From a virus, in the IMG/VR virus record IMGVR_UViG_3300027969_000087, positions 4,040 to 68,039 of that record: 64,000 bases of DNA. One strand, written 5' to 3'. The position numbers were made by a program, and so were the translations under genes. Below, piece after piece: positions 1-64,000 of the stretch (positions within the stretch are counted from its first letter, which is position 1; every line of letters begins with the position of its first letter). Under the pieces are notes generated by a model. It had not been told where the DNA came from and did not search any database. It saw nothing but the letters and a program-made list of their open reading frames with translations.

Positions 1-2
1 TC

Positions 3-158
3 TTCAAGGTTGAAGACCTGCCAGAGTTCGTGACACCAAAGTGTGAGTTCAATGAGCACTCCATCAAAGAGATGGAGCGTATGGTTGAAGTGCTAAAGGC
101 TTGTGCTACAGCCACATTCAATAGCAAGATCCTTGGTAGCGTACAAGACTACCTCTAA
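3..158 (+). CDS. hypothetical protein, 3' end only (truncated by window edge)
   Basis: Open frame from base 3 (FKVEDLPEFVTPK...VQDYL) to TAA at 156-158, followed by the SD of the next gene. Confidence 0.6.
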   Translation, partial: FKVEDLPEFVTPKCEFNEHSIKEMERMVEVLKACATATFNSKILGSVQDYL

Positions 159-183
159 CCAACAACAAAAAGGAGAAGATAAC

Positions 184-573
184 ATGGGTATTCGCCCAGG
201 AGAACGACATCCAGCCCGCGCAATCAATACGGCCAACAACTGGCTAGGTGCTTTGCTGCTTGACAGCACAGCCTACCGTATCCCAAATGATCCGGACATG
301 CCAGACCTTGAGGGTGCAACACACAGTCACGTTATTGAGGGTGAGAACTTTGTAGTTATGGTTCTTACTCACTACAACGAGGACACCGAGACCTACACGC
401 TGTTGAGTGTAGACAAGTCAGAGTACAACGTAGAAGATAAAAGCGGTCTGACTACACTGCTAGCACGTGGTAAGACACGTGAACAACTAGACGAGCAGAA
501 CGCTCGTGAGGTTGAGCCTAGTGATGAACACATGGCGCAAGTCATCTCTATGTTCAAAGAACTAAACAGCTAG
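184..573 (+). CDS. hypothetical early protein
   Basis: ORF track 103..573; start moved to ATG 184 behind AAAGGAG. Confidence 0.75.
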   Translation: MGIRPGERHPARAINTANNWLGALLLDSTAYRIPNDPDMPDLEGATHSHVIEGENFVVMVLTHYNEDTETYTLLSVDKSEYNVEDKSGLTTLLARGKTREQLDEQNAREVEPSDEHMAQVISMFKELNS

Positions 574-582
574 GTGGTATGA

Positions 583-626
583 CTGTGGTGGCTGGCCGAC
601 ATAAACAACCGGCCAGCCACTCGCAG
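583..626 (+). terminator. GC-rich hairpin (terminator or processing stem)
   Basis: GTGGCTGGCCG 588-598 / CGGCCAGCCAC 610-620 is a perfect 11-bp stem, extendable by CTGTG/CGCAG; no U-tract. Confidence 0.55.
596..608 (+). repeat. CCRACRTAAACAA motif, copy 1
   Basis: CCGACATAAACAA, mostly in the loop of the 588-620 hairpin. Confidence 0.85.
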
Positions 627-650
627 CCTTACCATCATCGGGAAGGAACC

Positions 651-937
651 AGAGGTGAGAGGGATTATGCGATACGCCCTGCATAACATCATAGATTGTA
701 TGAACTGAAGAATGGTCATAGGCTCCAAGGTAAGCAATGTATCACACAGTCAATACGAAAGTATCCGGCTGTCCATGTTACTAGTCTTCGGATGGTGATG
801 AAACTAGTCTGAGGTGTTATTCGTAGAGTAATGTGCGTATTCCTGCGGGACATACAATCATAGGCTTTGCATCTCATCGTTGAAAGGCCAGGCTCATACA
901 ACTAGATACCATGCGTACCATAATCCCTCTCATTTCT
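651..937 (+). ncRNA. candidate large structured non-coding RNA (~290 nt)
   Basis: 19-bp closing helix 651-669/919-937 with two G-U pairs on the + strand, plus several internal stems; no credible ORF. Confidence 0.65.
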
Positions 938-955
938 ACACACTAAGGAGGCAGC

Positions 956-1045
956 ATGCCAAAGAAAGATAAAGAGTTGATCTTGAGTCTATCAAGAGCC
1001 AACTCTAAGCGTAAGACAACTACCCCACCAAAGAAAGGTAAGTAG
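956..1045 (+). CDS. small basic protein (29 aa)
   Basis: AAGGAGG SD; MPKKDKELILSLSRANSKRKTTTPPKKGK; abuts next ATG. Confidence 0.55.
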   Translation: MPKKDKELILSLSRANSKRKTTTPPKKGK

Positions 1046-1046
1046 T

Positions 1047-1541
1047 ATGAAAGAGATACACCCAGGTATCTATGAGGCGTCATTAGATGATGTCAAAGAT
1101 ACCAAGATTGTAGGTAACGAGAGTATGCACGACTATGGGGATGGTGTAGTAGTACAAGGAACTCTATCTTTGCTCAGTGAACTATCAAAGCACCCTGAGT
1201 TTAAATCTAGGGCTGTTGCTATTGCTGTGTTCAATGAGTCTAACAAAATGAGCAAAGTATTCTGGTACACAGGTCAACATATATTCCCCAAAGAGTATTT
1301 AGAGTTGGCTGTTGATGATAACAACATTGTAGTTGTACTTACCAACATGCCAAATCCAACTCTTACAGATGCAGAAAAGTTGACTGAGGTATTCTTACCT
1401 AAGAATGAGAACACCAACCTTGACTACCATGTGCTTGATTACATATGGTCAAACCATACGCATGGTGCATCACTCATGTGTGAAGACTTTAGCTGTTGCC
1501 CTAAAGAGGGTTACGAAATAGAACAGATAGTGAGTATCTAA
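1047..1541 (+). CDS. DUF4192-like protein (N-terminal half only)
   Basis: C-terminal SLMCEDFSCCPKEG resembles the W-S-x-x-C-x-D-x-x-CCP-x-EG motif I recall from actinobacterial DUF4192. Confidence 0.5.
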   Translation: MKEIHPGIYEASLDDVKDTKIVGNESMHDYGDGVVVQGTLSLLSELSKHPEFKSRAVAIAVFNESNKMSKVFWYTGQHIFPKEYLELAVDDNNIVVVLTNMPNPTLTDAEKLTEVFLPKNENTNLDYHVLDYIWSNHTHGASLMCEDFSCCPKEGYEIEQIVSI

Positions 1542-1822
1542 TGGCAAAGAAACTAAAGAAGAAGCAAGTCAAACGACTAATCAATGACTTAGTCAAGATG
1601 ATTGAGTTAGCTGACTTGGCTGAAGTAGAAGACGAAAGCATTGACTTGTCTGATTACCATCGTGGTTCAGCAGCAGGCTTACGTGCTGCACTATCCTTGA
1701 TCAGTGATAAGGATGTTCCAGCATACGCAATCATCAAGCGTGGTGATGCATTCCCATATCGTTTCGTACCATACACAGAGACTGGTGCTGCACCAGAACT
1801 CGCATTGGATTGGTGCGATTAG
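1541..1822 (+). CDS. hypothetical protein
   Basis: 93-aa ORF with TAATG translational coupling. Confidence 0.7.
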   Translation: MAKKLKKKQVKRLINDLVKMIELADLAEVEDESIDLSDYHRGSAAGLRAALSLISDKDVPAYAIIKRGDAFPYRFVPYTETGAAPELALDWCD

Positions 1823-1892
1823 CATTGCACGACGGCGCTGTACTTTATTTAGCTAAGTTGCGGTACTGATACGGTAGCCCTCCGTGTGATAA

Positions 1893-1951
1893 GCCCTGCA
1901 CGACGGAACGTAGACATGACTATTGTCAGTCTTGTTCCCTCCGTGTAGGGT
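1893..1951 (+). other. long imperfect hairpin directly 5' of the tRNA
   Basis: GCCCTGCACG/CGTGTAGGGT, GGAAC/GTTCC, AGAC/GTCT and TGAC-TATT-GTCA are nested. Confidence 0.6.
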
Positions 1952-1953
1952 GA

Positions 1954-2027
1954 GGGGCGTTAGCTCAGTTGGTCAGAGCAGCAGACTCATAATCTGCCAG
2001 TCGTGGGTTCAAGTCCCACACGCCCCA
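1954..2027 (+). tRNA. tRNA with CAT anticodon (Ile2 or elongator Met)
   Basis: Acceptor GGGGCGT/ACGCCCC, D arm AGCTCAGTTGGTCAGAGC, anticodon arm GCAGA-CTCATAA-TCTGC, T arm GTGGG-TTCAAGT-CCCAC; CCA not encoded; paired 1:72 so not an initiator. Confidence 0.95.
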
Positions 2028-2030
2028 CAA

Positions 2031-2053
2031 TGAACACATACTCCGTGTGTTCA
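2031..2053 (+). other. hairpin with ACTCC loop, 3' of the tRNA
   Basis: TGAACACAT-ACTCC-GTGTGTTCA. Confidence 0.6.
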
Positions 2054-2074
2054 GATATAAAAGGAGGTTCATCA

Positions 2075-2368
2075 ATGCGCATTCCAGACGAAATCAAATG
2101 GGATTCATTCGATGACGAAGAAACACCTAATAGCACGTACGTATCACCCTACGATCGAATTAGGGTGTGGTTTGAACAAGGTGGTAGTGAGGGGTACAAC
2201 CCATCATGGGCTAGACTAATGAACCCAGCAGTAGATGCATATGTAACTATGCGAGAAGTGTTGGGTGAGATAGCTGACCAAGGCCAAGAGATAGATGAGT
2301 GGCCAGAAGAATACGATGTAGCCCCCCTATTGCGTAGGGCACGCAGGCTCCAACGTAAACAACAATAG
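2075..2368 (+). CDS. hypothetical protein
   Basis: ORF 2003..2368 trimmed to ATG 2075 behind AAGGAGG (the upstream part overlaps the tRNA). Confidence 0.75.
   Translation: MRIPDEIKWDSFDDEETPNSTYVSPYDRIRVWFEQGGSEGYNPSWARLMNPAVDAYVTMREVLGEIADQGQEIDEWPEEYDVAPLLRRARRLQRKQQ
2350..2362 (+). repeat. CCRACRTAAACAA motif, copy 2
   Basis: CCAACGTAAACAA at the 3' end of the ORF. Confidence 0.85.
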
Positions 2369-2404
2369 CATTCCCTAGGTTAGCTGCGGCTCAACCGACA
2401 GGAT

Positions 2405-2555
2405 AATAACTAACAAGCAAACATGTATGTATTGTTGCGTGGAAGGCCTAGAGAACGTAATAAGTCCACCGAACCAGGCTTCGAAAGCTGTCATAGGGGT
2501 AAGGTGCGTTGAATCCTTCTCCATTTTCCGCTGCATTCGGGAGTAGTTAGTTATT
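2405..2555 (+). ncRNA. candidate structured RNA or cis-regulatory leader
   Basis: Perfect 10-bp closing helix AATAACTAAC/GTTAGTTATT enclosing further stems; followed at once by an intrinsic terminator. Confidence 0.5.
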
Positions 2556-2556
2556 T

Positions 2557-2602
2557 AGTCTCGCTGATGATTGCTGGGAAGCAAGCATAGCGGGACTTTT
2601 TT
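2557..2602 (+). terminator. intrinsic terminator
   Basis: AGTCTCGCT...TTGCT-GGGA-AGCAA...AGCGGGAC followed by TTTTTT. Confidence 0.75.
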
Positions 2603-2627
2603 GTATCTAATCAATCAAGGAGGAAGT

Positions 2628-2846
2628 ATGCAAGACCTCGATCGCACGCCACATGAACCTCCATCAGAGGAAGATATCAATGCTCTGGTGGAATTCTCTG
2701 CGGCGTTTATAGATCAAGCAGATTGCGATGGTAATCTGTTTGATGCAATTACGAACTGGTCTCCTGAACGTACGGTTGTCTATCAACAGGCATTCCTTAT
2801 GTTCAATGCGATCAGCAATCCAGAAGCCTTTGGCTTCCAAGAGTAA
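2628..2846 (+). CDS. hypothetical protein
   Basis: ORF trimmed to ATG 2628 behind AAGGAGG. Confidence 0.7.
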   Translation: MQDLDRTPHEPPSEEDINALVEFSAAFIDQADCDGNLFDAITNWSPERTVVYQQAFLMFNAISNPEAFGFQE

Positions 2847-2909
2847 GACAAAGTAACACCTCACACAAAGAGTGTGAGTCAACCCAGTATAGAGAGAAGG
2901 CAATACATT

Positions 2910-4355
2910 ATGGCAATTTCCGTTTTCACCGAGTCTTATGATTCTACGATGGACAACCACCGTCGACAAGTAATGCTCGTGCCGATTGACGGTACCGTTC
3001 GCGTCTACTCACGCGTCACCGATGGTGCTAAGGGTCCACACAACAAGTGGATCGAGACCAACGTTGACGACTTGGCTAATGAACTTCATGAGAATGAAGT
3101 ACTGACTGCTGAGCCAGTGGGTGTACAAGTTACAGTTGCTGACGAACGTTCTATCCGTGAGCTTGGTTACTCACCAGTTCTCGGTACCAAGTCAGTTGCT
3201 GCACACGGTAAAGCCGAAGCAGTGTCCGACGTAAACAACTCTGCCGCCCGTATCTTTGAACTCTACGAATCTATCATCAACAATGATGATTCATTGGTAG
3301 ATCTTATCATCGATCGTCGCAAGGAGTCGTCAGTGTTCACTCCACCAGTTGCCGCCCAGCCAGCATCTATCGTTGAGACAACGACAATCGCTGCTACTGA
3401 GCAGTTCGAAGCTCCCAAGCTTCAGGTGGCACTTGCATCTGTTCCACGCAAGGAACTTGACGAGCGTTACGTTCACCGCAACGTGTTGGGCGACACAGTC
3501 GAAGACTACAAAGCCTACGACGATGCTCGTGCCAATCACGTCAACGTGTTGATCTATGGTCCTACCGGTCCTGGTAAGACTACATCAATCGAAGCGTGGT
3601 GCGCTTCTCGTGGCCTACGCTTGGCTCAAGTATCAGGTAATGCTGCGCTTGAACCAGGTCACCTGTTCGGTCGTCTTGTACCAGACGGTAAGGGCGGCTT
3701 TGCATGGGTCGACGGTCCTGTCACGGACGTTGTTCGCAACGGCGGTGTTCTTAACCTTGATGAGGTCAACTTCATCTCACCTAAGATCTACACTGTTCTG
3801 TACCCATTGTTGACTAGCCAGCGTATGATTACGCTGCTTGATCATCACGGCGAAGTTATTGAGGCTCATCCAGACCTCACTATCTTTGCTACGATGAATC
3901 CTGATTACATTGGTACTCAGGGTCTCAACCATGCATTCAAGAACCGTTTCGATCTACAGATCCCTTGGGATTACGATGACAAGGTCGAGTCCAAGCTAGT
4001 CAAGTCCAAGAATCTATTGGTACTTGCCAAGCAGTTGCGTGCAGAAGCAGCCAAGGGTCTATACGAGACACCTATCTCAACCAACATGTTGATTGAGTTT
4101 GGTGGTTTCGTTGACCGTCTTGGTTACGAGTTCGCTGTCGAGAACTTCATTGCTCACTTTGCAAATGAAGAGCAGCCATCAGTTCGCCTCGTGTTCCAAA
4201 CTCACGAGCACAATCTGAAGCCTGACTTCGGCATCGAAGTTGTGGTCAAGGAAACAAAGGTTGAAGAGCCTTTCATCCCAGGTCAAGTGATCCCAGATCC
4301 AACACCTACCGCAACCAACAGCACAGTCACTAATCCAGTGATTGTCAATATCTAA
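2910..4355 (+). CDS. MoxR/CbbQ/CobS-type AAA+ ATPase
   Basis: Walker A GPTGPGKT, Walker B LNLDEVN, DGPV and ATMNP motifs, NRF arginine finger; start likely ATG 2910. Confidence 0.9.
   Translation: MAISVFTESYDSTMDNHRRQVMLVPIDGTVRVYSRVTDGAKGPHNKWIETNVDDLANELHENEVLTAEPVGVQVTVADERSIRELGYSPVLGTKSVAAHGKAEAVSDVNNSAARIFELYESIINNDDSLVDLIIDRRKESSVFTPPVAAQPASIVETTTIAATEQFEAPKLQVALASVPRKELDERYVHRNVLGDTVEDYKAYDDARANHVNVLIYGPTGPGKTTSIEAWCASRGLRLAQVSGNAALEPGHLFGRLVPDGKGGFAWVDGPVTDVVRNGGVLNLDEVNFISPKIYTVLYPLLTSQRMITLLDHHGEVIEAHPDLTIFATMNPDYIGTQGLNHAFKNRFDLQIPWDYDDKVESKLVKSKNLLVLAKQLRAEAAKGLYETPISTNMLIEFGGFVDRLGYEFAVENFIAHFANEEQPSVRLVFQTHEHNLKPDFGIEVVVKETKVEEPFIPGQVIPDPTPTATNSTVTNPVIVNI
3226..3238 (+). repeat. 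CCRACRTAAACAA motif, copy 3 (intragenic)
   Basis: CCGACGTAAACAA, encodes SDVN. Confidence 0.85.
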
Positions 4356-4391
4356 CTACATCCGTAGTTAGTAAAGAGAGGAGGCAATACC

Positions 4392-6341
4392 GTGTATCAA
4401 GATGAGCTAACTAGTCAATCTTATTACGGTTCATCAGTTCAGACTGATGAAGATGCACAAGAGCTAGCTGTTCGCTTAGGCTCGTTGTGCCGCGTGTATG
4501 AACAAACTGACCGTGTGCTTACTGGTGATCCAGTACAAGTTCACGTAGTCAATGGTGGTCCTGCACCGGCATGGTCTGACGGCTCAGACATTTACATCAA
4601 CAAGGAAGAGATCGAACAGTTTGATCTTGACGAGTTGGTGCAGATCAATGGCCTCAACTATCACGAGCTAGCCCACCATCTGTATACTCCCCGCAAGGGT
4701 ACTACACTGATGCAATGGGTCATGGAGCAGACAGCTATTGACCCGCTGTACATGATGGCAGTCAATGTTCTAGAAGATCAGCGCATTGAGACATTGTTCA
4801 CCGCACGTTATCCCGCTATCGTACCCTATCTAACCAAGACAGTGGTTCGCTGGTTGGCTGACAGCCCAGATAAAGTATCGTCGAACTACCTAGCAATTCG
4901 TGGTCGTCAATACCTACCTCTGGACTTACGTATTGGATTCCGTGACATGTTCTTCATGCCGGAATTAATACCAGTCATTGCAGATATCGTAGATGAGTAT
5001 CGTACGCTGCACTTTCCTAAGCAATACGCAGATGCACAACGGTTGATTCAGCGCTTCAAGGAGGAAGTGTTGGATAAACTAGAGCTGCCACCGGAGCAAG
5101 CACCAGACGGTGGTCCATCAGGCTGTGGTAAGCGCAACCCTGTTAGTAAGGGTAGGCCAGAAGCGGGCAAGGCTCAAGAGCGTGACTCAGAGCGTGCTAA
5201 GGGACAAGGTAATCCTGAACCGGAATACACACCTAAGCCACCTGAAGATAAGCAGCCAAGCAATGACAAGGGTGACAGTGACGACGAGTCCAACGTAAAC
5301 AACGTCGGTCGTGGTCCTGGCTCTCCTGGTAATGATGGTTCATACGTTCCACCAACTACAGTTGATGAAGCACTAGCCCTGCGTGAGACCGAACAGACCA
5401 CAAGTCCTGCCGGTGATGCGCATGCTCAAAGCTTGGGCGGTATCCCAGATAACATCTTGGATATCATACGTGACATCGAGCAGTCTATTTACAACCGCAA
5501 GGACGTACAGGCTGACGTCAAGACCAAGCAACGTGTCATCATTGGCGGTGACGGTAAGCATGACGATGGCATCAGGCGTGGCAAATACAGTACAGTAGCT
5601 GTCCCAAATGAAGTACTCGTTGTTGCTCGTCGCTTTGCCCGTGAGCTTGAGAAGCTCAAGCAAGACTGTGAGCCCAACTGGGAGCGTGAGCAATCAGCTG
5701 GGCGTCTCAACGTACAGCGCGTGATATCAGGGGCTGACCTTGATAAAGTGTTCGATCGTTGGGACGATGGAGTGGATGGCACAGACATTGAGACTGTCAT
5801 GTTAGTTGACAGGTCCGGGTCTATGGGCAGCAACAATAACGACATGCGTGCTTCTGAAGCATCATGGGTTATCAAGCGCTCAATGGAGCAGATCAAAGCT
5901 CCAGTGACTATCTATGCGTTTGACGGTCAAGCTGAGCTTGTTGCGTCTCGTGATGACAAGGTTGACAAGCTCAACCTACCATTCATCTATGGCAGTGGTG
6001 GTACTGATCCAAAGACTGCGCTTGTTGCTACCGAACGTCTGTTCAGGTCCAGCAAGCACAAGACCAAGATCATGTTCCTCGTCACTGACGGTGAGTTTAG
6101 TCACTACGAGAATGACGACATTGTCAAGCGTCTCAATGCTATGGGAGTTGTTACAGTTATGATTCTCATTGCTGACCCGTACAGCTTGCAATCAATCACT
6201 GATCGGTATGCTCAATACCATGAGGGTGAGGACATGTGGCACGAGTGCTCTATCCACGGCTCCGTGACCACCGCTGCTGACCTTATTCCGTTCGCTAAGC
6301 AGGTTGTGACAAGCACAATCAAGAAAGCACTCAATCGATAA
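4392..6341 (+). CDS. VWA-domain partner of the MoxR ATPase (CobT-like) with N-terminal HExxH region
   Basis: HELAH and LEDQRIE near the N terminus, acidic/Pro-rich linker, MIDAS DRSGSM, GGT, TDG. Confidence 0.88.
   Translation: MYQDELTSQSYYGSSVQTDEDAQELAVRLGSLCRVYEQTDRVLTGDPVQVHVVNGGPAPAWSDGSDIYINKEEIEQFDLDELVQINGLNYHELAHHLYTPRKGTTLMQWVMEQTAIDPLYMMAVNVLEDQRIETLFTARYPAIVPYLTKTVVRWLADSPDKVSSNYLAIRGRQYLPLDLRIGFRDMFFMPELIPVIADIVDEYRTLHFPKQYADAQRLIQRFKEEVLDKLELPPEQAPDGGPSGCGKRNPVSKGRPEAGKAQERDSERAKGQGNPEPEYTPKPPEDKQPSNDKGDSDDESNVNNVGRGPGSPGNDGSYVPPTTVDEALALRETEQTTSPAGDAHAQSLGGIPDNILDIIRDIEQSIYNRKDVQADVKTKQRVIIGGDGKHDDGIRRGKYSTVAVPNEVLVVARRFARELEKLKQDCEPNWEREQSAGRLNVQRVISGADLDKVFDRWDDGVDGTDIETVMLVDRSGSMGSNNNDMRASEASWVIKRSMEQIKAPVTIYAFDGQAELVASRDDKVDKLNLPFIYGSGGTDPKTALVATERLFRSSKHKTKIMFLVTDGEFSHYENDDIVKRLNAMGVVTVMILIADPYSLQSITDRYAQYHEGEDMWHECSIHGSVTTAADLIPFAKQVVTSTIKKALNR
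5290..5302 (+). repeat. CCRACRTAAACAA motif, copy 4 (intragenic)
   Basis: CCAACGTAAACAA, encodes SNVN in the disordered linker. Confidence 0.85.
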
Positions 6342-6347
6342 TACAAA

Positions 6348-6381
6348 TGTCGGGCGGGCGTGTAACAGCGCCCGTCCAACA
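6348..6381 (+). terminator. GC-rich hairpin after the VWA gene
   Basis: GGGCGGGCG-TGTAACAG-CGCCCGTCC. Confidence 0.5.
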
Positions 6382-6388
6382 TAAACAA
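6376..6388 (+). repeat. CCRACRTAAACAA motif, copy 5
   Basis: CCAACATAAACAA just before the SD of the 6404 gene. Confidence 0.85.
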
Positions 6389-6403
6389 GGACAAGGAGAC
6401 AAT

Positions 6404-7111
6404 ATGAATCGCACAGGCGTTAGAGGCTATGACACAGCCAACGCATGGTTGCAAGGTGGTAGGTCTAAGTCAAAAAACGAGCGCAGTCTATATGAGACTG
6501 GTGTTCGTCTAATACGAGACTCACCTACAGAAATTAGCGTAATACTTAAGCATTGGGGTAATAGTAGGTACACTCATCTAGTTACTTACCGTTCTGATGG
6601 CACTACAGTTATACACCCAGGTTGGAAGTGGCAGAGTATACGCAGGATTATTACCGAGTATGTTCCTAACCTTACAATGGTAATTCGTAAGGGACAACTA
6701 GTAATAAGCTTACCGACTGATGGTATGACACCGCCTAAAATTAGTAAGTGTCGTACATGTAGCGGTATAGGTACTAAGCCAAAGGAATGCTATGGTCCAG
6801 GGTATCGTTGCTGGGATGATGACTGCGAGCAGTTTGCAGCGACAAAACCAATGAGGGAGAAAGCCTGGCGCCTTCCATGGGGCGTGCCTGAAAGGAATGA
6901 GCTAGAGCAACTTATTCGCCTAGAAGAACACAAGCATGCTACTTGTAAGCATGGCTCTACTGTGGCGCATAAACTCTATAACGATCGCTATGACTGCTTC
7001 AGGTGTCGTACAACAGGCAAGGTTGACTACGGTAGTAAGCAACGTGGTCGTGTATGGGACAATCGATCACCCATTGGTATCGATGCCAATGGGCATTACA
7101 TAGAAGTATAA
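6404..7111 (+). CDS. hypothetical protein with DnaJ-like CxxCxGxG zinc motifs
   Basis: CRTCSGIG and CFRCRTTG; start at ATG 6404 behind AAGGAG. Confidence 0.7.
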   Translation: MNRTGVRGYDTANAWLQGGRSKSKNERSLYETGVRLIRDSPTEISVILKHWGNSRYTHLVTYRSDGTTVIHPGWKWQSIRRIITEYVPNLTMVIRKGQLVISLPTDGMTPPKISKCRTCSGIGTKPKECYGPGYRCWDDDCEQFAATKPMREKAWRLPWGVPERNELEQLIRLEEHKHATCKHGSTVAHKLYNDRYDCFRCRTTGKVDYGSKQRGRVWDNRSPIGIDANGHYIEV

Positions 7112-7120
7112 GGAGGAACT

Positions 7121-7315
7121 ATGTACGTTATTACAGATCTAAATAGCGACTCAGCAATTGGGCCGTTCGAAATGTACGAAGATGCCATTAGCTTTATTGC
7201 TAAGGTAGACGAAATGTCATACTTAAATGAATCAGGTCTAGAAGTTCTAGACGTAAGTACCCCAGAAGATTGGCTCCTTGAAAACATGGACTCAATTCTT
7301 ATGGCTAACTGCTAG
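7121..7315 (+). CDS. small acidic hypothetical protein
   Basis: AAGGAGG SD, 64 aa. Confidence 0.7.
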   Translation: MYVITDLNSDSAIGPFEMYEDAISFIAKVDEMSYLNESGLEVLDVSTPEDWLLENMDSILMANC

Positions 7316-7323
7316 GAGGAATA

Positions 7324-7806
7324 ATGGATACAGAAGAGAACGTACGCATACATTCGGATATTGATTACCGGCGTGAGATTTATCAGTTGGTATACAATAC
7401 CGTTACTAGTAAGTCATTGGATCTAAATGTTGATATGGTAGGTGACTACCTAAGGATTGCAAGGATCAGGGACGCTGTTCTGCACACACTATTTAGTAAC
7501 CCTGAAGATAGGCAGCTATTCTTTGACTGGTTCGATGACAACAAGAGTGAACTCTCAAAGTTAAATGAAGAATACAAGACATACTATCTATGCTTAATGG
7601 TTGGTGCCTTATTTCTTGATGGCAAATCTGAAATTGCATACAACACAGGTAAGTTAGCTATTGCGTATGGAGAGGCTAGTGGAGTTTCCTACAATCTTGC
7701 TAAGTTAATAGTTGGCGCTATTGACCAGATGGGTAGGGAAACTGCTCTTGAACTATTTACTAAATCAATGAAAGCACTAACACTGGATAGTACACTCAGT
7801 AACTAA
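7324..7806 (+). CDS. DUF4192-like protein (C-terminal helical half)
   Basis: LRIARIRDAVL ... DGKSEIA ... YNLAKLI pattern resembles the DUF4192 C-terminal region. Confidence 0.5.
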   Translation: MDTEENVRIHSDIDYRREIYQLVYNTVTSKSLDLNVDMVGDYLRIARIRDAVLHTLFSNPEDRQLFFDWFDDNKSELSKLNEEYKTYYLCLMVGALFLDGKSEIAYNTGKLAIAYGEASGVSYNLAKLIVGAIDQMGRETALELFTKSMKALTLDSTLSN

Positions 7807-7836
7807 TAAAGACCCATAACTAAATATAGGAGGAGC

Positions 7837-8025
7837 ATGGTAAAGTACGTTCAAATCACCGCTACTTTAGCAATCAGCAATGAGCGTGGTATCGATAATC
7901 TTCGAGACCCACGCTTGTGGAACATCACACTGATTGATGAACAAAACGGTGTACTTATATTTGACGTTGACCTTACGCTCGAAGGCGAGAAATGCTGGGA
8001 GCCTAAGATCATCATGTGGGAATAA
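7837..8025 (+). CDS. hypothetical protein
   Basis: AGGAGGAG SD, 62 aa. Confidence 0.7.
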   Translation: MVKYVQITATLAISNERGIDNLRDPRLWNITLIDEQNGVLIFDVDLTLEGEKCWEPKIIMWE

Positions 8026-8029
8026 AGAT

Positions 8030-8068
8030 AAGAGGCTCTACACTAAAGCCATTAGTGTAGAGCCTCTT
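8030..8068 (+). terminator. perfect 17-bp hairpin (terminator-like)
   Basis: AAGAGGCTCTACACTAA-AGCCA-TTAGTGTAGAGCCTCTT. Confidence 0.7.
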
Positions 8069-8183
8069 GTTAGTTACGGGAATAACTATTCACCTTGGAG
8101 GGGTAATACATTAAGTCTAACTGACATAGTTTATGACTCTCACAAGACAACAGAAATACCTTATCGTTTGGCAAACAGGTTGC

Positions 8184-8196
8184 CCAACGTAAACAA
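8184..8196 (+). repeat. CCRACRTAAACAA motif, copy 6
   Basis: CCAACGTAAACAA overlaps the 3' arm of the 8165-8189 hairpin and abuts an SD. Confidence 0.85.
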
Positions 8197-8206
8197 AGGA
8201 GGCACA

Positions 8207-8323
8207 ATGGAATGTGGTACCGGATGTGGAAATATCATCACAGATGATAACGTATGCACCCTTGAGTTAGAAGAGAACAATGTATCTATCTGCAACTACT
8301 GTTGCTCATGCGAGGAGAAATAA
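8207..8323 (+). CDS. small Cys-rich (zinc-finger-like) protein
   Basis: AAAGGAGG SD; MECGTGCG...ICNYCCSCEEK. Confidence 0.65.
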   Translation: MECGTGCGNIITDDNVCTLELEENNVSICNYCCSCEEK

Positions 8324-8532
8324 TGGAACATGAAGAAACTTGGTGGGACATCTTCACAGATGTGAACCACATCATGGCTGAACTTGGCTGGACTATTGTC
8401 CAGGACGTAATCATCATAGGATTACTCTACAACGTAGTGTTCAAACGAATTATCGTGCCAAAGCTTAAGCATCAATTACATCAAGAAATAGACAAAGAGC
8501 ATGGAATTGTCCATGATGAGGAGGATAACTAA
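8323..8532 (+). CDS. small single-TM membrane protein
   Basis: Hydrophobic stretch WTIVQDVIIIGLLYNVVF; GAGGAG SD. Confidence 0.7.
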   Translation: MEHEETWWDIFTDVNHIMAELGWTIVQDVIIIGLLYNVVFKRIIVPKLKHQLHQEIDKEHGIVHDEEDN

Positions 8533-8693
8533 TGCAATACGAAATGACACAAATAATTAGCTACCTAGTAACAGCTGATTCAGCTGACGAAGCTCTGGAC
8601 AAGTGGAACAACCACCCTAAGACAGCTGTAATCCAATGGCAAGACGGTGACGTTGAGCTATTTGATGAACAAGTAGAGCTCAATGGCTACTAA
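8532..8693 (+). CDS. hypothetical protein (53 aa)
   Basis: TAATG coupling, GAGGAGG SD; MQYEMTQIISYLVTADSADEALDKW... Confidence 0.6.
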   Translation: MQYEMTQIISYLVTADSADEALDKWNNHPKTAVIQWQDGDVELFDEQVELNGY

Positions 8694-8832
8694 ACGTAAG
8701 GAAGTCGTATACAAGACTGGCTGGTGTGGTGGTGTTGAAGTTGACAAGGCCCACGACCTATGCCCGTATGAGACTACGCAAAAAGGTCTTGTATGCGGTT
8801 GCGACTGCCACGAAAATACTGTGGTAGATTAG
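8683..8832 (+). CDS. small metal-binding protein (49 aa)
   Basis: WC...HDLC...CGCDCH motif. Confidence 0.6.
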   Translation: MATKRKEVVYKTGWCGGVEVDKAHDLCPYETTQKGLVCGCDCHENTVVD

Positions 8833-8839
8833 GAGGGTG

Positions 8840-8876
8840 TTGGCTAGGGGCTTTGAACTCCTTTCACCCTAGCCAA
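8840..8876 (+). other. hairpin with CTCCT (anti-SD-like) apical loop, 5' of tRNA-Arg
   Basis: TTGGCTAGGG..TGAA-CTCCT-TTCA-CCCTAGCCAA. Confidence 0.65.
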
Positions 8877-8881
8877 TGCCA

Positions 8882-8954
8882 GCCCTCGTAGCTCAGGGGA
8901 TAGAGCAGCAGGTTTCTACCCTGCGTGCCGCTGGTTCGAATCCAGCCGAGGGTA
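8882..8954 (+). tRNA. tRNA-Arg(TCT)
   Basis: Acceptor GCCCTCG/CGAGGGT, D arm AGCTCAGGGGATAGAGC, anticodon arm GCAGG-TTTCTAC-CCTGC, T arm GCTGG-TTCGAAT-CCAGC; CCA not encoded. Confidence 0.95.
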
Positions 8955-8956
8955 CT

Positions 8957-8981
8957 AATAGCCGGGGTGTTCCCGGCTATT
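8957..8981 (+). other. hairpin 3' of tRNA-Arg
   Basis: AATAGCCGGG-GTGTT-CCCGGCTATT. Confidence 0.6.
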
Positions 8982-8998
8982 GTCATATAGGAGGAACA

Positions 8999-9151
8999 AT
9001 GAATGAGAAATGGTTAGATGAGTCTATCTCATGGAGTGCAGAACATCTAGTGGGTATGCATTACTTAGCAGATCAAGATGACTGGGAAGAGTTCAAAGAC
9101 GCTGTGCAAGAGTTTGTACAGCATTACCTGGAGGAACTAAACTATGAATAA
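8999..9151 (+). CDS. small acidic hypothetical protein
   Basis: ORF 8876..9151 trimmed to ATG 8999 behind AGGAGG. Confidence 0.65.
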   Translation: MNEKWLDESISWSAEHLVGMHYLADQDDWEEFKDAVQEFVQHYLEELNYE

Positions 9152-9443
9152 ACGTAATAGAAAGAAAAAGATGATCTTTGCTCTAGCAATGATCTCTCCT
9201 GATAAAGAGATCCGCCGGGTCGTTCGTGAGTTAGAACGAGCCGGCTTTGTTGTTACTAAGAAAGGTAACAAGCATGTCAAGATCTTTAACCCTGTTACAG
9301 GGCAACAAGCATCTATTCCGTCCACACCAGCTGGCAATGGTCGTCAGCGTCAAAATATGTACATGACCCTACGTCAGATAGGCTTTGATGTATCAGAGCT
9401 AAAGGGTACCAACCAAAAGAAAAAGGAGCAAGCAAATGGGTAA
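9144..9443 (+). CDS. HicA-like mRNA interferase-fold protein
   Basis: LERAGFVVTKKGNKHVKIFNP...IPSTP...LRQIG matches the HicA dsRBD-like pattern with the catalytic His. Confidence 0.75.
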   Translation: MNKRNRKKKMIFALAMISPDKEIRRVVRELERAGFVVTKKGNKHVKIFNPVTGQQASIPSTPAGNGRQRQNMYMTLRQIGFDVSELKGTNQKKKEQANG

Positions 9444-9639
9444 CGCCGGAGAAATAATCAGCGAGGTAATTAGAGCATCTAATGTTTTAGTGACTAGTGT
9501 GTTAGACCTAATTATGAAGGGCGCAGTAGAAGCGTCAGTAACTGATGAGCATGGAGAACGTCAGATCTCTATCCTTAAGCTTGTCAGCATCATAGATAGT
9601 GCCAAAGAAATTATTAATGGGGAGAACAATAATGGTTAA
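9436..9639 (+). CDS. hypothetical protein
   Basis: AAGGAG SD, 67 aa. Confidence 0.65.
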   Translation: MGNAGEIISEVIRASNVLVTSVLDLIMKGAVEASVTDEHGERQISILKLVSIIDSAKEIINGENNNG

Positions 9640-10156
9640 TACTTTTCTACCTGTAGCTGACTATAAAGAGTCAGCTAAAATATTAGACTACCGTCGTTTA
9701 GGCAAACAGCGTGTAGAAGTAATACAACTACTAAAAGCTAACTTTGGCCTAACCAAAGGTTGGGTCAACCATCCCGCAGCTAAGATGTGGCGTGGTCACG
9801 AAGTAGCTCTTGGCCTATACGGTATAGCAATGTGTGAAGAGTGGATCGATCGTGGATTCAAAGATTCATGTACTGCAAAGATAAAAGCACTTGTAGATGA
9901 GCATACTAACGGCAGGGTTGTCATGCCTCATTGGTATGCTAACGAGTACTTCCATAGAACACATAGATCTAATCTATTGCGCAAAGATCCTGTGTTCTAT
10001 GGCAGGTACAACTGGGACGTGTCTGATGACCTTGATTACATATGGCCTGAGCCTGGGCCAATACGACTAGTCAATCGTAATTTAGATAAAGTACTACACG
10101 TTCAAGACTTAGATGAACACACCTTGGAGGTACTACGTGATGAATCGCTTATATAG
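9632..10156 (+). CDS. MSMEG_6728 family / pyrimidine-dimer DNA glycosylase-like protein
   Basis: NTFLP...LDYRRLGKQRVE...GWVNHPAAKMWRG...HRSNLLRKDP...YIWP. Confidence 0.85.
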   Translation: MVNTFLPVADYKESAKILDYRRLGKQRVEVIQLLKANFGLTKGWVNHPAAKMWRGHEVALGLYGIAMCEEWIDRGFKDSCTAKIKALVDEHTNGRVVMPHWYANEYFHRTHRSNLLRKDPVFYGRYNWDVSDDLDYIWPEPGPIRLVNRNLDKVLHVQDLDEHTLEVLRDESLI

Positions 10157-10244
10157 CCTAATCTATCGATGGGCTATGGGATGTAAGAAAAGCGAAGATG
10201 GTCTTCGCACTGGAACGTACTACGTACAAGAATGGGAATAACTA

Positions 10245-10562
10245 ATGGCTAACATATCAATACACGCACTGGCAACTCTAATTATAGATACCCCTGATGG
10301 TGATACACCTACCATGGGCCATATACGTGAGTTTGTTGAGAAGGCAAATCAATTCAATCTACCCGATGACTTAGAGCTGCTAGATTGTGTGCTAGCTGTT
10401 GAGATCCCCATCAAGGATCTAGACGTCATCTCTTGTGGTCAGCATGTAGGTGAAGAACCAACAGACATTGTGCTTTACACACACGAGTGTGACCATGAAG
10501 TGTCTGATCCTTTGTGGTTTGAAGCCTCAGACAACATTGTTAAAGAAATGAACCCTTCCTAA
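10245..10562 (+). CDS. hypothetical protein
   Basis: 105-aa ORF, last gene of the + strand block. Confidence 0.7.
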   Translation: MANISIHALATLIIDTPDGDTPTMGHIREFVEKANQFNLPDDLELLDCVLAVEIPIKDLDVISCGQHVGEEPTDIVLYTHECDHEVSDPLWFEASDNIVKEMNPS

Positions 10563-10566
10563 TAAC

Positions 10567-10603
10567 AATAGCCCCCGGCCTTATGGTCGGGGGCTATTTG
10601 TTT
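10567..10603. terminator. terminator at the convergent junction (probably bidirectional)
   Basis: AATAGCCCCCGGCC-TTAT-GGTCGGGGGCTATT with A/T-rich flanks, between opposing gene blocks. Confidence 0.8.
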
Positions 10604-10610
10604 ATGTTGG
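10598..10610 (-). repeat. CCRACRTAAACAA motif, copy 7 (inverted)
   Basis: TTGTTTATGTTGG on + equals CCAACATAAACAA on -. Confidence 0.85.
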
Positions 10611-10621
10611 GCTACTTGGGC

Positions 10622-12652
10622 CTACTTGGATGCTACTGGTATCTCACAGGCATCGGTGGTGCAGTATGCCTCGCCGGCAGCGTCTAGGGCATTGCCCTTA
10701 TAGATGCTGTTCAGACTTAACTTCTTAATCTTGCCCACGTAAGAGTTGTACTCGTCCTCAGTAATCTCAGTGTATGGTTGCTGAGGATACACGTCTTTAC
10801 CCTGCGGTAGGAACGATACCGTCTTCAACCGGCCTTCGTACATGTGTAGGATTGTACCCACATGCTTGGCCTCTTCTTCTTTATTAAAGCTGAGAGTTAC
10901 TGACACTGAGTTGTCTGACCAATACTGCTGCGCAAATGCTGCCAGATTAGCCTTTTCAAAGAGTGACACGTCACCCTCAGGACGGACTGCTACCGACTTG
11001 ACTGGGAAATAAACCACCACAGTGTTCTCGGGATCTGTAATAGAGTCTTCAATTGTGTATCCTGCCTTTTCAAATAGGGGGACCATAGGATCTAGCTTTG
11101 AGAACCTAATAGACCGAAGTACATATTGCCCACCTACTGGCCAGTGAACTCCGGGAGTTTCACCAGCAAGAATTGATACCGTGCCGGACGGCTTTACGGT
11201 TGTAGTCTTTACCGATTCACGCACACATAGCCACTCAGAATAGAGAGTGTCCCACTTTTGGACCTCTTCGTAGCCCTTATCCAACCATTCACGAAGAACC
11301 GGTAGGCCCTTGACGTCTGCGAATGCTGCAAGACCTGATACTGAGCAACCGATGCGGCGGTTACGCTGCATGATTGCGTTTGTCTTCTCCCAGTGTGTTG
11401 GAATAAGAGTTACAGTCTTGGCATAGAGATACGCAAACTTCAGGGTGCGGTGGAAGTCTTCGATGCTGTCATGGCGGTTGAGGTAAGTCTCAACTAGGGT
11501 ACAGCACTCATATGACTCTAGGCTCTGCTCTGCACAAGGATTGTAACCCGCTACACGAGCATCCTTATTGTTGATTGGGTCATTGAGACGGCCATACTTA
11601 CGAGATACATCTAGCCAGATGAACCCAGGCTCACCGTTTAGCGCAATGTTCTCTACAAATGGGGTGTAGTCCATACCAACTGTAGCTTCAAGCGAGTTGT
11701 TTGACATCCAGCCCCAGCCTGGAGCTTCTTGATCATAAGAGTTACGAGTTGGGAACTTTTCAGCATTCTTAGCATTGATAAAGTCCACGTCATCTGGCTG
11801 GCCTAGAGCTAGTTCAGCTGAGCGACGGACGTTACCGGATACAACGCAGACACCAATGAGATTAGCAATATCAGTGAGCAGAATTGAATCTACAGTCTTG
11901 CCGATCTTTGCGTCTAGGACCTTACGCAGGGATTCGTGCATCTTGCGCAATGGATCAGGGCCGGAGGATGTACCACCAAAGCCCTTAATTGGCTCACCAG
12001 CTTCACGAATAAAGTCATAGTTAAACGTAACCGCATGCTGACCTGGCTTTAGGTATGAGTTTACCAAAACAGCCATAGAGTCTACCCAGCCCTCACGGGT
12101 ATCTGGAATACGGTACTCACCCTCTAAACCTTCTGAAGGGCCGTAGACTACAAATCCCTTGTCCTTGCCCTTAGTGTCGAAACCTACCCCAATTCCGAGC
12201 ATAGAGGCTTCCATTAGGAACTTAAAGGGTTCCGCAGGATCATTCTTAGTCATGCTAGCGGTAGAAACAAACGCACAGTTCTGTAGCGCAGCCGAGTTCC
12301 GCTTAGACATTACGTATTCGGTACCCATCATCCATAGCCCACGACCTGGAGGTGTCCACTTCAAATTGAACATGCGGTCAAATGCTTCTTGAGCAGATGC
12401 CTGGGCCTGCTGACCATTCCAAGGCAAGCGGTTATCCTTACAGTGGTTCTTCTGGATTGAGTACATGCCCTCAATAACACGGCGGCATACCTCTACCCAA
12501 GTTTCTTTGGTACCATCATGCTTGATACGAGAATACGTACGCATGAAGGTAATTTCACCAATTGAGTTCTTACCAGCATCAGTGTAACCCCAAGGAACTT
12601 GGCGGCCAACATACGATGCTACGAAGTCATCATTTAGATTAAAAGAAAACAT
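10622..12652 (-). CDS. nrdJ: adenosylcobalamin-dependent (class II) ribonucleoside-triphosphate reductase, RTPR type
   Basis: PPGRGLW, NCAF, GNVRRSAE, NPCAEQ, ECCTL, TTVKPSGT and C-terminal CTTDAC. Confidence 0.95.
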   Translation of the reverse strand: MFSFNLNDDFVASYVGRQVPWGYTDAGKNSIGEITFMRTYSRIKHDGTKETWVEVCRRVIEGMYSIQKNHCKDNRLPWNGQQAQASAQEAFDRMFNLKWTPPGRGLWMMGTEYVMSKRNSAALQNCAFVSTASMTKNDPAEPFKFLMEASMLGIGVGFDTKGKDKGFVVYGPSEGLEGEYRIPDTREGWVDSMAVLVNSYLKPGQHAVTFNYDFIREAGEPIKGFGGTSSGPDPLRKMHESLRKVLDAKIGKTVDSILLTDIANLIGVCVVSGNVRRSAELALGQPDDVDFINAKNAEKFPTRNSYDQEAPGWGWMSNNSLEATVGMDYTPFVENIALNGEPGFIWLDVSRKYGRLNDPINNKDARVAGYNPCAEQSLESYECCTLVETYLNRHDSIEDFHRTLKFAYLYAKTVTLIPTHWEKTNAIMQRNRRIGCSVSGLAAFADVKGLPVLREWLDKGYEEVQKWDTLYSEWLCVRESVKTTTVKPSGTVSILAGETPGVHWPVGGQYVLRSIRFSKLDPMVPLFEKAGYTIEDSITDPENTVVVYFPVKSVAVRPEGDVSLFEKANLAAFAQQYWSDNSVSVTLSFNKEEEAKHVGTILHMYEGRLKTVSFLPQGKDVYPQQPYTEITEDEYNSYVGKIKKLSLNSIYKGNALDAAGEAYCTTDACEIPVASK

Positions 12653-12682
12653 TATTACTCCTTTTTAATTGTTGTAGGCATA

Positions 12683-12710
12683 ACTCTACCCACATTGAAA
12701 TTGCTGTCAA
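12683..12710 (-). promoter_or_regulatory. housekeeping-sigma-type promoter for nrdJ
   Basis: TTGACA-16 nt-TAGAGT on the - strand, upstream of AAGGAG SD. Confidence 0.6.
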
Positions 12711-12763
12711 ATTTTACTGAGCCGTTTCATGCTCAGTTAACACTGTTATCAGGGTCTGATAAC

Positions 12764-14236
12764 TTATTCTTCTATTTGCTGAACAATGATCTCTGTTACA
12801 GCTTCTTCTGTCAAACCGTCGTTTGGAAGGTTCTTCAGGATAGCAGCTTTATCGCCAAAAAGGTTACTTAAAACGCCTCCGCCAGTCTGACGTTCTACCG
12901 TCATTCTCACAAACTCATTATTAGACTCAAGCTTCTTTAATTGTTCGACTATCTTGAATAGTCTATCAATTTCCTGACCGGTATTTGGGTCAGGGTATCC
13001 GCCGTTTAATTCCTCAGAAAACCTTGCAAATGCTACACGAGCGCCTTGCATCTCAATGATTGCGTTGAGTAGGGCACGGAGCTGATCCTTGGTCTTTACC
13101 TCTACTGGAAGACTAAATGCACAGGCACTCTGAGCCTTAAAAGCAGGGCAGTTTGCAGACACAAAACAGGTGTCACATTGCCTCAAAGATTGGTGGTTTG
13201 AGGAGAGCAATGGAGCGTCCCTGAGCACGTCTCTACCGGACGCATCTTTGTCCACTACCGTGCTATGGGTGACCCCAAATACGGGCAGTGTGGTGCGTTC
13301 TGAGGCCTCTCTAGGGGCCAATTCTTTCCGCACCTCTATAGCACTATTATCAGGGTTAAGACCCCCTGTTTCCGCGTTACCGGGGTCATCCATATCATCA
13401 CTGTTATCAGATAACAGCGGGCGATTCTTATCCAATGATTTCTCCAATTGTAAATATGACCAAATTGCGAGGCGAGTTACCTCATTTGGATCATCAGCCA
13501 TGATCTTATCAAAGTCCAAACCGGCAGTTTCAATGATCCTTTTATACCGTGGTCGGGCTTGGTCTTTCATCTTCTTGGGATAACGCACTAACTTTGTGCC
13601 GTCCCATACGATAGTCTCGCCTCTCATCATAGGAGATAGCCATGACAGGGTGCTAGCGGTGGTAAAAGGTACTTGGCGAAGGTTATCTGGCTTTGCGCAG
13701 GCAATTCCATGCAAGTCAAAGTCGTACTGGCTCTTTAGGGCTCTAACTCTAGAAGCTAGGGTTAGCTCTGTCTCTATAGCATTACCAGGGATAGCTACAT
13801 TATCGTAGGTCTTAGCCAGGTTTACCAACTCTGCTGGACCTTGTTCAGGGTCCCACATAGGCCAGAATAGGCCCTCTGCGGTATAGTTCCAAAACTCCTC
13901 GCGCTGTTTTTGTACCCAGTTAGCTCCTAGAGAAGCATGGGTAAACTCTGTAGCCCCAGCAATTCGCTCTTCATTGAGAGTAATCCACTCTTGGTACTCC
14001 TCGTAATAGCCTTCGAGCTCCATTACGGATAGGTTAGACTTAGCTGCGCTAGAGATACCGCTGTCAATAAAGATGCTGACGCTAGGGTCATACCTCTCTG
14101 ATAATAGATAATCCTTGGTCTTAGGTAGACCACGGCGCTTTAGGGCCCAGTAGTTAATGCCGATAGCTGTTACGCCAGCATTAGTTAGTAGGTTTCTATG
14201 GGACGGTACTTCTCCGCCCAAAAATACAAGGGTCAT
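12764..14236 (-). CDS. TGT/DpdA-like TIM-barrel protein fused to a Cys4 plus helical C-terminal domain
   Basis: IFIDSG, WPMW, LHGIA, ASTLSW recall transglycosylase-like barrels; acidic linker; CDTC-x4-C-x8-C. Confidence 0.5.
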   Translation of the reverse strand: MTLVFLGGEVPSHRNLLTNAGVTAIGINYWALKRRGLPKTKDYLLSERYDPSVSIFIDSGISSAAKSNLSVMELEGYYEEYQEWITLNEERIAGATEFTHASLGANWVQKQREEFWNYTAEGLFWPMWDPEQGPAELVNLAKTYDNVAIPGNAIETELTLASRVRALKSQYDFDLHGIACAKPDNLRQVPFTTASTLSWLSPMMRGETIVWDGTKLVRYPKKMKDQARPRYKRIIETAGLDFDKIMADDPNEVTRLAIWSYLQLEKSLDKNRPLLSDNSDDMDDPGNAETGGLNPDNSAIEVRKELAPREASERTTLPVFGVTHSTVVDKDASGRDVLRDAPLLSSNHQSLRQCDTCFVSANCPAFKAQSACAFSLPVEVKTKDQLRALLNAIIEMQGARVAFARFSEELNGGYPDPNTGQEIDRLFKIVEQLKKLESNNEFVRMTVERQTGGGVLSNLFGDKAAILKNLPNDGLTEEAVTEIIVQQIEE

Positions 14237-14706
14237 TCGAATCTAATGCCATCTTCATTGTTGAGGTATTTCAGGTAGTTTTCTGCTACCCGCTTCTTCT
14301 GACGCTCTTGCTCTTCAGTGATTGCTGTCCAAGGCCTAATGTTTCTATTAGACTTAAAATATGCTGGAGAAGAGAACAGTACGGTTGGGATTCCCATTTC
14401 TAAAGCTGTTGCGCACTTATCTGGGTCTGAATCAATAAATAACTCAACTTTGCCATCCTTGCGGGCAAGCTCTAGATGGCGGAAGCGAAGCTCCTGGCCC
14501 TCGTAGAAGGTAGAGCTAGACATTACGTCTGCGTAGTCTAAGACATAGTTAGTCTTAAGCCAGTGATCAATCTCTTCCGGCGTGCTGTCTGTAGACAGTA
14601 CAACTCTGTATGTAAGAGAAAGTGTTCTAAAAAGCTTTAGACCCTCTGGGATAGGATCTTTGTTTTCTTTTCTTAGAACACCTTCAACAGCCATAATAGC
14701 GGTCAT
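14233..14706 (-). CDS. HAD-superfamily fold protein with degenerate motif I
   Basis: AVEGVL (expected DxDGV), LST, LFIDSDP. Confidence 0.55.
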   Translation of the reverse strand: MTAIMAVEGVLRKENKDPIPEGLKLFRTLSLTYRVVLSTDSTPEEIDHWLKTNYVLDYADVMSSSTFYEGQELRFRHLELARKDGKVELFIDSDPDKCATALEMGIPTVLFSSPAYFKSNRNIRPWTAITEEQERQKKRVAENYLKYLNNEDGIRFE

Positions 14707-15605
14707 TACTTAATACCCCTAAGTGCTGCACGTCTAATTAAGGTGTTAGTATTAGGCAGCTCTACGCCATAGGAAGAGACATTCCCAGCTTTTTGTAAAG
14801 TATCTTTGTAATCTTTAATAAGCTTTAGTTCTTGAATTATACCTGACTGCTTACCTGCTTGCCAGCGGTAGTTATGGTAGTCAGCATAGCCTGCTCCAGT
14901 CTTACTAAAAGCCAGCTTGCGTCCCTTATGTATAGTCTCATAGAACTCAGCAGCCTGATCAATTGCAAGCATAAGTTTGCGCTCAGCATTTACTCTATTT
15001 GGAGTACTGGCAGCCCCATTAAACTCAGCAAGAGCCTGGCTGTAACGGTTAAGCAGAGCAGCAGCCGTATCATAATCTTTTTCTGTGCTCTGTTCCCAGG
15101 CGCGAGAGTATGGGGGGCTCTGAGTCTTGCTAGGCTCTACAGTCCACTCATCATTGATTAAGTCGTAAGCTGAGTAAGGATTGATGTCAACAATATTTGT
15201 CTGTGGGTTGACGTAATATGTGAGCTCAAAGCCTTCCCAATTAGAAGTGAGAGGCAAGAGGTTATTTGCGAAGTCCTCATTGAACATGCTGGCAATCTCT
15301 TCGTTAGAGAGACCTGCGTAATCAGAGTTAAAACGACGGAAAGTAACATAGTCAATGCCAACTAGGCAGTCCAGATCTCCTGGGGTACGCTCACTTTCCC
15401 ACTGGTAGGACACGCCTGAACCAGCTAGCCAAGCTTTTACCCAACGGTGTGGGTCTTGGTAAACTACGGCTAGGTGGTCAAACAAAAATCTTAGTACGCT
15501 ATTGCGTACCCAAGAACGCAGGTGCATTCCCTCAAATAGCTTTTCATCAAGGTCTGAACCTGGGTCACTAAAGTAAGATGTGGGGTTACTAGGAATATTG
15601 TACAT
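14706..15605 (-). CDS. Pol-beta-superfamily nucleotidyltransferase
   Basis: LAGSGVSY...GDLDCLV...FELTYY (hGS, DxD, third acidic strand). Confidence 0.75.
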   Translation of the reverse strand: MYNIPSNPTSYFSDPGSDLDEKLFEGMHLRSWVRNSVLRFLFDHLAVVYQDPHRWVKAWLAGSGVSYQWESERTPGDLDCLVGIDYVTFRRFNSDYAGLSNEEIASMFNEDFANNLLPLTSNWEGFELTYYVNPQTNIVDINPYSAYDLINDEWTVEPSKTQSPPYSRAWEQSTEKDYDTAAALLNRYSQALAEFNGAASTPNRVNAERKLMLAIDQAAEFYETIHKGRKLAFSKTGAGYADYHNYRWQAGKQSGIIQELKLIKDYKDTLQKAGNVSSYGVELPNTNTLIRRAALRGIK

Positions 15606-15607
15606 AG

Positions 15608-15829
15608 TTACACCTCATCTTCTTTTGGCTTGGTTACCCTCTTGGCCTTTACAGTTGATTTGTTAAATGTTTCGTTCTCCGTCTCTGCGGCCTCACCTGA
15701 CGTGATAAACCCACAACGAATGTGAGCATTACCAAAACGCCAGATGAGGGCCCAAAGATGGTCGTTATGTTCGCCGTCAGAATCAATGCTGAACGCCGAG
15801 TCGCAATTACATGACATTTCTACATACAT
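15608..15829 (-). CDS. small hypothetical protein, possible Zn binding
   Basis: CNC...HIRC. Confidence 0.6.
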   Translation of the reverse strand: MYVEMSCNCDSAFSIDSDGEHNDHLWALIWRFGNAHIRCGFITSGEAAETENETFNKSTVKAKRVTKPKEDEV

Positions 15830-15845
15830 TGATTCTTCTCCTTAA

Positions 15846-16145
15846 TTATTCGGCGGTTGGTTCTTCAGTAGGCTGAGCTACACGCTGGGTGAGAGCACCT
15901 ACAGTGTATTCGGCTGCAGCCTGAGCCTGGAGATCCATAAGAATCTCTGACAGGTAGCGACGAACTTCAATGAGAGTTGCTGGACGCTCTACTGGAATAG
16001 TTAGAGAGTCAGTGTTCAGCTCTAGGTAGACGCGACCGTCTGGATCGATGGCTACAACAAAAGCTGTCTTGAGGTTTAGGTCAGCAGCTTCTGCACCTTC
16101 TGGAGCAGTAGTTTCTTCGGTTGTGGTTTCGGTGTTTTCTTCCAT
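15846..16145 (-). CDS. hypothetical protein
   Basis: 99 aa, good SD. Confidence 0.7.
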   Translation of the reverse strand: MEENTETTTEETTAPEGAEAADLNLKTAFVVAIDPDGRVYLELNTDSLTIPVERPATLIEVRRYLSEILMDLQAQAAAEYTVGALTQRVAQPTEEPTAE

Positions 16146-16155
16146 TTTTCCTTCT

Positions 16156-16737
16156 CTATTTGTACATACCTGCAGCGGCTCGCTGCTTGGTCATTACTTT
16201 GGACTTAACTGGGCAGAAGTCGCATAGGTACACACGAGTTCCTGCCGAGGCTGTTGGGGACACTAGGCCAGCATCTTTACGTTCTGCGGCAGTGTTAGGT
16301 ACGAGACGCTTAGACTCTGACTTCCAGTCAGTGCAGCTGTTCTCTGGGCGAAGGTGCTTTGAATAGCACTTTAGCGCATCTTCATGGAAGGTAGCGCGAG
16401 TAGTGTAGTAATCTGGGTCAAGGTTAGACAAACCGCCCGAGATCTGGTCACGCATCTGATCAATGATTGCTTTACGCTGTGACTCTACAGACCAAATCTT
16501 TACACCGATCTTAAAGAGTGTACCCTTATGTGGGACGCCGGTGGTTACATGAGGCTCAATGATAATAGCTAGAAGATTGTCATCGTCTGGGTTGCCTTCA
16601 AAGTCTGGAAGCTCTTCAATAGTCTTGCAGTTCCAGCAGTATAGAACTCGAATCTTTGGTCCATTGTCAACAATTTCTTTGACTGGCCCTTTATCGGCTG
16701 GTACGCCGCTGTTTTGACCAATTATTGGGATACCCAT
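16156..16737 (-). CDS. Cys/His-rich hypothetical protein
   Basis: CWNC, C..H..C, CDFCP; AGGAG SD. Confidence 0.75.
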   Translation of the reverse strand: MGIPIIGQNSGVPADKGPVKEIVDNGPKIRVLYCWNCKTIEELPDFEGNPDDDNLLAIIIEPHVTTGVPHKGTLFKIGVKIWSVESQRKAIIDQMRDQISGGLSNLDPDYYTTRATFHEDALKCYSKHLRPENSCTDWKSESKRLVPNTAAERKDAGLVSPTASAGTRVYLCDFCPVKSKVMTKQRAAAGMYK

Positions 16738-16750
16738 AAGTGCTCCTATT

Positions 16751-16769
16751 AGTAGTTACTGTAACTACT
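16751..16769. promoter_or_regulatory. perfect palindrome, candidate operator
   Basis: AGTAGTTAC-T-GTAACTACT directly upstream of the SD of 16156..16737. Confidence 0.4.
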
Positions 16770-16813
16770 GTACATGCACTTTGGGATTTTATCCGCAGTT
16801 ATTCGAACTAAAT

Positions 16814-17641
16814 TTACCCTACACCGGACTGAATCTCTGGCATATTTTCATACCAGTTATCTCCAGTGTTATCTCTCTCATCTTCCCAGAAATCCACAGC
16901 TTTCCAGTGCGGAGATGCGGCCACGTGGTCACCAGAAGCTAAAAATTCCTCAGCTTTTTGAGTGTGATGGTCAATATGCTCTGTAGCAGTCATAGGGCGA
17001 GAAATTTGCTCTCCAGACGGAGATGTAACAGTAACTCTGTGGAATGTACGACCCTTGTACCTATCTCCAGTAGGTGTTGGTCTAGCAGTAGCTTGTGGAA
17101 AGTCACCAGCTGCCATAGGACGTCGGTTTTTCCAAGGAGTTTCTTCAAGCTTTTCTTTAGATATTCGTTGATCTTCTGGGAGAATAGTTTGTTCAGCACG
17201 TTCTTTTTCTTCATCAGTCATCTCACGAACTTTTAAAGATTCTTCAGCTTTTGCCCGCTCTATACCTGCTTCAGTTTTAGCTCTAGAGGGTCTTTTAGCC
17301 GGCTTACCGGTTTTATCTTCGCCTGTTTCGCCCTTAGCAGCTTTTCTAGCAGCTTTTCTAGCTTCGTACTCTCTTTTACGAGCCGCCTCTTTAGTCTCAG
17401 CTTTTTTATCTGCGTAAGCTTCAACTTTTGCAGCTCTTTCGGCGGCTTTTTTATCTGCTTCTTCTTTTCTGGAGTTAAATCCAGGATTAGGGTCACGCTC
17501 TACTCTATCTGCCTGTCTTGGGAAAGAGTATCCTGGCTCTTGATAAACGGACTTAAATACTGTACTTCTTGGATCCTTTTTAGATTTTTCGTCTAGCTCC
17601 GGATTATTAAGAGGTACCCATGGAATTTCTTGTTCACTCAT
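16814..17641 (-). CDS. Lys/Glu/Ala-rich hypothetical protein
   Basis: 275-aa charged, low-complexity ORF. Confidence 0.7.
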   Translation of the reverse strand: MSEQEIPWVPLNNPELDEKSKKDPRSTVFKSVYQEPGYSFPRQADRVERDPNPGFNSRKEEADKKAAERAAKVEAYADKKAETKEAARKREYEARKAARKAAKGETGEDKTGKPAKRPSRAKTEAGIERAKAEESLKVREMTDEEKERAEQTILPEDQRISKEKLEETPWKNRRPMAAGDFPQATARPTPTGDRYKGRTFHRVTVTSPSGEQISRPMTATEHIDHHTQKAEEFLASGDHVAASPHWKAVDFWEDERDNTGDNWYENMPEIQSGVG

Positions 17642-17649
17642 TATTACAC

Positions 17650-19116
17650 TTACCTATCATCTACAGGTGAGCGCTCTGGGCGGTTTTCACGAGCTTTTGC
17701 AGCTCCAGATTCTTGCTCTATTCTATTCGCCTCTAAAATCTCTGTACGCTCTGCTTCGCTTCGTCTACGAGCTACTTCTTGTCTATGGCGATAAGGCGTG
17801 GAAGCAGACATTTCGTGCTCAGTATATAGGCTATTGTCCGGTTTTAATGCAGGCTGGTTTGTTGGAATCCAGTGATACATCTTATTGCCTTGCGCGTTGA
17901 CAGTATGCTTGCCCTTAAGAGTAGTGGCAGGCACTACCTCAATCATAACTGGTTTACCATCATGCCAAGCCATGGGACGACCAGTGTGATGAGTCATAAC
18001 AGCAAGAGGATAAGCTTTACTAGATTCAATTGGGGTAGTCATTGAGGCGCCTGCTACGGTACCTAGAGTTTCTCCCTCACCCTCGACACCCAAAAGTGCT
18101 TTTTGTGATTCAGAAATTAACCCGCTAATTTCACTACCAGCCGCTTCTCTATCTCTCTTTGCACCAGCTAAGTTAAGATTCATAGCGTCAAATTGCCGAG
18201 AAATACTAAGATCCGATACATCTAATGCTTTTGGTCTAATCCTGGTTTGATCAGGATCAAGAGGGGCGTTAGCAGATGAAGGAAAAGCATCTTCAACAGT
18301 TTGAGTTCTTAGACCTTGTGCAGCGCCCTTACCTGGTTGATGACCTTTTTCTATATACTTCTGACCACTTGCATTTTCTTTTTCTATATCTTCTCTGATA
18401 GATGCTTGGGGAGTACCTTCATCATCAAGAGTTACTTCAACTCCAGTACCCCTGTCGAATCTATTTTTACTGTACATAGTGACATCCGCTATGCCTTCTG
18501 GTGCGTAAATAGGTCTACCAGGACCTTTTGATGGTTCTGCGGGTAAGCCACGTGAACGTCTATTACGGTTACGGCTTCCAGCTCGTTCACGCTCTTCTTT
18601 TTCAGCTTGCAACCTATTAAAGTGTGCAACTGCATCTTTTTCAGGCATAACCCGTGTAGTTTCAAGGCCACCACTTGATGGGCGGATCTCTTCAAAGTTC
18701 TCTCTAGCAAGCTCAGACTCCATAGATTCTGGAACTTCTGGAACACCATCGGTACGTGCAAGTACATTACGAGCAATAGCGGTTGCTATGCGGGATCTAA
18801 ATGCTCCCGGAAATCTTTTAAAACCTTCCATACCTTCAGAAGGATGGGGGATATCAACTAGGTGTGCTGTTTTTCTAGGTGTTACACCTGCGGCAGGTGC
18901 AGCCTCACCAGCAATATTTCTTTGTAGAACTAACAGATTACCGTGCTTTGCGCAAACTGGTGTTACACCAGAACGGTCATCTAATTCACCCTCAGGATCA
19001 TAACCAGGTTTTGTTACATAATGAACATGTGTGGCTTCAGCAGGACATCTGTATTTTTTACCGTTGTGTGACTCAACCATTTGGCACTTAAACGGCGAAG
19101 GTGCTTGAGCATCCAC
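17650..19116 (-). CDS. hypothetical protein with N-terminal C-C-C-H motif
   Basis: 488 aa, GTG start behind AGGA. Confidence 0.7.
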   Translation of the reverse strand: MDAQAPSPFKCQMVESHNGKKYRCPAEATHVHYVTKPGYDPEGELDDRSGVTPVCAKHGNLLVLQRNIAGEAAPAAGVTPRKTAHLVDIPHPSEGMEGFKRFPGAFRSRIATAIARNVLARTDGVPEVPESMESELARENFEEIRPSSGGLETTRVMPEKDAVAHFNRLQAEKEERERAGSRNRNRRSRGLPAEPSKGPGRPIYAPEGIADVTMYSKNRFDRGTGVEVTLDDEGTPQASIREDIEKENASGQKYIEKGHQPGKGAAQGLRTQTVEDAFPSSANAPLDPDQTRIRPKALDVSDLSISRQFDAMNLNLAGAKRDREAAGSEISGLISESQKALLGVEGEGETLGTVAGASMTTPIESSKAYPLAVMTHHTGRPMAWHDGKPVMIEVVPATTLKGKHTVNAQGNKMYHWIPTNQPALKPDNSLYTEHEMSASTPYRHRQEVARRRSEAERTEILEANRIEQESGAAKARENRPERSPVDDR

Positions 19117-19119
19117 GTG

Positions 19120-19257
19120 CTATTCCTGTTCTGAATGTAATTTATCTAACGCTTCTTCTAACAATGCGTATAGTTCTTCTTCTGTTCTTCTAGAATGTAA
19201 TTCTTTAAGGGTCCGCTCTTTGTGAGTTAGGCCCTCATCTTCCTCATCATAGAACAT
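19120..19257 (-). CDS. small acidic protein (45 aa)
   Basis: MFYDEEDEGLTHKERTLKELHS... fills the gap between neighbours. Confidence 0.5.
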   Translation of the reverse strand: MFYDEEDEGLTHKERTLKELHSRRTEEELYALLEEALDKLHSEQE

Positions 19258-19259
19258 TA

Positions 19260-19550
19260 TTACTTATACCCGCCATCTTCCGCATCGTCATATGAAAGGT
19301 AGTTATCGAGCCCATCGATAATGTGCATACCATACGGCATGTATGGGCCGCTAGTACGGCTATTAGGATGAACATATTGAGTTTCTGGCTCTGGAGCAGC
19401 ACTAGTGCAGCCGCAGCTGCCTCTTTCGTTTCTCTTTACTCCACAGCCCTGGCAAGTACCATCGCAAGAACATCCGCCCATTACATTCTTTAGTTGGCTA
19501 CAATCTCTGCAGACACCCGAAGTAGTCTGACTCTTGCGTCTTCTCCACAT
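19260..19550 (-). CDS. protein with two tandem C-x2-C-x9-C-x-C motifs
   Basis: SGVCRDCSQLKNVMGGCSC and GTCQGCGVKRNERGSCGC. Confidence 0.7.
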   Translation of the reverse strand: MWRRRKSQTTSGVCRDCSQLKNVMGGCSCDGTCQGCGVKRNERGSCGCTSAAPEPETQYVHPNSRTSGPYMPYGMHIIDGLDNYLSYDDAEDGGYK

Positions 19551-19552
19551 GA

Positions 19553-19843
19553 TTACTGATCCTGAGCAGATGTACTGTAATTAGTTAGGTAAGATACTGG
19601 GGCAGCGTAAGCAGGTGCTGGACCTGACTTAGTCTCTGCGGCACCTGGAGATACCTGGTTAGATGACTCGGTGTCAATGAAACCATAGTTAAAGAAAGGG
19701 TGCAGACCTGCACGGTTTGCCTTAACTAGTTCTTCACCAAGACCTGGGGCTACATCCGTATGCGGGCGTGCCTTACGGTACTTACCGTCAGTAGCGCCTT
19801 CATTCATCGCCTGATTAGGGGACTTGTATTGATAAACGGCCAT
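19553..19843 (-). CDS. hypothetical protein
   Basis: 96 aa, TAATG coupling. Confidence 0.7.
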   Translation of the reverse strand: MAVYQYKSPNQAMNEGATDGKYRKARPHTDVAPGLGEELVKANRAGLHPFFNYGFIDTESSNQVSPGAAETKSGPAPAYAAPVSYLTNYSTSAQDQ

Positions 19844-20955
19844 TATGATTTTCCTGTCATTCTGTTGTGTAGGGTATGAGCTGCGTCTACGCTTAAACCG
19901 TGATCAGTCATAAGTTCATGGATATGCTTTGCGGACTTTGCATCTACTGCACGTGTATCCATAATATTGTGCATACTTTCAGCTGTCTTGGTATCTACAT
20001 CCCAACCAACCATGGTATCCATAAGCCTAGTTTTTGCGGCTAGACCCGCAGCACTAACTCCAGCAGGGCTTGCTGCTGCAGCAGCACGACCTACGTTAAC
20101 ACCTTCAGAATCAGTATCAGCAGCAACGTTAGCTTCCCGACGTGCACGTGCCTGACGTTCTTGATTCAAATCAGACTTAGTATCTTTTTCACGCTTCTTG
20201 TACCACTCATGCTGTTCTTTCTGCGTGTATGGTTCTCCACTAGAGTGACGAGGGGCGGTTGGATTGTGGCCATAAGATACGTCGTGTACTTGTTCGTCTG
20301 GGTAGAAACTATCACCTACATGAATACCTTGTACTCCATCAACAGTCCCTGACTTTACACCATGAATGTGGAAAGAGCCTAGGTGGTGTACGCCCTCACC
20401 GTATGGCTTCTTTAGGCTAACGGTTGCCTGATAGAAGGTAGGGCTTGATGGATGTTTTAGCATCTTAGTCATATAATCTACGTGCTGTGAAGCAGATGAA
20501 CTAAGACCACCAAATCTTGGTGTAAATGTAGCAGTTTTAGTTTGACGATCAATTTGTACCCCAGCGTTGCCTTCTATGTGTGCGCGAGCCGCATCTGGAT
20601 CAGAAGCATGCGCAATAATGCTTTCTCTAAGATCATCTACTGGAGCACGCAAAGACTGTGGTAGTACAAGATTAGCGGTCTCGTCACTAACTCCCTTAGA
20701 TGTCTCAGCTGCTAGACCTGGTACTGCTACCTTAAGAGCTGTTTGGGCATCAGGGGTTGCAGCCATTTTTCTTTCATAATTCTTTTTACGAGTACCTGTA
20801 AAGAATTTATGAGCATACTTAGCTTGCTCTTCAGGAGTATCGTAATAATGCGTATGAAGTCTTTGACCATCTTTTTCTGGTGGTCCCTCAATTAAAGGGT
20901 CGCCACATAGCTCGCACCTATTTTGCACAGCAAATTGGTCTTGATCTTGAATCAT
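19843..20955 (-). CDS. hypothetical His-rich protein with N-terminal CxxC
   Basis: 370 aa, AAGGAG SD. Confidence 0.7.
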   Translation of the reverse strand: MIQDQDQFAVQNRCELCGDPLIEGPPEKDGQRLHTHYYDTPEEQAKYAHKFFTGTRKKNYERKMAATPDAQTALKVAVPGLAAETSKGVSDETANLVLPQSLRAPVDDLRESIIAHASDPDAARAHIEGNAGVQIDRQTKTATFTPRFGGLSSSASQHVDYMTKMLKHPSSPTFYQATVSLKKPYGEGVHHLGSFHIHGVKSGTVDGVQGIHVGDSFYPDEQVHDVSYGHNPTAPRHSSGEPYTQKEQHEWYKKREKDTKSDLNQERQARARREANVAADTDSEGVNVGRAAAAASPAGVSAAGLAAKTRLMDTMVGWDVDTKTAESMHNIMDTRAVDAKSAKHIHELMTDHGLSVDAAHTLHNRMTGKS

Positions 20956-21104
20956 GCCATTGCTCCTTTTAGTTTCTTAGTAAAAGCTTCATTTTTGCAG
21001 GTTGGACAAGTACTATTATCCACTACAAATAGTCTTTCTACAGGGTTAATTAGTTCCCCGCACTTTTTGCATTCTGCGGAGTAATTGTACTGAGTGTCGG
21101 TCAT
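20952..21104 (-). CDS. small zinc-finger protein (50 aa)
   Basis: MTDTQYNYSAECKKCGELINPVE...CPTCK; ATGA overlaps at both ends. Confidence 0.7.
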   Translation of the reverse strand: MTDTQYNYSAECKKCGELINPVERLFVVDNSTCPTCKNEAFTKKLKGAMA

Positions 21105-21973
21105 GACTGCTCATTCATACGAACACTATTGCCGCTGGCGTCGGTGGTTGATCTAAAGAGACCTGCAGAGCGATGGGTACGTAGCTGAGGTAATTCTTGA
21201 TACTCTCTATGACGAGGGTTCTTTTGATTTGCAGTTCTAGCATCCCAGTGCAAAATCAAACGATCTTTATGATCTGCAGTGTCAGGGGTGCACTGTCCTG
21301 TAGTGCAAGCTTCATCTTGAAAATGGACGGTTCCTCCCTTAGACCAAGCCATATGCTTGTAATCTTCAAGGGTAGATGTTGGCTTGATAACTCCTGTAGT
21401 GGCATATGCATCGCTAACATCAAATGAGGGAGGCTTTATGAGCTTAGTGTTAGTTCCATGAGTATCGCACTCTCCAGCAAACATTTGCACACCACAGTTT
21501 TCGCAAACACCTTGTTTTTCTCTGCGACGAACTTCAATTTCTCCAAGAGTCTGAAGACCTTGACGAGTCTTTCCACCCTTATCTGGAATAAAAGAATTAG
21601 GAGAACAAGAAGGGCAGGCGAGCCTAGAATCTCCACCAAAGTTATTTGTACTCTCTTGTGCAGGACCATTACACCAAGTGCACTTTCCACCAACAATTTT
21701 GCTTTGCTCTCTAGCTTTTGCAGCAGCGTTGCCTCTTTTAGCCTCTTCTTCTAATCTGTCTGTAAGAGCTTTTTCATTAGCTGATTTACACCTGGGACAT
21801 ACCTGTACGTAGGATGGAAGCCAATCCTTACAATCAGGACACATACGGTCTTTACCACCAGGTTTTGTAGTAAACCTTGCTGTAGGGTCAAACTTTATAT
21901 CAATAGGTGGGTTTGCGTCTTTAGTTACAGGAAGCTCATTGCCCCAGTCTTCAGGCTTGGAAGTGTCCGCCAT
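21101..21973 (-). CDS. multi-zinc-ribbon protein
   Basis: CPDC/CPRC, CTWC/CPSC, CENC..C..H. Confidence 0.7.
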   Translation of the reverse strand: MADTSKPEDWGNELPVTKDANPPIDIKFDPTARFTTKPGGKDRMCPDCKDWLPSYVQVCPRCKSANEKALTDRLEEEAKRGNAAAKAREQSKIVGGKCTWCNGPAQESTNNFGGDSRLACPSCSPNSFIPDKGGKTRQGLQTLGEIEVRRREKQGVCENCGVQMFAGECDTHGTNTKLIKPPSFDVSDAYATTGVIKPTSTLEDYKHMAWSKGGTVHFQDEACTTGQCTPDTADHKDRLILHWDARTANQKNPRHREYQELPQLRTHRSAGLFRSTTDASGNSVRMNEQS

Positions 21974-21987
21974 AATTTAATCCTTAC

Positions 21988-22332
21988 TTACCAGGCAGCG
22001 TTGCCTGAAGAGTTTCTGCTAGTTCCTTCAAATCCTGCGGCGCCAGTTAGCTCAGTACGTGGCTCTGCATAGATTGCATCTACGTCCATAATGTCAGAAA
22101 TTTGCAGTTGGCGTGTTCTATACCCGTATCTAGACCTAAATAATTGTACTTGTGGCAGGGGTGGGCGCACAATATCGGCTAGATATTCTCCCGGAACAGT
22201 GTTAGCTGCTAGTGCTTGAGAGGTTAGCTGCTGCTCTTTATCGCTAAATGGTCCCATGTAATCGTATCGAGGGCCCTGCTTGTCATCTCTCCAAGGCTTT
22301 GTATGATCATAGACACCGTCTTGTGACTCCAT
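21988..22332 (-). CDS. hypothetical protein
   Basis: 114 aa, TAATG coupling. Confidence 0.7.
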   Translation of the reverse strand: MESQDGVYDHTKPWRDDKQGPRYDYMGPFSDKEQQLTSQALAANTVPGEYLADIVRPPLPQVQLFRSRYGYRTRQLQISDIMDVDAIYAEPRTELTGAAGFEGTSRNSSGNAAW

Positions 22333-23168
22333 TATTTAATATGCTCCGTTGCTCCCGTGTAAAACTCCACGGATCGTGGAGTAAACGCTCTTGGACGTAA
22401 AATTACCGCGCTATCATTATATAGCTCCGGAGTTTCAGGGACATGTAAATAGTCATGACCCTCTTTTCTTAAGTGTATATTTACCCCAGCGAGATCAGAC
22501 CCTAACAATGGGGATCCGTCGCTTTTTACTGCAAAACTACCTTTAGCTGGGTAAAGAGTTTCATAAGGTGTGCCTTTTTTAGGATCAACTACTGATCTTG
22601 AAGAGCCTATGTGAGTACCTATATGTTGTATATGGGTAAACATTTCGTATGCTCTTTTAGGGTAAATACCGTGCTTTTCAATTAAATCTCTAGGTGTTTT
22701 AGCCCCTAGTTTTTCTACAAGATCTTTGTATACATGGCCTAATGAGGGACCTGACGGATCAGAAAAAGGTACAAACATTGGTTCGCCCAGATGAGGTTTT
22801 TTCCCTAGTAATTTATCAGATATTTTTCTTACTTTTGGATCTTCAGCTAAGTTAGTAAGTTCTTCAAATTGCATAGAGACCGGGGATTTTGCCTGTAATT
22901 CGCCAGAAACTAATGCTCCAGAAGGGTAATCATCTGCGTAACTTTTAGCGTGCTTCTTACTACCAGTTACATAAAGGCCTGGGCCATAAAGACGTGGGTA
23001 CTCGTCTCCTCTACCTTGTGTTGAAAGACTTGTAGAGCTAAATCCAGTCCTAATTTTTGAAGGTTCTTGAGGACGATTTACTCTAAGTCCAGATAGTACT
23101 CTTGCGGAACCAGCGTCTGTACCATGATATGCGGTTCCCCTACCTAAAGAAAATTCTTCTAAACTCAT
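22332..23168 (-). CDS. ADP-ribosyltransferase-fold protein (H-Y type)
   Basis: AYHGT ... YGPGLYVT ... AKSYA ... GHD ... AVIL. Confidence 0.7.
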   Translation of the reverse strand: MSLEEFSLGRGTAYHGTDAGSARVLSGLRVNRPQEPSKIRTGFSSTSLSTQGRGDEYPRLYGPGLYVTGSKKHAKSYADDYPSGALVSGELQAKSPVSMQFEELTNLAEDPKVRKISDKLLGKKPHLGEPMFVPFSDPSGPSLGHVYKDLVEKLGAKTPRDLIEKHGIYPKRAYEMFTHIQHIGTHIGSSRSVVDPKKGTPYETLYPAKGSFAVKSDGSPLLGSDLAGVNIHLRKEGHDYLHVPETPELYNDSAVILRPRAFTPRSVEFYTGATEHIK

Positions 23169-23173
23169 ATCAG

Positions 23174-23704
23174 CTACCAGTTCGGTCTTAGGTGAGCTAA
23201 GTTAGCTGCACGAGCGTAGTTGACATCGGCTGGGTCAGTAGCCTTGATGTTTGCTTTACCATCATTAACAAGAGAAGGTGGTGGAGCCATCTGTAACTTT
23301 TGGGCATGGCGTGGAACCATCAAGTTGATAGACCCGTCATTGTCTACTGGCTTGACCCTTACTTTCATTCTTTGATCTGGCTCTAAACCCTTTGGCCAGT
23401 AATATTGGCCCGGATCAATGCGCTCACCCTTGTGTACACCACGTTGGTAGGCTCGCTGGTTACTTCTTTGCTTCAAAGAGTCCAGTACCGTGTCGGTACC
23501 ATTACCCTTATCATCACGACGTGAGCGGATTGTGCCTAGGTAACCATCTGGATACTCAGCAGCAGGGGTCTTGCCGACACCCATTCGGGCAAAGTCCATC
23601 TCACTACGACCAGTTACGGGCGTGCCGCCGCCGCCGGTGGTGGTGTAGGAACCTACAAATCCATTACCGCCAAGGTATTGCCAATTTTGATGAGATGAAG
23701 GCAT
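23174..23704 (-). CDS. hypothetical protein
   Basis: 176 aa, contains PAAEYPDGYLGTI and RGVHKGERID. Confidence 0.75.
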   Translation of the reverse strand: MPSSHQNWQYLGGNGFVGSYTTTGGGGTPVTGRSEMDFARMGVGKTPAAEYPDGYLGTIRSRRDDKGNGTDTVLDSLKQRSNQRAYQRGVHKGERIDPGQYYWPKGLEPDQRMKVRVKPVDNDGSINLMVPRHAQKLQMAPPPSLVNDGKANIKATDPADVNYARAANLAHLRPNW

Positions 23705-23741
23705 ACTCTCATTTTCCTTTACTTATTGAGAGTTGTAAGGC

Positions 23742-24215
23742 TTAACCAAACAAATGTGGTGGTCCAGTATCGTTACAGTCGCAACCACCCCTATCGGTTC
23801 TTAATTTACTACAAGTTCTACAAACTCCGGACGCTATGGGGGGCACAGGATCACGAGTACTTTTTGCCCAAGCCGTACCTTCTGGGGTCCTATTATCAGA
23901 GTGCTTTGGCAACTGTAAGGGTACTGGTGAATCTTTGCCATGCGTGGTAACAAAATCTTTTGCAGCAGACCACATTGCTGTGGCTATACCTTTTCTTCTG
24001 TAATAAGGGTGTACCTCTATATAAAGTAAGTGACCTGTTTCAGGGTGCCAGTGCATTGCCCCAACATTTTGCATCCCTCTTTCAGGGTCATGTATGTCTG
24101 GAGCTTTAGTGTATAAAGCAAAATAGTTATTTCTACCAGTGTTATTAGTATGAAGCTCTTTAGGACCACCGGTAAAGTCATGCTGTAGTGACTTTGGGTC
24201 AATCTTGTTGTCCAT
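23742..24215 (-). CDS. GNAT-family acetyltransferase with C-terminal Cys4 tag
   Basis: IEVHPYYRRKGIATAM acetyl-CoA motif A; HSDNRTPEGTAW; C-terminal SGVCRTC..GGCDC. Confidence 0.8.
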   Translation of the reverse strand: MDNKIDPKSLQHDFTGGPKELHTNNTGRNNYFALYTKAPDIHDPERGMQNVGAMHWHPETGHLLYIEVHPYYRRKGIATAMWSAAKDFVTTHGKDSPVPLQLPKHSDNRTPEGTAWAKSTRDPVPPIASGVCRTCSKLRTDRGGCDCNDTGPPHLFG

Positions 24216-24660
24216 TACAACTACAACCTCCATCTAAGTCTCTTAAATCATTGCAGTCTCTGCATACCCCAGAATGGGTGACTTCTCTGTCAACTACAAA
24301 ACCTGATGGGCTCTTGTAGTCTTTAAACTTTTTCTGACCAGGCTCATTTCCGCCAAATTCATCAACAGTTACGTCATCTGCAACAGGTTTCACCCTGTAA
24401 ACCCTAGTTTTTACCTCTGGACCTGGCGGAACTGAGTATTTGTTGTCACGATTTTTCCAAAAAGATGCGTGTTGACCATAGTTTACTGCACTAAATAGTC
24501 TGTCACTTGCGTATGCAAAATCAGGGGCATTGTAACCCTCAGGAGCATACTGTCCATCACCATAATTAGAGTCAGCTCCGCTTTTACCTCTAGGAAGAAT
24601 TACATCCCCCGGATTTAATGCGACATGGGTGCCATGCCAAAAGTGTTCAGGCCTGTTCAT
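24199..24660 (-). CDS. Arr-like ADP-ribosyltransferase with C-terminal Cys4 tag
   Basis: FWHGT-x3-L-x-PGD-x-I, FAYAS, RVYRVKP, KSPSGFVV; C-terminal SGVCRDC..GGCSC. Confidence 0.75.
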   Translation of the reverse strand: MNRPEHFWHGTHVALNPGDVILPRGKSGADSNYGDGQYAPEGYNAPDFAYASDRLFSAVNYGQHASFWKNRDNKYSVPPGPEVKTRVYRVKPVADDVTVDEFGGNEPGQKKFKDYKSPSGFVVDREVTHSGVCRDCNDLRDLDGGCSCNGQQD

Positions 24661-24672
24661 TAGTGCTTTACC

Positions 24673-25179
24673 CTAAACTCCCTTTATATGGGCAACATCT
24701 TCTTTAAGGCCCTGCTTAACGCTAGTCATATGGTCATGAGTAGCGTTAAGGTCATCTGCTAAAAGGGCGGCCTCAGCATCATTTAATTTAGATATATGCC
24801 CAATAGCGTTATTTTGAAGAGTAGTGGCTAACTGCTCATTATCGTTTTTCATCTTATTTTTTAACTCTAGTTTATTAGCACACTCGGGGCAAGATACTTC
24901 TTTTTCTTTTCCTGAGGAGACATCTGTTGAAGAAAGTCTTTGTATATGCTCATTTATATTATTTCTTACTCTATCTATACGCTCATGCGCAATTTCTTTT
25001 AATCCATTTTTTGCTGCATGAGCCCCATTTTCAACTAGATCTGCTTTTTCTGTATAGTCTCTATTTATACGCCCAAATAATTTCTTATATTTATCTATCA
25101 TATGCATGAGGTCGTAAGCATGGTTAGTACATGTAGCACATGGTTGTGCGTCTGCAAACTGGGAAGTTTCCGGGTTCAT
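24673..25179 (-). CDS. hypothetical helical protein with CxxC pair
   Basis: CATC ... CPEC; AT-rich. Confidence 0.65.
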   Translation of the reverse strand: MNPETSQFADAQPCATCTNHAYDLMHMIDKYKKLFGRINRDYTEKADLVENGAHAAKNGLKEIAHERIDRVRNNINEHIQRLSSTDVSSGKEKEVSCPECANKLELKNKMKNDNEQLATTLQNNAIGHISKLNDAEAALLADDLNATHDHMTSVKQGLKEDVAHIKGV

Positions 25180-25191
25180 TCATACAGCATA

Positions 25192-25232
25192 ACAAAAGAA
25201 CGGGCCCGCAACTCGGTTAAGAGTCCGGGCCC
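25192..25232 (-). terminator. intrinsic terminator
   Basis: GGGCCCG...CGGGCCC stem followed by GTTCTTTTGT on the - strand. Confidence 0.65.
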
Positions 25233-25251
25233 ATCAATTATTTATACTCTA

Positions 25252-26271
25252 TCAGACTTTAGAGATAAATTCTTGTCCTTTATAGAGAGTTTTGCCTTCA
25301 TCAATATGGACTAAGTCCACATGGAATGAACCTTCATCCTTGTAGCGAATGACTGCGATACCTTGCTGCCAGTTTTCCCAGTAGGTTACTGGTTTGCCGT
25401 TAGAATCCGTAGAGCCCTTGACGCTAGGTACGTGGCCATCTATACGGCATAGGCAACCGGGACTGATAGCCATAGCCTTGATACGACCCTCACGGTCAAA
25501 GGTGGTCTTTGATTGGATTTCCTGGCGGTGGATATGCCCAAATACTGTAGAGATATGTGGCATTTCGTTGGTGTACTTCATGGCTGTTGAACCACCCGAG
25601 TTTACCTTATCGCCATGAATAGCACGAAGCTTGTCGTTAATCCACCACATACCCGCAGGATAGGCGTCAATGTAGTCCACATTGAAGTCTTCTAGGCGTA
25701 GAAGGTATGGCATAGACATGACTGGCCATGAGCTTGGAGTATTAGCACGACGTAGACCAAAGGCTGACAGGGCGTTAGCCTGTACGAACTTCTGCATACG
25801 GCGATCGTGGTTGCCCTCAAGGATAATGATTTTTGCATCAGGGGCAGCAGCACGCTGTTCAGCAGCAAATAGGCTGCCACGATCTAGAGCATGCTGGGTA
25901 GTGAAAGCAAACGCAGCTTCCTGCTCGTACTTACCCTGTGCTGGGAGATCAATGTAATCTCCAAGGTTTACTACCTGGTGTACACCGCTCTCATGCTGCT
26001 CAGCATTAAGAATCTGTAGGGCCACACTCATAGCAGCCTCATCATGGAAAGGATCTAGATCTTCTCCCTCAAACTGGCGAAAACCAATTTGTGGATCTGG
26101 CAGGATAACCGCAGTCTTCCACCCACCAATTAGGGCAGGAGTCTTCTTAGGCTTGGCCGGCTGCTTGATTACTATAGGTTTTGCTGGCTGTACTACTGGC
26201 CACTCTGGACCATCGAAGGCCATTTGCTTACGCAACTTAGAGAGTTCAGTTCCTAGAGTAGGCATGCGCAA
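25252..26271 (-). CDS. calcineurin-like metallophosphoesterase
   Basis: PDPQ, LGDYID, EGNHD, HG, FGHIHR, NWQQG; true start may be ATG 26223. Confidence 0.85.
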   Translation of the reverse strand: MRMPTLGTELSKLRKQMAFDGPEWPVVQPAKPIVIKQPAKPKKTPALIGGWKTAVILPDPQIGFRQFEGEDLDPFHDEAAMSVALQILNAEQHESGVHQVVNLGDYIDLPAQGKYEQEAAFAFTTQHALDRGSLFAAEQRAAAPDAKIIILEGNHDRRMQKFVQANALSAFGLRRANTPSSWPVMSMPYLLRLEDFNVDYIDAYPAGMWWINDKLRAIHGDKVNSGGSTAMKYTNEMPHISTVFGHIHRQEIQSKTTFDREGRIKAMAISPGCLCRIDGHVPSVKGSTDSNGKPVTYWENWQQGIAVIRYKDEGSFHVDLVHIDEGKTLYKGQEFISKV

Positions 26272-26492
26272 GCCTCCGTACGATGACGGCGAAGTGCTTC
26301 AACGCTGTATGTCGCACCTACTGTGCGAAAGATTTGTAGCAAAGCCCGATTCGGGATAGATACATCATTGAGGGCTTCTTCTAGAAGCACCTGATCTTCT
26401 TCCGATAAGTGGTCAGACCATTCGCCTACGACACACTTACGTACTTGGGTGCTTATCTTGATCTTATAATCTTGCAAGGCCTCAGCCAACAT
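26253..26492 (-). CDS. small Cys-containing putative DNA-binding protein
   Basis: C...LRRHRTEACAC, coupled to the phosphoesterase gene. Confidence 0.65.
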   Translation of the reverse strand: MLAEALQDYKIKISTQVRKCVVGEWSDHLSEEDQVLLEEALNDVSIPNRALLQIFRTVGATYSVEALRRHRTEACACLL

Positions 26493-26518
26493 ATTTTACT
26501 CCAATTGTTATCCCGATT

Positions 26519-26541
26519 AAAGAGTGGCCCCGAAGGGCCAC
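26519..26541 (-). terminator. hairpin terminator with UUCG tetraloop
   Basis: GTGGCCC-TTCG-GGGCCAC-TCTTT on the - strand. Confidence 0.7.
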
Positions 26542-26565
26542 CCAATTATTAAATTATTGTATTAC

Positions 26566-26952
26566 TTAATTGTACGATGAACCCATGCCATCGTCAAATA
26601 CCGAACGACTACGGTTAGTAGAAGGAGGAACGATACGACCGCTTGCCTGTGTAGCACCAGCTTCTGGAGCCGTAGGGATTACAGTGTTAACTGTAACTGC
26701 ATAGCGAGCGCCATTACGTTCTGCTCCGCCACCAACATTAGGTGAAAGGATATTTGGACGGTTAGCCTTATTGGTGATCGTAGGATCTCCAGCTGCCGTG
26801 TTACCACGTGGCATTAGGGTAGCGCGACCGGTTTCGGTAGCTGATGGGTACTGAGCAGAACTAGCTGCTTCTGTGCCCATAGGTACGCGAGGCGCACCGG
26901 TTTTGGCCATACCGGCCAAGGCTTCGTCTACATTGTCGGAAGAATTAGCCAC
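26566..26952 (-). CDS. Ala/Gly/Pro-rich hypothetical protein
   Basis: 128 aa, GAGGT SD, own terminator. Confidence 0.7.
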   Translation of the reverse strand: MANSSDNVDEALAGMAKTGAPRVPMGTEAASSAQYPSATETGRATLMPRGNTAAGDPTITNKANRPNILSPNVGGGAERNGARYAVTVNTVIPTAPEAGATQASGRIVPPSTNRSRSVFDDGMGSSYN

Positions 26953-27025
26953 TTTTTACCTCATTCTAGAATAGAGAGCTGTACTGCTATATAAACGGTA
27001 AGTCTTATAGCTTTAAATATCAGCC

Positions 27026-27313
27026 TTAACTTGCAGTAATTGTGAATACAATTGCTGAAATAGTACCTTCTCTGGACTCAACAGAAGTGAATCCCGGCTT
27101 GCAAACAAGGTCAAGCCCTCGTGGGGCTACATAACCTCTGGCGATTGCAATGGCCTTAACAGCCTGGTTTACAGCTGAAGCGCCTACCGCACGGATACGT
27201 ACTGTTGGATTTTCGTACAATGCATGGGCAATAGCTGAGCCGACTGACTGAGCATTTGATCCTGCACTCACCCTTAGGGTGTTTTCTTCTTGCTTATCTG
27301 ATGTTTCGCTCAC
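27026..27313 (-). CDS. spoVS: SpoVS family (Alba-like) protein
   Basis: LRVSAGSN..SVGSAIA...AVGASAVNQAVKAIAIARGYVAPRGLDLVCKPGF. Confidence 0.9.
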   Translation of the reverse strand: MSETSDKQEENTLRVSAGSNAQSVGSAIAHALYENPTVRIRAVGASAVNQAVKAIAIARGYVAPRGLDLVCKPGFTSVESREGTISAIVFTITAS

Positions 27314-27368
27314 GATTAGTGTTCCTTATGGTTTCGATTATTGGAGCGCCCTCAGTAAAACTCTATCA

Positions 27369-27911
27369 CTATTTAGTTAGTAACTTGTCGTAAACTTCTT
27401 TTTCATACTCAAAGTCGTGGGCATTACGGGCAATCCGTGCTAACCCATAGGAGTCTGCGGCATTGTCATTATTGAACTCCACGCCCCATTTCTTATATAC
27501 ATTGAGAAGGATCTGGTTCTTATCTACCCGACCCTTGCCGGTTATGTACTTCTTTAGGCTGGTAGGTGGAACAACTAGAGGTAAAGCCGCTGCTTGATTA
27601 GCAAATCTATAAGCATCAAACAAAGCTAGGCGAATCATTCCTCCGAGTTCTCCTGCCATATTTGCCATTTGGCTCCCAAATGCGTAACCCTCAATAGCCA
27701 CCGACCCAACAACGTACCTATCAAGAAACCCAAGCATAAAGGCCCTAGCTTTATGAAGACGCTCAACACCAGTTCCATCTATCTTCTTTACCTCCGTGTA
27801 GTAGTTACCGTCTTTATCAATAGCAGTAATAGCAAAGCCAGAGTAAGACTGGTCTATGCCAATAGATACTTCACCCTTGAGATCAGGAGATCCAAATACT
27901 TTAAGACTCAT
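27369..27911 (-). CDS. RuvC-like Holliday junction resolvase
   Basis: IGIDQSYSGFA, AIEGY, PPTSLKKYITGKG..K, NAADSYGLA; start trimmed to ATG 27911. Confidence 0.85.
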   Translation of the reverse strand: MSLKVFGSPDLKGEVSIGIDQSYSGFAITAIDKDGNYYTEVKKIDGTGVERLHKARAFMLGFLDRYVVGSVAIEGYAFGSQMANMAGELGGMIRLALFDAYRFANQAAALPLVVPPTSLKKYITGKGRVDKNQILLNVYKKWGVEFNNDNAADSYGLARIARNAHDFEYEKEVYDKLLTK

Positions 27912-28194
27912 TACTATAACTTTCTTTATGCTTTGAACAATCAGGGCCACATACCCTAAACCCATTACGAATACTTTTAGTAATAATTTGCCAGCTTATA
28001 ATCTGAAGCCGTGAGAATACCCTAAAATCTACGTGTAGATGCCCATGCCAATACTTTACTTTAACCCAACGTGTTTCAAAAGCATTATCTATAAAGGGAA
28101 CAGAGGTAATAAATATACGTAAATACTTAGACCTAAAGTTATAAATATTTTGAGTACGTGTTTTAGTTTGATGTATAGTTTTTTCAATACGCAT
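27901..28194 (-). CDS. hypothetical protein
   Basis: AT-rich 97-aa ORF, TAATG coupling. Confidence 0.55.
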   Translation of the reverse strand: MRIEKTIHQTKTRTQNIYNFRSKYLRIFITSVPFIDNAFETRWVKVKYWHGHLHVDFRVFSRLQIISWQIITKSIRNGFRVCGPDCSKHKESYSNES

Positions 28195-28508
28195 TACTGC
28201 TCACCGTCTAACTTTTTTTCTAATAACTCTGCTAATTTGTTTTCTTCATACTCTATAGAACTAATTATTTCATCGGTGATAGATAGAGGCTGTATACCTT
28301 TACTATATCTATCCCAAAACCAACCCATCATGTAACGTACAGCATCCGTAGCACAAAGACACTCTTTTTTATTTTGTGGAATACAGTCAGTAATGTGAAA
28401 AACATAAGTGTGTACGTTTATAAACTTATCAACTAGCTCTAAGTCTAAGTACCTATGTTTTGAATCTTGGGCAGCTTTATGAGCAAACGCCTGTGGTGCA
28501 GGGATCAT
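28194..28508 (-). CDS. hypothetical protein
   Basis: 104 aa, coupled to neighbours. Confidence 0.6.
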   Translation of the reverse strand: MIPAPQAFAHKAAQDSKHRYLDLELVDKFINVHTYVFHITDCIPQNKKECLCATDAVRYMMGWFWDRYSKGIQPLSITDEIISSIEYEENKLAELLEKKLDGEQ

Positions 28509-28750
28509 TCCTGCTCACCGTCTAACGCTTTGATTGTTGGACATGGGTAAACAATAGGAAATACTGAAACGCTAAAACCATTTTCCCAACTTTGGTAACA
28601 AGTGATGCAGTTTCCAAATCCATTATCAAAATGCAACTCACGTACACGCTGAATGGCTTCAGTCTTTTGCTTGTTAAGTTCCATGTACTGAACAGCAGTT
28701 GCGTTCCAATCAACGGCACCGACGTCAATGGTTTCAATTTTGTCACTCAT
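28505..28750 (-). CDS. small zinc-binding hypothetical protein
   Basis: VRELH..CITC...YPCPTIKALD, a pattern common in actinophage small proteins. Confidence 0.7.
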   Translation of the reverse strand: MSDKIETIDVGAVDWNATAVQYMELNKQKTEAIQRVRELHFDNGFGNCITCYQSWENGFSVSVFPIVYPCPTIKALDGEQE

Positions 28751-29277
28751 GCTACTACCAACATCATCTTATCTATTAGATATTTTAAATTTGCTAGGTC
28801 ACCATCATTCTTAATGGTAAAGTCAAATGTGTAGTCGTCTAGATCTACTTCAGACTTATGCTTGTTGACTGGTCCGGTGCCTGGGCGCTTTACACGCCAT
28901 AACTGACCACCTAGGTCACGGATAGCGTCTGCCTCATTCTGGTAGCGAACATCAGTAATGATGTAGTTCTTAGAGGGATCTAGTCCACCTAGAGTCTTGT
29001 TGACCCAAATGTTTTCCCCAAAGATCTCACGACCAGCTTCTGTACCCATACGCTGTAGGAGCATACGTAGTTCTGGGCTAGTACGCTTAGCCTTTTCCCA
29101 CCCCATTAGCATTACAAGATCTTTAACCCTGACCCCAATACCAAGCAAGGGGTTCAAAGCTACAAGAGCTTCACGCAATGTATCTGCAAAAGCAGCACGC
29201 TCAAAGCCGTACTCTAGTGCAATCTTGGCGATCTCATCCTTACCGGACTGTGCGTAGCCTGATACTCCAATAATCAT
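28747..29277 (-). CDS. deoxynucleoside monophosphate kinase
   Basis: IIGVSGYAQSGKD, AFAD, LQRMGTEAGR, ITDVRYQNE, HKSE. Confidence 0.9.
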   Translation of the reverse strand: MIIGVSGYAQSGKDEIAKIALEYGFERAAFADTLREALVALNPLLGIGVRVKDLVMLMGWEKAKRTSPELRMLLQRMGTEAGREIFGENIWVNKTLGGLDPSKNYIITDVRYQNEADAIRDLGGQLWRVKRPGTGPVNKHKSEVDLDDYTFDFTIKNDGDLANLKYLIDKMMLVVA

Positions 29278-29774
29278 TACTTTTCCTTATTGCTGTATGG
29301 TGAATGGACTTCGTTAGAGTTTGTGCTGTAAGTAGAGGATTCTTTAAATGAAGGTGGGTACTTACGAGACTTAAATGAATTTAACCTTTTTTCATGGTTT
29401 TTGTCTGCGTCCTTTTGAACTATAGCTCCTAACTCCCGCTGAAGACTAACTATCTCTGCCCTAGCAACAGCTAACTGTTCTTGAAGTTTCTTTTTCTCAT
29501 CGGGGGATATTGCATACTCATTAATAAGAGATGCTACAAGAGCTTGACCTAATGCGACAAAATCTACAACGCTAGCTTCTTCAGCACAGCATTCTTCTTC
29601 ACACATGACTAGAGCATCTTGAAGAATGTTATGTAGTAGTTCTCCAGCTTCTTCAGTATCTTCATGACTTAGTACTTTGAGTGTTGACTCTTTACGCTTA
29701 CCAAAACTAACTGTAGTACTAGAGCCATTGGTAGTTGTAGTACTAGTTTTTGAATAATCTGTTGGATGGAACAT
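29277..29774 (-). CDS. hypothetical coiled-coil protein
   Basis: 165 aa, coupled. Confidence 0.65.
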   Translation of the reverse strand: MFHPTDYSKTSTTTTNGSSTTVSFGKRKESTLKVLSHEDTEEAGELLHNILQDALVMCEEECCAEEASVVDFVALGQALVASLINEYAISPDEKKKLQEQLAVARAEIVSLQRELGAIVQKDADKNHEKRLNSFKSRKYPPSFKESSTYSTNSNEVHSPYSNKEK

Positions 29775-30265
29775 TAGGCCGTATACCTCCGTGCACGGTT
29801 CTTTACACCGCTATCTGATGTGCGACGAGTTAGTTCACGAGAAACCAGTGCAGCATCACGCTCTAGGTTTTGTAACAACGTCTCAATCAACTTACGATAA
29901 GCATGCTTTTCATCTAGTTCTTGCTTTGCCTCAGCAACTTTAGGGTCTAGCGCGATTTGCGCTTTAGCAATAGTGACGCGATCACCAGTACCGCCCTTCC
30001 AGTTATTGATCAAAGCTGTTGACTCTAGCACAGATACTAGTCGGTCAGACTCACGCTCATCAATTGCTGCTACAGCTAACTGTGGTGCGACATAGTCATT
30101 CCATGTAGTTAGTGTAACGAATAGGTCCATTAGCTCATCGTCATCAAGTTCTGTAATGTCCCTAGGTAGTTCTGGGATATCGTAGGACGGCTTAGATGGG
30201 ATCTTAAAACCTTTGGTGCTAAGAGAATTTAGTGCTCGTAAACTGTTACTCATTTGTATCTCCAT
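29774..30265 (-). CDS. helical protein, possibly a UvsY-like recombination mediator
   Basis: Coiled-coil with KAQIALDP and VSRELTRR; lies in the recombination cluster. Confidence 0.45.
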   Translation of the reverse strand: MEIQMSNSLRALNSLSTKGFKIPSKPSYDIPELPRDITELDDDELMDLFVTLTTWNDYVAPQLAVAAIDERESDRLVSVLESTALINNWKGGTGDRVTIAKAQIALDPKVAEAKQELDEKHAYRKLIETLLQNLERDAALVSRELTRRTSDSGVKNRARRYTA

Positions 30266-30452
30266 TTAGTAAACGGATAGTGTTGCATGGCCAAGCTTGT
30301 CCACACTCAGTGCAAGCAACCTTACCATAGATATGTGTCATCTTCTTATGCAGCCTTAGTAGGCCCCCATACAAATCTATTAGACCTTTTTCTGCTAGAG
30401 CCTTATCAAGCAAAGCATATTCTTCGCTGTTGTCTACATCAGACCACTTCAT
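30246..30452 (-). CDS. small zinc-binding hypothetical protein
   Basis: LH...CTECGQAWPCNTIRLL, same pattern as 28505..28750. Confidence 0.65.
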   Translation of the reverse strand: MKWSDVDNSEEYALLDKALAEKGLIDLYGGLLRLHKKMTHIYGKVACTECGQAWPCNTIRLLNGDTNE

Positions 30453-31338
30453 TTGCTTCCTCCCTAAAAGTTTCGCAACGCTTGCAACCCTTTACTGGAT
30501 CAATATTACATGCAGGTGGGCGCTTGTTGTCAACTGCCCACTTTACATCCAGTGCGTTCTCAAAGATCTCGGCTACATACTCTGGGTCATACTGGACCTC
30601 AAACTCTTTGTAGTCTTGGTTAGCTTTGAGTTCGTAGATGAATACTATCGATCCAGGAGCTGACTCTGCAAGTCCTTCTTCTACCATTAAGTGACACAGG
30701 TGCAAATAGACCTGGCCCTGAAGCATATGTGACCTGAAAGGCTGCTTGACTGCCCTCCATGCAGTTTCCAGGTCACCATTGGCAGCGGATAGTAGCGCAG
30801 GCGCTTCAAACCTAAACGTGCCAGTCCCCATTGATTTAATCTCAATGAGGAAATCATCTCCTAAGCCCTTGACCCAGCCATCAGAATGGCCACGGATCAT
30901 ATGCTTTTCAGACGATAAAGGTACTTCCTTGTAGAGTAGACCGCCTTCATTACAGAACTGGCAACCATCTGGTGAAGTACCATAAAAAGATTCATTGCAA
31001 TATACACACTCCCAAAGACCATACATGTTGCCCATGCTGGTAATCCAGGTCTGCCACTTGTGGTGGATAGCGTGGCCCTCATCAAAGATTGACTGTAGGC
31101 GTAATGTTGGCTTCTCTTGAGTAGCTACGTAGTTACCGGTCAACTGGTGGTAGGCATGCAGTGCACACCATTCCTTCTTAATCATGTCACTAGGGTGAAG
31201 ATACGACTGATCCCGGAACTCTGGCTCACGGGTAAGAATGTAACGCTCTAGTGGACCAGTTAACCGGCTTACACGCTTGTTAGCATCAAGAAAGGCTTTC
31301 AGGTTTTTGCTTGTTATTTTTTGAGGTTTTGAGGGCAT
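30439..31338 (-). CDS. Cas4/RecB-like PD-(D/E)XK exonuclease
   Basis: HPSD..WC, GHAIH, GHSDG, IEIKS, QGQVY, C-terminal C..CxxC. Confidence 0.85.
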   Translation of the reverse strand: MPSKPQKITSKNLKAFLDANKRVSRLTGPLERYILTREPEFRDQSYLHPSDMIKKEWCALHAYHQLTGNYVATQEKPTLRLQSIFDEGHAIHHKWQTWITSMGNMYGLWECVYCNESFYGTSPDGCQFCNEGGLLYKEVPLSSEKHMIRGHSDGWVKGLGDDFLIEIKSMGTGTFRFEAPALLSAANGDLETAWRAVKQPFRSHMLQGQVYLHLCHLMVEEGLAESAPGSIVFIYELKANQDYKEFEVQYDPEYVAEIFENALDVKWAVDNKRPPACNIDPVKGCKRCETFREEANEVV

Positions 31339-31645
31339 TTGGAGTTTCCAACCATTCGTCTAAGGTCATACCTGCTGCAGTATATTTACGAATCATAGCG
31401 TTCCTTTCACGATGTGACAAACCGCCCCAAATACCATGAAGCTCATCATTCTTGATTGCTTCTTTTAGGCACTCTTTGCGTACAGGGCAAGCTGGTTCAC
31501 CATCGTTACCAAGACAGACTGCCTTGGCTTTGTCTGCTATGTTCGTGTAAAGATCTTTATCCCGAGGTGGGAAGAAAATCTCGGTGTCTATTCCTCGGCA
31601 CTTAGCATCGTATCGCCAAGCCCAGGGGACGTCGTCGTCGTACAT
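31286..31645 (-). CDS. WhiB-family transcription factor
   Basis: AKC..FFP..AKAVC..CPVRKEC..GIWGG. Confidence 0.92.
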   Translation of the reverse strand: MYDDDVPWAWRYDAKCRGIDTEIFFPPRDKDLYTNIADKAKAVCLGNDGEPACPVRKECLKEAIKNDELHGIWGGLSHRERNAMIRKYTAAGMTLDEWLETPNALKTSKNNKQKPESLS

Positions 31646-31962
31646 ATATGCTCGTTCCTAAAATCTCGAAGTTCCATGAAATCATGTTCCTCCATAAGCA
31701 CATAGTTTTTCCCGTTTAAATGTATTCCTAAAACAGCTGTACGACTATCTAAGATAGCTTCCATAACTATCTTTTCTAATACATCTGATTTGAGAGTGAA
31801 AGACTTCTTACTTGTCCACTTATGTTCAATGAGCAAGTCGTCAGTGCGTACATCACCCTTACGTGACCAGAAGGCCCCGGAGCCAGCAGAACGCTGGCCT
31901 CCGAGGGCTTTCTCTAAACGCTTTTCATGCTTTAGAGATTGCTTTTGGCCTTCAGTCTTCAT
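31588..31962 (-). CDS. PD-(D/E)XK nuclease, Holliday junction resolvase-like
   Basis: HEKRL, GSGA, KGDV, LIEHKWT. Confidence 0.75.
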   Translation of the reverse strand: MKTEGQKQSLKHEKRLEKALGGQRSAGSGAFWSRKGDVRTDDLLIEHKWTSKKSFTLKSDVLEKIVMEAILDSRTAVLGIHLNGKNYVLMEEHDFMELRDFRNEHICTTTTSPGLGDTMLSAEE

Positions 31963-33017
31963 TAGTCTTCCTCATCAGTAATATTTGGCACAGGCGCTGT
32001 ACGCAGAGTGTCCATTACTTCCTTAGTTAATGCATCCTTGAGATCAATTTCCTCACGGATAGACTCTAGCATGTTAGCGGCACCCTGCCACTTCCTACCT
32101 TCATAGTACAGCCACCCGCCACGGCGCTCTACAATTCCATTGAGAATAGATAGAGAAATAATCTCCTTAGCAGAGTCGTAAGACCCAGCATCTAGTGGAC
32201 CACCATCTGCAAACCAGAAATCTAGGTATGCAGTTTGCTGTGGTGGGAATGTCTTGTTCTTAATAGTACGTACACGGATAGTCTGACCACAACGGCGCTT
32301 ACCTTCTCCGACACCTACTTCTAGCCACTCGTCGCGCTTTACTTCTACGCGAATAGCCATGGCGTAGTCCTTGCCTAGACCACCAGGTGTAGTACGAGGA
32401 TCTCCGTGCATTACGCCGATCTTCATGCGGAACTGATTAATCAATAGGCAAGTAATCCCACGCTCATTCTCAACAAGAGAACGCTTAGTGGCCTTAGAGA
32501 CCTTGCGGAAGAACTTGTTAGTAAGCAGGGCTCCACGACCTACGGTCATTTCATCCATGTTCTTATCGTCTTCTGCTGTAGGAACTAGAGCAGGAAGAGA
32601 ATCAATAACAATAAGATCAACAGCCTTAGACTCACAGAACTGAATAGCTGCTTCATATGCTTCCTCCATGATATTAGTGGATACTACAAACACACGGTCA
32701 GTATCGATTCCACACATTTGTGCGTAACCAACATCAAAAGGCTCTGCGGCAATCCACACAGTTGTGAACTCTGGATCCCTTGCTTGATTAGCTGCAACGG
32801 TCTTTAGAGCAATTGCAGTCTTACCATTAGATGCTTCACCGATAACTTCAGTCCACTGGTTTACTGGCCATCCACCACCTAGTACAACGTCTAGTGTAAG
32901 TGAGCCTGTAGTAATACGGGTAGGAAGCTGAGCCTCACTAGCTTTTATTACCGTACCTGGACCCATCTTCTTATTGAGAAGTGCGGCAACTTTCATTACC
33001 TCTGCGTTTAGCGCCAC
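31962..33017 (-). CDS. recA: RecA-like recombinase
   Basis: TGSLTLDVVLGGG, GEASNGKT, IVIDS, INQFRMKIGVMHGDPRTTPGG, KNK. Confidence 0.95.
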   Translation of the reverse strand: MALNAEVMKVAALLNKKMGPGTVIKASEAQLPTRITTGSLTLDVVLGGGWPVNQWTEVIGEASNGKTAIALKTVAANQARDPEFTTVWIAAEPFDVGYAQMCGIDTDRVFVVSTNIMEEAYEAAIQFCESKAVDLIVIDSLPALVPTAEDDKNMDEMTVGRGALLTNKFFRKVSKATKRSLVENERGITCLLINQFRMKIGVMHGDPRTTPGGLGKDYAMAIRVEVKRDEWLEVGVGEGKRRCGQTIRVRTIKNKTFPPQQTAYLDFWFADGGPLDAGSYDSAKEIISLSILNGIVERRGGWLYYEGRKWQGAANMLESIREEIDLKDALTKEVMDTLRTAPVPNITDEED

Positions 33018-33415
33018 TATCCGATCCTGTCTACGATTACTGAAGGGTTAAAATTATTACCGGTTGATGTTTGCTTTGACGGAGTAGAAGGTCCACCGGC
33101 TGAACCGCCTGGCATTCCTGCACCTGTACCGGCTTGCTGTAGCGGGTAACCACAGTCATAGCAACGCTTTAGTGAAGTACCGTTAGGTGCAAAGTAGTTA
33201 CCTGAGTAACATCCTGGGCAATTATCATTCTGCCGTGAACTCTGCGCTTTGCTAACTAGTTGATCCTGATTTGGATCATACGTTACCGGGGTACTAGTTA
33301 CATTACCTTCTGGTACATAGCGAACATTAGGTAGTGGAGATGTAGGGGCGCTTTGTCGCTGAGGAGCTGCAGGGGTATTCTCTGAGAGCCTCCGTGACCA
33401 CCAATCATTACTCAT
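33017..33415 (-). CDS. zinc-ribbon hypothetical protein
   Basis: CPGCYSGNY...RCYDCGYP. Confidence 0.75.
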   Translation of the reverse strand: MSNDWWSRRLSENTPAAPQRQSAPTSPLPNVRYVPEGNVTSTPVTYDPNQDQLVSKAQSSRQNDNCPGCYSGNYFAPNGTSLKRCYDCGYPLQQAGTGAGMPGGSAGGPSTPSKQTSTGNNFNPSVIVDRIG

Positions 33416-33830
33416 TAAGATATCCTCCTGAAATTAAGTTCAAGTCTATTAGCGCAGCTACGCATGAGACTGCAGACGAGAACGATACGTACTTAAATAA
33501 TTGTATCATGGCTTCTAGTACATCTTCCCCAGGCACATCTTCGTTAACTTCTGCTGAAGAGGCAAAGTACGATACTGCGCTAATCTTTGCTGAGATCTGA
33601 GAGTGCATCTCAATGATTGGGAGTATTGCTGCTATCTTTGCAATACGTTCGCTACTTGCATCCTCTTCCATCTCAGCAACCTCATCAGAGATGCCAGTAA
33701 GCCCCAGCATTTCTGCTACAAGTTCGGGGTCTTTACACCCAGAGTCATAGATGATCTTACGTATCTGGGCTGTTGGAGACAACGCAGTTATTTTAATTTC
33801 GTTCTTTTTGTTCTTACGGAAAAAGCCCAT
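33408..33830 (-). CDS. hypothetical protein
   Basis: 140 aa, coupled to the polymerase stop codon. Confidence 0.7.
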   Translation of the reverse strand: MGFFRKNKKNEIKITALSPTAQIRKIIYDSGCKDPELVAEMLGLTGISDEVAEMEEDASSERIAKIAAILPIIEMHSQISAKISAVSYFASSAEVNEDVPGEDVLEAMIQLFKYVSFSSAVSCVAALIDLNLISGGYLNE

Positions 33831-35806
33831 TACTTAGCTTCACCCCACCTTTGTACAGTTTTAACATCAGCTAATAGCGGAATCTTTAATACGTTAATGC
33901 CTTCCATGGCCTCACGTATTGCCTCGGCCGTCTCCTCTACCAAATGGTTTGGAGTTACCGTTACCAATTCATCGTGGACGGTCAATATCAAATTGGCCTC
34001 CTCTGGAATCATATCATAAGCACGTACCATTGCAACTTTGATCAAGTCTGCAGCGGAGCCCTGAATTACAGTGTTGAACGCTTGACGCTCTGCGCGTGAC
34101 CGCTTCCAAGTCTCTGATGAGCGCAAGTCTGGTAGATACCTACGACGCTTAAGAATAGTAGTGGCATAAGGCATGGGAGTCTTATTACGACTCTCAGTAA
34201 TAACACTGCGCTTATACCGTGTAACAGACGGGAACTTTGCACTGAACGCGTCCAGCAGATCCCTAGCCTGAGTTACGGTACATCCGATATCAGCAGCAAT
34301 CTTGTCAGGACCTACTCCGTATGCCATAGCAAGCACAAGAGTCTTACCGGCCTTACGATCAATGCCCATAGTATCGCCCACAGTTGTATAGATATCCCCA
34401 CCATCTAGGTAAGATCCGCACATGATCCGGTCATTAGAGAATGACGCAATAACACGGGGTTCAATCTGAGAGTAGTCAGCAACAATCAATGAATGATCTT
34501 CTGGAGCTACAAATAGATTACGAATAGCCTTGCCGTTAGACGTATGTGGAGCAGGTACGTTTTGCAGATTTGGGTTACGACTGCTGAAACGACCGGTCTC
34601 TGTACCATACTGTACAAAGTCTGTATGGATACGACCGTCAAGTAGCAGAGCCTTCTTAGCAACGGTCTTGCTCTTGCCAAGCAGTGTGCGGGTGATATCT
34701 CCACCAAGGTATGGAATTACATAAGTAGTGAGGAGCTTGTTGAGATCTGCATAACGTACGAGACCATCTACTACAGCATCCTTACCCACAAAATGCGCTA
34801 GTGCAGGCTCTGCTACAGAGTAGTCAGTTACTAAAGGATCTTCTCCAGCACTCTGCTTCTTCTCACCGTTAGTAGTTAGGACCTTAGGACGTAGCCCACG
34901 GCCCCCCTCTTTCTTAGAGGTATAAAGAATCTTCTGCTTCTCTGGAACACTATTAAGATTAAAAGGCTTGCCAGCAGCTGCGTAGATCTCACCCTTACAT
35001 AACTCTAGTTGCTCCTCAAGATCCGTCTTCAAGATACGGAGAGCAGCTACGTCAATATCAGCACCACGTAGTTCCATGCTGCAGATAACTTGTAGTACAT
35101 CCATCTCTAGGTTGAAAAGCTTAGTGAGCTTGTCGGTATCAAGACGTGAGGATAGTTTCTTCCACAGCTTCCATGTCCACTCGGCATCTAGCCCAGCGTA
35201 GGTTGCAACCTCATCAAAGCTATGTGCTTCGATCTCTTTACCAACACCCTTTACCATCTCGTAGCCAAACTCACGCTTCAAGCATGCAGCTAGACCAAGT
35301 TCGTGACGGATCTGGTTATCTAAGATAAACGCAGCGTTGAGAGTACAGGCGTAGCTTGGATTAGGCATACCACCTAGATACTTAGCAACACTCTGTAGGT
35401 CGAACTTTACGTTGTGCCCGACCTTTACCTGATCGCCCATGAATATAGGCTTAAGAGCACGAAATACTTCACCAGCAGTTAACTGCTCGCAAGGTTCTGT
35501 AAAGACCTTAGTGGCTTTCTTCTCATCCTTGCTGTAGTCCTGTGGACGTAGGGTCATGCCCTTAGCCTGACGAAGCTTAGCGGACGGTAGCAATGGGTAA
35601 TCAGTGCGGATGTACTCACCATTAGGGTGACCCATAGGGATAACGTCACAGCGACCCTCAGTCGCTAGAGCAATCCATACGACAGCATTCTGGCGAGGAT
35701 CTCCACGGTGAGGGCCTGACGTTTCTACGTCAAATACAAATTCATCTACTTGTGAGTAGGCATCGACAACTTCTTGAAGTTGATCGGTAGTCAAAACAAT
35801 ATTCAT
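33830..35806 (-). CDS. family A DNA polymerase with 3'-5' exonuclease, no 5'-3' nuclease
   Basis: Exo I FDVET, Exo II HNVKFD, Exo III YAGLD; TGRFSS..PNLQN, DYSQIE, motif B RKAGKTLVLAMAYG, IQGSAAD, VHDE. Confidence 0.95.
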   Translation of the reverse strand: MNIVLTTDQLQEVVDAYSQVDEFVFDVETSGPHRGDPRQNAVVWIALATEGRCDVIPMGHPNGEYIRTDYPLLPSAKLRQAKGMTLRPQDYSKDEKKATKVFTEPCEQLTAGEVFRALKPIFMGDQVKVGHNVKFDLQSVAKYLGGMPNPSYACTLNAAFILDNQIRHELGLAACLKREFGYEMVKGVGKEIEAHSFDEVATYAGLDAEWTWKLWKKLSSRLDTDKLTKLFNLEMDVLQVICSMELRGADIDVAALRILKTDLEEQLELCKGEIYAAAGKPFNLNSVPEKQKILYTSKKEGGRGLRPKVLTTNGEKKQSAGEDPLVTDYSVAEPALAHFVGKDAVVDGLVRYADLNKLLTTYVIPYLGGDITRTLLGKSKTVAKKALLLDGRIHTDFVQYGTETGRFSSRNPNLQNVPAPHTSNGKAIRNLFVAPEDHSLIVADYSQIEPRVIASFSNDRIMCGSYLDGGDIYTTVGDTMGIDRKAGKTLVLAMAYGVGPDKIAADIGCTVTQARDLLDAFSAKFPSVTRYKRSVITESRNKTPMPYATTILKRRRYLPDLRSSETWKRSRAERQAFNTVIQGSAADLIKVAMVRAYDMIPEEANLILTVHDELVTVTPNHLVEETAEAIREAMEGINVLKIPLLADVKTVQRWGEAK

Positions 35807-35826
35807 AATGCTCTCCGAATAAAGAA

Positions 35827-35867
35827 GTAGGGTGCTAGATCAAGGAGGGAGAGACCTAGCACCCTAC
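35827..35867 (-). other. 15-bp hairpin with anti-SD-like loop upstream of the polymerase gene
   Basis: - strand: GTAGGGTGCTAGGTC-TCTCCCTCCTT-GATCTAGCACCCTAC (the G-U pair forms only on the sense strand). Confidence 0.7.
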
Positions 35868-35877
35868 ATGTGAGGGA

Positions 35878-36567
35878 TTAGTCTTCTGGAATCTCGCGGG
35901 CAATCTCTACAAGTTCAGCCTTGGTTGACATACGCAATGCGTCTGTGCCAAGAGCCTTCAAGTTAGAGATTACTTCCGCTACTTCAGAAGCGTCCAAATC
36001 CCAGTCATCGGGGAGGTCGCGTTCTTTCACTGGCATGATTGAGTAGCTAGTCTTAGTGCCTTGACCTGACTTGCTAACTGCCCAGAACATACGATCTAGA
36101 GGCCCTGTCTTAGGATCGCTGTTTAGCTTTTCTAGCTGACCACAAAGGCGTAGACCAACAGTCATTAGCTGTACCTTTGGATCTTCTTCCATGAGGTTAA
36201 CAATTGAGAAAGCAAACTTGTTGTCTGCCTTGTTACCTGCACGGCATAGTGGGCACTGAGTTGTGCCTAGACATACGAATGACTTCTTGCCCTGGCGCTG
36301 TACCCAGTGCTGTGCAAAGCTCATTGGTTCCGGAGAGAGGAACTTGATTAGCTGCACATCTTCTTCGAACTTGAAGTCGGTTGCGTATGACTTTGCAGCC
36401 TTGGCCTGAACTTCCTTAGCCTTAGCCCAGCCTACCTGTACTACTGAAGAACGCTCAGGAACTTCTTCTTCATCTTCGGTTTCAAAGATATCGTCTGATA
36501 CAGCGGTAGGTGTTACATCCTCGTCATCGTCGAGGTATGAGTTTACATTAGTGTTGCGGGTGTTCAT
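35878..36567 (-). CDS. single-stranded DNA-binding protein (gp32-like, Zn motif)
   Basis: QHW...CLG...CPLC, KSGQGTKTSY; acidic region; next to the polymerase. Confidence 0.7.
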   Translation of the reverse strand: MNTRNTNVNSYLDDDEDVTPTAVSDDIFETEDEEEVPERSSVVQVGWAKAKEVQAKAAKSYATDFKFEEDVQLIKFLSPEPMSFAQHWVQRQGKKSFVCLGTTQCPLCRAGNKADNKFAFSIVNLMEEDPKVQLMTVGLRLCGQLEKLNSDPKTGPLDRMFWAVSKSGQGTKTSYSIMPVKERDLPDDWDLDASEVAEVISNLKALGTDALRMSTKAELVEIAREIPED

Positions 36568-36592
36568 AGGTTTATTCCTTATTGGTTGTTGG

Positions 36593-37066
36593 TTATGCGG
36601 TTTCTTGGTTGTGAATCTTAGTCCAGTTTTCGTAAAGTTCTAGCGAAAGGTCTGGGTGTCGATTCCAATCAATCCGGGGAGCTTCAAGAAGCCCTCTAGA
36701 TTGAAAACTTTGTATTGCACTTTCTACCATGTCACGACTATACATGCGCCAGCCGGGTTTTTTCTCACCCTTAACTATAATCGCCTTTAGTCGATATGGT
36801 GCCCTTGGGATGTACCCCTTACGCTCCCACAGTCTAATGGTAACTAGTGGCCGTCCTAATGCTGCTGCAAAAGTACCGGCACTAAATAACTCTACCACAG
36901 TTCCGTTAGGAAGCGTTTTGGTTTGAGGATCTGAATCCCAAGCTTCTTTGTCTTTAATTTCTTTACGTTTAGCAACTTCAGGATGTAGCGGTTGACGCTT
37001 CTTTTTAGAACCAGGATAAAATTCATTAAGAGACCCAAAGATCTCTTCAATCTTATCCTCGTTCAT
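36593..37066 (-). CDS. MerR-like HTH DNA-binding protein
   Basis: FAAALGRPLVTIRLWERKGYIP...WRMYS. Confidence 0.75.
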   Translation of the reverse strand: MNEDKIEEIFGSLNEFYPGSKKKRQPLHPEVAKRKEIKDKEAWDSDPQTKTLPNGTVVELFSAGTFAAALGRPLVTIRLWERKGYIPRAPYRLKAIIVKGEKKPGWRMYSRDMVESAIQSFQSRGLLEAPRIDWNRHPDLSLELYENWTKIHNQETA

Positions 37067-37224
37067 TACTTAATCAACCCTGCCATTGCTTTCTTAAAAA
37101 TATCAATTGCTATAAATGCTGCACCCATACTATCGTCTACACGAGAGAATAGCAACGGATCCCAAGCACGTAGTCCCTGAGATACTAACTCAAGTAACCG
37201 CTCTTCTGTCAAATCGCTAGACAT
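37066..37224 (-). CDS. small hypothetical protein (52 aa)
   Basis: MSSDLTEERLLELVSQGLRAWDP...; AAGGA SD, TAATG coupling. Confidence 0.55.
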   Translation of the reverse strand: MSSDLTEERLLELVSQGLRAWDPLLFSRVDDSMGAAFIAIDIFKKAMAGLIK

Positions 37225-37441
37225 TATGGTCATCCTTAAGGTGAGCCATTAGGTCTAACAACTCGTCGTAGGTAGCGTCACAGATTGAGCACTCATGAGG
37301 ATAATCCTCTAACAAGAGTGTTTTAACTTTAGCCATTTTGCTCCTCTTATGCTTCTGGATATCGTTCCAAAATCCGAACCCAACTAAGACTATACTTGAT
37401 GCGAGCCAAAGTGCAAATAATAACCATTCAAAGAAAAACAT
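37217..37441 (-). CDS. membrane-anchored C2H2 zinc-finger-like protein
   Basis: N-terminal TM segment; C-terminal HECSIC...LMAHLKDDH. Confidence 0.65.
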   Translation of the reverse strand: MFFFEWLLFALWLASSIVLVGFGFWNDIQKHKRSKMAKVKTLLLEDYPHECSICDATYDELLDLMAHLKDDHNV

Positions 37442-37444
37442 GGG

Positions 37445-37891
37445 CTACTTCTTTACAAGGATAAACGCAGAAGTTACCTTCTTTGGGAACATGGTATCAA
37501 CGTCGTCTTCGGTAAGAAGGCCTTCCATCAAGCACTCCATTACAGCCTGCTCATCAAGCACTGGCTTAAGTTCATAGCAACGAGCCGTAAGATCCTTGTC
37601 ACGAAGCAAGTCGTGAGCAGCTGCCTCATCAAGAGTCTGTGATACACGGCGCTGACGCTGCATACCAGCATAGCCACCATACTCTTGCATGTCATACCAC
37701 TTGTGACCCTTGTCATCTTCTAGACCATTAGAGTCTACAAACTCGGACAGTTCCTTTTTAATGACATTCTGACGTGCAGTAAGGTCGTCAATGTTCTTCT
37801 TGAGATGTACATACTCTTTGTACATAGTGTCAAGATCCGACTGACCAAATGTTTCTGCAGTCGGTAGTTCTTTACCAATTACTTCTGGCAT
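37445..37891 (-). CDS. hypothetical coiled-coil protein
   Basis: 148 aa, AGGAGG SD. Confidence 0.75.
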   Translation of the reverse strand: MPEVIGKELPTAETFGQSDLDTMYKEYVHLKKNIDDLTARQNVIKKELSEFVDSNGLEDDKGHKWYDMQEYGGYAGMQRQRRVSQTLDEAAAHDLLRDKDLTARCYELKPVLDEQAVMECLMEGLLTEDDVDTMFPKKVTSAFILVKK

Positions 37892-37908
37892 GATGCCCTC
37901 CTAAATTA

Positions 37909-38046
37909 TTAAACTCCTACGAACTCTTCTAGAGCCGTAATTACTATATCAGTAACTGTGACACCTTCTTCAGCAGCTTTTTCTTTGGCTGCATTCCAAA
38001 GTTCATCAGATACTCTGATAGTACGCGTTGGCGTTGGATTAGGCAA
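37909..38046 (-). CDS. ribbon-helix-helix DNA-binding protein (45 aa)
   Basis: TTG start after AGGAG; PTRTIRVSDELWNAAKEKAAEEGVTVTDIVITALEEF. Confidence 0.75.
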   Translation of the reverse strand: MPNPTPTRTIRVSDELWNAAKEKAAEEGVTVTDIVITALEEFVGV

Positions 38047-38089
38047 ATTCACTCCTAGTACCGGGCCCTCGCTATACCCTAGTCTATAT

Positions 38090-39643
38090 TTAATTGTTTT
38101 GCAAGAATTGCCTAAGTGTGCCGAGTGTTAAGTTCAACTCACCAGTCTTACTGATTCCTTCACCATCAACAATAGCATTAGCGACTGACATTTTTTGCTG
38201 CAGCATATCGTATTGGCGTTGCTCTATTGAGCCTAGCATAAGTAGGTCCTGGATTACAACATGCTCCCAGGTGCTAGAGGCTCGCTGGATACGTCCGTTA
38301 CGTTGGAGTGCCAGACCGGCGTTCCACGGAAGATCGTAGTTGACCAGTAGATTAGCCTGAGGAAGATCCACGCCGTACCCACCAGCATCAGAACTAATGA
38401 GCAGGCGAGTATTTGGGTTAGTTTGGAAATCAACCTTAGCATGCTCTTTCTCTTTTGCACTTAGCTTTCCAGTATAGACATTGGCCCCATGCTCTTTTAG
38501 CTCTTTACCAAGTATATCGGTCATACTGACAAAAGTAGTGAAAATGACAGCTTTGTTATTGCGATCTTCAGCTAAAAAGTTAGACACCGTTTCTTTCAAG
38601 GTCTCTAGCTTGGGAGACTTAAAATCTTTGTCAAGTGCTCCTGATTGTAGTAGCTCAGCTGCAAATAGGGATCCGTTACCGGCAAACCCATCAAACTGTA
38701 GCCCACTGCTCTTTAAGAGTTGTGGGTGAGCACATACCTGACGCAAAGCAATTAGCTTTGGCATAATGCGGCCACGGAACTCATCAATTAGACCACCGTC
38801 TTTAGTGTAGATGCTTGCCCCAGAATTGATAAATGCAGCAGCCTCATCAAGATCTTCTAGCAGCATTTCACAGATTGCTTTGTATAACCTACGACCCATT
38901 GGGTCAAAAGGAACAAGTATTGGTGATGCCATGATTGTCTCAGGTAGGTACGGAGAAACATCTGGATCTGACTGGCGCTTACGAACCGACGTAGATTTTA
39001 ATGAATCGTGTAGATGTGAAAGATTCCTGTACCCGTCAATCCAACCCATGTTATTACGGTTGATGTACTTGGCCTCAAAAGCTGGAAAAGAACCTAGCAC
39101 ACTGCGGTCTACAAACTCCATAATAGAGAATACTTCTTCAGCCTTGCCATTCTCTACCGGGGTACCAGTGAGAGCAAACATGTACGGGCAAGTCAGTTTC
39201 TTTACCGCCTTTGAGCGCTTTGATTTAAAACTCTTTAGTGCAGTAGCTTCGTCAGCGATAACAAATGCCCTAGGTAGTTTCCTGACAATTTCCCAATCAG
39301 AAACTACTTGTTCATAGTTCATAATGATGTAGTCAACCTGAGAGTTCTTAAACTGCTCGTACTGTTCTTTACGCTGCTTAGGCGTGCCATCAATAACTAC
39401 TGGGAAAGATGTGTGTCCAGTAAACTTATCAATAGCGTTAGCCCATTGATATTTAAGGCTGGATAGACAAATGACAAGGCCTGGACCATTAATTTTTCCT
39501 TCATCTCGTAAACGCTCTATAGCTGCAATAGTTAGAACAGTCTTGCCCAAGCCAAGATCGTATGCAACAAGCACCTTACCGCGCTCGCACATTAAGTCTA
39601 CAGCCTCTTCCTGATATGGAAGTAAGGTGCCAGTGAAACTCAT
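38090..39643 (-). CDS. SNF2-family helicase
   Basis: LLPYQ, DLGLGKT, IADEAT, LTGTPVEN, GVDL, YDLPWN, QRNGRIQR. Confidence 0.92.
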   Translation of the reverse strand: MSFTGTLLPYQEEAVDLMCERGKVLVAYDLGLGKTVLTIAAIERLRDEGKINGPGLVICLSSLKYQWANAIDKFTGHTSFPVVIDGTPKQRKEQYEQFKNSQVDYIIMNYEQVVSDWEIVRKLPRAFVIADEATALKSFKSKRSKAVKKLTCPYMFALTGTPVENGKAEEVFSIMEFVDRSVLGSFPAFEAKYINRNNMGWIDGYRNLSHLHDSLKSTSVRKRQSDPDVSPYLPETIMASPILVPFDPMGRRLYKAICEMLLEDLDEAAAFINSGASIYTKDGGLIDEFRGRIMPKLIALRQVCAHPQLLKSSGLQFDGFAGNGSLFAAELLQSGALDKDFKSPKLETLKETVSNFLAEDRNNKAVIFTTFVSMTDILGKELKEHGANVYTGKLSAKEKEHAKVDFQTNPNTRLLISSDAGGYGVDLPQANLLVNYDLPWNAGLALQRNGRIQRASSTWEHVVIQDLLMLGSIEQRQYDMLQQKMSVANAIVDGEGISKTGELNLTLGTLRQFLQNN

Positions 39644-39646
39644 TTG

Positions 39647-40627
39647 TTATCCTAAAATTGCTGCTTTACCGAGTACGCAATGCTTAGCGGACTCTATACC
39701 ATAGCGTATCTCATCTTCTGACATATCGCCAACATCCTTAGCTTCGGACTTTCCGTAGTTAAAGAACTTGCACTCAAACCCAGTCTTGCGACTCAAGTCT
39801 AACATGCGTAGGGAAGCGGTTTGCCCAGCCTGATCGTTGTCAAAAGCAAAGATAATATTCTCTGCGTTAGCTCGAATGATATTTACTTGAGCCGGGCTAA
39901 CAGATGCACCAAAGGTGGCAATAGAGTCACGAAAACCAAGAGAGTGCAAACGAACTGCATCTAGTGGACTCTCTACAACTATAAAAGATTCGGTTTTGGG
40001 ATAGCTACCTGGATTAAAAACTGTGCTGCTTTTTAAAACTCCGGTAGGGCGGTTTTTAAAGTGACGCATGACCTGACCCTTTTCTTGCCAACCAAGTAGT
40101 TTGCCAGTTTCATAGTCACGAATAGGAAGAATCCAAACACTATTTTTATCATCCCACCTAACTGTGTAGACCTTGCAAGAATCATCTGTTAACCCACGAG
40201 CATTTAGTGCCCATGCAGGTACGTGAGGAGTGTATACAGATAGGCGAGCCTCGCTCATCTCTACAGGCTTCGGGATAGCAATGTAAGAAGACTTTATCTC
40301 TTCCATTTGCTTGGCAATCAAGTCAAGGTCAATTGCAGTATTAGCATGCAACCAACTCTTTGCAGCATCAAGATCTAGTCGACCCCACTGAGTCTTAAAG
40401 TCCATCTGCTCTGCAACGAGAGTAATCAGATTGCCCTTGTAACCACAAGAGAAGCAGTGGTGTACGCCAGTCTCAATGTTAATAGACCAGGATGGATTGT
40501 TATCTTTGGCACCGGTACGTAGCTCGTGCCCTGGGCAGATACCCAGAACCTCATCCCCACGAACATGTGCGATATCTACATCTAGTTTGAAGAGTACTAC
40601 CTGTACTTCTTTTTCGGTGATAATCAT
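39647..40627 (-). CDS. DNA primase (CHC2 zinc finger + TOPRIM)
   Basis: CPGH..CFSCG, VVESPLDA, FDNDQAG, KDVGD. Confidence 0.9.
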   Translation of the reverse strand: MIITEKEVQVVLFKLDVDIAHVRGDEVLGICPGHELRTGAKDNNPSWSINIETGVHHCFSCGYKGNLITLVAEQMDFKTQWGRLDLDAAKSWLHANTAIDLDLIAKQMEEIKSSYIAIPKPVEMSEARLSVYTPHVPAWALNARGLTDDSCKVYTVRWDDKNSVWILPIRDYETGKLLGWQEKGQVMRHFKNRPTGVLKSSTVFNPGSYPKTESFIVVESPLDAVRLHSLGFRDSIATFGASVSPAQVNIIRANAENIIFAFDNDQAGQTASLRMLDLSRKTGFECKFFNYGKSEAKDVGDMSEDEIRYGIESAKHCVLGKAAILG

Positions 40628-40878
40628 ACTGACGCCTGACGACGCATGCGACCACGGAAAGATTCACGCTGACGCTGCGTTGTTGCTCCCCAGATACCCT
40701 GCAAGGATGGCTCCTTTACTGCATAAGCAAAGCAAGGATCTACAAACGCACAGGAGTTACAGATATCCTTTGCGGCTTGTATCCCATCTTTATCGGCAGG
40801 GTGAGGAAAGAATGTATCAGGGTCTATATCGGCACATGGCTGTGTGCCGTCGAACTGTGGTGCTTGTGGCTCAAACAT
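40624..40878 (-). CDS. WhiB-family transcription factor (second copy)
   Basis: PCADIDPDTFFP..AKDICNSCAFVDPC..GIWG; start ATG 40878 behind GGAGAAGG. Confidence 0.9.
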   Translation of the reverse strand: MFEPQAPQFDGTQPCADIDPDTFFPHPADKDGIQAAKDICNSCAFVDPCFAYAVKEPSLQGIWGATTQRQRESFRGRMRRQASV

Positions 40879-40886
40879 ACCTTCTC

Positions 40887-40961
40887 CTAATGATCCATAA
40901 ATGATGCTATGGCTGCAATGATAAACACGACTATAAGAATTCCCGTAACTATATTTGTCAT
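40887..40961 (-). CDS. 24-aa hydrophobic peptide
   Basis: MTNIVTGILIVVFIIAAIASFMDH; ATGA overlap with the helicase stop; AGGAG upstream. Confidence 0.5.
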   Translation of the reverse strand: MTNIVTGILIVVFIIAAIASFMDH

Positions 40962-42184
40962 GGTGTTGCGTACTCCTGAAACTTTCCGTTCTCCCAGTCC
41001 CACAGTAACTCGACCTCAGTCTTACCACAGTTACGACTGGCTTCAATCCTGAACAGACGTGAAGAGTCATCCTCAGCGTCCTGACGCTCTAGCGCTAAGA
41101 TTACGTCAGCATCTTGGAAGAACGATGATGAGTAACCAATAGACTGGGCAGTAACCTTACCGCCACGCATTTTAGATTCCAATGCCTGAGTGGTAACAAC
41201 AATTGGCTTCTGTACTTTTTGAGCAAGCCTCTTCAATGACCGAGTGATATTAGTCAAAGCAAGATAAGAGATACCTAACTCACCTGTGACCTCATCTGTC
41301 ATAAGATACACACCATCCACAAAGATAACGTCTGGCTGTAGCTTATCAATCTTTGCTGCCAAACCAGAGATTGTTCCTGCAGACGTGCTGTCAGTCAGGT
41401 AGAAGTTGTGCATATCTTCCATGCGCTTTAGTGCCTTTTGGTAACGCACTTCTTCGTCGGTCTTTAGTGCACCACGGGTAAGGCGAGCATGTGAGATGTT
41501 TGCACGCATGGCGTCGTGGCGAGTTTGCTGCTCACGACTGCTCATCTCGAAAGACTGGAACATCGGTACAAAACCATCCTTGTGAAGGTTAACCGCAGTC
41601 TGCAAAGCGATCACAGACTTACCCGTCTTTGGTGGAGCAACAATAACGATAAGTTGGCCTGGTTGTAGACCGGCTGTTGCCTGATCAATGAGAGTAAATC
41701 CTGTGGCCATTCCGATCAAACCATTAGGGCGTGTCTTTACATCCTGGTACTCGTCGTAACGAGACATAGGGCTCTTGCTCAAGTCCACATCGTGGGATGT
41801 ACCAACACCCTCATCTAAGATCTTTGCAAGCCCTGTGCTCATAGAAGCAATCGCAGTCGCATGGTCGCCCTCTGAGATAGCCTCAGCAGCATCCTGCACA
41901 ATCTCAATTGCTTTCTGACGACGACGGTACTCAACTAGCTGGTCTAGTAGGTACTCAATCGAATCGTCTACAGCTAGTAAGCGGTATGTAGGAAAGTTAT
42001 CCTTTACCGTTACTGCTGTAGGAACCTCAGAGTATTTAGTCCAGTGCTGCTTGATGAAGCGCCACACGTTGCGATGCTCATCTACATAGAACCAATCATC
42101 TTCTAATCCATACTCAAGTATGGGTGTGATATCCCTCGTGCGTATTGCACGACTGATTAAGCGCAGTTCATTATCTGCTGCCAT
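40958..42184 (-). CDS. DnaB-like replicative helicase
   Basis: GLQPGQLIVIVAPPKTGKS, SFEMS, FVDGVYLM, TTQ, QDAD, ASRN. Confidence 0.92.
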   Translation of the reverse strand: MAADNELRLISRAIRTRDITPILEYGLEDDWFYVDEHRNVWRFIKQHWTKYSEVPTAVTVKDNFPTYRLLAVDDSIEYLLDQLVEYRRRQKAIEIVQDAAEAISEGDHATAIASMSTGLAKILDEGVGTSHDVDLSKSPMSRYDEYQDVKTRPNGLIGMATGFTLIDQATAGLQPGQLIVIVAPPKTGKSVIALQTAVNLHKDGFVPMFQSFEMSSREQQTRHDAMRANISHARLTRGALKTDEEVRYQKALKRMEDMHNFYLTDSTSAGTISGLAAKIDKLQPDVIFVDGVYLMTDEVTGELGISYLALTNITRSLKRLAQKVQKPIVVTTQALESKMRGGKVTAQSIGYSSSFFQDADVILALERQDAEDDSSRLFRIEASRNCGKTEVELLWDWENGKFQEYATP

Positions 42185-42592
42185 TTAAACCCTCCAAAGG
42201 TCGCGGTACCAACTACCATATCGTAATGCTCGCTGGGGTACATCTATGACACCCTTTAGTTCATTTCGATAAGGCAGTTCTGCAACTAAGTCTGCTACTA
42301 CGTTGTAAGCCTTAACGTAGTTAAATGGATTAGTACCCAAGTTGTCAAGGTCGTCCATAAATTCTTGCATTTCAGCCTGTGAGAAACCAAATCCCACAAG
42401 CTCTAAGATGAAGCCATTATCGCTAGAGTACTTCCACAATTTAGAAAGTATCTGACGATCGTACGTGACTTCTTCTTGTGCGTAAGAGATGACACCTAAA
42501 AGTTTTTTTATGACCGGTGTCCTGTTTAAGATACAGTCAAGAGACACAGCGATGCGCATTATGCGATCGTTACTTAAATCCCCTCCCTGCAT
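42185..42592 (-). CDS. hypothetical protein, possible degenerate HAD fold
   Basis: 135 aa; RIAVSLD and VIDV strands. Confidence 0.55.
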   Translation of the reverse strand: MQGGDLSNDRIMRIAVSLDCILNRTPVIKKLLGVISYAQEEVTYDRQILSKLWKYSSDNGFILELVGFGFSQAEMQEFMDDLDNLGTNPFNYVKAYNVVADLVAELPYRNELKGVIDVPQRALRYGSWYRDLWRV

Positions 42593-42595
42593 GAG

Positions 42596-42898
42596 TTAAA
42601 CCTCAATGTAGCCGTATTTGACTACAAACTCCCTAAAGGCCTCAGACGAACGAGTCGCTGTTGAGATCTCAGCCTTAGACGCACGGTCTGAGACTTTAAG
42701 CGGATATGTGCCGTCATTCTTTTGGGCACGTGAAACTACGGTGCGAGAATGCTTACATACGTTACGAGAAACGAATCCTGGGCATGTGCAGCGGACGTCT
42801 TCGCTCTCAAGGTCAATCTCTACCTCAAACACTCCACGTGGAGATAGGAAGAATTGCACTGTACGCCAGTCTGCCTTTGCCATTGTTTTATCCTTCAT
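42596..42898 (-). CDS. SWIM zinc-finger protein
   Basis: CTCPGF...CKH. Confidence 0.8.
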   Translation of the reverse strand: MKDKTMAKADWRTVQFFLSPRGVFEVEIDLESEDVRCTCPGFVSRNVCKHSRTVVSRAQKNDGTYPLKVSDRASKAEISTATRSSEAFREFVVKYGYIEV

Positions 42899-43578
42899 TT
42901 CCTACGATCACCCTCTGTCGATACTATGTTAATTGGAATAAACGCCTCGTGTGCAAAGCTACCCATAGCCTCGCCGTAGACGTCACCCCAATTCTTTAAC
43001 GGAACATTTGTTGTAACAATAGTCGGTAGTCCTGCATTGTACCTAGACCTTAACACAGCGTCAAAGGTATTTTCAGCCCACCCTGAAGCGGTCCTATGCT
43101 CTTTACCTAAATCATCTAATACAAGCAAGCTTATATTATCTGGGCCCTTCATATCGCCATAGACCTGCTCCATGAGGAAAGCCTCAGGACCATCGGTATC
43201 TTTCCAAGACTTCTGCTGGATACGTAGAAGTTTCGGATAGTCAACAAATAGCGCTGGATTTTTAACCGATATGTCAGGTGAACCCCAAAGTTCTGGGGTT
43301 GCCTTACGAATCACTTCTTGTAGTACAACACTAGCAAGAGTTGTCTTGCCGTGTCCTGGCTTGCCAACTAGCAATAATCCCATGCCACACTTCTTTGAGC
43401 CACGGGCCTTGATAATCTCACCAGAAAGTACAGAGTTTACCCATTTATTTATGAGAATCTCTGGTTCGCCCTCATAAGAAGCTAGGTCGTCCAAGGTTAG
43501 CCCTACAAACCGTTCAGGAATGCAGGCCTGATTTATCTGCCTACGGACCGAAGGCCGTAGTTCTGATATGTCGTACAT
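42895..43578 (-). CDS. DnaC/IstB-like helicase loader ATPase
   Basis: IPERF, GKPGHGKT, LVLDDLGKE, RSRY..PTIVTTN. Confidence 0.9.
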   Translation of the reverse strand: MYDISELRPSVRRQINQACIPERFVGLTLDDLASYEGEPEILINKWVNSVLSGEIIKARGSKKCGMGLLLVGKPGHGKTTLASVVLQEVIRKATPELWGSPDISVKNPALFVDYPKLLRIQQKSWKDTDGPEAFLMEQVYGDMKGPDNISLLVLDDLGKEHRTASGWAENTFDAVLRSRYNAGLPTIVTTNVPLKNWGDVYGEAMGSFAHEAFIPINIVSTEGDRRK

Positions 43579-44492
43579 TAGTCCTCCCATAACTTGAGCA
43601 TCTTTGACTGATGGTTCAAGAAGTCGTCATCTTGGTACTCTACCTCAGTTTCCCTGGAATAAATACCATGGACTGTTGGGTAGTACGCAATGAACCTACG
43701 CCATAAAGGATTACCTATGCCAGCATCGTTTGTCAAGCGGGGATCATTAAAGAACCCACGCATGGCTTTTAGGACCGTGTGACGGGTGATTCCTTCGCCC
43801 ACCTTTTGGTTAATCCAAGATGCTAGGCCTTTGCCATTCACCTGACTAGGGATTCCTGGGGCGTGAGCACGTGTTAGAGAGTAGAACTCAGCTAGCAGGT
43901 CGCTAGTAGTCCACTCGTCCTCTGGACGCTCCTGACGCAGCATAGAGGCCGGTACAGCCTCAAACTTGGTCTTCTTGTACTTCTGCCTACGCATCTCGGC
44001 TTTGTCTATAGGCTCTGTTAGTTTGCCTACAACCCCGGCCTCTACGTAATCCGTGGACTTCCTCGCTTTTTTGACTACTACCTCTTCATCTTCAAAACCT
44101 GGCCATGCCATATCTATAAACGCCTCCTTTTCGGGCTCGCCCGATACGTTAGTTGAACTTACGTTAGTAAGTTCTACTAATGTACTATTAGTTATTAGCT
44201 TACTAGCTGTACCGTATAAAAGGGTGCCTGAAAATCCGTCCCGGGTAAACCAGGCCTGGGTGATCTTTAATTCATAGGACCACTGGCCATTTTTATTACG
44301 GAAACTGGTCTCAGAAACGTACCCAGCAGATATCAATTCGCGCACAGCTTTACGTACCGCATCACGGCCTTCTGGCACGAGCGGATATATTTCGGCAGCA
44401 GAGAGTGCTTTGCCTGCAGCCATGTATAAACCCCAAATGCCTTTGGCACGTAGGGATAATTTTGAATCCAACAATGGTGTTGGGTCAATCAT
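43578..44492 (-). CDS. replication initiator (N-terminal winged HTH)
   Basis: DSKLSLRAKG...EGRDAVRKAVRELISAGY; lies directly upstream of the loader and helicase. Confidence 0.7.
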   Translation of the reverse strand: MIDPTPLLDSKLSLRAKGIWGLYMAAGKALSAAEIYPLVPEGRDAVRKAVRELISAGYVSETSFRNKNGQWSYELKITQAWFTRDGFSGTLLYGTASKLITNSTLVELTNVSSTNVSGEPEKEAFIDMAWPGFEDEEVVVKKARKSTDYVEAGVVGKLTEPIDKAEMRRQKYKKTKFEAVPASMLRQERPEDEWTTSDLLAEFYSLTRAHAPGIPSQVNGKGLASWINQKVGEGITRHTVLKAMRGFFNDPRLTNDAGIGNPLWRRFIAYYPTVHGIYSRETEVEYQDDDFLNHQSKMLKLWED

Positions 44493-44510
44493 CTAAGCCC
44501 TCCTAGATGT

Positions 44511-44798
44511 TTAAAGTGGAGGTACCCGCCTAGGTACACCCCGAAGTACTCTCGGATCTCTACTATCTATCAAAGTACTTACTAACATAGCACACGTCAT
44601 GCTAGCAAATGAACAAGCTAGTGCGGTGCAAATTACTACGCCCCACTTTTGCTCTACTGTAACAATAGATGCCACTGTTGATAATACTAGCGCTAAAAGT
44701 CCGCGCCACTTACCAATTGGAAATATTAGCTCTTCTACGCCAGTAAGCACAAATGCTACGGCAAGAGAGATTATCACTAGATCTGTCATGTCCCTCAC
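44511..44798 (-). CDS. three-TM membrane protein (holin candidate)
   Basis: Three hydrophobic segments and a basic C terminus. Confidence 0.55.
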   Translation of the reverse strand: MRDMTDLVIISLAVAFVLTGVEELIFPIGKWRGLLALVLSTVASIVTVEQKWGVVICTALACSFASMTCAMLVSTLIDSRDPRVLRGVPRRVPPL

Positions 44799-44804
44799 TA
44801 TACC

Positions 44805-47800
44805 TTATATTTTCTTAAAGATTACCCGGTCAAGCATAAACCCATTAACTCCAGCAGTACTGCTAGATGTTGTAGGGGTAAACGTAAACGTAATTTTAGC
44901 AAATACTGCATCCCATGGAACCTGTGCTTTTCCAAAAAGTAAGTTCCAACGTTGGGCATTATTTGACGTTAGCGTTAGACCACTAATAGATGTGCTAGTA
45001 GTGACAGCTGATGCTGTTGTACCATCAGCTTGGTACCAGTAAATAGTTGCTACGTAAGTTCCAGTACTTCTATTTACATATGTTCCAGTATCTACTGGAA
45101 GGCTCTTTATAGCTGCCGAGAAGTAGTAATTAATAGTATCGTTAGGGCCTGTTCCGGCAGCGGGTCGAACTCGTATATTTGTCTTTGATACTGATATAGA
45201 GGTCGGAGATGTAGATGTACCGACTACCCTTAGCCAAGACGTACTGTATGCTCCATAAAGAGTATTGGAGTTAGTATCTGTATATATACTGCCTATTCCT
45301 ACAGCTTTAGCGGATACAGTATTAGTACCACTTACCCAGTTATTTAAATTGTTTTCAAAAGAATTCTCAACAAATACTGATGAGTCAACTTCTGGTAATG
45401 AAACAGGTGTAGGGTCTCCCTGAGTAAATTTAAAGCTAGCTCCCAATGGCAAATAATTGCTAACACTACGTTGCAGACGCTCAAGCTTGTTATCTTGACG
45501 TGTCCAGAAATAGCTTCTACCTCCACCAATAAGTGGACGAGTAGCAGAATACATCAAGGCAACGCCGTCTTTAGGATGGATTGTTGAAACTGTAGTTCCA
45601 ACTGAAGGATCAACAAACGGAGTAGGAGTTGTACCAAACTCCATTTGAGCACCGTCTACATAGTACGTTCCAGACGTTAGATTAGATCCAATATGTAGGT
45701 ATAGATTAATAGGTGTAGTTCCCGTAGTAAATTTAGGTACTTGTACGGTGGTATGGATTCTAGTCCAAGTATTAAGAGGTACTACAAAAGAACCACCGGA
45801 ATCAATTGCGGTATCACCAGCGGCGCTTACACCCAATAGAGTTGTAAGCGAGGATGTAGTGGATGTGCCACACCCAATAGTGTAAGTTCCTGCAGGACCG
45901 TATACATACGCAGATACTGTAACGCTCTCCCCACCACTAAGGTAGGATGAAACGGTGTCTGATCCTGATAACGTAATGATTGATGGGAAATAAGAGTTTG
46001 TGTACACTTGGTAGTTACTAGAAGCACTGGCGGTAACAGCTAACGAGTAGGAACTAAACTTTGCTTGAGCATTGCTTCTAGTCATAGCAGACGCTGAAGC
46101 AGTTTGTCGTGTCCAACCAGTAGTATTAGTTTCAAGACTGGGGTTAGCTAACCAGTTAGTAGTAGTACGTGTTTCCCACTCACAATCTGCGTCTCCAACA
46201 AAATCTTCCGTCAAGGGATTAGTAGGTGCTAGACCACCGGTTCCTTGGAAGTATGTATTAGGTATGCTAGATGTAGCAAGTCCATTTGTAAATGTGCCAG
46301 AAGTTGACGAAGTAACTGTAAATGTTGTCGTAGTAGGTACGCTAGCTACGGTCCAGTTTCCTGTGTAAGAGTTTGTTCCAGAAATACTTACACTGTTTCC
46401 TGCAACTAATCTATGTACAGAACTAGTAGTGACTGTAAAGGTACCTGAAGCTGGGGTAGCGGGTTCAATTTTTGATATAGCAGTATTTGATGGTCCAGCA
46501 GCTTCAAGAAGACAAGCATCTACATAATAAGAGTTGCCAGAAGTAGTACTAGGGAAATTAATAATTGCTTTAGCAACTGGTAAGCCATTATCAGCAACAT
46601 ACTCAGGAGACCTAACAGTTACAGAAATGCGCGTAAAAGTAGTGGCGTTAATAGTTACTGGGTCAGAGTAAATAATGCCCGTAGGTGCAGGTAAGTAACT
46701 ACTATATGCATCTTTAGATACTTTAATCTGATCCACAGCTTTTTGTGGAAAGGTAAACTCAATGCCTACTTTAGCTGTTTTTGTAGCAGGACCTTTAACA
46801 TAAGCACTAAAGGTGTAGTAAGTATTAGGGTCTAGAGTTATCCAGTCTGAGTGTATAGCTCCAACGTTGTTGGCCGCAGTAAACTTACCTGAAGTAGCTC
46901 CATACACATAGTTTGCTGTATCAATGCTCAAAGTTCCATTGAGAATACCCCAACCATTTGTGCCATAATCGAAGCCAGGATTTGGAAGGTAATTAGTTCT
47001 AGTCCCATCAAGCTGAATATTTACAGTTCTAGCATCTTCATAAATTGGATACCCAGCACCAAAAGAAAGATCTGATTTAGGGATCTCAGCAAATTGCAGA
47101 TCATCAATATAAAAAATTGTTCCGCTTGTACCTGATATAGCAAAAGAAATGCCTGCATATGCTGCGTTTGATGGCGCAGTTGCATCTGTAGTTGTGAGTG
47201 ATGACTCAAGTTTTGTCCACCCAGCGTTTGTAGGGTTAACTGTGGAATTATAAACTGTTGAGCCTATTTGAGTACCTGTTAAATCAAACCACTGAATTCC
47301 AGCCGCAATAGTAGTGCTGGTTGCGTTAGCTTCACGTACATACCCTGAAAAATAGTATTTAGTGCCCGGGGTTACTGGAATAGTGTCCGTACGCTTATGG
47401 TCGCTAGAGTAAGAGTTAACAGTTGCAGTAGTTGCAGTAGTTGTAATACTTCCATAGTAACCTTGCTTAACTTTAAAGTACGTAGAAGTTGTATCCGAAA
47501 GACCTGTTGTAAGGCCTATAGGAGGTGATTGGGCTGATGTTAAATTGCCTGAGCCATTATATGCATTTGATGCAAGAGTTGCACCAGTAGCAGTCCAAGT
47601 ACCAATACCGCCTTCAAATGAAGAAGTTAGGTAATCTAAGAATAGGTTAGTTCCTAAAGTAACTGTGTTACTAAAATGCGTCAGCGATTTAACATAAATG
47701 CTAAGGCCAAGAGATGAGCCTTTTAGGGAATTAATTGTGTTGCCGTACCTAAACAAAGAGCGGTGGTACTGGTCACCTAAGGTTGGTTCAGAAATAAAAC

Positions 47801-48485
47801 CCATGTCATTAATAGCCGTAGCTAACTGTCGACGAGGATAAAATCTGTAGTCACTTGAGCGATGTATATTTTTTGCTTGCAAGTTTAATTTGTCATAGTA
47901 AAAGCCAAACCCGCTCATAAACGTATAAATATCAGTTTCTACAAGATCACCGTTAGGGTTTCTTTCTTGATTGTATCTATCTGGATATGAGCCAGTTTCA
48001 GTAATATTTGAATTATCTGATGTCCAAACTCCTGGAAGCATGCTTATTAGTTTTAAAGTTGTAGAATGATCATCGGAAACTACAATTACTTCTACCGCAC
48101 CGCAAAAATACCAATCTAACCCGTTAAATATCCAAAAGGAGTATGTTACTTCAGTACCTGTAGGAAATTTAGACTCTGTATCAGTAAACGTACCTCCAAG
48201 TACTGCGTTAACTCCCAGTGTACCGCCAGGTGCTGTACCACCAGTTACATAAATTCCATCATTAGGGTGATCTGGGACTCCGCTACCGGTTTTAATAATT
48301 TTCCAGTGAGTGGCTGTAGGAGCACCGCCACTAACGTCAACATTAATTGATTTCCAAGATAGGTTTACAACCCTGTAATCTGTTTGTAGGGCGTTTATAT
48401 TAGAGTTATATGCTGTAGTTGCAGCATCTTGGTCACCATAATAAACCCCAGCTCCATAGAGGGAGCCAGCTCCATATCTAGCCAT
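44805..48485 (-). CDS. baseplate wedge/tail protein (P2 gpI-like) with carbohydrate-binding-like repeats
   Basis: LPGVW..FYYD..LKGS..GL segment; repeated N-x-x-x-NP-[SG]-[FL]-[DE]..GW modules; follows baseplate J. Confidence 0.7.
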   Translation of the reverse strand: MARYGAGSLYGAGVYYGDQDAATTAYNSNINALQTDYRVVNLSWKSINVDVSGGAPTATHWKIIKTGSGVPDHPNDGIYVTGGTAPGGTLGVNAVLGGTFTDTESKFPTGTEVTYSFWIFNGLDWYFCGAVEVIVVSDDHSTTLKLISMLPGVWTSDNSNITETGSYPDRYNQERNPNGDLVETDIYTFMSGFGFYYDKLNLQAKNIHRSSDYRFYPRRQLATAINDMGFISEPTLGDQYHRSLFRYGNTINSLKGSSLGLSIYVKSLTHFSNTVTLGTNLFLDYLTSSFEGGIGTWTATGATLASNAYNGSGNLTSAQSPPIGLTTGLSDTTSTYFKVKQGYYGSITTTATTATVNSYSSDHKRTDTIPVTPGTKYYFSGYVREANATSTTIAAGIQWFDLTGTQIGSTVYNSTVNPTNAGWTKLESSLTTTDATAPSNAAYAGISFAISGTSGTIFYIDDLQFAEIPKSDLSFGAGYPIYEDARTVNIQLDGTRTNYLPNPGFDYGTNGWGILNGTLSIDTANYVYGATSGKFTAANNVGAIHSDWITLDPNTYYTFSAYVKGPATKTAKVGIEFTFPQKAVDQIKVSKDAYSSYLPAPTGIIYSDPVTINATTFTRISVTVRSPEYVADNGLPVAKAIINFPSTTSGNSYYVDACLLEAAGPSNTAISKIEPATPASGTFTVTTSSVHRLVAGNSVSISGTNSYTGNWTVASVPTTTTFTVTSSTSGTFTNGLATSSIPNTYFQGTGGLAPTNPLTEDFVGDADCEWETRTTTNWLANPSLETNTTGWTRQTASASAMTRSNAQAKFSSYSLAVTASASSNYQVYTNSYFPSIITLSGSDTVSSYLSGGESVTVSAYVYGPAGTYTIGCGTSTTSSLTTLLGVSAAGDTAIDSGGSFVVPLNTWTRIHTTVQVPKFTTGTTPINLYLHIGSNLTSGTYYVDGAQMEFGTTPTPFVDPSVGTTVSTIHPKDGVALMYSATRPLIGGGRSYFWTRQDNKLERLQRSVSNYLPLGASFKFTQGDPTPVSLPEVDSSVFVENSFENNLNNWVSGTNTVSAKAVGIGSIYTDTNSNTLYGAYSTSWLRVVGTSTSPTSISVSKTNIRVRPAAGTGPNDTINYYFSAAIKSLPVDTGTYVNRSTGTYVATIYWYQADGTTASAVTTSTSISGLTLTSNNAQRWNLLFGKAQVPWDAVFAKITFTFTPTTSSSTAGVNGFMLDRVIFKKI

Positions 48486-48507
48486 ATAAGTACACCGATC
48501 CTAAAAA

Positions 48508-48855
48508 CTATTTATTGTCGGCGTTACGATTGCCTTCGACAATGTGTTGCTGAAATTTACCCGATAGGTTTGCTACTTCATCCCCCATCTTAGTCATTCT
48601 TTCGTCTATTTTCAGCATAGTTTGGGACATATTATTAACAGCTTCGCGTAATCCACCGCCATTTGGACCAAACTGATGCTCAATTCGCTCTAAACGATCC
48701 TCAAGCCTCATAGAAGAAGACTCAATACTTTGTTGACGCCTATCAATTTTTCTCCACATTTGAAACACACCTGCAAATCCTGCTACTAGTACGGAGCCCA
48801 CCTGAGTAATACCTGCTGCGGTATTTACGTCTATTGCTGCTAATAGTGTACTCAT
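48508..48855 (-). CDS. single-TM coiled-coil protein (holin-like membrane protein)
   Basis: N-terminal TM segment, FGPNGGGLREAV motif. Confidence 0.6.
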   Translation of the reverse strand: MSTLLAAIDVNTAAGITQVGSVLVAGFAGVFQMWRKIDRRQQSIESSSMRLEDRLERIEHQFGPNGGGLREAVNNMSQTMLKIDERMTKMGDEVANLSGKFQQHIVEGNRNADNK

Positions 48856-49391
48856 TACATTCCCGTTAGTAGTAGTGGGTTGATAGTTTGTAGTGCTTGA
48901 AGATTTGTAATATCTGCTTTAATTGTATTGTAGTTAGTGTCATTAACTACTACTACTAAATTAGTTCCCACAGATGGGATACCCGCAGAGCTTACGTTAA
49001 AACCTAGGTTAGTGGTACCTGTAACATATGTTTCAAAAAGATTTGCCGTGTTTCCTGTTACGTTTTTTAGCGCAAGAGTAACAGTGCCTGTAGCTGCAGT
49101 TATAGTGCTAGCCGCGTCTGTTCTTACATACGGGGTGCCTGAAACCCCTAGTCTTAATCCACGCTCAATATTACTAAGTCTTGCATGTACTGAAGTAAAA
49201 GCTGAAGAGCTGTTTGAAAAAGCAGTGCTAGTTTGATCTTGATAGAGGATGCCGGAACCCAAAGTAGATTCGATAGCTATAATTTCGTCGTATGCCGAAT
49301 TAACGTCATTAGCCGCTATAGTATTTACAAGGTCTGTTCTAGGTACTAGCTGTGCAATGCCAACTACACTGCCTGGATATACAGCGGCCAT
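48855..49391 (-). CDS. minor tail/structural protein
   Basis: MAAVYP..DLVNTIAANDVN..EIIAIE..LG; position in the tail cluster. Confidence 0.6.
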   Translation of the reverse strand: MAAVYPGSVVGIAQLVPRTDLVNTIAANDVNSAYDEIIAIESTLGSGILYQDQTSTAFSNSSSAFTSVHARLSNIERGLRLGVSGTPYVRTDAASTITAATGTVTLALKNVTGNTANLFETYVTGTTNLGFNVSSAGIPSVGTNLVVVVNDTNYNTIKADITNLQALQTINPLLLTGM

Positions 49392-49464
49392 CTATTAATC
49401 TCCATAATGCTCTGGGATCCCTCTTTATATACTCTCTGATTATAGAGAATAAATCTTTTTAAAA

Positions 49465-51003
49465 CTATACAAATCCGCCGGTTGGCGTAATCGTTAGGTT
49501 AGCTGCAGTAAGTGACGCAATTTGACCTGCGTTAAGTTGTAGATCCGATACCGCAGTACCTCCGGAGGAAGTAGTTGATAATCTAGTAAAGGTTACATTT
49601 AGTACGCCTGGAACAGCCATAAGAAGAGCAATAATAGCTGACTGAGTTATGTTTGCCCCAAAACCGTATGAGTTATAAGAAAATAGTCCTATATACTCAT
49701 CTAGAAGTGCTTTAGCTACATTAATCTTAACATCTCGCTGTTTATATGCTGAATCAACAGTTATATTTAATGCGAGATATATCGGTACATAGGTGGGTGG
49801 TGAAACAGTTACTGTTGTAGTAGCGGGACACCTAGAGGTTAATAACTCAAGTACTTGAGCTTGTATGCTGTACCATGAAGCAGTTGGTGTACCTGAAGAG
49901 ATACCTGGTGTAGCAGTAAGGTCATTAAACGGCTGTACATATACAGTTACTGAGTTATACACAGATGACTCCGCATTTGCGCGGCCAACTCCATACAAAC
50001 CAACGGCAAGATTTTTATAGTCATCTATTGTAACAGCTCTATTTCTAGCGGTAAGTGTGCTTTGTAAAGCTACCCGTAAAGAAGCTAAATTCTCACCGTC
50101 AGTACCTCCAAATGCATCTGAGGCATTTGTAACATTAAGTCCGTAATTTGACGAAATATTATATCCTTGCCCTGGTATATAAGTTGGATACGCAGACACT
50201 GAGCTTGAAGGAACGTTTCCAAATACACCTACACTTGTTTTGTATACAGCTGATACGGTTCCAGATGGAATAGCCCCACATACCCCATCCCCAAAAATAA
50301 TGGTAATAGTCCCGTTCTCATCCATCTTTGTAGTGTAAACAGTATTATCAGGGCCATACTCAATAATAGTATCTACATAACTCCACTTAACTAGAGCATT
50401 TGCCTCTCCAACATAAACCTGTACAGAATCTCCAATAACACCTGAGTTAGGTATTGAAAACTCTTGATAAGCATATGTAGATGCTTCTCCTAAAGAAACT
50501 GGAAGTACATATCCATATGCATCGACACCATCCCCGTTTGTCTTACCTTCAACAGCCGATAAGGTTACGCTTGCTCCAGCAGCAAGTTGCGGGTAATCCG
50601 TAATAGTTTCAAAGTAAGCTGTAGTGTAGCTGCCTGTAGTAATTGGTGCTTCAACCTGTGTTCCTGCTGGTATATCAATCGCATTAGCAGAAGTATTAGT
50701 AAACGTTAGGTAAACATATGCTGGTGAGGGACCAGAAACACGGTAACCAAAAAGCTCAGCAAAGTTTAAAAGTGTACTTTTTTGAGTAGCTGTCTGAACA
50801 GCTGCCTCATTAAGTGCTCTATCAATATAGTAAGACAAAAGATCTCCGGCATATGCAAATGCTTCTACCAGGGCAAGACCAAAATCTGAACTACTCGAAG
50901 TTGAGTTAGGGTTCCAGTTTGGAACTCTTTGTTGCACTACTTTAATAAGTTCGTCTCTTAAAGAGTCATAATCACGAGAGGTGTAGTCTACTTGGTAGGC
51001 CAT
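49465..51003 (-). CDS. baseplate wedge J / T4 gp6-like protein
   Basis: DYTSRDYDS, DFGLALVEAFAY.GD.LSYYID, FGDG..GAIP, GGTDGE, RAVT..DY. Confidence 0.92.
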   Translation of the reverse strand: MAYQVDYTSRDYDSLRDELIKVVQQRVPNWNPNSTSSSSDFGLALVEAFAYAGDLLSYYIDRALNEAAVQTATQKSTLLNFAELFGYRVSGPSPAYVYLTFTNTSANAIDIPAGTQVEAPITTGSYTTAYFETITDYPQLAAGASVTLSAVEGKTNGDGVDAYGYVLPVSLGEASTYAYQEFSIPNSGVIGDSVQVYVGEANALVKWSYVDTIIEYGPDNTVYTTKMDENGTITIIFGDGVCGAIPSGTVSAVYKTSVGVFGNVPSSSVSAYPTYIPGQGYNISSNYGLNVTNASDAFGGTDGENLASLRVALQSTLTARNRAVTIDDYKNLAVGLYGVGRANAESSVYNSVTVYVQPFNDLTATPGISSGTPTASWYSIQAQVLELLTSRCPATTTVTVSPPTYVPIYLALNITVDSAYKQRDVKINVAKALLDEYIGLFSYNSYGFGANITQSAIIALLMAVPGVLNVTFTRLSTTSSGGTAVSDLQLNAGQIASLTAANLTITPTGGFV

Positions 51004-51398
51004 TAGTAAATATCTCCTGAATTCGTTCCGTCACTTAATAAAGCCGCTGTTTTAATAATCGTAGCTCCTACAGTATCATCTGGAAAGCTCAATAGCAGCT
51101 CAACTGAAGACTGCCCCAAACTATTAGGATCTGTAATCTTTAAGCTTACAATAGTAATATCGGGTAAATATGTTGCAATAGAACGTCTAATAGCCTCGGT
51201 AATTGCTAACTCGTAATCATAGGCAGACTCATATAAAGCTCTAGCCATGTCTGTACCATAACCTGGGCGCATGGGTCTCTTGTAAACTACCGTAGATAAT
51301 ATGCTATTTACTCTATCTAAATAGATTTTTTGCGTTTCAGTTGTGGTATCAATAACCCCAAAAGAATTTAAAGTAAACGGGTGGGAAATAGCTATCAT
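51003..51398 (-). CDS. baseplate wedge gp25/GPW-like protein
   Basis: HPF, LST...RPMRPGYGT, YLP. Confidence 0.85.
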   Translation of the reverse strand: MIAISHPFTLNSFGVIDTTTETQKIYLDRVNSILSTVVYKRPMRPGYGTDMARALYESAYDYELAITEAIRRSIATYLPDITIVSLKITDPNSLGQSSVELLLSFPDDTVGATIIKTAALLSDGTNSGDIY

Positions 51399-51401
51399 AA
51401 T

Positions 51402-53156
51402 TTAATACCACTCAAGAGCACATCGGTAGAACTCGCCACCACCAGCACGCATAAAGTACAGCCAGTTAACACCATCAAGTGATCTAATGTTAAGCATTTT
51501 ACGTCCATCAAACGCTGAAGGCGCAATGTAAGGCAACGTACCCAATGGCTCAACAAATCCATCTGAAAGACGGATCCCGTATAAACGAGTAGTACCTTGC
51601 GTCAAAAGAGCCATACGGTTGTTATCGTAAAGAATGCAGTGCTGTGAACCCGTGGATGGCAGGTCAGTGCCAAGGTAAGAAGTTGAACCTGCACCTAGCG
51701 ACGGGTTAATTCTAGTGAACACGCGTGTACCAATGTCATAGCGGTAGATAGGCGCGTTTGTACCACCTTGAATAAAGAACAGAGAGAAAGGCGCGGCCTC
51801 TTTACCGTAATGTAGCATAGATCCACCAGTTACGTTTACAGGCAATGTAGCGCCACCAGGAGCTACCCATGCTGTAGCAGCAGTTAAGCTAAGGTCATTG
51901 CGATAGAACGTAGCAGTACCTGAGCCTGTGGTTTGGTAGATAAAATCGTTTGGCGGAAGAATCTTATATACACTGTCTGTACTAAAGGTTGTAAAGCCAG
52001 CAGTCGGGTTCTTACTTCCAGTATTAAGAGTTTCCAAAGTAATCACTGTAGTTGTATTACTTGCAATACGCCTACGCTGACCCGCACCAGTTCCAGAAAT
52101 AATTAGTACATCGCAATCACGATACTGGTTTGTAGTAAATATAGCTACGCTTTCAGTGATAGTGGTAGCAGCAAACGTCGCAGTTGAGCCTGTGTTTTGA
52201 GTTGTCGCAGTACTTCCATTACCTGTTGGGTACTCTATGACAAAAGTATCACCAACAGCAAGGGAAGATACCGCCGAGCTAAGAGTAGTGGTTACAGTAT
52301 CTAGTGCGCAGGTTATTGCACTACTTACAGCAAAGGCATTAGCCACAGATAGCGTAACAACTTTACCTGTTATGTTTGTAATGTAGGCGTTATAGCCAAT
52401 ACCTGTACCTACAACCGTCATACCTGCAGCAAGGTTAGTTGTGTCATCAACCGTGATAGTTGTTCCAGCAGCTGCGCCAGTAGCACGAGTGGTGTACCGA
52501 GTTCCTCGGGACACAGTAATAGCGCTAATAGTCCTTCGGCTACCTGAAGATGCTCCAGAGGTAAGGCGCACCGCGCACCCTACATACCCACCATTAAGCA
52601 AAGAGTTACCAAGCGTCTCTACTAAAGACGATGTTGTAGAGCCAGCTATTGTTGTACCAGAAGCAAAGGGTTCCCCAAATCCAGCGTCTTCAACAAAAGC
52701 AAGAGATCCGCCGTTGAAAGGCCCAGCACCTGTAGTAAGAGCATTTGTTCCTGTCATGCTAGTTGCAGTTAGTGGTTGAAACACCGTACCTAGAACGGTT
52801 ACTGCAGTGGGGTTTAGGTTAAGCCCTTGCCAAGTGACAGTAGCGACTGCGCCACCATTAGTGAACCACAAAAAGTTACGAGCCGAGTCGTACATAAGGT
52901 CACAGCCAGAAGCACCGACGTTAATGCCTGAACCAATTAGCAATTGCCAACCATCAGACCAAGTATCGTATCGGTAAAGAGTAGACGTACCAGTAGTAGA
53001 GTTACCCGCAGTACTACCCGTGTTTAGGTAGTACACATATCTTTGATTATCATAAGCAATAGATGCGCCGTAGTTACTTGCACCAACAGGATTGAACGAA
53101 AGCCAATCCCATGTTGGAAGGTCCGTACCTTTCCGAAAATTGCTATTCCAAGCCAT
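51402..53156 (-). CDS. tail fibre/receptor-binding protein candidate (beta-propeller-like ends, beta-rich core)
   Basis: YRYD repeats, ISGTGAGQRRRIASNT motif, Thr/Gly-rich; start trimmed to ATG 53156. Confidence 0.6.
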   Translation of the reverse strand: MAWNSNFRKGTDLPTWDWLSFNPVGASNYGASIAYDNQRYVYYLNTGSTAGNSTTGTSTLYRYDTWSDGWQLLIGSGINVGASGCDLMYDSARNFLWFTNGGAVATVTWQGLNLNPTAVTVLGTVFQPLTATSMTGTNALTTGAGPFNGGSLAFVEDAGFGEPFASGTTIAGSTTSSLVETLGNSLLNGGYVGCAVRLTSGASSGSRRTISAITVSRGTRYTTRATGAAAGTTITVDDTTNLAAGMTVVGTGIGYNAYITNITGKVVTLSVANAFAVSSAITCALDTVTTTLSSAVSSLAVGDTFVIEYPTGNGSTATTQNTGSTATFAATTITESVAIFTTNQYRDCDVLIISGTGAGQRRRIASNTTTVITLETLNTGSKNPTAGFTTFSTDSVYKILPPNDFIYQTTGSGTATFYRNDLSLTAATAWVAPGGATLPVNVTGGSMLHYGKEAAPFSLFFIQGGTNAPIYRYDIGTRVFTRINPSLGAGSTSYLGTDLPSTGSQHCILYDNNRMALLTQGTTRLYGIRLSDGFVEPLGTLPYIAPSAFDGRKMLNIRSLDGVNWLYFMRAGGGEFYRCALEWY

Positions 53157-53455
53157 TAGTAGGTCCACCTATTCTTACGCACGTTGTCTGCTAGACCACG
53201 CATTTGGAGCCTCTGAACTTCTCGTGGCTCAACGACGGTTGGTGAGTAAGTATCGTACCAAATGGGGGTCGTAGCGCCATTAGCTGAGTTACCTGCGCTA
53301 CCTGCAAGCATGGCGCTTCTAGTAACAATTGTCGTATTAGTATCAGCAATAACCCTAATACGGTCACCAGAATCACGCGAGAATGTTAGAAGGTTAGCGA
53401 GTCTTCTAATTGCTTCTTCCGTACTTAGATTATCAAAAGCATTGCGTAGTGCCAT
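53156..53455 (-). CDS. hypothetical tail-associated protein
   Basis: TAATG coupling on both sides. Confidence 0.6.
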   Translation of the reverse strand: MALRNAFDNLSTEEAIRRLANLLTFSRDSGDRIRVIADTNTTIVTRSAMLAGSAGNSANGATTPIWYDTYSPTVVEPREVQRLQMRGLADNVRKNRWTY

Positions 53456-54507
53456 TATGTTCCGTCCTCGATCCAAAGAGTTAAATTATTGTCGGAAGTA
53501 TCCCACCAGAGGTACTTATCTCCTAATGATACACTAGGAGCAGTCGTTTGGATATACGTATCTATTGATGTTTTCCAATAAGTATCGTAGTCCGCACTAG
53601 AGTTTTTTACTAAATGTTGGTTTGCTACACCCCCAACAGGGACTCCATATCCTTGTGCCCCTGTCAAGCCCGTAGGCCCTGCAGGGCCAGTAGGTCCTGC
53701 CGGCCCAGTAGCGCCCGTAGCTCCGGTTGGACCAGTAGCTCCAGTAGGTCCAGCTTGGGTACTCATCACTTGTTGTATGTTTACTACAACACTTGGTGTA
53801 ACTGGGTACACAGGGCTTGTAGTATGGGCGGGCCAGTATTGTAGGTTTACCGATTGAGTAGAGGACCAGTAAAATTCAATGTAATCATTTGCTGCAAAAG
53901 TTGCTGTGTGATTAAATGAGGGTACTGCGTAATGGTTTTGATTAGAAAGATCGTATTGCCAATTAGTCTCTGGAACATTATTACCATTCTTTTTAATCCA
54001 AATATTAATTGCGGGGCTACCATTAGACGGCTGGTGCAACTGAGCCGAGAATTGAATATTATAGGTGCCCGCAACAGAAAAATTAATTCTTGAAGAAGTA
54101 GATAAAGATATGCCATTAGCTTCAGAGGTTTGGTCAATTGTAATTGCTTGAGCTGATGTTGAGCTAGCCTGTGTACTATTAGAATAGAAAGATCCATAAG
54201 ATCCTTGAGAAGAAGCTGCTGATCCAGCACCACTCATCCATAGAGGGTAGCTTGGATCCCCAGATTCAAAGATAACCCAAACTGTCTCGCCAATTTCAGG
54301 AACAGTAATAGAAGAGATTGATCCTGAAGATACGGCGGGATCTACTAAGTCAATAGTGTCTGAACCAGATACCTGAGGAACTATAAGAGATAGTCTCTTT
54401 TTATTCTCATAGTCAACATTGTTTTTTACTGTTGCTCTATAGGTGCCATAAAACCTGACCCTACCAAGAGGGTCCATATTATAATCTGTGTAGTCAGAGT
54501 AACTCAT
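53455..54507 (-). CDS. gp5/VgrG-type OB-fold protein fused to a jelly-roll-like domain and collagen repeats
   Basis: FYGTYRATV..N.D..RL.L.VPQV..VPEIGETVWVIFESGDPSYPLW; GTYNIQFSAQ; (GxT)n. Confidence 0.8.
   Translation of the reverse strand: MSYSDYTDYNMDPLGRVRFYGTYRATVKNNVDYENKKRLSLIVPQVSGSDTIDLVDPAVSSGSISSITVPEIGETVWVIFESGDPSYPLWMSGAGSAASSQGSYGSFYSNSTQASSTSAQAITIDQTSEANGISLSTSSRINFSVAGTYNIQFSAQLHQPSNGSPAINIWIKKNGNNVPETNWQYDLSNQNHYAVPSFNHTATFAANDYIEFYWSSTQSVNLQYWPAHTTSPVYPVTPSVVVNIQQVMSTQAGPTGATGPTGATGATGPAGPTGPAGPTGLTGAQGYGVPVGGVANQHLVKNSSADYDTYWKTSIDTYIQTTAPSVSLGDKYLWWDTSDNNLTLWIEDGT
53652..53753 (-). repeat. collagen-like Gly-X-Y repeat
   Basis: GPTGATGPTGATGATGPAGPTGPAGPTGLTGAQG. Confidence 0.85.
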
Positions 54508-55103
54508 CTGTCATTCCAAACTATCTTTTGATGAACATTAGAAAAAGTAGGTGATCTTAGCTCATATGGATTATGATGAAGTTCACCGGATGTTTGGGTA
54601 ATGCTGCTATACGTGTAGCTTTTAAGTTTATTTTGCATCCAGCTAGGAGTTAAGGTAGTTTCTAGGGGTAGCTTATTAACTCTTACTTTAGTAACATGAT
54701 ACTTTTTTGTATCATAGTTTTGTTGGCTATGAAAACTCTCATACTCAGTAGGAACCTTTACGTGTACTTTAGTTGAGTGGGTAGAAATATCGTTAGCTGA
54801 GTCTTTAGGCCTAATTTTTAATAGCTGATCGTTAGAACCTAAGTGAACCTTCATAGTGTATTTAAGGCCACTGTTAAAGATATGCGTAACTGAAATTACT
54901 ACCCAAATCCCGGACATGCCATCTCGAAGACCTTTAAAGTAAACAGGATCATAGGGACGTAAAGAGGAAAGTCCAACCAATAAAGCATTAGCGTTGTACT
55001 TATACCTAGTGGTGCTGCTATGTCCTTGGGCAACGGATAATGCTTTTTGAGGGCTATCAATTACTTCATGTGCCAAAGATATTTTTGAATTGCTATTGGC
55101 CAT
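54504..55103 (-). CDS. baseplate hub (gp27/gpD-like) C-terminal part
   Basis: G..LRP..PVYFKGL..MSGIWVVISVTHIF..Y. Confidence 0.65.
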   Translation of the reverse strand: MANSNSKISLAHEVIDSPQKALSVAQGHSSTTRYKYNANALLVGLSSLRPYDPVYFKGLRDGMSGIWVVISVTHIFNSGLKYTMKVHLGSNDQLLKIRPKDSANDISTHSTKVHVKVPTEYESFHSQQNYDTKKYHVTKVRVNKLPLETTLTPSWMQNKLKSYTYSSITQTSGELHHNPYELRSPTFSNVHQKIVWNDR

Positions 55104-55905
55104 ATGTGCCTCCCCAATTTTTTACCGTATTAATAGGACGTGTTACACGAGATCCGTGGCTAACATCAACCCCAGAATCAAATGCGTACCTTGAACCTTC
55201 ATCAGAGTAAAGCTCTAGGCCTACGTCGCCTTGACCAAGTTCTGGTGACTCCACAGCATCTAACGCTGTAAAGGTAATTAGTGTTTGCTTACCCATAATA
55301 CCTCTTGGCGCATTATCAAAGTGGTAAAACGTCGGTGCATTTTCTATTTTATCTGCCAGAATACTATCTCTAGATTTAAAGGTAATTGTTTTATTTTCAG
55401 CTCGTAAAGCATAACCTGTTTTAAAAGATAGATGCCTTAAAAATTGCCAATCAGTTTGCCCGGTCTGAACTAGTTTTGAGTGAGAAAGCGGATGGTGAGC
55501 AGTATTAGAATAAAAGCCCGCTTCTTCTGCAATTTTTTTTACTACCCCATCTGCGCTTATATTTTGATACACCTTCTTATTAGGTGTCTTTAACTTTGAA
55601 GAGTTGTTTACACACACCACCCTAGTAAATACATTTAGAGGAGTAACATTCTTTTCAATTACTTGCACAAATCCAATAAAAGTCTCAACTTTATTCTTAT
55701 TTGTAGACCAAACAAACATGACAGGATCGCCCTTAGAAAGCCTATTTCCAGTGTTTCTATCTAAGGCTCCCTTGAACTGGATCGATAGAACGTCATGCTT
55801 TGCTTCTGCTTGGTGTAGCTCAGCTGAAACCATCAATAGGTTAAACGCAGGTGATTGTGGAAAAGTCACCTGCCACTTTAGATACCGTTGAATTTGATTA
55901 GGCAC
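55093..55905 (-). CDS. baseplate hub (gp27/gpD-like) N-terminal part
   Basis: FIGFV, SADGVVKKIA, QTGQTDWQFLRHLS..GY. Confidence 0.8.
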   Translation of the reverse strand: MPNQIQRYLKWQVTFPQSPAFNLLMVSAELHQAEAKHDVLSIQFKGALDRNTGNRLSKGDPVMFVWSTNKNKVETFIGFVQVIEKNVTPLNVFTRVVCVNNSSKLKTPNKKVYQNISADGVVKKIAEEAGFYSNTAHHPLSHSKLVQTGQTDWQFLRHLSFKTGYALRAENKTITFKSRDSILADKIENAPTFYHFDNAPRGIMGKQTLITFTALDAVESPELGQGDVGLELYSDEGSRYAFDSGVDVSHGSRVTRPINTVKNWGGTYGQ

Positions 55906-56173
55906 GAGGAATCCTAATAAAAGTACCTACTGGAATATTAAATGGGTCAGGAACATTTGGGTTAATATCCATAATGTATGACCATAGATGTGAGGAGCCT
56001 AAGAAAATATCAGCGAGTACGTCAATTCTATCCCCCTCTTTAAACTGGTACTCGCTGTATCTCTTTAGCTTACCAACATTAAATTTTCTAAGAACGAATA
56101 TGTCATAGTCATCACCTCTTTTATTTAGGCTTTGGCTAAAACGCCCGTCAGCATACCGCGATGTATCTCTCAT
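55898..56173 (-). CDS. LysM/tail-X (gp53-like) baseplate protein
   Basis: EGDRIDVLADIFLGSSHLWSYIMDINP..DPFNIPVGTFIRIP. Confidence 0.88.
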   Translation of the reverse strand: MRDTSRYADGRFSQSLNKRGDDYDIFVLRKFNVGKLKRYSEYQFKEGDRIDVLADIFLGSSHLWSYIMDINPNVPDPFNIPVGTFIRIPRA

Positions 56174-57345
56174 TACTTACTAGCCTCCGTATCCGCAGGA
56201 GCACCGTATACCGGAAGCTTAGATCCGGTTTTGCCCTCATCATCCGTTGTTGTGTACCTTTCAGTTAAGAATGTATCTGTAGTATCCGTTTCGTAACTAG
56301 GTGTAGGAATACGCATCATGCCTATAGACACTTCGCTAAGAATAGGGATCATTTTTTCAGTAAACATGACGTGATTTACTGAAATACTAGTAACAACTAC
56401 CTTATATTTAAAATTATCGTGAAGTCTAAACCAAATTGGGGCGGGAGCAATAAAACCAAAGTCAGATGTTGCACGATCCATGGAAGGACCAAGCTGTGGT
56501 TCACCATTAAGAACTCTATACAAAAATTCTAAATCATACTCAGTACCTCTAGTTAAAATACCATGAATATCGTTGTTAGTTAAAGCTCTTGAGTAGTCTC
56601 CAGTACCCGCTGACTGCTGCGCTCGATCACTAGCAAGAGCCGACATATCCATTACTCTATTTATAAAAAGATTTACACTAAATGTTTGGTTACCTGTTAG
56701 CTGGTTAGAAATATCCGCAGTGTTAGTGATATCAAAGTTAGCGTTAGAAAGACTATGCGAAATAGTAGTTGGATTATACATAAACTGGAATCCCCAAAGC
56801 TGAGAAGCTTTTGTTTTAAAATCTCCATTTGCCATATAAGCATTGTCCATGTCTTGAAAGAAGTAACCTCTTTGATTAACGCGTTGCAACCTTCTTATAG
56901 TTGCTCTATCAGCAGAAGAGCTGACGGTATACCCAGCAAGTGCCGTTGGCGGCAAAGTTCTACTAGCCGCATGTGGTGGTGGGTTAAACTTACTAGTACC
57001 TACATCTGCTGAAGTAATTACTTCGGAAGGTACGGGTTCTTCCTCTTCAGGTTTTGTCACAGGAGTTTTAGGGGTAGCGTAAAAGTATCTGTATACTTGT
57101 TCTCTGTATGGTTTTCCTCCACGTGCGCCAGGATGCATCCTGTACTCACTAATTATATCGCCAGGCTTTACACCCGCTGGAATTGGAGCGCCAATTTTAA
57201 TGTAATATTCTTTTGCGCCATCACGTACTGCTGCAGTAGCATTACCTCTATTTACTTCTGCAATCTGTCCGTTTTTGGTATGCTTTGCTTGTCTCCAAAT
57301 TCTTTTTAAATTTGGATCTGGTTTTGCAGGTGATCTTGTACCCAT
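56173..57345 (-). CDS. tail tube initiator-like protein
   Basis: GFQFMYNPTTI ... SISVNHVMFTEKMIP; lies between tape measure and LysM genes. Confidence 0.65.
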   Translation of the reverse strand: MGTRSPAKPDPNLKRIWRQAKHTKNGQIAEVNRGNATAAVRDGAKEYYIKIGAPIPAGVKPGDIISEYRMHPGARGGKPYREQVYRYFYATPKTPVTKPEEEEPVPSEVITSADVGTSKFNPPPHAASRTLPPTALAGYTVSSSADRATIRRLQRVNQRGYFFQDMDNAYMANGDFKTKASQLWGFQFMYNPTTISHSLSNANFDITNTADISNQLTGNQTFSVNLFINRVMDMSALASDRAQQSAGTGDYSRALTNNDIHGILTRGTEYDLEFLYRVLNGEPQLGPSMDRATSDFGFIAPAPIWFRLHDNFKYKVVVTSISVNHVMFTEKMIPILSEVSIGMMRIPTPSYETDTTDTFLTERYTTTDDEGKTGSKLPVYGAPADTEASK

Positions 57346-57360
57346 AGTTAACTACACTCC

Positions 57361-60354
57361 TTAGTATGAACCAATTTTAGATGTTCTGAGATCTTTTTCA
57401 AGCATACTCTTAACATCGTTTGCAAACTTACGGGCATCATGAGCACTAGTTCCATTAACCGTAACGTTCATGTGAATAACAACTCCAGCATTACTACCCC
57501 CGCCACTACTAATAGGCATCATGCCAGCATCTCCACCAAAAGCAAGAAGACCTTGAGTTGTTGTATCTTTGTTACCAACAAATCCTTCCCTACCTGAGTA
57601 TCCCAGAGTCTTAATTCCCCCAGAACTACCTACTTTTGAAAAACCATTATCCTCGGAATCATCATTTCCTGTTAACCAGTCAAAAGCTTTACCTAGATTT
57701 CTCTTAATCCCCCCAAAGAATCCACCATCATCCTTAGGTTGTTCTCCGGTACCGCCCGAGACACCTGTATTTTTTCCTAGTAGGCCTGCTAGGTACCCCT
57801 TTGGATTTTTTGTATTAGCCGCAGAGAAGGCCCCCTCACGGATCTCAAAGTGTAGGTGGGCACCATGAGCACCACTACCACTATCACCGGATAGGGCAAT
57901 CTGTTGACCGGCTGCTACTTTCTGACCCTTCTTTACCATGCCACGCTCAAGGTGAGCATACATACTTTCATGACCGCCATGGTCTACAACAACAATGTTT
58001 CCGTATGCCTTTCCAGCACCAGGATAATTACTAGCGGGCCCAGCATAGGCTACAGTACCTGCTCGGTAAGACTTAACTGGTGATCCCTTCTTTACGCCGT
58101 AGTCAGTACCTGTATGGTAACCCTTCATCTGCCAATAAGTATTATTCTTAGGCTTTTGTCCGTAGTGAGCAGTAATAGGGCCATCAGCAGGAGCAACTAT
58201 GCCTCCGCCAACGCCACCATGCAGAGCACGTACTTTTGATCCTGTATTACTTTTTCCTGCGCCACCTGATCCAGTTGGGTGACCAAAATGCTTCTGCCCT
58301 TTATCCAAGTATTCTTTGTAGGCTCCATTTTTATATGCTGACCATGGTGACCAATCACGGCCCTTGTTTGACATTTTGTATGCAATTTTTGCATTTAAAA
58401 CTGGATTAAAAAGCTCATTGTTACTTTTTATTCCGTATTGTTTGCGTCGGGATGGTCCAAGATCATCAATCATATTAATCTGGAATAGGCCGTACGAGTT
58501 ATCCCCAGTATCTCTATTCGTATTATGGGCCCTAACATTTCCACCACCAGATTCAGCCATAGCCACAGCAAATGCTATTGGAGACGCCTTGGGACCAAAA
58601 CCAGCTTTTCTAATAGCTGAGGCTACAATATTTTCCTCAGCGTCACCGCCAGTATTTGGGTCTTGCTCTTTGCTTTCGGACCAACCTTTAAATAGACCGA
58701 TACTTGCGCCGATAACTGCACCTGCGGCTGTACCAACAACCGGTACGGCGCTACCCATTAAAGCTCCAGCGGCCGCGTAACCTCCAGCATAGCCGAGCAT
58801 TGTTGCGCCTTTTTCAAAGCCGCTACCTGATTTAACGCCTAAGCTATTCCTACCAAAATCACGTAGCTTAGGCATAGCCCAGCTTGTGCCCGCAGCAGCG
58901 GCTGCACCTAGACCAAGACGTGCTGCGGCAGTTCCCCCAAAACTTTTTATTTTTGCTAGCGAACCCGAACCGCCTTTTCCAAACATCATTGGGCCACCAG
59001 GGCCAGAGTGTCTTCCTTTACCGGACTTTCCAAATATATCTTTTAAGATATTTGTACGTTTTCCGGCATGTCCACCACCCTCTTCGCCCATACCAATCAT
59101 ACTTTCGCCGGTTTTAATAAACCAGTCGGAGGCTCTTTCTTCTAGCTTGGCTTTAATGTCAGCACCAATATTGCCGGCAACATTAGCGCCAAGACCTGCC
59201 ATGGTAGAGCCAGTGTTACCTGCTTGAGGTAGGGTACCTAAGAATCCCTTGAGTCTAGCCATGTTATCTACTACACCCGGAAGGACTTTAGCTAACTCAA
59301 CAAACTGATTATTAACAGCTGTAGTAGCGTCAAGTGCACCGCCATAACCCTGAACTAGACCCTTACCGCTAACTTCTAGCTTCCCAGCCTCAGACTTCTG
59401 GTAGTTGTACCACTTACGCATAGGGTCATCTGCAGGCCTGCCCAGAATCTTATTTACGCCCTCTGCACTCATATCAAGCTTCTTGCCCTTGTTCTTGGCT
59501 TGGTATACCAAGTTACCAGCAAGAGTCGTAAATAGTTCTTGGTTACCACCAGCAGCGGCCATTACAGACTGGTATGCCTTACTATTAACATTGTAGACTT
59601 GAGCAGCATTTTCTGCGGTAACATTTTTTTTATTACCGTACATTCTGCGGTAAAGATCACTAGAAATATCAGATGTAGCCCTTAGGTTGCCCTTAGCGTC
59701 ACGTGTTCTAATACCCATACGCATAAAGTTCATGCCGTTAATAGAGGCCATACCACTAGCAACTTGCTCATTAGATTGCCCAGTAAGCATACTGTAGCCA
59801 CCTACTTGGCCCATAAGGTTCTTATAGGAACCCATGGTAGGAAGAATACCTCCAGAAGCAAACATAGTTGTTGCGCCTGTAGCTCCAGTTGAGCTAGTAA
59901 AACCTGCACCAAGCGCAGCGTTACTTGACTTAATAAGCCCTTGAGCATCCATGCCAGCCATAGATGCAACGCTCTGAGCTTGTACTCTTTGCTGTACAGC
60001 TTCCATAGTATTTGGAAGCATTCCGTAGCCAAAAGCGCCAACGCTACCTAATAGGTTTAGGGCTCTTCCGCCCCACTTTCTTCCAGTGCTCATCTGTGGG
60101 TCAAACATTTTATCAAGTTGCGTTTGCATCTTGTCAATAGACCCAGATAGATCACTATTAAACTTGCTGCCCGCACCAGAACTACCCATGGAGTTACCAC
60201 CAGTGTTCATTTCTTTCCACTGCTTGAAAATATTATTCATAGATTTCTCTATGTCAAGAATATTTTTCTTCCACTTTTCAGTAGCAGAATTAGCAGAGTC
60301 AATGGCTTTTTTGCTCTTGGAGTCACCCAGATTGCTATGTGGTGATGGCATCAA
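57361..60354 (-). CDS. tape measure protein with lytic transglycosylase-like and M23 peptidase domains
   Basis: Ala/Gly-rich body; AVAMAESGG..SYGLFQIN..NAKIA..WSPW; HTGTDY, YAHL, HLHFE. Confidence 0.88.
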   Translation of the reverse strand: MMPSPHSNLGDSKSKKAIDSANSATEKWKKNILDIEKSMNNIFKQWKEMNTGGNSMGSSGAGSKFNSDLSGSIDKMQTQLDKMFDPQMSTGRKWGGRALNLLGSVGAFGYGMLPNTMEAVQQRVQAQSVASMAGMDAQGLIKSSNAALGAGFTSSTGATGATTMFASGGILPTMGSYKNLMGQVGGYSMLTGQSNEQVASGMASINGMNFMRMGIRTRDAKGNLRATSDISSDLYRRMYGNKKNVTAENAAQVYNVNSKAYQSVMAAAGGNQELFTTLAGNLVYQAKNKGKKLDMSAEGVNKILGRPADDPMRKWYNYQKSEAGKLEVSGKGLVQGYGGALDATTAVNNQFVELAKVLPGVVDNMARLKGFLGTLPQAGNTGSTMAGLGANVAGNIGADIKAKLEERASDWFIKTGESMIGMGEEGGGHAGKRTNILKDIFGKSGKGRHSGPGGPMMFGKGGSGSLAKIKSFGGTAAARLGLGAAAAAGTSWAMPKLRDFGRNSLGVKSGSGFEKGATMLGYAGGYAAAGALMGSAVPVVGTAAGAVIGASIGLFKGWSESKEQDPNTGGDAEENIVASAIRKAGFGPKASPIAFAVAMAESGGGNVRAHNTNRDTGDNSYGLFQINMIDDLGPSRRKQYGIKSNNELFNPVLNAKIAYKMSNKGRDWSPWSAYKNGAYKEYLDKGQKHFGHPTGSGGAGKSNTGSKVRALHGGVGGGIVAPADGPITAHYGQKPKNNTYWQMKGYHTGTDYGVKKGSPVKSYRAGTVAYAGPASNYPGAGKAYGNIVVVDHGGHESMYAHLERGMVKKGQKVAAGQQIALSGDSGSGAHGAHLHFEIREGAFSAANTKNPKGYLAGLLGKNTGVSGGTGEQPKDDGGFFGGIKRNLGKAFDWLTGNDDSEDNGFSKVGSSGGIKTLGYSGREGFVGNKDTTTQGLLAFGGDAGMMPISSGGGSNAGVVIHMNVTVNGTSAHDARKFANDVKSMLEKDLRTSKIGSY

Positions 60355-60514
60355 TCACTCCTTTGGTTAGACGAGCTGCAGCTTTATCAAGCCACATAAG
60401 CCGTTCACGATGGGACAAGGACTTTATTTCTGTTAAAGTCCAACCAGTAAATGCGTAGCTAATCAACTCATACGACTCGATTAGCAGCGCATATACTTCT
60501 TTTCTAAAGTCGAA
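60335..60514 (-). CDS. tail assembly chaperone C-terminal extension (+1 frame, probably frameshift-accessed)
   Basis: 60-codon frame FDFRKEVYALLIESYELISYAFTGWTLTEIKSLSHRERLMWLDKA..., no ATG or SD at its 5' end. Confidence 0.65.
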   Translation of the reverse strand, partial: FDFRKEVYALLIESYELISYAFTGWTLTEIKSLSHRERLMWLDKAAARLTKGVIDAITT

Positions 60515-61346
60515 ACAAATCCGCTAGGGTAAGCGGAATCGGGACCTCCAGCCCGCAAGATGAGCAGTTCTTAGCGATAGTGCTCAAATCTGGACCTGGG
60601 TTCTTATCCGTAATTGCCTTTAGGATTGTTCGACGATCTTGCATACCTAATTTTTTCACCTGATTAGGATCCATAATTGGTAATCCGTTGATGTCAGTGA
60701 TGCATTCCTTTAGAAGAATACTATCTAATTCTGCTGACGTTTTATCGGTAGATGAAATTAGCTTACGTTGAACCGCTCCATTTGGAAGATCAACGCGAAC
60801 CTCACCAATTTTGCAATCAACAGTAAAACTTCTAATATGCTTCTCTTCTAGAGCAGTTATATCAACATCTGATTCTAGATCTACAACAAACTTTTGTGGC
60901 TCATCACAGTGGATGCACTTGCCTTCAAGTTCAATTTCAGCACCAAAAGTAGCAATTCTAATTTTGATAATAAGGTATTCCCTATCACCTGCTAGTAGGC
61001 CATCTAATAGGTCTTGAGTACAAGGCTTATCACCAATCTTTACTGTACCGCGCTGCAGAATAGATAGCAGGCTACGTCCGTAATCAGTGATCTTAGATAG
61101 TGCCTCTTCATCGTTACCGTTTAGTTCTCTAATTTCTGCTGTTTCTACTAGTTCTCCATTAAACGGATTATAAAGTCCTGCAAGCAAGGTTACTTCATCT
61201 GAGGGTGGAGGTACAATCTTAGGGGCAGGTGTTGATTCTACCTCTAAAGATTGTACCTCCTCCTCTGGAGACATAGCTAGAGCTGCTTGAACTAATTGAT
61301 TTGCAAGCTCTGGATTTTCAATTGAGCTGATCGTTTCTTGTGACAT
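60504..61346 (-). CDS. tail assembly chaperone / baseplate hub assembly protein
   Basis: IRELNGNDEE, GDREYL..IRIATFG, CIHC and CSSC; lies between tube and tape measure genes. Confidence 0.8.
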   Translation of the reverse strand: MSQETISSIENPELANQLVQAALAMSPEEEVQSLEVESTPAPKIVPPPSDEVTLLAGLYNPFNGELVETAEIRELNGNDEEALSKITDYGRSLLSILQRGTVKIGDKPCTQDLLDGLLAGDREYLIIKIRIATFGAEIELEGKCIHCDEPQKFVVDLESDVDITALEEKHIRSFTVDCKIGEVRVDLPNGAVQRKLISSTDKTSAELDSILLKECITDINGLPIMDPNQVKKLGMQDRRTILKAITDKNPGPDLSTIAKNCSSCGLEVPIPLTLADLFRL

Positions 61347-61372
61347 GTTGTGTTCCTTAGTTAGTTAATTAA

Positions 61373-61996
61373 TTAATATTGAGTACCAAATGATGCTGAT
61401 GCATTGTAGTCATCTGCATATTCTACGTCAAAGCCTTCATGAACTACAGTCATACCTTCAACCATAAGTCCATTACCGCCTGCACTTAGATCGCCGTATA
61501 CAAGGCTTGAAATCCAAGCATTGTAAATTCTGAACTTCATGGAAGCATGTAGATTCCATGGATCATCGGCGCGACCACCGCTTGAGTTAGCTGTTTTTGT
61601 ATTAGCTGGGTTTGGGTGGCTTAGTACTGTAACGTCAATGTCACATCTAAACTCTTTTCCCACACCTGCTGTAGAGCGGGCGCTTACAACAGCAAATAGC
61701 TGTCGCATCCACTGTAGGTTTTGCGTACCACCCAAAGTCTGACCTCTTGTAAAGCTGATAGGCTCAAATGAAGTCTGACCTGGCAACTGGTGAACAGTGG
61801 TGTTGTAACCACCCTCACGGTATGCAATTGGATCAACAGTTACTCCAAAACCAGAAACGCTAACAAATCCTAACGACTTGTCAAACTTCGGTGTTGATGC
61901 AACATTTTCCTTAGGGTTAAACTGCACCAAAAACCTAAAGTTACGGATTGGATCAGTTTTAATCTCACTGAATGGGTTAATTGTTGGGTTAGCCAT
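61373..61996 (-). CDS. tail tube protein (T4 gp19-like)
   Basis: DPIRNFRFLV, GF.SVSG, YREGG...LPGQT.F..I...RG, YNAW, HEGF. Confidence 0.93.
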   Translation of the reverse strand: MANPTINPFSEIKTDPIRNFRFLVQFNPKENVASTPKFDKSLGFVSVSGFGVTVDPIAYREGGYNTTVHQLPGQTSFEPISFTRGQTLGGTQNLQWMRQLFAVVSARSTAGVGKEFRCDIDVTVLSHPNPANTKTANSSGGRADDPWNLHASMKFRIYNAWISSLVYGDLSAGGNGLMVEGMTVVHEGFDVEYADDYNASASFGTQY

Positions 61997-62018
61997 TTTC
62001 TATGTTCTCCTTAGTACT

Positions 62019-63797
62019 TTAAGCTGACGCATTGCCAGTAATTTGGCCAATAGTAATTAATACAAATTCTGCCGGGTACTCTAGAGCAACACCGATTTGA
62101 ATATTGACACGTCCATTTGCAATGTCCGTCTCAGTAGTAGTGCTTGAATCACACTTTACAAAGAAAGCTTCATCAGTAGTTGAGCCTCGAAGACCACCCT
62201 GTTGCCAGTATGAGTTCAAGAAAGAAGACAAACTTGATTGGATTCTACCCCACAAGTGTGGGTCATTATTCTCAAATACAGCAAAAGCGCTTCTATCTGT
62301 AAGCTCACGCTTCAAGTAAATCAAACCACGACGTACGCTAATGTAACGATCAGACTTATTAGTGCTGAGTGTACGACCACCCATTACGACAATACCATTT
62401 CCTGGGGTAACCTTAATAGCATTAATGGCGTTTGTAGCCTGATTTAGGTCATCCAAGTTTTGGTTAGTCAAAGACGTAGCAAGACCCAAAACATTTGAGA
62501 GTCTAGTGCTGTATCCTGCAGGGGCAGTGAATACTCCGCGAGAAGTGTCATTCTTTTGGTAGATGCCTGCAATAGCGCCACCAGGAGCTACGCTAGTTGT
62601 AAGACCACGAACAGACTTGCTTGTATCTGGAATAGTTAGCCATGGGAAGTAAAGAGCTGACTGCTTACCTGACAAAGATCCTGTGGTAAGGACACTTCCT
62701 GCGTAAGTTGCTGCAGTAGAAACTGTTGCGTCATTGTGTGGGTCAACAATTACAAAAGCATCTCCACGAGTTTCAGCGTAGCTAATAAGCGAGTTAACAG
62801 CCGTTGCCGAGTTAGTCGTGGTCCACGTGGTGCTGGTTACGCTAACATCAGGTAGGTTGAAGATCAATGGACCATTGATTGTATCAAAGTCAGCCCAAGT
62901 TGTTGCACCAAGCTCTGTTGTAGTGATAGTAGAAGAACCATCAGTGCCAGAGCTAAGTGCGGTAAGGGTATCGCTATTAAGAGCTACAGCACCAGTCTTA
63001 AGGTCTGCAACAGTTACATAATTTGATAGCTGGTTAACAATGCTTGCAAAGTAGTTTGCATCAGTAGTAGTCATGCTTAGATCAGTAAACTGCTCCAGTA
63101 CGTTACTACGTGAAGGTGTTGTGCTACCCAAAGGTGCACCATATACAGTAAAGCTAAACCGAGACGCGGTACCAACAATGTCTACTGCAATATTATTTCC
63201 CCAAGTACCTGAGCTATCAGCAATAACACTGAAAGTAGGTGTAGACGCGGCGCTATTTAGCTGAATACCTGCCTTCAAACTACGAATAACCGAACCACCA
63301 GTAGGGGTTGTAGTAGCAGCAGTGCTAGGAAGCTTAATAGTAAACGATAGTGTTGTAGAAATAGAATCAACAACCCATGTTCCATTTACTGCAGTATTTC
63401 CAGTCCAACCGGATAGAGTAACAGTTTGACCAACAGTAAACGCATGTGTGGCTGTAATTGTCGCTGTCTTTACTGCACCAGCTGAGCCTGCAATAGCAAT
63501 TGAAGGTGAAGTAAGTGCAGTATTAGCGTTCTTTGTAACTCTGCGGATGTAAGCATTACGACCACCATTAGCAAAGAACATGTATGCCGCAAGAGTCGTA
63601 GGAATGTTGTAGTCAATCCCACCAAAGTAAGTATTAAAGTCTGCCCATGAAGTTACATAGGTAGGTGTTTCAGGACCCTTTGGAAGGTAACCAATAAACG
63701 CAGCAACAGCATTAGATGATGTTGGTACTACGATGTTTTGTTGTACAAGGTTTTCTTGTAGAAATACGCCCGGACGTCCGAGGCCGTAAGCTGTCAT
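62019..63797 (-). CDS. contractile tail sheath protein
   Basis: RPGVF, FFANGG, YFPW, RGVFTAPAG, GGRTL, YISVRR, VFENND, PAEF. Confidence 0.95.
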   Translation of the reverse strand: MTAYGLGRPGVFLQENLVQQNIVVPTSSNAVAAFIGYLPKGPETPTYVTSWADFNTYFGGIDYNIPTTLAAYMFFANGGRNAYIRRVTKNANTALTSPSIAIAGSAGAVKTATITATHAFTVGQTVTLSGWTGNTAVNGTWVVDSISTTLSFTIKLPSTAATTTPTGGSVIRSLKAGIQLNSAASTPTFSVIADSSGTWGNNIAVDIVGTASRFSFTVYGAPLGSTTPSRSNVLEQFTDLSMTTTDANYFASIVNQLSNYVTVADLKTGAVALNSDTLTALSSGTDGSSTITTTELGATTWADFDTINGPLIFNLPDVSVTSTTWTTTNSATAVNSLISYAETRGDAFVIVDPHNDATVSTAATYAGSVLTTGSLSGKQSALYFPWLTIPDTSKSVRGLTTSVAPGGAIAGIYQKNDTSRGVFTAPAGYSTRLSNVLGLATSLTNQNLDDLNQATNAINAIKVTPGNGIVVMGGRTLSTNKSDRYISVRRGLIYLKRELTDRSAFAVFENNDPHLWGRIQSSLSSFLNSYWQQGGLRGSTTDEAFFVKCDSSTTTETDIANGRVNIQIGVALEYPAEFVLITIGQITGNASA

Positions 63798-63847
63798 AAT
63801 TTAGCTCCTTAAGCTAATAGTTTTTATTCTTGTGGGTCCGAGTCGTG

Positions 63848-64000
63848 CTACGGTTGTGTGACCGATTCATTTATAACTGAGGTTAAAGTAGGATTAACCA
63901 CAGTTATCGTTGGGGAGTTAGCAATGAGAGTACTAGAAAGTATCTCGGCACTAACTCTTATTGTAAAGACATTTACGTAAAGGCGCTTGCCTTGCTCCGT
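63848..64000 (-). CDS. 3' end of upstream tail/neck gene (truncated by window edge)
   Basis: Open frame TEQGKRLYVNVFTIRVSAEI...QP ending at TAG 63848-63850. Confidence 0.55.
   Translation of the reverse strand, partial: TEQGKRLYVNVFTIRVSAEILSSTLIANSPTITVVNPTLTSVINESVTQP

Follow-up and report, generated by a model that had tools for sequence, protein, structure and literature searches.

The stoperators of L5-type phages are dispersed, asymmetric 13-mers oriented with transcription, and their inversion abolishes function (PMC9283540). The SAS/ESAS elements of Cluster K mycobacteriophages are likewise asymmetric, 13 bp long and found in one orientation in the non-structural half of the genome only; they are conserved before unrelated genes, are absent from host genomes and have an upstream inverted repeat in about half of the cases (PMC3203893). 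In T5, tf and phiKMV, a short strand-specific consensus marks nick sites that occur in about 4-14 copies, and its variants differ by lineage in a way that suggests co-evolution with the enzyme (PMC3517423). Here, an oriented 13-nt motif, CCRACRTAAACAA, was compared with these systems in a window of 64,000 nucleotides, which comprises bases 4040-68039 of a virus record of 68,039 bases in total.

Results

The window contains seven exact matches to CCRACRTAAACAA, at 596, 2350, 3226, 5290, 6376 and 8184 on the plus strand and at 10598-10610 on the minus strand, which confirms the number and positions given by the sequence-only reading. The chance expectation, taken from 100 dinucleotide shuffles, was 0.01 copies, the value given before, and 0 of the 100 shuffles reached seven. 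An eighth exact copy lies in the same 68-kb record, 839 bases before the window (record 3200-3212, +), and the reversed pattern gave 0/0 matches in the full record. Since the open reading frames of the window occupy the plus strand up to 10562 and the minus strand from 10622, all exact copies are co-oriented with their own arm, in agreement with the earlier claim that each points in the direction of local transcription. The motif sequence contains no G. The match at 50408 (+), 11/13 and running against transcription, had been taken as the sole partial match, which proved incorrect: a mismatch scan detected a better, co-oriented near-copy, CCGACGCAAACAA (12/13), at 58438..58450 (-) inside a 997-aa M23/SLT gene of the minus arm, and two further 11/13 matches at 725 and 23259.

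The copy CCGACATAAACAA (596..608, +) starts 23 nt past the stop of ORF 103-573, and a 16-pair hairpin (stem 583-598 / 610-626) holds its final 10 nt in the loop, which spans 599-609. The copy CCAACGTAAACAA at 2350..2362 (+) is located about 320 nt 3' of a tRNA-Met; its assignment to a gene's 3' end holds for ORF 2003-2368, although this ORF overlaps the tRNA-Met gene (1954-2028). Two copies lie deep inside genes in flexible segments, as previously stated: CCGACGTAAACAA (3226..3238, +) reads SDVN in the variable linker of an AAA_5 gene (2874-4355), in a column and frame that differ from those of the AAA_5 copy of most relatives, and CCAACGTAAACAA at 5290..5302 (+) reads SNVN in the central low-complexity, variable linker of a VWA gene (4392-6341). 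Each member of this AAA_5 (CobS/MoxR-like) and VWA gene pair (2874..6341, +) carries a relocating internal motif copy. The copy CCAACATAAACAA at 6376..6388 (+) is intergenic, after the VWA stop and directly 3' of a hairpin (6352-6377), and is separated from the ATG at 6404 by 15 nt that include GGAG; a further CCAACGTAAACAA (8184..8196, +) is followed immediately by AGGAGG and then by the ATG at 8207. On the minus strand, CCAACATAAACAA (10598..10610, -) lies between the stop (10622) of nrdJ, which encodes a class II ribonucleotide reductase (Pfam RNR_Alpha 7.6e-30, RNR-II_ins_dom 7.8e-14), and a bidirectional terminator. The latter is a G+C-rich 14-pair hairpin (10567..10598) where the two arms converge, and its T-rich tail for the plus direction is the reverse complement of the motif.

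The phages that bear the motif form one family, namely freshwater, actinophage-like myoviruses of ~100 kb. The variant CCAACACAAACAA is present in 35 of 38 related IMG/VR loci, with 223 copies on the gene strand and 39 on the opposite strand, and five complete ~100-kb relatives contain 16-18 copies of CAACACAAAC per record as compared to 0-1 for the reversed control. Orientation agreed with local transcription for 49 of 52 scored copies in three records of complete relatives, and the per-record tallies were 18/18, 16/16, 15/18 and 8/9 copies; in the relative G005, with 8 plus and 8 minus copies, the strand switches with the arms. The motif scan of genome and relatives that had been suggested thus revealed oriented rather than scattered copies. 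They stand ~1-2 kb apart along an arm that consists of small genes and varies in gene content, with only two of 32 ORFs, the AAA_5 and VWA genes, common to all 38 loci; elsewhere, copies are sparse. Confinement to the early region, as claimed before, holds for the exact copies of the incomplete record but not for the complete relatives, where 6-8 additional co-oriented copies occur in the other arm and motif density across the remaining ~85 kb is ~10 times lower.

The family consensus is C-CAACACAAAC-A-A, and CCRACRTAAACAA is the form found in this phage and in L010. Position C7 is changed to T lineage-wide in G000 and L010, as expected if the sites co-evolve with their reader. Information content is limited to positions -1 to +12, and no second conserved element was seen beside the motif in the copies aligned from 38 loci. 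Sequence upstream has the composition of the background, whereas on the 3' side about 6-9 nt show a weak bias towards C and against T (40-53% C and 5-8% T in the tract +14 to +19).

About half of the motif copies are intragenic. Among 29 distinct AAA_5 genes, 24 read PTQT in the linker, and the third codon positions there are 96-100% invariant; the 89 conserved four-fold columns taken for comparison average 0.62. The proposed check of synonymous sites was thereby positive. Similar peptides (PTQT, NTN) are encoded by some intragenic copies. The AAA_5 gene of G000 and L035 carries the motif at another place and that of L009, L010 and L036 lacks it; in the VWA gene, the motif is found at no fewer than five linker columns in two frames, at a C-terminal site, or not at all. 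Copies within genes use at least two reading frames, and others lie in non-coding DNA. Judged from these comparisons, intragenic copies in both genes have shifted position between lineages, and the motif is under selection at the nucleotide level.

The distance between copies ranges from 502 to 2983 nt with a mean CV of 0.32 over 24 loci, and placement was more regular than uniform in 16 of these 24 (p<0.05); compared with random gene starts, CV values were 0.23-0.30 versus 0.81-0.98. The motif favours intergenic DNA. A Shine-Dalgarno (SD) sequence and start codon were present 16-45 nt downstream of 29.3% of 140 copies, as compared to 9.6% of 1400 control positions, and some copies sit just 3' of a start codon. 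The earlier observation that four copies touch hairpins was reproduced (596, 2350, 6376 and 10598), but the hairpins are not motif-specific: since 65% of intergenic regions without motif likewise have an upstream hairpin, they are credited to intergenic location and are largely a by-product of it. The order stop-motif-terminator at the nrdJ/convergent junction is kept in nearly all relatives, with all junction copies inside the nrdJ 3' UTR and before the terminator. The same order follows a 353-aa gene in relatives, and strong terminators stand 1-15 nt downstream of conserved copies. The arm opens with its first gene and then a terminator-like hairpin, both ahead of the first motif copy, and no copy was seen over a promoter at the arm head. 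Similarity breakpoints between genomes were weakly enriched within 15 nt of the motif (3.2% vs 1.7%).

Regarding proteins that might read the motif, tblastn with L5 gp71 as query detected no homologue in four genomes or in the 38 loci, the best E being 3.8, and tyrosine and serine integrases (PF00589, PF00239) had no match in five records, four of them complete. The phages look lytic. SpoVS and WhiB had been named as candidate readers; their presence does not track the motif, because both occur in the distant relative G006, which is itself without motif. Two conserved arm proteins were folded, a Cys/His-rich protein of 235 aa and a HicA-like protein of 99 aa. Neither predicted structure displayed a clear DNA-binding fold, and both proteins were undetected in the deepest motif-bearing clade.

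Discussion

Because the motif is oriented and recurs along the small-gene arm across a phage family, we regard it as a control signal, very probably a real, transcription-coupled and phage-specific cis element. Its transcription orientation and nucleotide-level selection uphold the earlier proposal of an apparently undescribed cis-acting element, and a full-text literature search for the motif strings retrieved unrelated papers only.

We tentatively propose that the motif is a stoperator-like polar site for a putative phage factor acting on host polymerase. A putative phage-encoded, sequence-specific protein would bind the motif and exert a polar action on the transcribing host RNA polymerase, following stoperator-like logic, although the phage would be lytic and the reader unrelated. 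Once made, the factor would stop or gate elongation across the whole arm, which may result in temporal shut-off or insulation. Ends of transcription units, such as those of nrdJ and, in relatives, of the 353-aa gene, would be reinforced by the motif, and with a site in each ~1-3 kb stretch, the two long genes included, polymerases would be caught at whatever point they had already reached. The proposal draws on the family-wide conservation of the motif, its orientation with transcription, its nucleotide-level selection and turnover, the regular spacing, the intergenic preference, the order stop-motif-terminator, the lack of enrichment in the sampled actinobacterial genomes, the lineage-wide change of C7 and the precedent of L5-type stoperators. 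Several observations count against this proposal: the homology searches and the two folded proteins yielded no reader, about half of the copies are intragenic whereas stoperators are mainly intergenic, and the arm head, where an operator of the first promoter would be expected, is without copy. Moreover, there would be no lysogenic silencing to perform since the phages look lytic, and regular spacing is not required by a stoperator-like model because a single roadblock near the promoter would suffice.

Somewhat doubtful in its own right, but nearly as likely as the stoperator-like site, is an element acting at the level of RNA, i.e., a single-stranded transcript site for a putative phage RNA-binding protein or endoribonuclease. 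Such a protein might cut or mark the arm transcript into ~1-kb units and thereby control mRNA stability, or an antitermination factor might be reloaded at the motif. The strict sense orientation in both arms, the copies before terminators in the nrdJ 3' UTR and after the 353-aa gene, and the copies flanked by a hairpin on the 5' side and by the SD of the following gene on the 3' side are in line with a transcript site, and spacing by a maximum gap would fit an effect that decays with distance. Furthermore, 38 of 38 single changes at motif positions 1-11 are C>T or A>G, and one conserved arm gene is HicA-like, an RNA-binding fold (Pfam E 4e-4; weak structural matches, TM 0.54-0.64), although it was undetected in 14 of 38 loci. 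The motif is predicted to be mostly unpaired (0.73), but this does not exceed the value for shuffled flanks (0.75, p 0.16), and neither loop display nor flanking stems were enriched at the motif. Hairpins downstream were not enriched either (8.6% vs 8.6%), which implies that there is no boxB-like partner, and antitermination hardly fits a site directly before a terminator. To our knowledge, no linear 13-nt RNA site is repeated like this motif. The DNA and the RNA reading both appear compatible with the present sequence results.

It is unlikely that the motif is a phage-specific promoter of a delayed-early or middle class, served by host RNA polymerase redirected by a putative phage factor. In T4-type phages, small early genes are each preceded by a stem-loop and a promoter, and a promoter would account for the co-orientation with genes, the three-fold enrichment upstream of SD-preceded starts and the retention of the motif before unrelated, quickly exchanged small genes; the gene and terminator-like hairpin ahead of the first copy would be compatible with a cascade. 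However, neither a -35/-10 partner nor a T-rich melting element accompanies the motif, whose 3' stretch is C-rich and T-poor. Sigma70_r2 had no match in the phage records while its control matched in 10 genomes, although a very divergent sigma could escape, and the DxDGD motif was absent from phage proteins of at least 300 aa; single-subunit RNA polymerase (PF00940) was not matched in five records, but here the control genomes also gave none. Repeated gains in linkers in the middle of long genes, spacing more regular than that of random gene starts, conserved copies directly before strong terminators and copies just past a start codon also argue against a promoter.

A polar DNA site unrelated to transcription, be it the nick site of a nickase, a Chi/KOPS-like guide or a lagging-strand priming site, is improbable. 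Phage nick consensus sequences are 9-19 nt long and strand-specific, but tf nick sites remain on one strand despite convergent arms (PMC3517423), whereas the motif flips strand with the arms, and 13 nt far exceeds the primase sites described in PMC8718748. Placement largely independent of gene boundaries, a maximum gap of ~1-1.6 kb, near Okazaki fragment size, and tolerance of coding DNA via linker positions would suit such a site, as would the phage's own DnaG-type primase, DnaB, RecA and PolA and the presence of a different co-oriented 8-mer in the equivalent region of a distant clade. By contrast, the low density in the other ~85 kb misfits priming or end protection, and the start points of terminal repeats vary between records, so that there is no fixed entering end. 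Chi sites are far shorter than 13 nt. Unlike Chi or KOPS, the motif is not enriched in actinobacterial genomes (201 + 401; 0-4 copies per genome, about the reversed control level), a survey that covers the sampled genomes only, outside which the phage's host may lie: the 12-mer had 50 matches in 201 genomes of one order (at most three per genome; reversed control ~24) and 49 in 401 genomes of the phylum (control ~43).

A non-functional origin as chance repeat, coding by-product through a recurring peptide or remnant of a small mobile repeat is practically negligible, as nothing except the similar peptides of some intragenic copies favors it, and seven copies versus 0.01 expected, the use of at least two reading frames and of non-coding DNA, invariant synonymous positions, the lack of a conserved flank such as a mobile element would leave and the weakness of breakpoint enrichment oppose it.

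Among known systems, the nut/boxA sites of lambda and rrn operons are linear RNA words of ~12 nt that act co-transcriptionally and may occur more than once per operon. The motif does not resemble the T-rich boxA consensus and has no enriched boxB-like hairpin downstream, and on the latter ground a nut-type antitermination site was rejected; we know of no nut/boxA copy number or spacing like that of the motif. T7-type promoters and the early, middle and late promoters of T4 are short, conserved, co-oriented elements among small early genes of variable content, often directly after a hairpin. The motif differs from them in having neither partner element nor melting-prone segment and in standing directly before terminators, and a polymerase or sigma gene was not found in the motif-bearing phages; a sigma-dependent promoter was judged unlikely, since, a very divergent sigma aside, no Sigma70_r2 was matched and neither flank of the motif has an element that is conserved or contains T. 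A Chi/KOPS-like host sequence (5-8 nt) was discarded because the 12-mer is not over-represented in the sampled actinobacterial genomes. A nick-site consensus is improbable on account of the 8 plus and 8 minus copies of G005, as nick sites stay on one strand even in convergent-arm tf (PMC3517423).

The SAS share with the motif a length of 13 bp, asymmetry, orientation, retention before unrelated genes and the lack of host enrichment, but they contain an AGGAG ribosome-binding core 3-7 bp from the start codon (PMC3203893). The motif is without G, lies 16-45 nt upstream when near a start and is frequently located in the middle of a gene or ahead of a terminator; identity with SAS was therefore rejected, as the motif has no SD core and its distance to start codons peaks at 16-45 nt. 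As for Cluster A stoperators, membership in the L5 system was rejected with the gp71 search (best E 3.8) and the lack of an integrase in four complete relatives, leaving of the stoperator parallel drawn earlier the formal likeness. The motif differs from these stoperators in that a gp71-like repressor and integrase were not found, its sequence is unrelated, and its copies cluster in one arm, where they are regularly spaced at ~1.1-1.6 kb, with about half of them intragenic and none seen over the arm-head promoter. Placement at promoters and in short intergenic spaces genome-wide, as in Cluster A, is approached by the intergenic enrichment of the motif, yet not by its intragenic half and its one-arm distribution. 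Cluster A phages rely on host RNA polymerase, and likewise no phage polymerase was matched here; the stoperators bound by L5 gp71 and by the TipsytheTRex repressor and the present motif are alike in being asymmetric 13-mers, present in many dispersed copies and oriented with transcription (PMC9283540).

Results

Along the plus-strand arm of small genes, the phage of the window repeats a 13-letter asymmetric word, hereafter the motif. A pattern search with CCRACRTAAACAA returned seven exact matches in the window, six on the plus strand and one on the minus strand, against 0.01 expected, and none of 100 dinucleotide shuffles reached seven; these are the same seven copies that the sequence-only reading had listed, with none extra. 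That reading had counted a single partial match elsewhere (50408), which proved too few: a mismatch-tolerant search of the window yielded four further matches, namely a co-oriented near-copy (12/13) on the minus strand at 58438 and three 11/13 matches at 725, 23259 and 50408. The window spans bases 4040-68039 of an IMG/VR record of 68,039 bases, estimated at 70% completeness, and a further exact copy in this record, its eighth, lies 839 bases before the window starts. Since the ORF map places genes on the plus strand until window position 10562 and on the minus strand from 10622, the seven plus copies of the record all lie in the plus arm, and the sole minus copy falls within the 60-nt gap at the convergence of the arms. 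This copy had been described as lying beyond the stop of nrdJ, the class II ribonucleotide reductase gene, beside the terminator, and it is indeed located between the nrdJ stop codon and a 14-pair hairpin at 10567-10598.

Pfam assigned an AAA_5 ATPase (2874-4355) and a VWA protein (4392-6341) to the plus arm, and a class II ribonucleotide reductase, a family A DNA polymerase, a tail sheath and an M23/SLT protein to the minus arm; a SNF2 helicase, a DnaG-type primase, a DnaB-like helicase, RecA, WhiB and SpoVS were also recognized in the window. A pyrimidine-dimer DNA glycosylase (Pyr_excise, 6.3e-19) is encoded at 9599-10156, near the end of the small-gene arm. Rfam matches in the window were limited to two tRNAs, both co-oriented with this arm and overlapped by mechanical ORFs: tRNA-Met (CAT) at 1954-2028 (ORF 2003-2368) and tRNA-Arg (TCT) at 8882-8955 (ORF 8876-9151). 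Megablast of the window gave no match in the phage collection, and the nearest cultured matches of the ATPase, from Gordonia and Brevibacterium phages, reached 44-46% identity over part of the protein. The window DNA was present in freshwater and lake metagenome runs (18 runs listed, no RNA run among those listed); phages of this kind, abundant and uncultured, infect freshwater bacteria. Via the ATPase, 38 related IMG/VR loci were found, 35 at 52-71% identity and three at about 32%, and the ATPase tree groups the window's phage (G000) with loci L009, L010 and L036 (support 100/97). The arm differs greatly in gene content among relatives: all 38 loci have just the ATPase and VWA genes in common, most small ORFs of G000 are without a homologue in any of them, and PHROGs gave no match for eight of ten proteins. 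Neither a tyrosine nor a serine integrase is present in five related records, four of them complete.

Among the relatives, the exact pattern of the window was found again only in L010 (four plus copies and one minus), and T at motif position 7 is restricted to G000 and L010 within their clade of four. By k-mer counting, most relatives have CCAACACAAACAA in its place, as many as 11 times along the gene strand and once against it. Searched with the relaxed core C[AG]AC[AG][CT]AAAC, the 38 loci yield 223 plus versus 39 minus copies, with none in the three distant loci of about 32% identity, and five complete records of about 100 kb contain 18, 18, 16, 18 and 16 copies of CAACACAAAC as compared to 1, 0, 1, 0 and 0 of its reversed control. 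Roughly 8 to 18 copies are carried per genome, and the motif is kept down to about 52% protein identity. It is a practical marker to recognize and orient genomes of this phage family in metagenomes. A logo of the plus-strand copies among 233 unique instances holds information only from positions -1 to +12, and hence no partner element; in the compositional profile, positions +14 to +19 are rich in C (40-53%) and poor in T (5-8%). In IMG/VR, the matches listed for a 14-mer scan were mostly single chance ones. Four copies of CCAACACAAACAAA lie within about 800 bases (13310-14127) of L113, an unrelated 94-kb IMG/VR contig. A full-text literature search with the motif strings returned, among the matches listed, unrelated papers only and no description, and the words 'motif' and 'promoter' are both absent from the COBRA paper on whiB actinophages.

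The claim that the motif points along local transcription was borne out, with 18/18, 16/16, 15/18 and 8/9 copies co-oriented with the local ORF strand in the motif-bearing relatives G001, G005 and G002 and in G000, respectively, which implies that it tracks transcription or a parallel process and not one DNA strand. Its supposed confinement to the early region holds in part: in complete records about ten copies cluster in the ATPase arm, all in one orientation and at 0.6-2.7 kb intervals, while another 6-8 are spread across the rest of the genome (~85 kb), most of them in the opposite orientation. In the 24 loci with at least five copies, spacing ranges from 502 to 2983 nt with a median of 1334 nt and its coefficient of variation (CV) averages 0.32; uniform placement was beaten at p<0.05 in 16 of the 24, many of which are related and so not independent. 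In four genomes the CV of 0.23-0.30 compares with 0.81-0.98 for random gene-start subsets (p at most 0.003). Some lineages have just 2-4 copies, which in L036 are about 3.06 kb apart.

Copies inside genes were compared in 32 recovered ATPase genes, two loci having been dropped at CDS extraction. In 27 of the 32 the motif occupies one alignment column, in a linker rich in substitutions and indels. The peptide PTQT stands at this column in 24 of 29 distinct sequences, and the check on synonymous sites proposed with the sequence-only reading came out in favor of selection, as the third codon positions of these 24 are 96-100% invariant as compared to a mean of 0.62 over 89 conserved four-fold columns, just three others of which reach 0.9. 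In G000 the usual site is lost and the motif stands 50 codons upstream in a different frame; in L035 it lies elsewhere in the gene, and in L009, L010 and L036 the gene has none. In the VWA gene it is found at no fewer than five linker columns in two frames, at a C-terminal site, or not at all. Frame use over all intragenic copies is 51, 39 and 5. These varied columns and frames indicate that the motif is not a peptide signal; it is gained repeatedly wherever the protein tolerates it. Together with the regular spacing, this repeated re-invention in gene linkers points to an effect of limited reach along DNA or RNA. A role at mosaic boundaries was discarded, enrichment there being only weak and expected anyway from a conserved island.

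With respect to genes, among 140 non-redundant copies 29.3% are followed, 16-45 nt downstream, by a start codon preceded by a Shine-Dalgarno (SD) sequence, versus 9.6% among 1400 control positions. Immediately upstream, 26% of copies have a stable hairpin versus 8.6% of controls, and no enrichment of downstream hairpins beside the copies was seen. Arm intergenic regions that lack the motif have a hairpin almost as often (65%) as those with it (73%), a comparison confounded by length; the upstream hairpin is therefore read as a by-product of intergenic placement and was rejected as part of the element. Likewise, display in a hairpin loop (27% versus 37% in shuffles) and closure by a flanking stem were not enriched, notwithstanding striking single cases at window 596 and at 8031 of G005, and accessibility did not differ from that with shuffled flanks. 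A perfect 17-pair hairpin occupies intergenic positions 8030-8068, upstream of the copy at 8184. At the nrdJ junction, nearly every relative has the order nrdJ stop, 5-10 nt, motif, 1-4 nt, G+C-rich hairpin and T-rich tail, the hairpin sequence itself varying among relatives. Several genomes have a second stop-motif-terminator layout behind a 353-aa gene, close to where the other arm begins. The motif is absent from the head of the ATPase arm, which is made up of a divergent intergenic region, a first gene and a terminator-like hairpin, plus some 350-550 nt of non-coding, structured DNA. These hairpin-rich stretches (window 573-1047; G001 84420-83880; G002 49190-49940) lack an arm-strand ORF of at least 45 codons, precede the first motif copy, show conservation between G001 and G002 and could contain promoters, an origin or a non-coding RNA.

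As to possible readers, neither Sigma70_r2 nor the DxDGD motif was found, and the phage records gave no match to a T7-type polymerase, for which the control of the same search was silent too; presumably, the phage uses host RNA polymerase. SpoVS and WhiB had been proposed as candidates, a proposal weakened by the finding that all genomes examined, the distant, motif-free relative G006 among them, have SpoVS together with two or three WhiB genes. The conserved 235-aa arm protein (window 6404-7111), which also occurs in another 21 loci, has invariant Cys/His and a pair of CxxCxGxG-like motifs. The 99-aa arm protein (9144-9443) has an invariant His, a weak Pfam match to HicA (E 4e-4) and a model (pLDDT 72) of alpha-beta-beta-beta-alpha order with weak HicA resemblance only (TM 0.54-0.64). 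Foldseek gave no significant PDB match for either fold (pLDDT of the 235-aa model 83), and neither turned up in the deepest clade that carries the motif. The 12-mer had 50 matches, at most three per genome (reversed control about 24), in 201 genomes from the order to which a MAG titled Nanopelagicales belongs, and 49, at most four per genome (control about 43), in 401 genomes of the phylum; the latter set takes in the unpublished G260, on which nothing rests. Judged by these host-like genomes, which may not be the host's, the element looks phage-specific. A single-protein WhiB scan of bacterial genomes gave no match, and a WhiB alignment scan (80 actinobacterial loci) served solely to pick genomes. 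The idea of a guide RNA was dropped: the sense strand of each early arm contains a single reverse-complement copy, the one at the junction, and hence a separate gene for an antisense RNA was not detected.

Other repeats were also inspected, and TGTTATCA and CATCATAG displayed no consistent pattern. Palindromes built on TGTTATCAG / CTGATAACA occur at 12744-12763 and 13402-13416, one about 90-110 nt upstream of the nrdJ start and the other inside the next gene; similar ones lie beside nrdJ in G001, G002 and G005. The palindromes may be an operator for nucleotide-metabolism genes. The distant clade without the 13-mer (L042, L043 and L045, the latter being G006 70-90 kb) carries a different co-oriented 8-mer, CTAAAGAA, with 19 plus and 3 minus copies in L043 and, in G006, a concentration on both sides of the convergent junction along the gene strand of each. 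It could be a diverged counterpart of the motif or coding bias.

Discussion

The motif is a compact and, as far as sampled, phage-specific word that is under selection and oriented with transcription; in one arm its copies obey a maximum gap, and it has a set position ahead of two terminators. We tentatively place first, at less than even confidence, that it is a putative DNA site for a phage protein which would act in a polar way on the elongating polymerase; our computations do not separate this from a reading at the RNA level. The latter, a site for processing, stability or factor loading, is possible if somewhat unlikely: every copy is transcribed in sense, copies are located in 5' and 3' untranslated regions and each of the 38 single variants within positions 1-11 is a C>T or A>G change, but no selected accessibility, loop display or partner hairpin was found. 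A promoter, which would fit the copies upstream of genes, is improbable given the repeated mid-gene gains, the regular spacing and the lack of a melting-prone or partner element, and some copies would fire straight into terminators. A signal on the DNA strand (nick, Chi-like or priming site) is very improbable, as the motif switches strand, its density differs ten-fold between the arms and it is not enriched in the sampled host-like genomes.

A further proposal, possible if somewhat unlikely, is a distance-limited polar 'reloading', in which the word would be read co-transcriptionally, on nascent RNA or the non-template strand, by a putative phage factor. Recurrence of the word within about 1-3 kb would be needed if host RNA polymerase is to be kept, or stopped, across the rapidly exchanging early arm, whose boundary the inverted copy would mark. 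Neither L5 gp71 nor lambda N/nut nor RfaH/ops would be related to such a cis-logic, and CTAAAGAA may be its sequence-diverged counterpart in the sister clade. The motif is a sharply defined handle on gene control in this phage family, and its reader, if found, would represent either a new family of polar regulators of transcription by actinobacterial RNA polymerase or a new system that processes RNA in a sequence-specific manner.

Of the known systems, the motif would work most like the stoperators of actinophages, which are a close formal precedent for a polar DNA site (PMC9283540). The likeness to L5 stoperators drawn in the sequence-only reading stands in this formal sense and goes no further: these phage sequences contain no homologue of L5 gp71, the stoperator-binding repressor, and the five related records no integrase, so that in the absence of repressor and lysogeny the element is not an L5-type stoperator. 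Nor is it a Start-Associated Sequence (SAS) of Cluster K mycobacteriophages, since it has no SD core and another distance to the start codon (PMC3203893). The use of both strands sets it apart from tf- and T5-type nick sites; those of phage tf are all on the top strand despite convergent arms and so keep one strand, whereas the motif here follows transcription (PMC3517423). Neither stoperators nor SAS nor phage promoters are described as having the limited-distance effect that the motif implies. We have likewise seen no description of such regular spacing, of copies that relocate within gene linkers or of a copy conserved at the arm junction.

What the first reader, a model, noticed from the sequence alone, without database searches (positions are those of the whole stretch)
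651..937. ~290-nt highly structured candidate ncRNA with two mutually exclusive helices
Seen: AGAGGTGAGAGGGATTATG (651-669) pairs with CATAATCCCTCTCATTTCT (919-937), 19 bp with two G-U pairs that work only on the + strand, continued by TACGC/GCGTA. Inside are ACAGTC..ATAC-GAAA-GTAT..GGCTGT (GNRA loop), ACTAGT..ACTAGT, GTTATTC-GTA-GAGTAAT, TCC-TGCG-GGA and GGCTTT..AAAGGCC. Segment 694-703 can pair either with CATACAATC (851-859) or with TCATACAA-CTA (894-904), as in a switch. It lies 43 nt downstream of motif copy 1. I do not recognise a known Rfam family. Inference: a novel phage RNA, such as an RNA-polymerase decoy (6S/Ms1-like in size), a ribozyme or an anti-defence RNA.
Basis: partly seen in the sequence, partly recalled or inferred. 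Interest (0 to 1): 0.8.

Follow-up and report, generated by a model that had tools for sequence, protein, structure and literature searches.

The report
Conserved structured RNA in lake phages
A stretch of about 290 bases between two genes of a freshwater phage folds into a conserved, branched RNA shape that matches no catalogued RNA family, and what it does is still unknown.

Summary
Bases 651-669 pair with 919-937 (19 bp, two G-U) and close a 287-nt stretch inside a 382-nt gap without a conserved ORF (574-955). The window is part of an IMG/VR myovirus record.

I found two further full-length versions. L003 is 94% identical. L005 is 67% identical and 301 nt long. A run-laying call showed parts of at least three more variants in freshwater metagenomes.

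Across the three full sequences, 93% of the cells of a 78-pair model are paired, against 31-47% when partners are slid. Sixteen pairs change on both sides, against 1-2 when slid. G-U outnumbers A-C by 26 to 3, which points to the + strand.

The supported parts are an outer rod (P1-P1b-P2), hairpin P4, a long arm P5, and a 170-nt core whose spacing is kept to within 2 nt.

Not supported:
- The excess folding energy lies in the rod alone (core z = -0.07).

Rfam 15 has no match, and no reverse transcriptase is nearby.

My reading is a new family of phage structured RNA, probably a discrete early transcript product. The function is inferred, not shown.

The parts
588..620 (+). Conserved hairpin just after the stop of gene A. 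The stem is 588-598 x 610-620. The 11-nt loop carries copy 1 of the repeated motif YCCRACRTAAACAA. It is either a terminator or processing hairpin, or part of the RNA's 5' flank.
   Evidence: Sequence. The 77 nt between gene A's stop and P1 are 92% (L003) and 84% (L005) identical. L005 keeps a hairpin with a changed stem, GGCUGGUC/GACCAGCC. Against it: 612 G>A in three laid contigs, and 595 G>A in L003, break one pair each as listed.
630..643 (+). Possible -10-like hexamer TACCAT (630-635), and possible RNA start near 643. This is inference only.
   Evidence: Sequence. The only RNA-library contig that reaches the 5' side begins 8 nt before 651, but contigs cannot show a start. The promoter scan found nothing here. 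L005 has GACCAT.
651..669 (+). P1, 5' strand of the closing helix (purine-rich).
   Evidence: The first 16 pairs are standard in all three sequences, and 3 of them change on both sides. The listed changes 653 A>G, 654 G>A and 925 C>T in other metagenome variants all keep pairing.
671..677 (+). P1b, 5' strand (G671, UACGC 673-677). It pairs with 913-918.
   Evidence: In the model-fitted alignment 2 of its 6 pairs change on both sides and 1 is broken in L005 (helix 1). L005 has its own longer version, UUAUCAGUGC/GCACUUGAAUAA.
688..703 (+). P2a and P2, 5' strands (AUC, UAG, UUGUAUGA). They pair with 894-907 and end the outer rod.
   Evidence: P2 core 697-702 x 895-900, probability 0.86. L005 has a different helix at the same place, AAUGAU/AUCAUU (6 of 6 pairs, probability 0.72). 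The model-fitted alignment does not register it, giving 78.6% of cells paired.
703..872 (+). Conserved core. The blocks listed here are invariant in the three full sequences: AACUGAAGAA, AUAGGC, GUAAGCAA, UACUAGUCUUC, AUUCGU, AGUAAU, UUCCUG, GGGACA, AUAGGCU and UGCAU. Spacing is almost fixed.
   Evidence: The distances between 13 anchors differ by 0-2 nt between the window and L005.
705..711 (+). P3 candidate, 5' strand CUGAAGA. It pairs with UCUUCGG (785-791).
   Evidence: 7 of 7 standard pairs in all three sequences. There is one one-sided change, U-G to U-A, which is also seen as 790 G>A in a laid contig. Against it: thermodynamic pair probability is at most 0.06 and there is no double change.
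710..714 (+). P3' alternative, GAAUG pairing with UAUUC (818-822). It overlaps P3, so the two either exclude each other or form a pseudoknot.
   Evidence: 5 of 5 pairs in all three sequences, with one double change (G-U to C-G). It is 7 bp in L005 with probability 0.89. Against it: 713 U>C in all four laid runs breaks a pair, unless an unlisted change compensates.
746..772 (+). P4 hairpin (ACAGUC/GGCUGU plus AUAC/GUAU). The loop is GAAA in the window.
   Evidence: Pair probability 0.97-0.98 in the window and L003. All 6 outer pairs are kept in all three sequences, with one double change (C-G to A-U) and one one-sided change (helix 4).
785..791 (+). P3 candidate, 3' strand. It lies within the invariant block UACUAGUCUUC, which contains the palindrome ACUAGU (780-785).
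813..878 (+). P5, a long irregular arm. Its helices are 813-816 x 875-878, 823-829 x 864-870, 831-834 x 858-861, 837-840 x 852-855 and 841-843 x 848-850. The apex loop is UGCG (UGAG in L003).
   Evidence: 22 pairs, 6 of them with changes on both sides, and 96-100% of cells paired (helices 6 and 7). The listed changes 826 G>A and 876 A>G keep pairing. Pair probability is 0.84-0.99 in L003 and L005 but only 0.23-0.43 in the window.
894..907 (+). P2 and P2a, 3' strands.
913..918 (+). P1b, 3' strand.
919..937 (+). P1, 3' strand (pyrimidine-rich).
944..1044 (+). Shine-Dalgarno-like AAGGAGG (944-950), followed by a 29-codon ORF for a lysine-rich basic peptide (956-1044). This is context, not part of the RNA.
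   Evidence: The ORF is present in L003 and absent in L005, where gene B starts 32 nt after P1.

Best explanation
Window 651-937 encodes a genuine + strand structured RNA of about 290-300 nt. It belongs to a small, uncatalogued family carried by a few related freshwater myophages, whose host is possibly actinobacterial.

Anatomy. A long outer rod is formed by the two ends: P1 of 16-19 bp, then P1b, then P2. The sequence of the rod is free to vary as long as pairing is kept. The rod opens into a 170-nt core of almost fixed length. The core holds hairpin P4, a long irregular arm P5, and several invariant stretches for which no pairing is established. Two of the invariant stretches, CUGAAGA and UCUUCRG, are complementary to each other (P3). 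They compete or knot with a second conserved pairing (P3').

How it most likely works (inference). The RNA is transcribed with, or just upstream of, the early + strand genes. It is either started about 8 nt before P1 or cut out at its long double-stranded rod. It then persists as a discrete, stable RNA. Its invariant core is a binding surface that acts in trans on a protein, or on copies of itself, during host take-over.

Shown: the conserved structure, the strand, the non-coding nature and the absence from Rfam. Inferred: the transcript ends, the processing, the trans action and the partner.

I put about 0.8 on 'real conserved structured RNA' and about 0.35-0.4 on the discrete, trans-acting reading. 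The confidence figure below is for the whole statement.
For: Non-coding:
- The 382-nt gap has 4 or more stops in every frame in all three versions, and no frame is kept.
- Spacing differences between anchors are 1-2 nt, so they are not multiples of 3.

Homologues:
- L003 and L004 are identical to each other in this region. The RNA is 94.1% identical to the window's, while gene B next to it is 73.6% identical in DNA and 67% in protein.
- L005 and L002 are identical to each other. The RNA is 67.4% identical to the window's.

Structure:
- On the MAFFT alignment, 51 pairs give 96.7% of cells paired, against 33-52% when partners are slid. Nine pairs change on both sides, against 0-1 when slid and 3.3 +/- 1.4 when shuffled (0 of 500 shuffles reach it).
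- On the model-fitted alignment, 78 pairs give 93.2% paired, against 31-47% when slid. Sixteen pairs change on both sides, against 1-2 when slid (0 of 500 shuffles reach it).

Strand: 26 G-U cells against 3 A-C cells, and 218 of 234 cells are standard pairs on the + strand against 195 on the - strand.

Other natural variants. Four of the 21 listed runs were laid.
- All 8 listed substitutions that fall in P1, P3 or P5 keep pairing.
- Seven of the 8 pass through G-U, and these are neutral only on the + strand.
- Most of the other listed changes fall in unpaired stretches.
- One divergent contig keeps only 514-643 and 730-801, with 80 unlike letters in place of 644-729. That fits a variable rod and a conserved core.

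Folding: z = -3.59 for the window and -3.60 for L005.

No known family: Rfam 15 gives nothing at gathering scores or at E up to 10.

Single copy: there is one copy per record, and no paralogue in 178 kb of held DNA.

Precedent: phage-encoded RNAs of unknown function are on record. They include abundant stable early RNAs in L5/D29 (PMC5712189, passages read) and ROOL/GOLLD near tRNA islands (10.1101/2024.12.08.627333, passages read).
Against: - There are only three full-length sequences, and two of them are 94% alike. In effect the covariation is one comparison, so it cannot reach R-scape-type significance.
- The model-fitted alignment leans towards the structure.
- The core alone folds no better than shuffles (z = -0.07 and -0.75).
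- Much of the core's interior is unresolved. P3 has pair probability of at most 0.06. P3' is broken by 713 U>C in all four laid runs, as far as the table shows.
- The table is incomplete: 11 substitutions and 2 indels are not shown.
- No promoter or terminator was found by the scan. Nothing terminator-like follows P1, so a free-standing transcript is not shown.
- The one RNA-library run gave two contigs of 151 nt at depth about 4.
- The element always sits just upstream of gene B (3 of 3 full versions). That fits a cis-acting leader equally well.
Confidence: 0.4

Rival explanations
1. It is a cis-acting leader of the early operon. The folded RNA stays attached to the mRNA of gene B (and of the 29-codon ORF). 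It controls that mRNA's stability, processing, read-through of downstream hairpins, or translation.
For: It is on the same strand as the flanking genes and directly upstream of gene B in 3 of 3 full versions. P1 ends 6 nt before a Shine-Dalgarno-like AAGGAGG in the window. There is no terminator between it and the next ORF. A 16-19-bp helix is a plausible substrate for a double-strand-specific RNase, which would set mRNA ends (established knowledge of RNase III processing of phage early RNAs, recalled).
Against: The distance and sequence between P1 and the next start codon are not kept: 18 nt to the 29-codon ORF in the window, and 32 nt straight to gene B in L005. This flank is 27% identical. 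P1 does not cover the ribosome-binding site. A 170-nt invariant core is far more than a stabilising or processing hairpin needs. Gene B diverges fast (59-74% DNA identity) while the core stays fixed.
Confidence: 0.3
2. It is a riboswitch-type sensor. The core binds a small ligand, and the rod or the P3/P3' choice transmits the signal to downstream expression.
For: It has invariant stretches with no established pairing, flanked by covarying helices. It lies in a 5' position relative to genes. It has two conserved, mutually exclusive pairings that share GAAGA (P3 and P3').
Against: No Rfam riboswitch family matches. P1 is 16-19 bp and has pair probability 0.97-0.98, which is too stable to be ligand-gated. 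There is no terminator, and no pairing that covers the ribosome-binding site. The downstream genes have no recognisable metabolic function.
Confidence: 0.05
3. It is a ribozyme, either self-processing or acting on another RNA such as the phage tRNA precursors.
For: The core is of fixed length with invariant nucleotides and a possible pseudoknot. It is phage-encoded and lies about 1 kb upstream of a tRNA-Met gene.
Against: No match to any ribozyme model in Rfam 15 at E up to 10. CUGAAGA resembles the hammerhead core only by eye, and the other hammerhead elements are not in register (my reading). No split gene flanks it, so it is not an intron.
Confidence: 0.07
4. It is a DNA-level element, not an RNA. 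It could be a miniature inverted-repeat transposable element whose terminal inverted repeats co-vary because one transposase reads both. Or it could be a single-strand origin or packaging signal.
For: It has 19-bp terminal inverted repeats around a roughly 250-bp non-coding body. In L005 the reverse strand folds as well as the forward strand. The element lies within about 3-5 kb of a contig end in all three records.
Against: - There is one copy per record and no paralogue.
- The position between gene A and gene B is the same in every version, and no empty site is seen.
- No direct repeat flanks the ends (my reading).
- All five independent imperfections in P1 are G-U on the + strand and none is A-C.
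- Internal helices P4 and P5 covary, and G-U outnumbers A-C by 26 to 3.
Confidence: 0.05
5. It is a chance inverted repeat in a non-functional spacer.
For: The core folds no better than shuffles.
Against: Ten blocks are invariant and spacing is kept to within 2 nt at 67% overall identity. There are 16 double changes against 1-2 in slid controls. The RNA is more conserved than the gene B beside it.
Confidence: 0.03

Closest known systems
ROOL and GOLLD, large 'ornate' RNAs of phages and prophages
   Same: Phage-encoded, complex multi-helix folds with invariant junction nucleotides, often near tRNA genes, no known protein partner or function (10.1101/2024.12.08.627333, passages read). The element here lies about 1 kb upstream of a phage tRNA-Met gene.
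   Different: Their Rfam models do not match. This RNA is about 290-300 nt. GOLLD members often exceed 800 nt (same paper), and ROOL is about 580 nt (recalled). Self-assembly into cages is shown for them and untested here.
Abundant stable early non-coding RNAs at the right genome end of mycobacteriophages L5, D29 and StarStuff
   Same: These are early non-coding transcripts of actinobacteriophages, with no ORF over about 30 codons, near a genome end, function unknown, toxic to the host when expressed (PMC5712189, passages read). The element here lies in a + strand block of small genes that I take to be early, 3-5 kb from a contig end.
   Different: No sequence similarity. blastn of 560-960 against 50,697 phage records found nothing. 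Abundance and stability are shown for those RNAs and not here. No conserved secondary structure is described in the passages I read.
   Same: Size is of the order of Ms1 (about 300 nt, recalled), and the 5' and 3' ends pair into a long helix.
   Different: Those RNAs are rods with a central open-promoter-like bubble (recalled). Here the rod opens into a branched 170-nt core. No Rfam match. Polymerase binding is untested.
Retron msr-msd non-coding RNA
   Same: The 5' and 3' ends are complementary (a1/a2-like), the length is about 150-300 nt, and there are internal hairpins (recalled).
   Different: No reverse transcriptase (PF00078) was found in the 68-kb record, which is 70% complete. The genes next to it, of 29, 164 and 93 codons, have no Pfam or PHROG match.
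phi29 packaging RNA (pRNA)
   Same: A phage-encoded structured RNA closed by a 5'/3' helix and encoded near a genome end (recalled).
   Different: No Rfam match. pRNA is shorter, at 120-174 nt, and belongs to small podoviruses with protein-primed replication (recalled). This phage is a myovirus of 68 kb or more, with a tail sheath.

Membership tests
Any Rfam 15 family (4227 models) | The covariance model score reaches the family's gathering score. | tested here: not met
   Over the whole window only two tRNAs reach it. For 500-1100 and for L005 3250-3720 at E up to 10, the only hits are weak ones of 22 bits or less, to unrelated miRNA, snoRNA or sRNA models and far below their gathering scores. 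In the window these hits mostly lie on the upstream hairpin.
6S RNA / Ms1 | A long irregular rod with a large central bubble that mimics an open promoter. | tested here: not met
   The consensus structure is a rod (P1-P2) that opens into a multi-branched core with P4 and P5.
6S RNA / Ms1 | Binds RNA polymerase (holoenzyme or core). | not testable with these tools
   This needs pull-down or gel-shift experiments.
Retron ncRNA | An adjacent reverse transcriptase gene. | tested here: not met
   PF00078 gave 0 matches in the 68,039-base record, while the control genomes gave matches. The record is estimated to be 70% complete.
Retron ncRNA | Terminal a1/a2 inverted repeats. | tested here: met
   P1, 16-19 bp. 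This feature alone is not diagnostic.
Group I intron | It interrupts a gene whose exons join into one reading frame, and it has the P3-P7-P9 core. | tested here: not met
   Gene A ends in a stop in all versions. The downstream 29-codon ORF is absent in L005. There is no match to the intron model at E up to 10.
Riboswitch (generic) | An expression platform: a terminator, or a helix covering the ribosome-binding site, that competes with the aptamer. | tested here: not met
   No terminator-like site lies near 937-955. P1 ends before the Shine-Dalgarno-like sequence, and the spacer is not conserved.
Riboswitch (generic) | Ligand binding by the conserved core. | not testable with these tools
   This needs in-line probing or ITC.
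MITE (miniature inverted-repeat element) | Multiple copies, target-site duplications, and empty sites in relatives. | tested here: not met
   There is a single copy in the window, in G001 and in all held loci. The locus is the same in every version. No flanking direct repeat was seen.
ROOL / GOLLD class (large ornate phage RNAs) | Match to their covariance models. | tested here: not met
ROOL / GOLLD class (large ornate phage RNAs) | Homo-oligomeric assembly. | not testable with these tools
   This needs native gels, SEC-MALS or cryo-EM. The invariant palindrome ACUAGU (780-785) is only a lead.

The most novel reading that the evidence does not exclude
This is the founding member of a new class of mid-sized 'ornate' phage RNAs. 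It has a 170-nt core of fixed geometry with a P3/P3' pseudoknot. An invariant palindrome (ACUAGU) lets copies kiss. The core is presented on a sequence-free rod. The RNA would act on its own during host take-over, either as a self-assembling particle or as a catalyst, as ROOL and GOLLD are now thought to do. It is carried by uncultured freshwater myophages.
Probability: 0.2. Interest if true: 0.8.

Novelty: new variant of a known kind. Interest (0 to 1): 0.55.

Why it matters
Complex-folded RNAs of this size with invariant cores are rare. Historically they have turned out to be ribozymes, riboswitches, or scaffolds with unusual architectures. ROOL and GOLLD stayed orphans for years and then proved to be RNA-only cages.

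A new, compact example from abundant but uncultured lake phages would add a tractable object of 290 nt for structure work. It would also give a handle on what early phage non-coding RNAs do to their hosts.

The present evidence shows a real conserved fold. The family is small, and nothing yet shows its function.

Tried and rejected
Searches for more homologues that found none:
- blastn of 560-960 against 50,697 phage records gave no match.
- blastn of 1-6000 gave only tRNA and AAA-ATPase pieces.
- Single-protein locus searches with gene A and gene B in IMG/VR confirmed no relative.
- Five DNA-pattern scans of IMG/VR. One found nothing. Three found only the record already known. The loosest gave 13 further loci. 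All 13 are chance by nhmmer (best E 0.61), and the covariance model scored only one 48-nt stretch among them, at E 0.029.
- Two scans of 185,579 species genomes gave nothing.

- L005's record is not held.

Sequencing runs:
- Only 4 of the 21 listed runs were laid. The 17 others, many of them with small word shares, are not evidence for anything.
- In the RNA library X15, nothing covers 400-642 or 926-1100, while two 151-nt contigs cover about 643-925. The run is a single study and DNA carry-over was not excluded.

Neighbouring proteins:
- Gene A has no Pfam or PHROG match. It has 14 relatives among 1.8 billion representatives. Several of these are giant cadherin or ankyrin repeat proteins, probably spurious.
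- The gene A model has pLDDT 80.2, but there is no fold match. Foldseek's best E-value is 0.17, and VIA-align's best Z is 4.4, below the noise level the tool states. The weak Pur-alpha and Ugi rows are not evidence.
- The gene B model has pLDDT 53.8 and was not searched. The protein atlas gave no usable hit.

Ideas considered and dropped:
- T-box: UGGU follows P3, but no model hit.
- Hammerhead: CUGAAGA is present, but there is no register and no hit.
- Tetraloop-receptor pair GAAA with AAUGG/CCAAGG: present only in the window lineage.
- Mimicry of the anti-Shine-Dalgarno sequence by P1: not kept in L005.
- A decoy for the repeated motif (724-738 resembles it at 12 of 15 positions): only GUAA.CAA is shared in L005.

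Literature:
- Searches found no description of this RNA. They were word searches and cannot find a sequence.
- Fremin et al. 2023 (PMC10690425, abstract and outline seen) predicted 10,006 candidate structured RNAs from IMG/VR-type data.
Full report
**Where it lies.** The window is bases 4040-68039 of a 68,039-base IMG/VR virus record, classed as linear and estimated 70% complete. The phage is a myovirus: it has a tail sheath and a tape-measure protein. It also carries ribonucleotide reductase, a queuine tRNA-ribosyltransferase-like enzyme, a family A DNA polymerase and a DnaB-like helicase. G+C is about 45%. Its nearest cultured relatives by tail sheath are Streptomyces myophages at 35% identity, so an actinobacterial host is plausible but not shown.

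The finding sits in a 382-nt gap (574-955) in a + strand block of small genes of unknown function. Upstream is gene A (184-573, 129 codons). Downstream are a 29-codon ORF (956-1044) and gene B (1047-1541, 164 codons). A tRNA-Met gene follows at 1954-2028.

**The observation.** The 287-nt stretch folds to -91.7 kcal/mol with z = -3.59, and 0 of 200 shuffles fold as well. The opposite strand gives z = -2.03.

The excess, however, lies in the outer helices alone. The inner 191 nt (703-893) give z = -0.07, and the corresponding part of the relative L005 gives z = -0.75. In L005 the reverse strand folds as well as the forward one (z = -4.18 against -3.60). Energy therefore shows a long inverted repeat. 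It does not show a structured core, and it does not give the strand.

**Relatives.**
- The phage database has nothing similar.
- Gene B has only three relatives among 5.8 billion protein clusters. An alignment of them led to four loci.
- These loci are two distinct sequences. L003 and L004 are identical in the region, and L005 and L002 are identical.
- All keep the order gene A, hairpin, non-coding stretch, gene B.
- Against the window, the RNA is 94.1% identical in L003 and 67.4% in L005. Gene A is 94.6% and 90.5% identical. Gene B is 73.6% and 59.1% identical.
- No frame is open or conserved across the gap.

**Structure.** In L005 the closing helix is rebuilt from different letters: AGAGAGAAGAGAGAUU pairs with AAUCUCUCUUCUCUCU. 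The first 16 pairs are standard in all three sequences, and three of them change on both sides.

Thirteen conserved anchors between 703 and 872 keep their spacing to within 0-2 nt between the window and L005. So there is a core of nearly fixed length, carried on a rod whose sequence is free to vary.

Within the core:
- Hairpin P4 (746-772) keeps all six outer pairs, with one double change.
- The long arm P5 (813-878) has 22 pairs, six of them with double changes.

The counts are:

| Alignment | Pairs | Cells paired | Cells paired, partners slid | Pairs with double change | Same, slid | Same, shuffled |
|---|---|---|---|---|---|---|
| MAFFT | 51 | 96.7% | 33-52% | 9 | 0-1 | 3.3 +/- 1.4 (0 of 500 reach it) |
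| Model R1, fitted | 78 | 93.2% | 31-47% | 16 | 1-2 | 5.6 +/- 1.8 (0 of 500 reach it) |

The second count leans towards the structure, because the alignment was fitted to it. With three sequences, two of them close, all of this is in effect one comparison. It is good evidence but not a statistical proof.

**Strand.** In the 78-pair model, 26 cells are G-U and 3 are A-C. On the + strand 218 of 234 cells are standard pairs, against 195 on the - strand. The + strand is also the strand of all the neighbouring genes.

**More natural variants.** A word index listed 21 runs from 14 studies that hold part of the stretch, nearly all labelled freshwater or lake. I laid four of them.
- The contigs show at least three further variants.
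- All eight listed substitutions that fall in P1, P3 or P5 keep pairing: A-U to G-U, G-U to A-U twice, G-C to G-U, U-G to U-A, and U-A to U-G.
- Seven of the eight pass through G-U, and these are neutral only on the + strand.
- One contig (X2, record 4) is about 95% identical over 574-1100: 23 letters and 4 gaps differ in 527. Just upstream of 574 it runs into unlike sequence that translates to ...ELSDTLTHP-stop. That is the C-terminus of P0006, a relative of gene A with 54% identity. This is a mosaic joint exactly at the stop codon of gene A.
- Another contig (X2, record 3) keeps 514-643 and 730-801 but has 80 unlike letters in place of 644-729. Again the rod differs and the core is kept.
- The table is incomplete: 11 substitutions and 2 indels are not shown.

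**What is not supported.**
The second partner of 694-702, at 851-859, makes 9 pairs in the window and 7 of 9 in L003. I saw no counterpart in L005. L005 forms its own P2 from AAUGAU and AUCAUU.
- The ACTAGT hairpin keeps 3 of 6 pairs in L005.
- The GTTATTC/GAGTAAT hairpin keeps 3 of 7 pairs in L005. It also conflicts with the covarying P5 helix GUAGAGU/GCUUUGC.
- GGCTTT/AAAGGCC conflicts with the same P5 helix, and I saw no counterpart in L005.
- All of these have pair probabilities of 0.09 or less even in the window.
- The GNRA loop is not kept.

**What stays open inside the core.** CUGAAGA (705-711) and UCUUCRG (785-791) are both invariant and are complementary to each other (P3: 7 of 7 pairs, one one-sided change). 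Their predicted probability is at most 0.06. GAAUG (710-714) with UAUUC (818-822) (P3') overlaps P3. It has one double change and is strong in L005 (7 bp, probability 0.89). It is hit by 713 U>C in all four laid runs. The two either exclude each other or form a pseudoknot. More sequences are needed to decide.

**Comparison with known families.**
- Rfam 15 has no match, at gathering scores or at E up to 10, for the window or for L005.
- The shape is not that of 6S or Ms1.
- No reverse transcriptase is in the record, so it is not a retron RNA.
- No split gene flanks it, so it is not an intron.
- There is no terminator and no helix covering the ribosome-binding site, and P1 is far too stable to be gated. 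A riboswitch is therefore unlikely.
- A miniature transposon would explain co-varying terminal repeats. It would not explain the single copy, the fixed locus, the internal covariation, or the fact that all five imperfections in P1 are G-U rather than A-C.
- In kind, the closest things are the orphan structured RNAs of phages. ROOL and GOLLD are encoded in phages and prophages near tRNA islands and are now known to form RNA-only cages (10.1101/2024.12.08.627333, passages read). The abundant stable early non-coding RNAs of mycobacteriophages L5 and D29 are another example (PMC5712189, passages read).

**How it most likely works.**
- Shown: a conserved, + strand, non-coding fold of a new family.
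- Inferred: it is made early, with or just upstream of the neighbouring genes, and persists as a discrete RNA whose invariant core binds a partner or itself.
- The hints for discreteness are weak. There is a -10-like TACCAT at 630-635. In the one RNA library, the contigs cover only about 643-925. That is one study at depth about 4, and DNA carry-over was not excluded.
- A cis-acting leader of gene B is nearly as likely.
- I could not link it to its neighbours. Gene A gave a confident model but no fold match, and gene B gave a poor model.

**Verdict.** This is a real and apparently uncatalogued structured phage RNA, with a small known family and no established function. The switch and several inner hairpins do not. 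I score interest at 0.55. The score would rise sharply if further homologues confirm a pseudoknotted core, or if the RNA proves to be abundant, self-assembling or catalytic.

Noticed in passing
window 595-609, 2349-2363, 3225-3239, 5289-5303, 6375-6389, 8183-8197 (+) and 10597-10611 (-): A 15-nt motif, YCCRACRTAAACAA(C), recurs in the block I take to be early. The 11-nt core ACRTAAACAAC occurs 4 times exactly, where 0.1 is expected. The 15-nt pattern has 13 matches at up to 3 mismatches, against 4.75 +/- 2.19 expected. Copy 1 is the loop of the hairpin upstream of the RNA. Three copies sit between a hairpin and the next ribosome-binding site or terminator. Three lie inside or at the end of coding sequence. 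L005 has it too. Its function is unknown.
   Followed up: partly
window 2369-2627: A second gap of about 260 nt without an ORF, right after motif copy 2. It ends in a hairpin followed by a run of T (about 2570-2606). Folding is no better than shuffles (z = -0.82). No Rfam hit at gathering scores.
   Followed up: partly
window 1823-1953: The non-coding stretch before tRNA-Met has GCACGACGG twice and CCCTCCGTGT twice. These are partly complementary to each other. Another perfect 7-bp hairpin (GAACACA...TGTGTTC) follows the tRNA.
   Followed up: no
window 184-573 (gene A): A small protein family with invariant T62, Y64, Y71 and R95-G96-K97, nearly invariant His47, His49 and His63, and an N-terminal ERHP motif kept in most members. 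The model is confident (pLDDT 80) with four strands followed by helices, but no solved fold matches. It is always found just upstream of the hairpin and the RNA.
   Followed up: partly
window 1047-1541 (gene B): A family of only four known members, with invariant KVFWY.G, FPKEYLE.AVD and a C-terminal C..D..CC.KEG. This may be a metal site. No Pfam or PHROG match.
   Followed up: partly
window 956-1044: A 29-codon ORF for a very basic, lysine-rich peptide (MPKKDKE...PPKKGK), with a strong Shine-Dalgarno-like sequence directly after the RNA. It is kept in L003 and absent in L005. It could be an RNA-binding peptide.
   Followed up: no
window 53651-53754: Tandem 9-nt periodic repeats (CCNGTAGGNCC-like). 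They lie inside a 350-codon - strand ORF (53455-54507). I read them as collagen-like Gly-X-Y repeats of a fibre protein.
   Followed up: no
window 12764-14236 (-) and 2874-6341 (+): A homologue of queuine tRNA-ribosyltransferase (phrog_887, E = 5e-47). In phages this usually marks 7-deazaguanine modification of DNA (recalled). Also an AAA_5 ATPase plus von Willebrand A pair of the CobS/CobT type.
   Followed up: no
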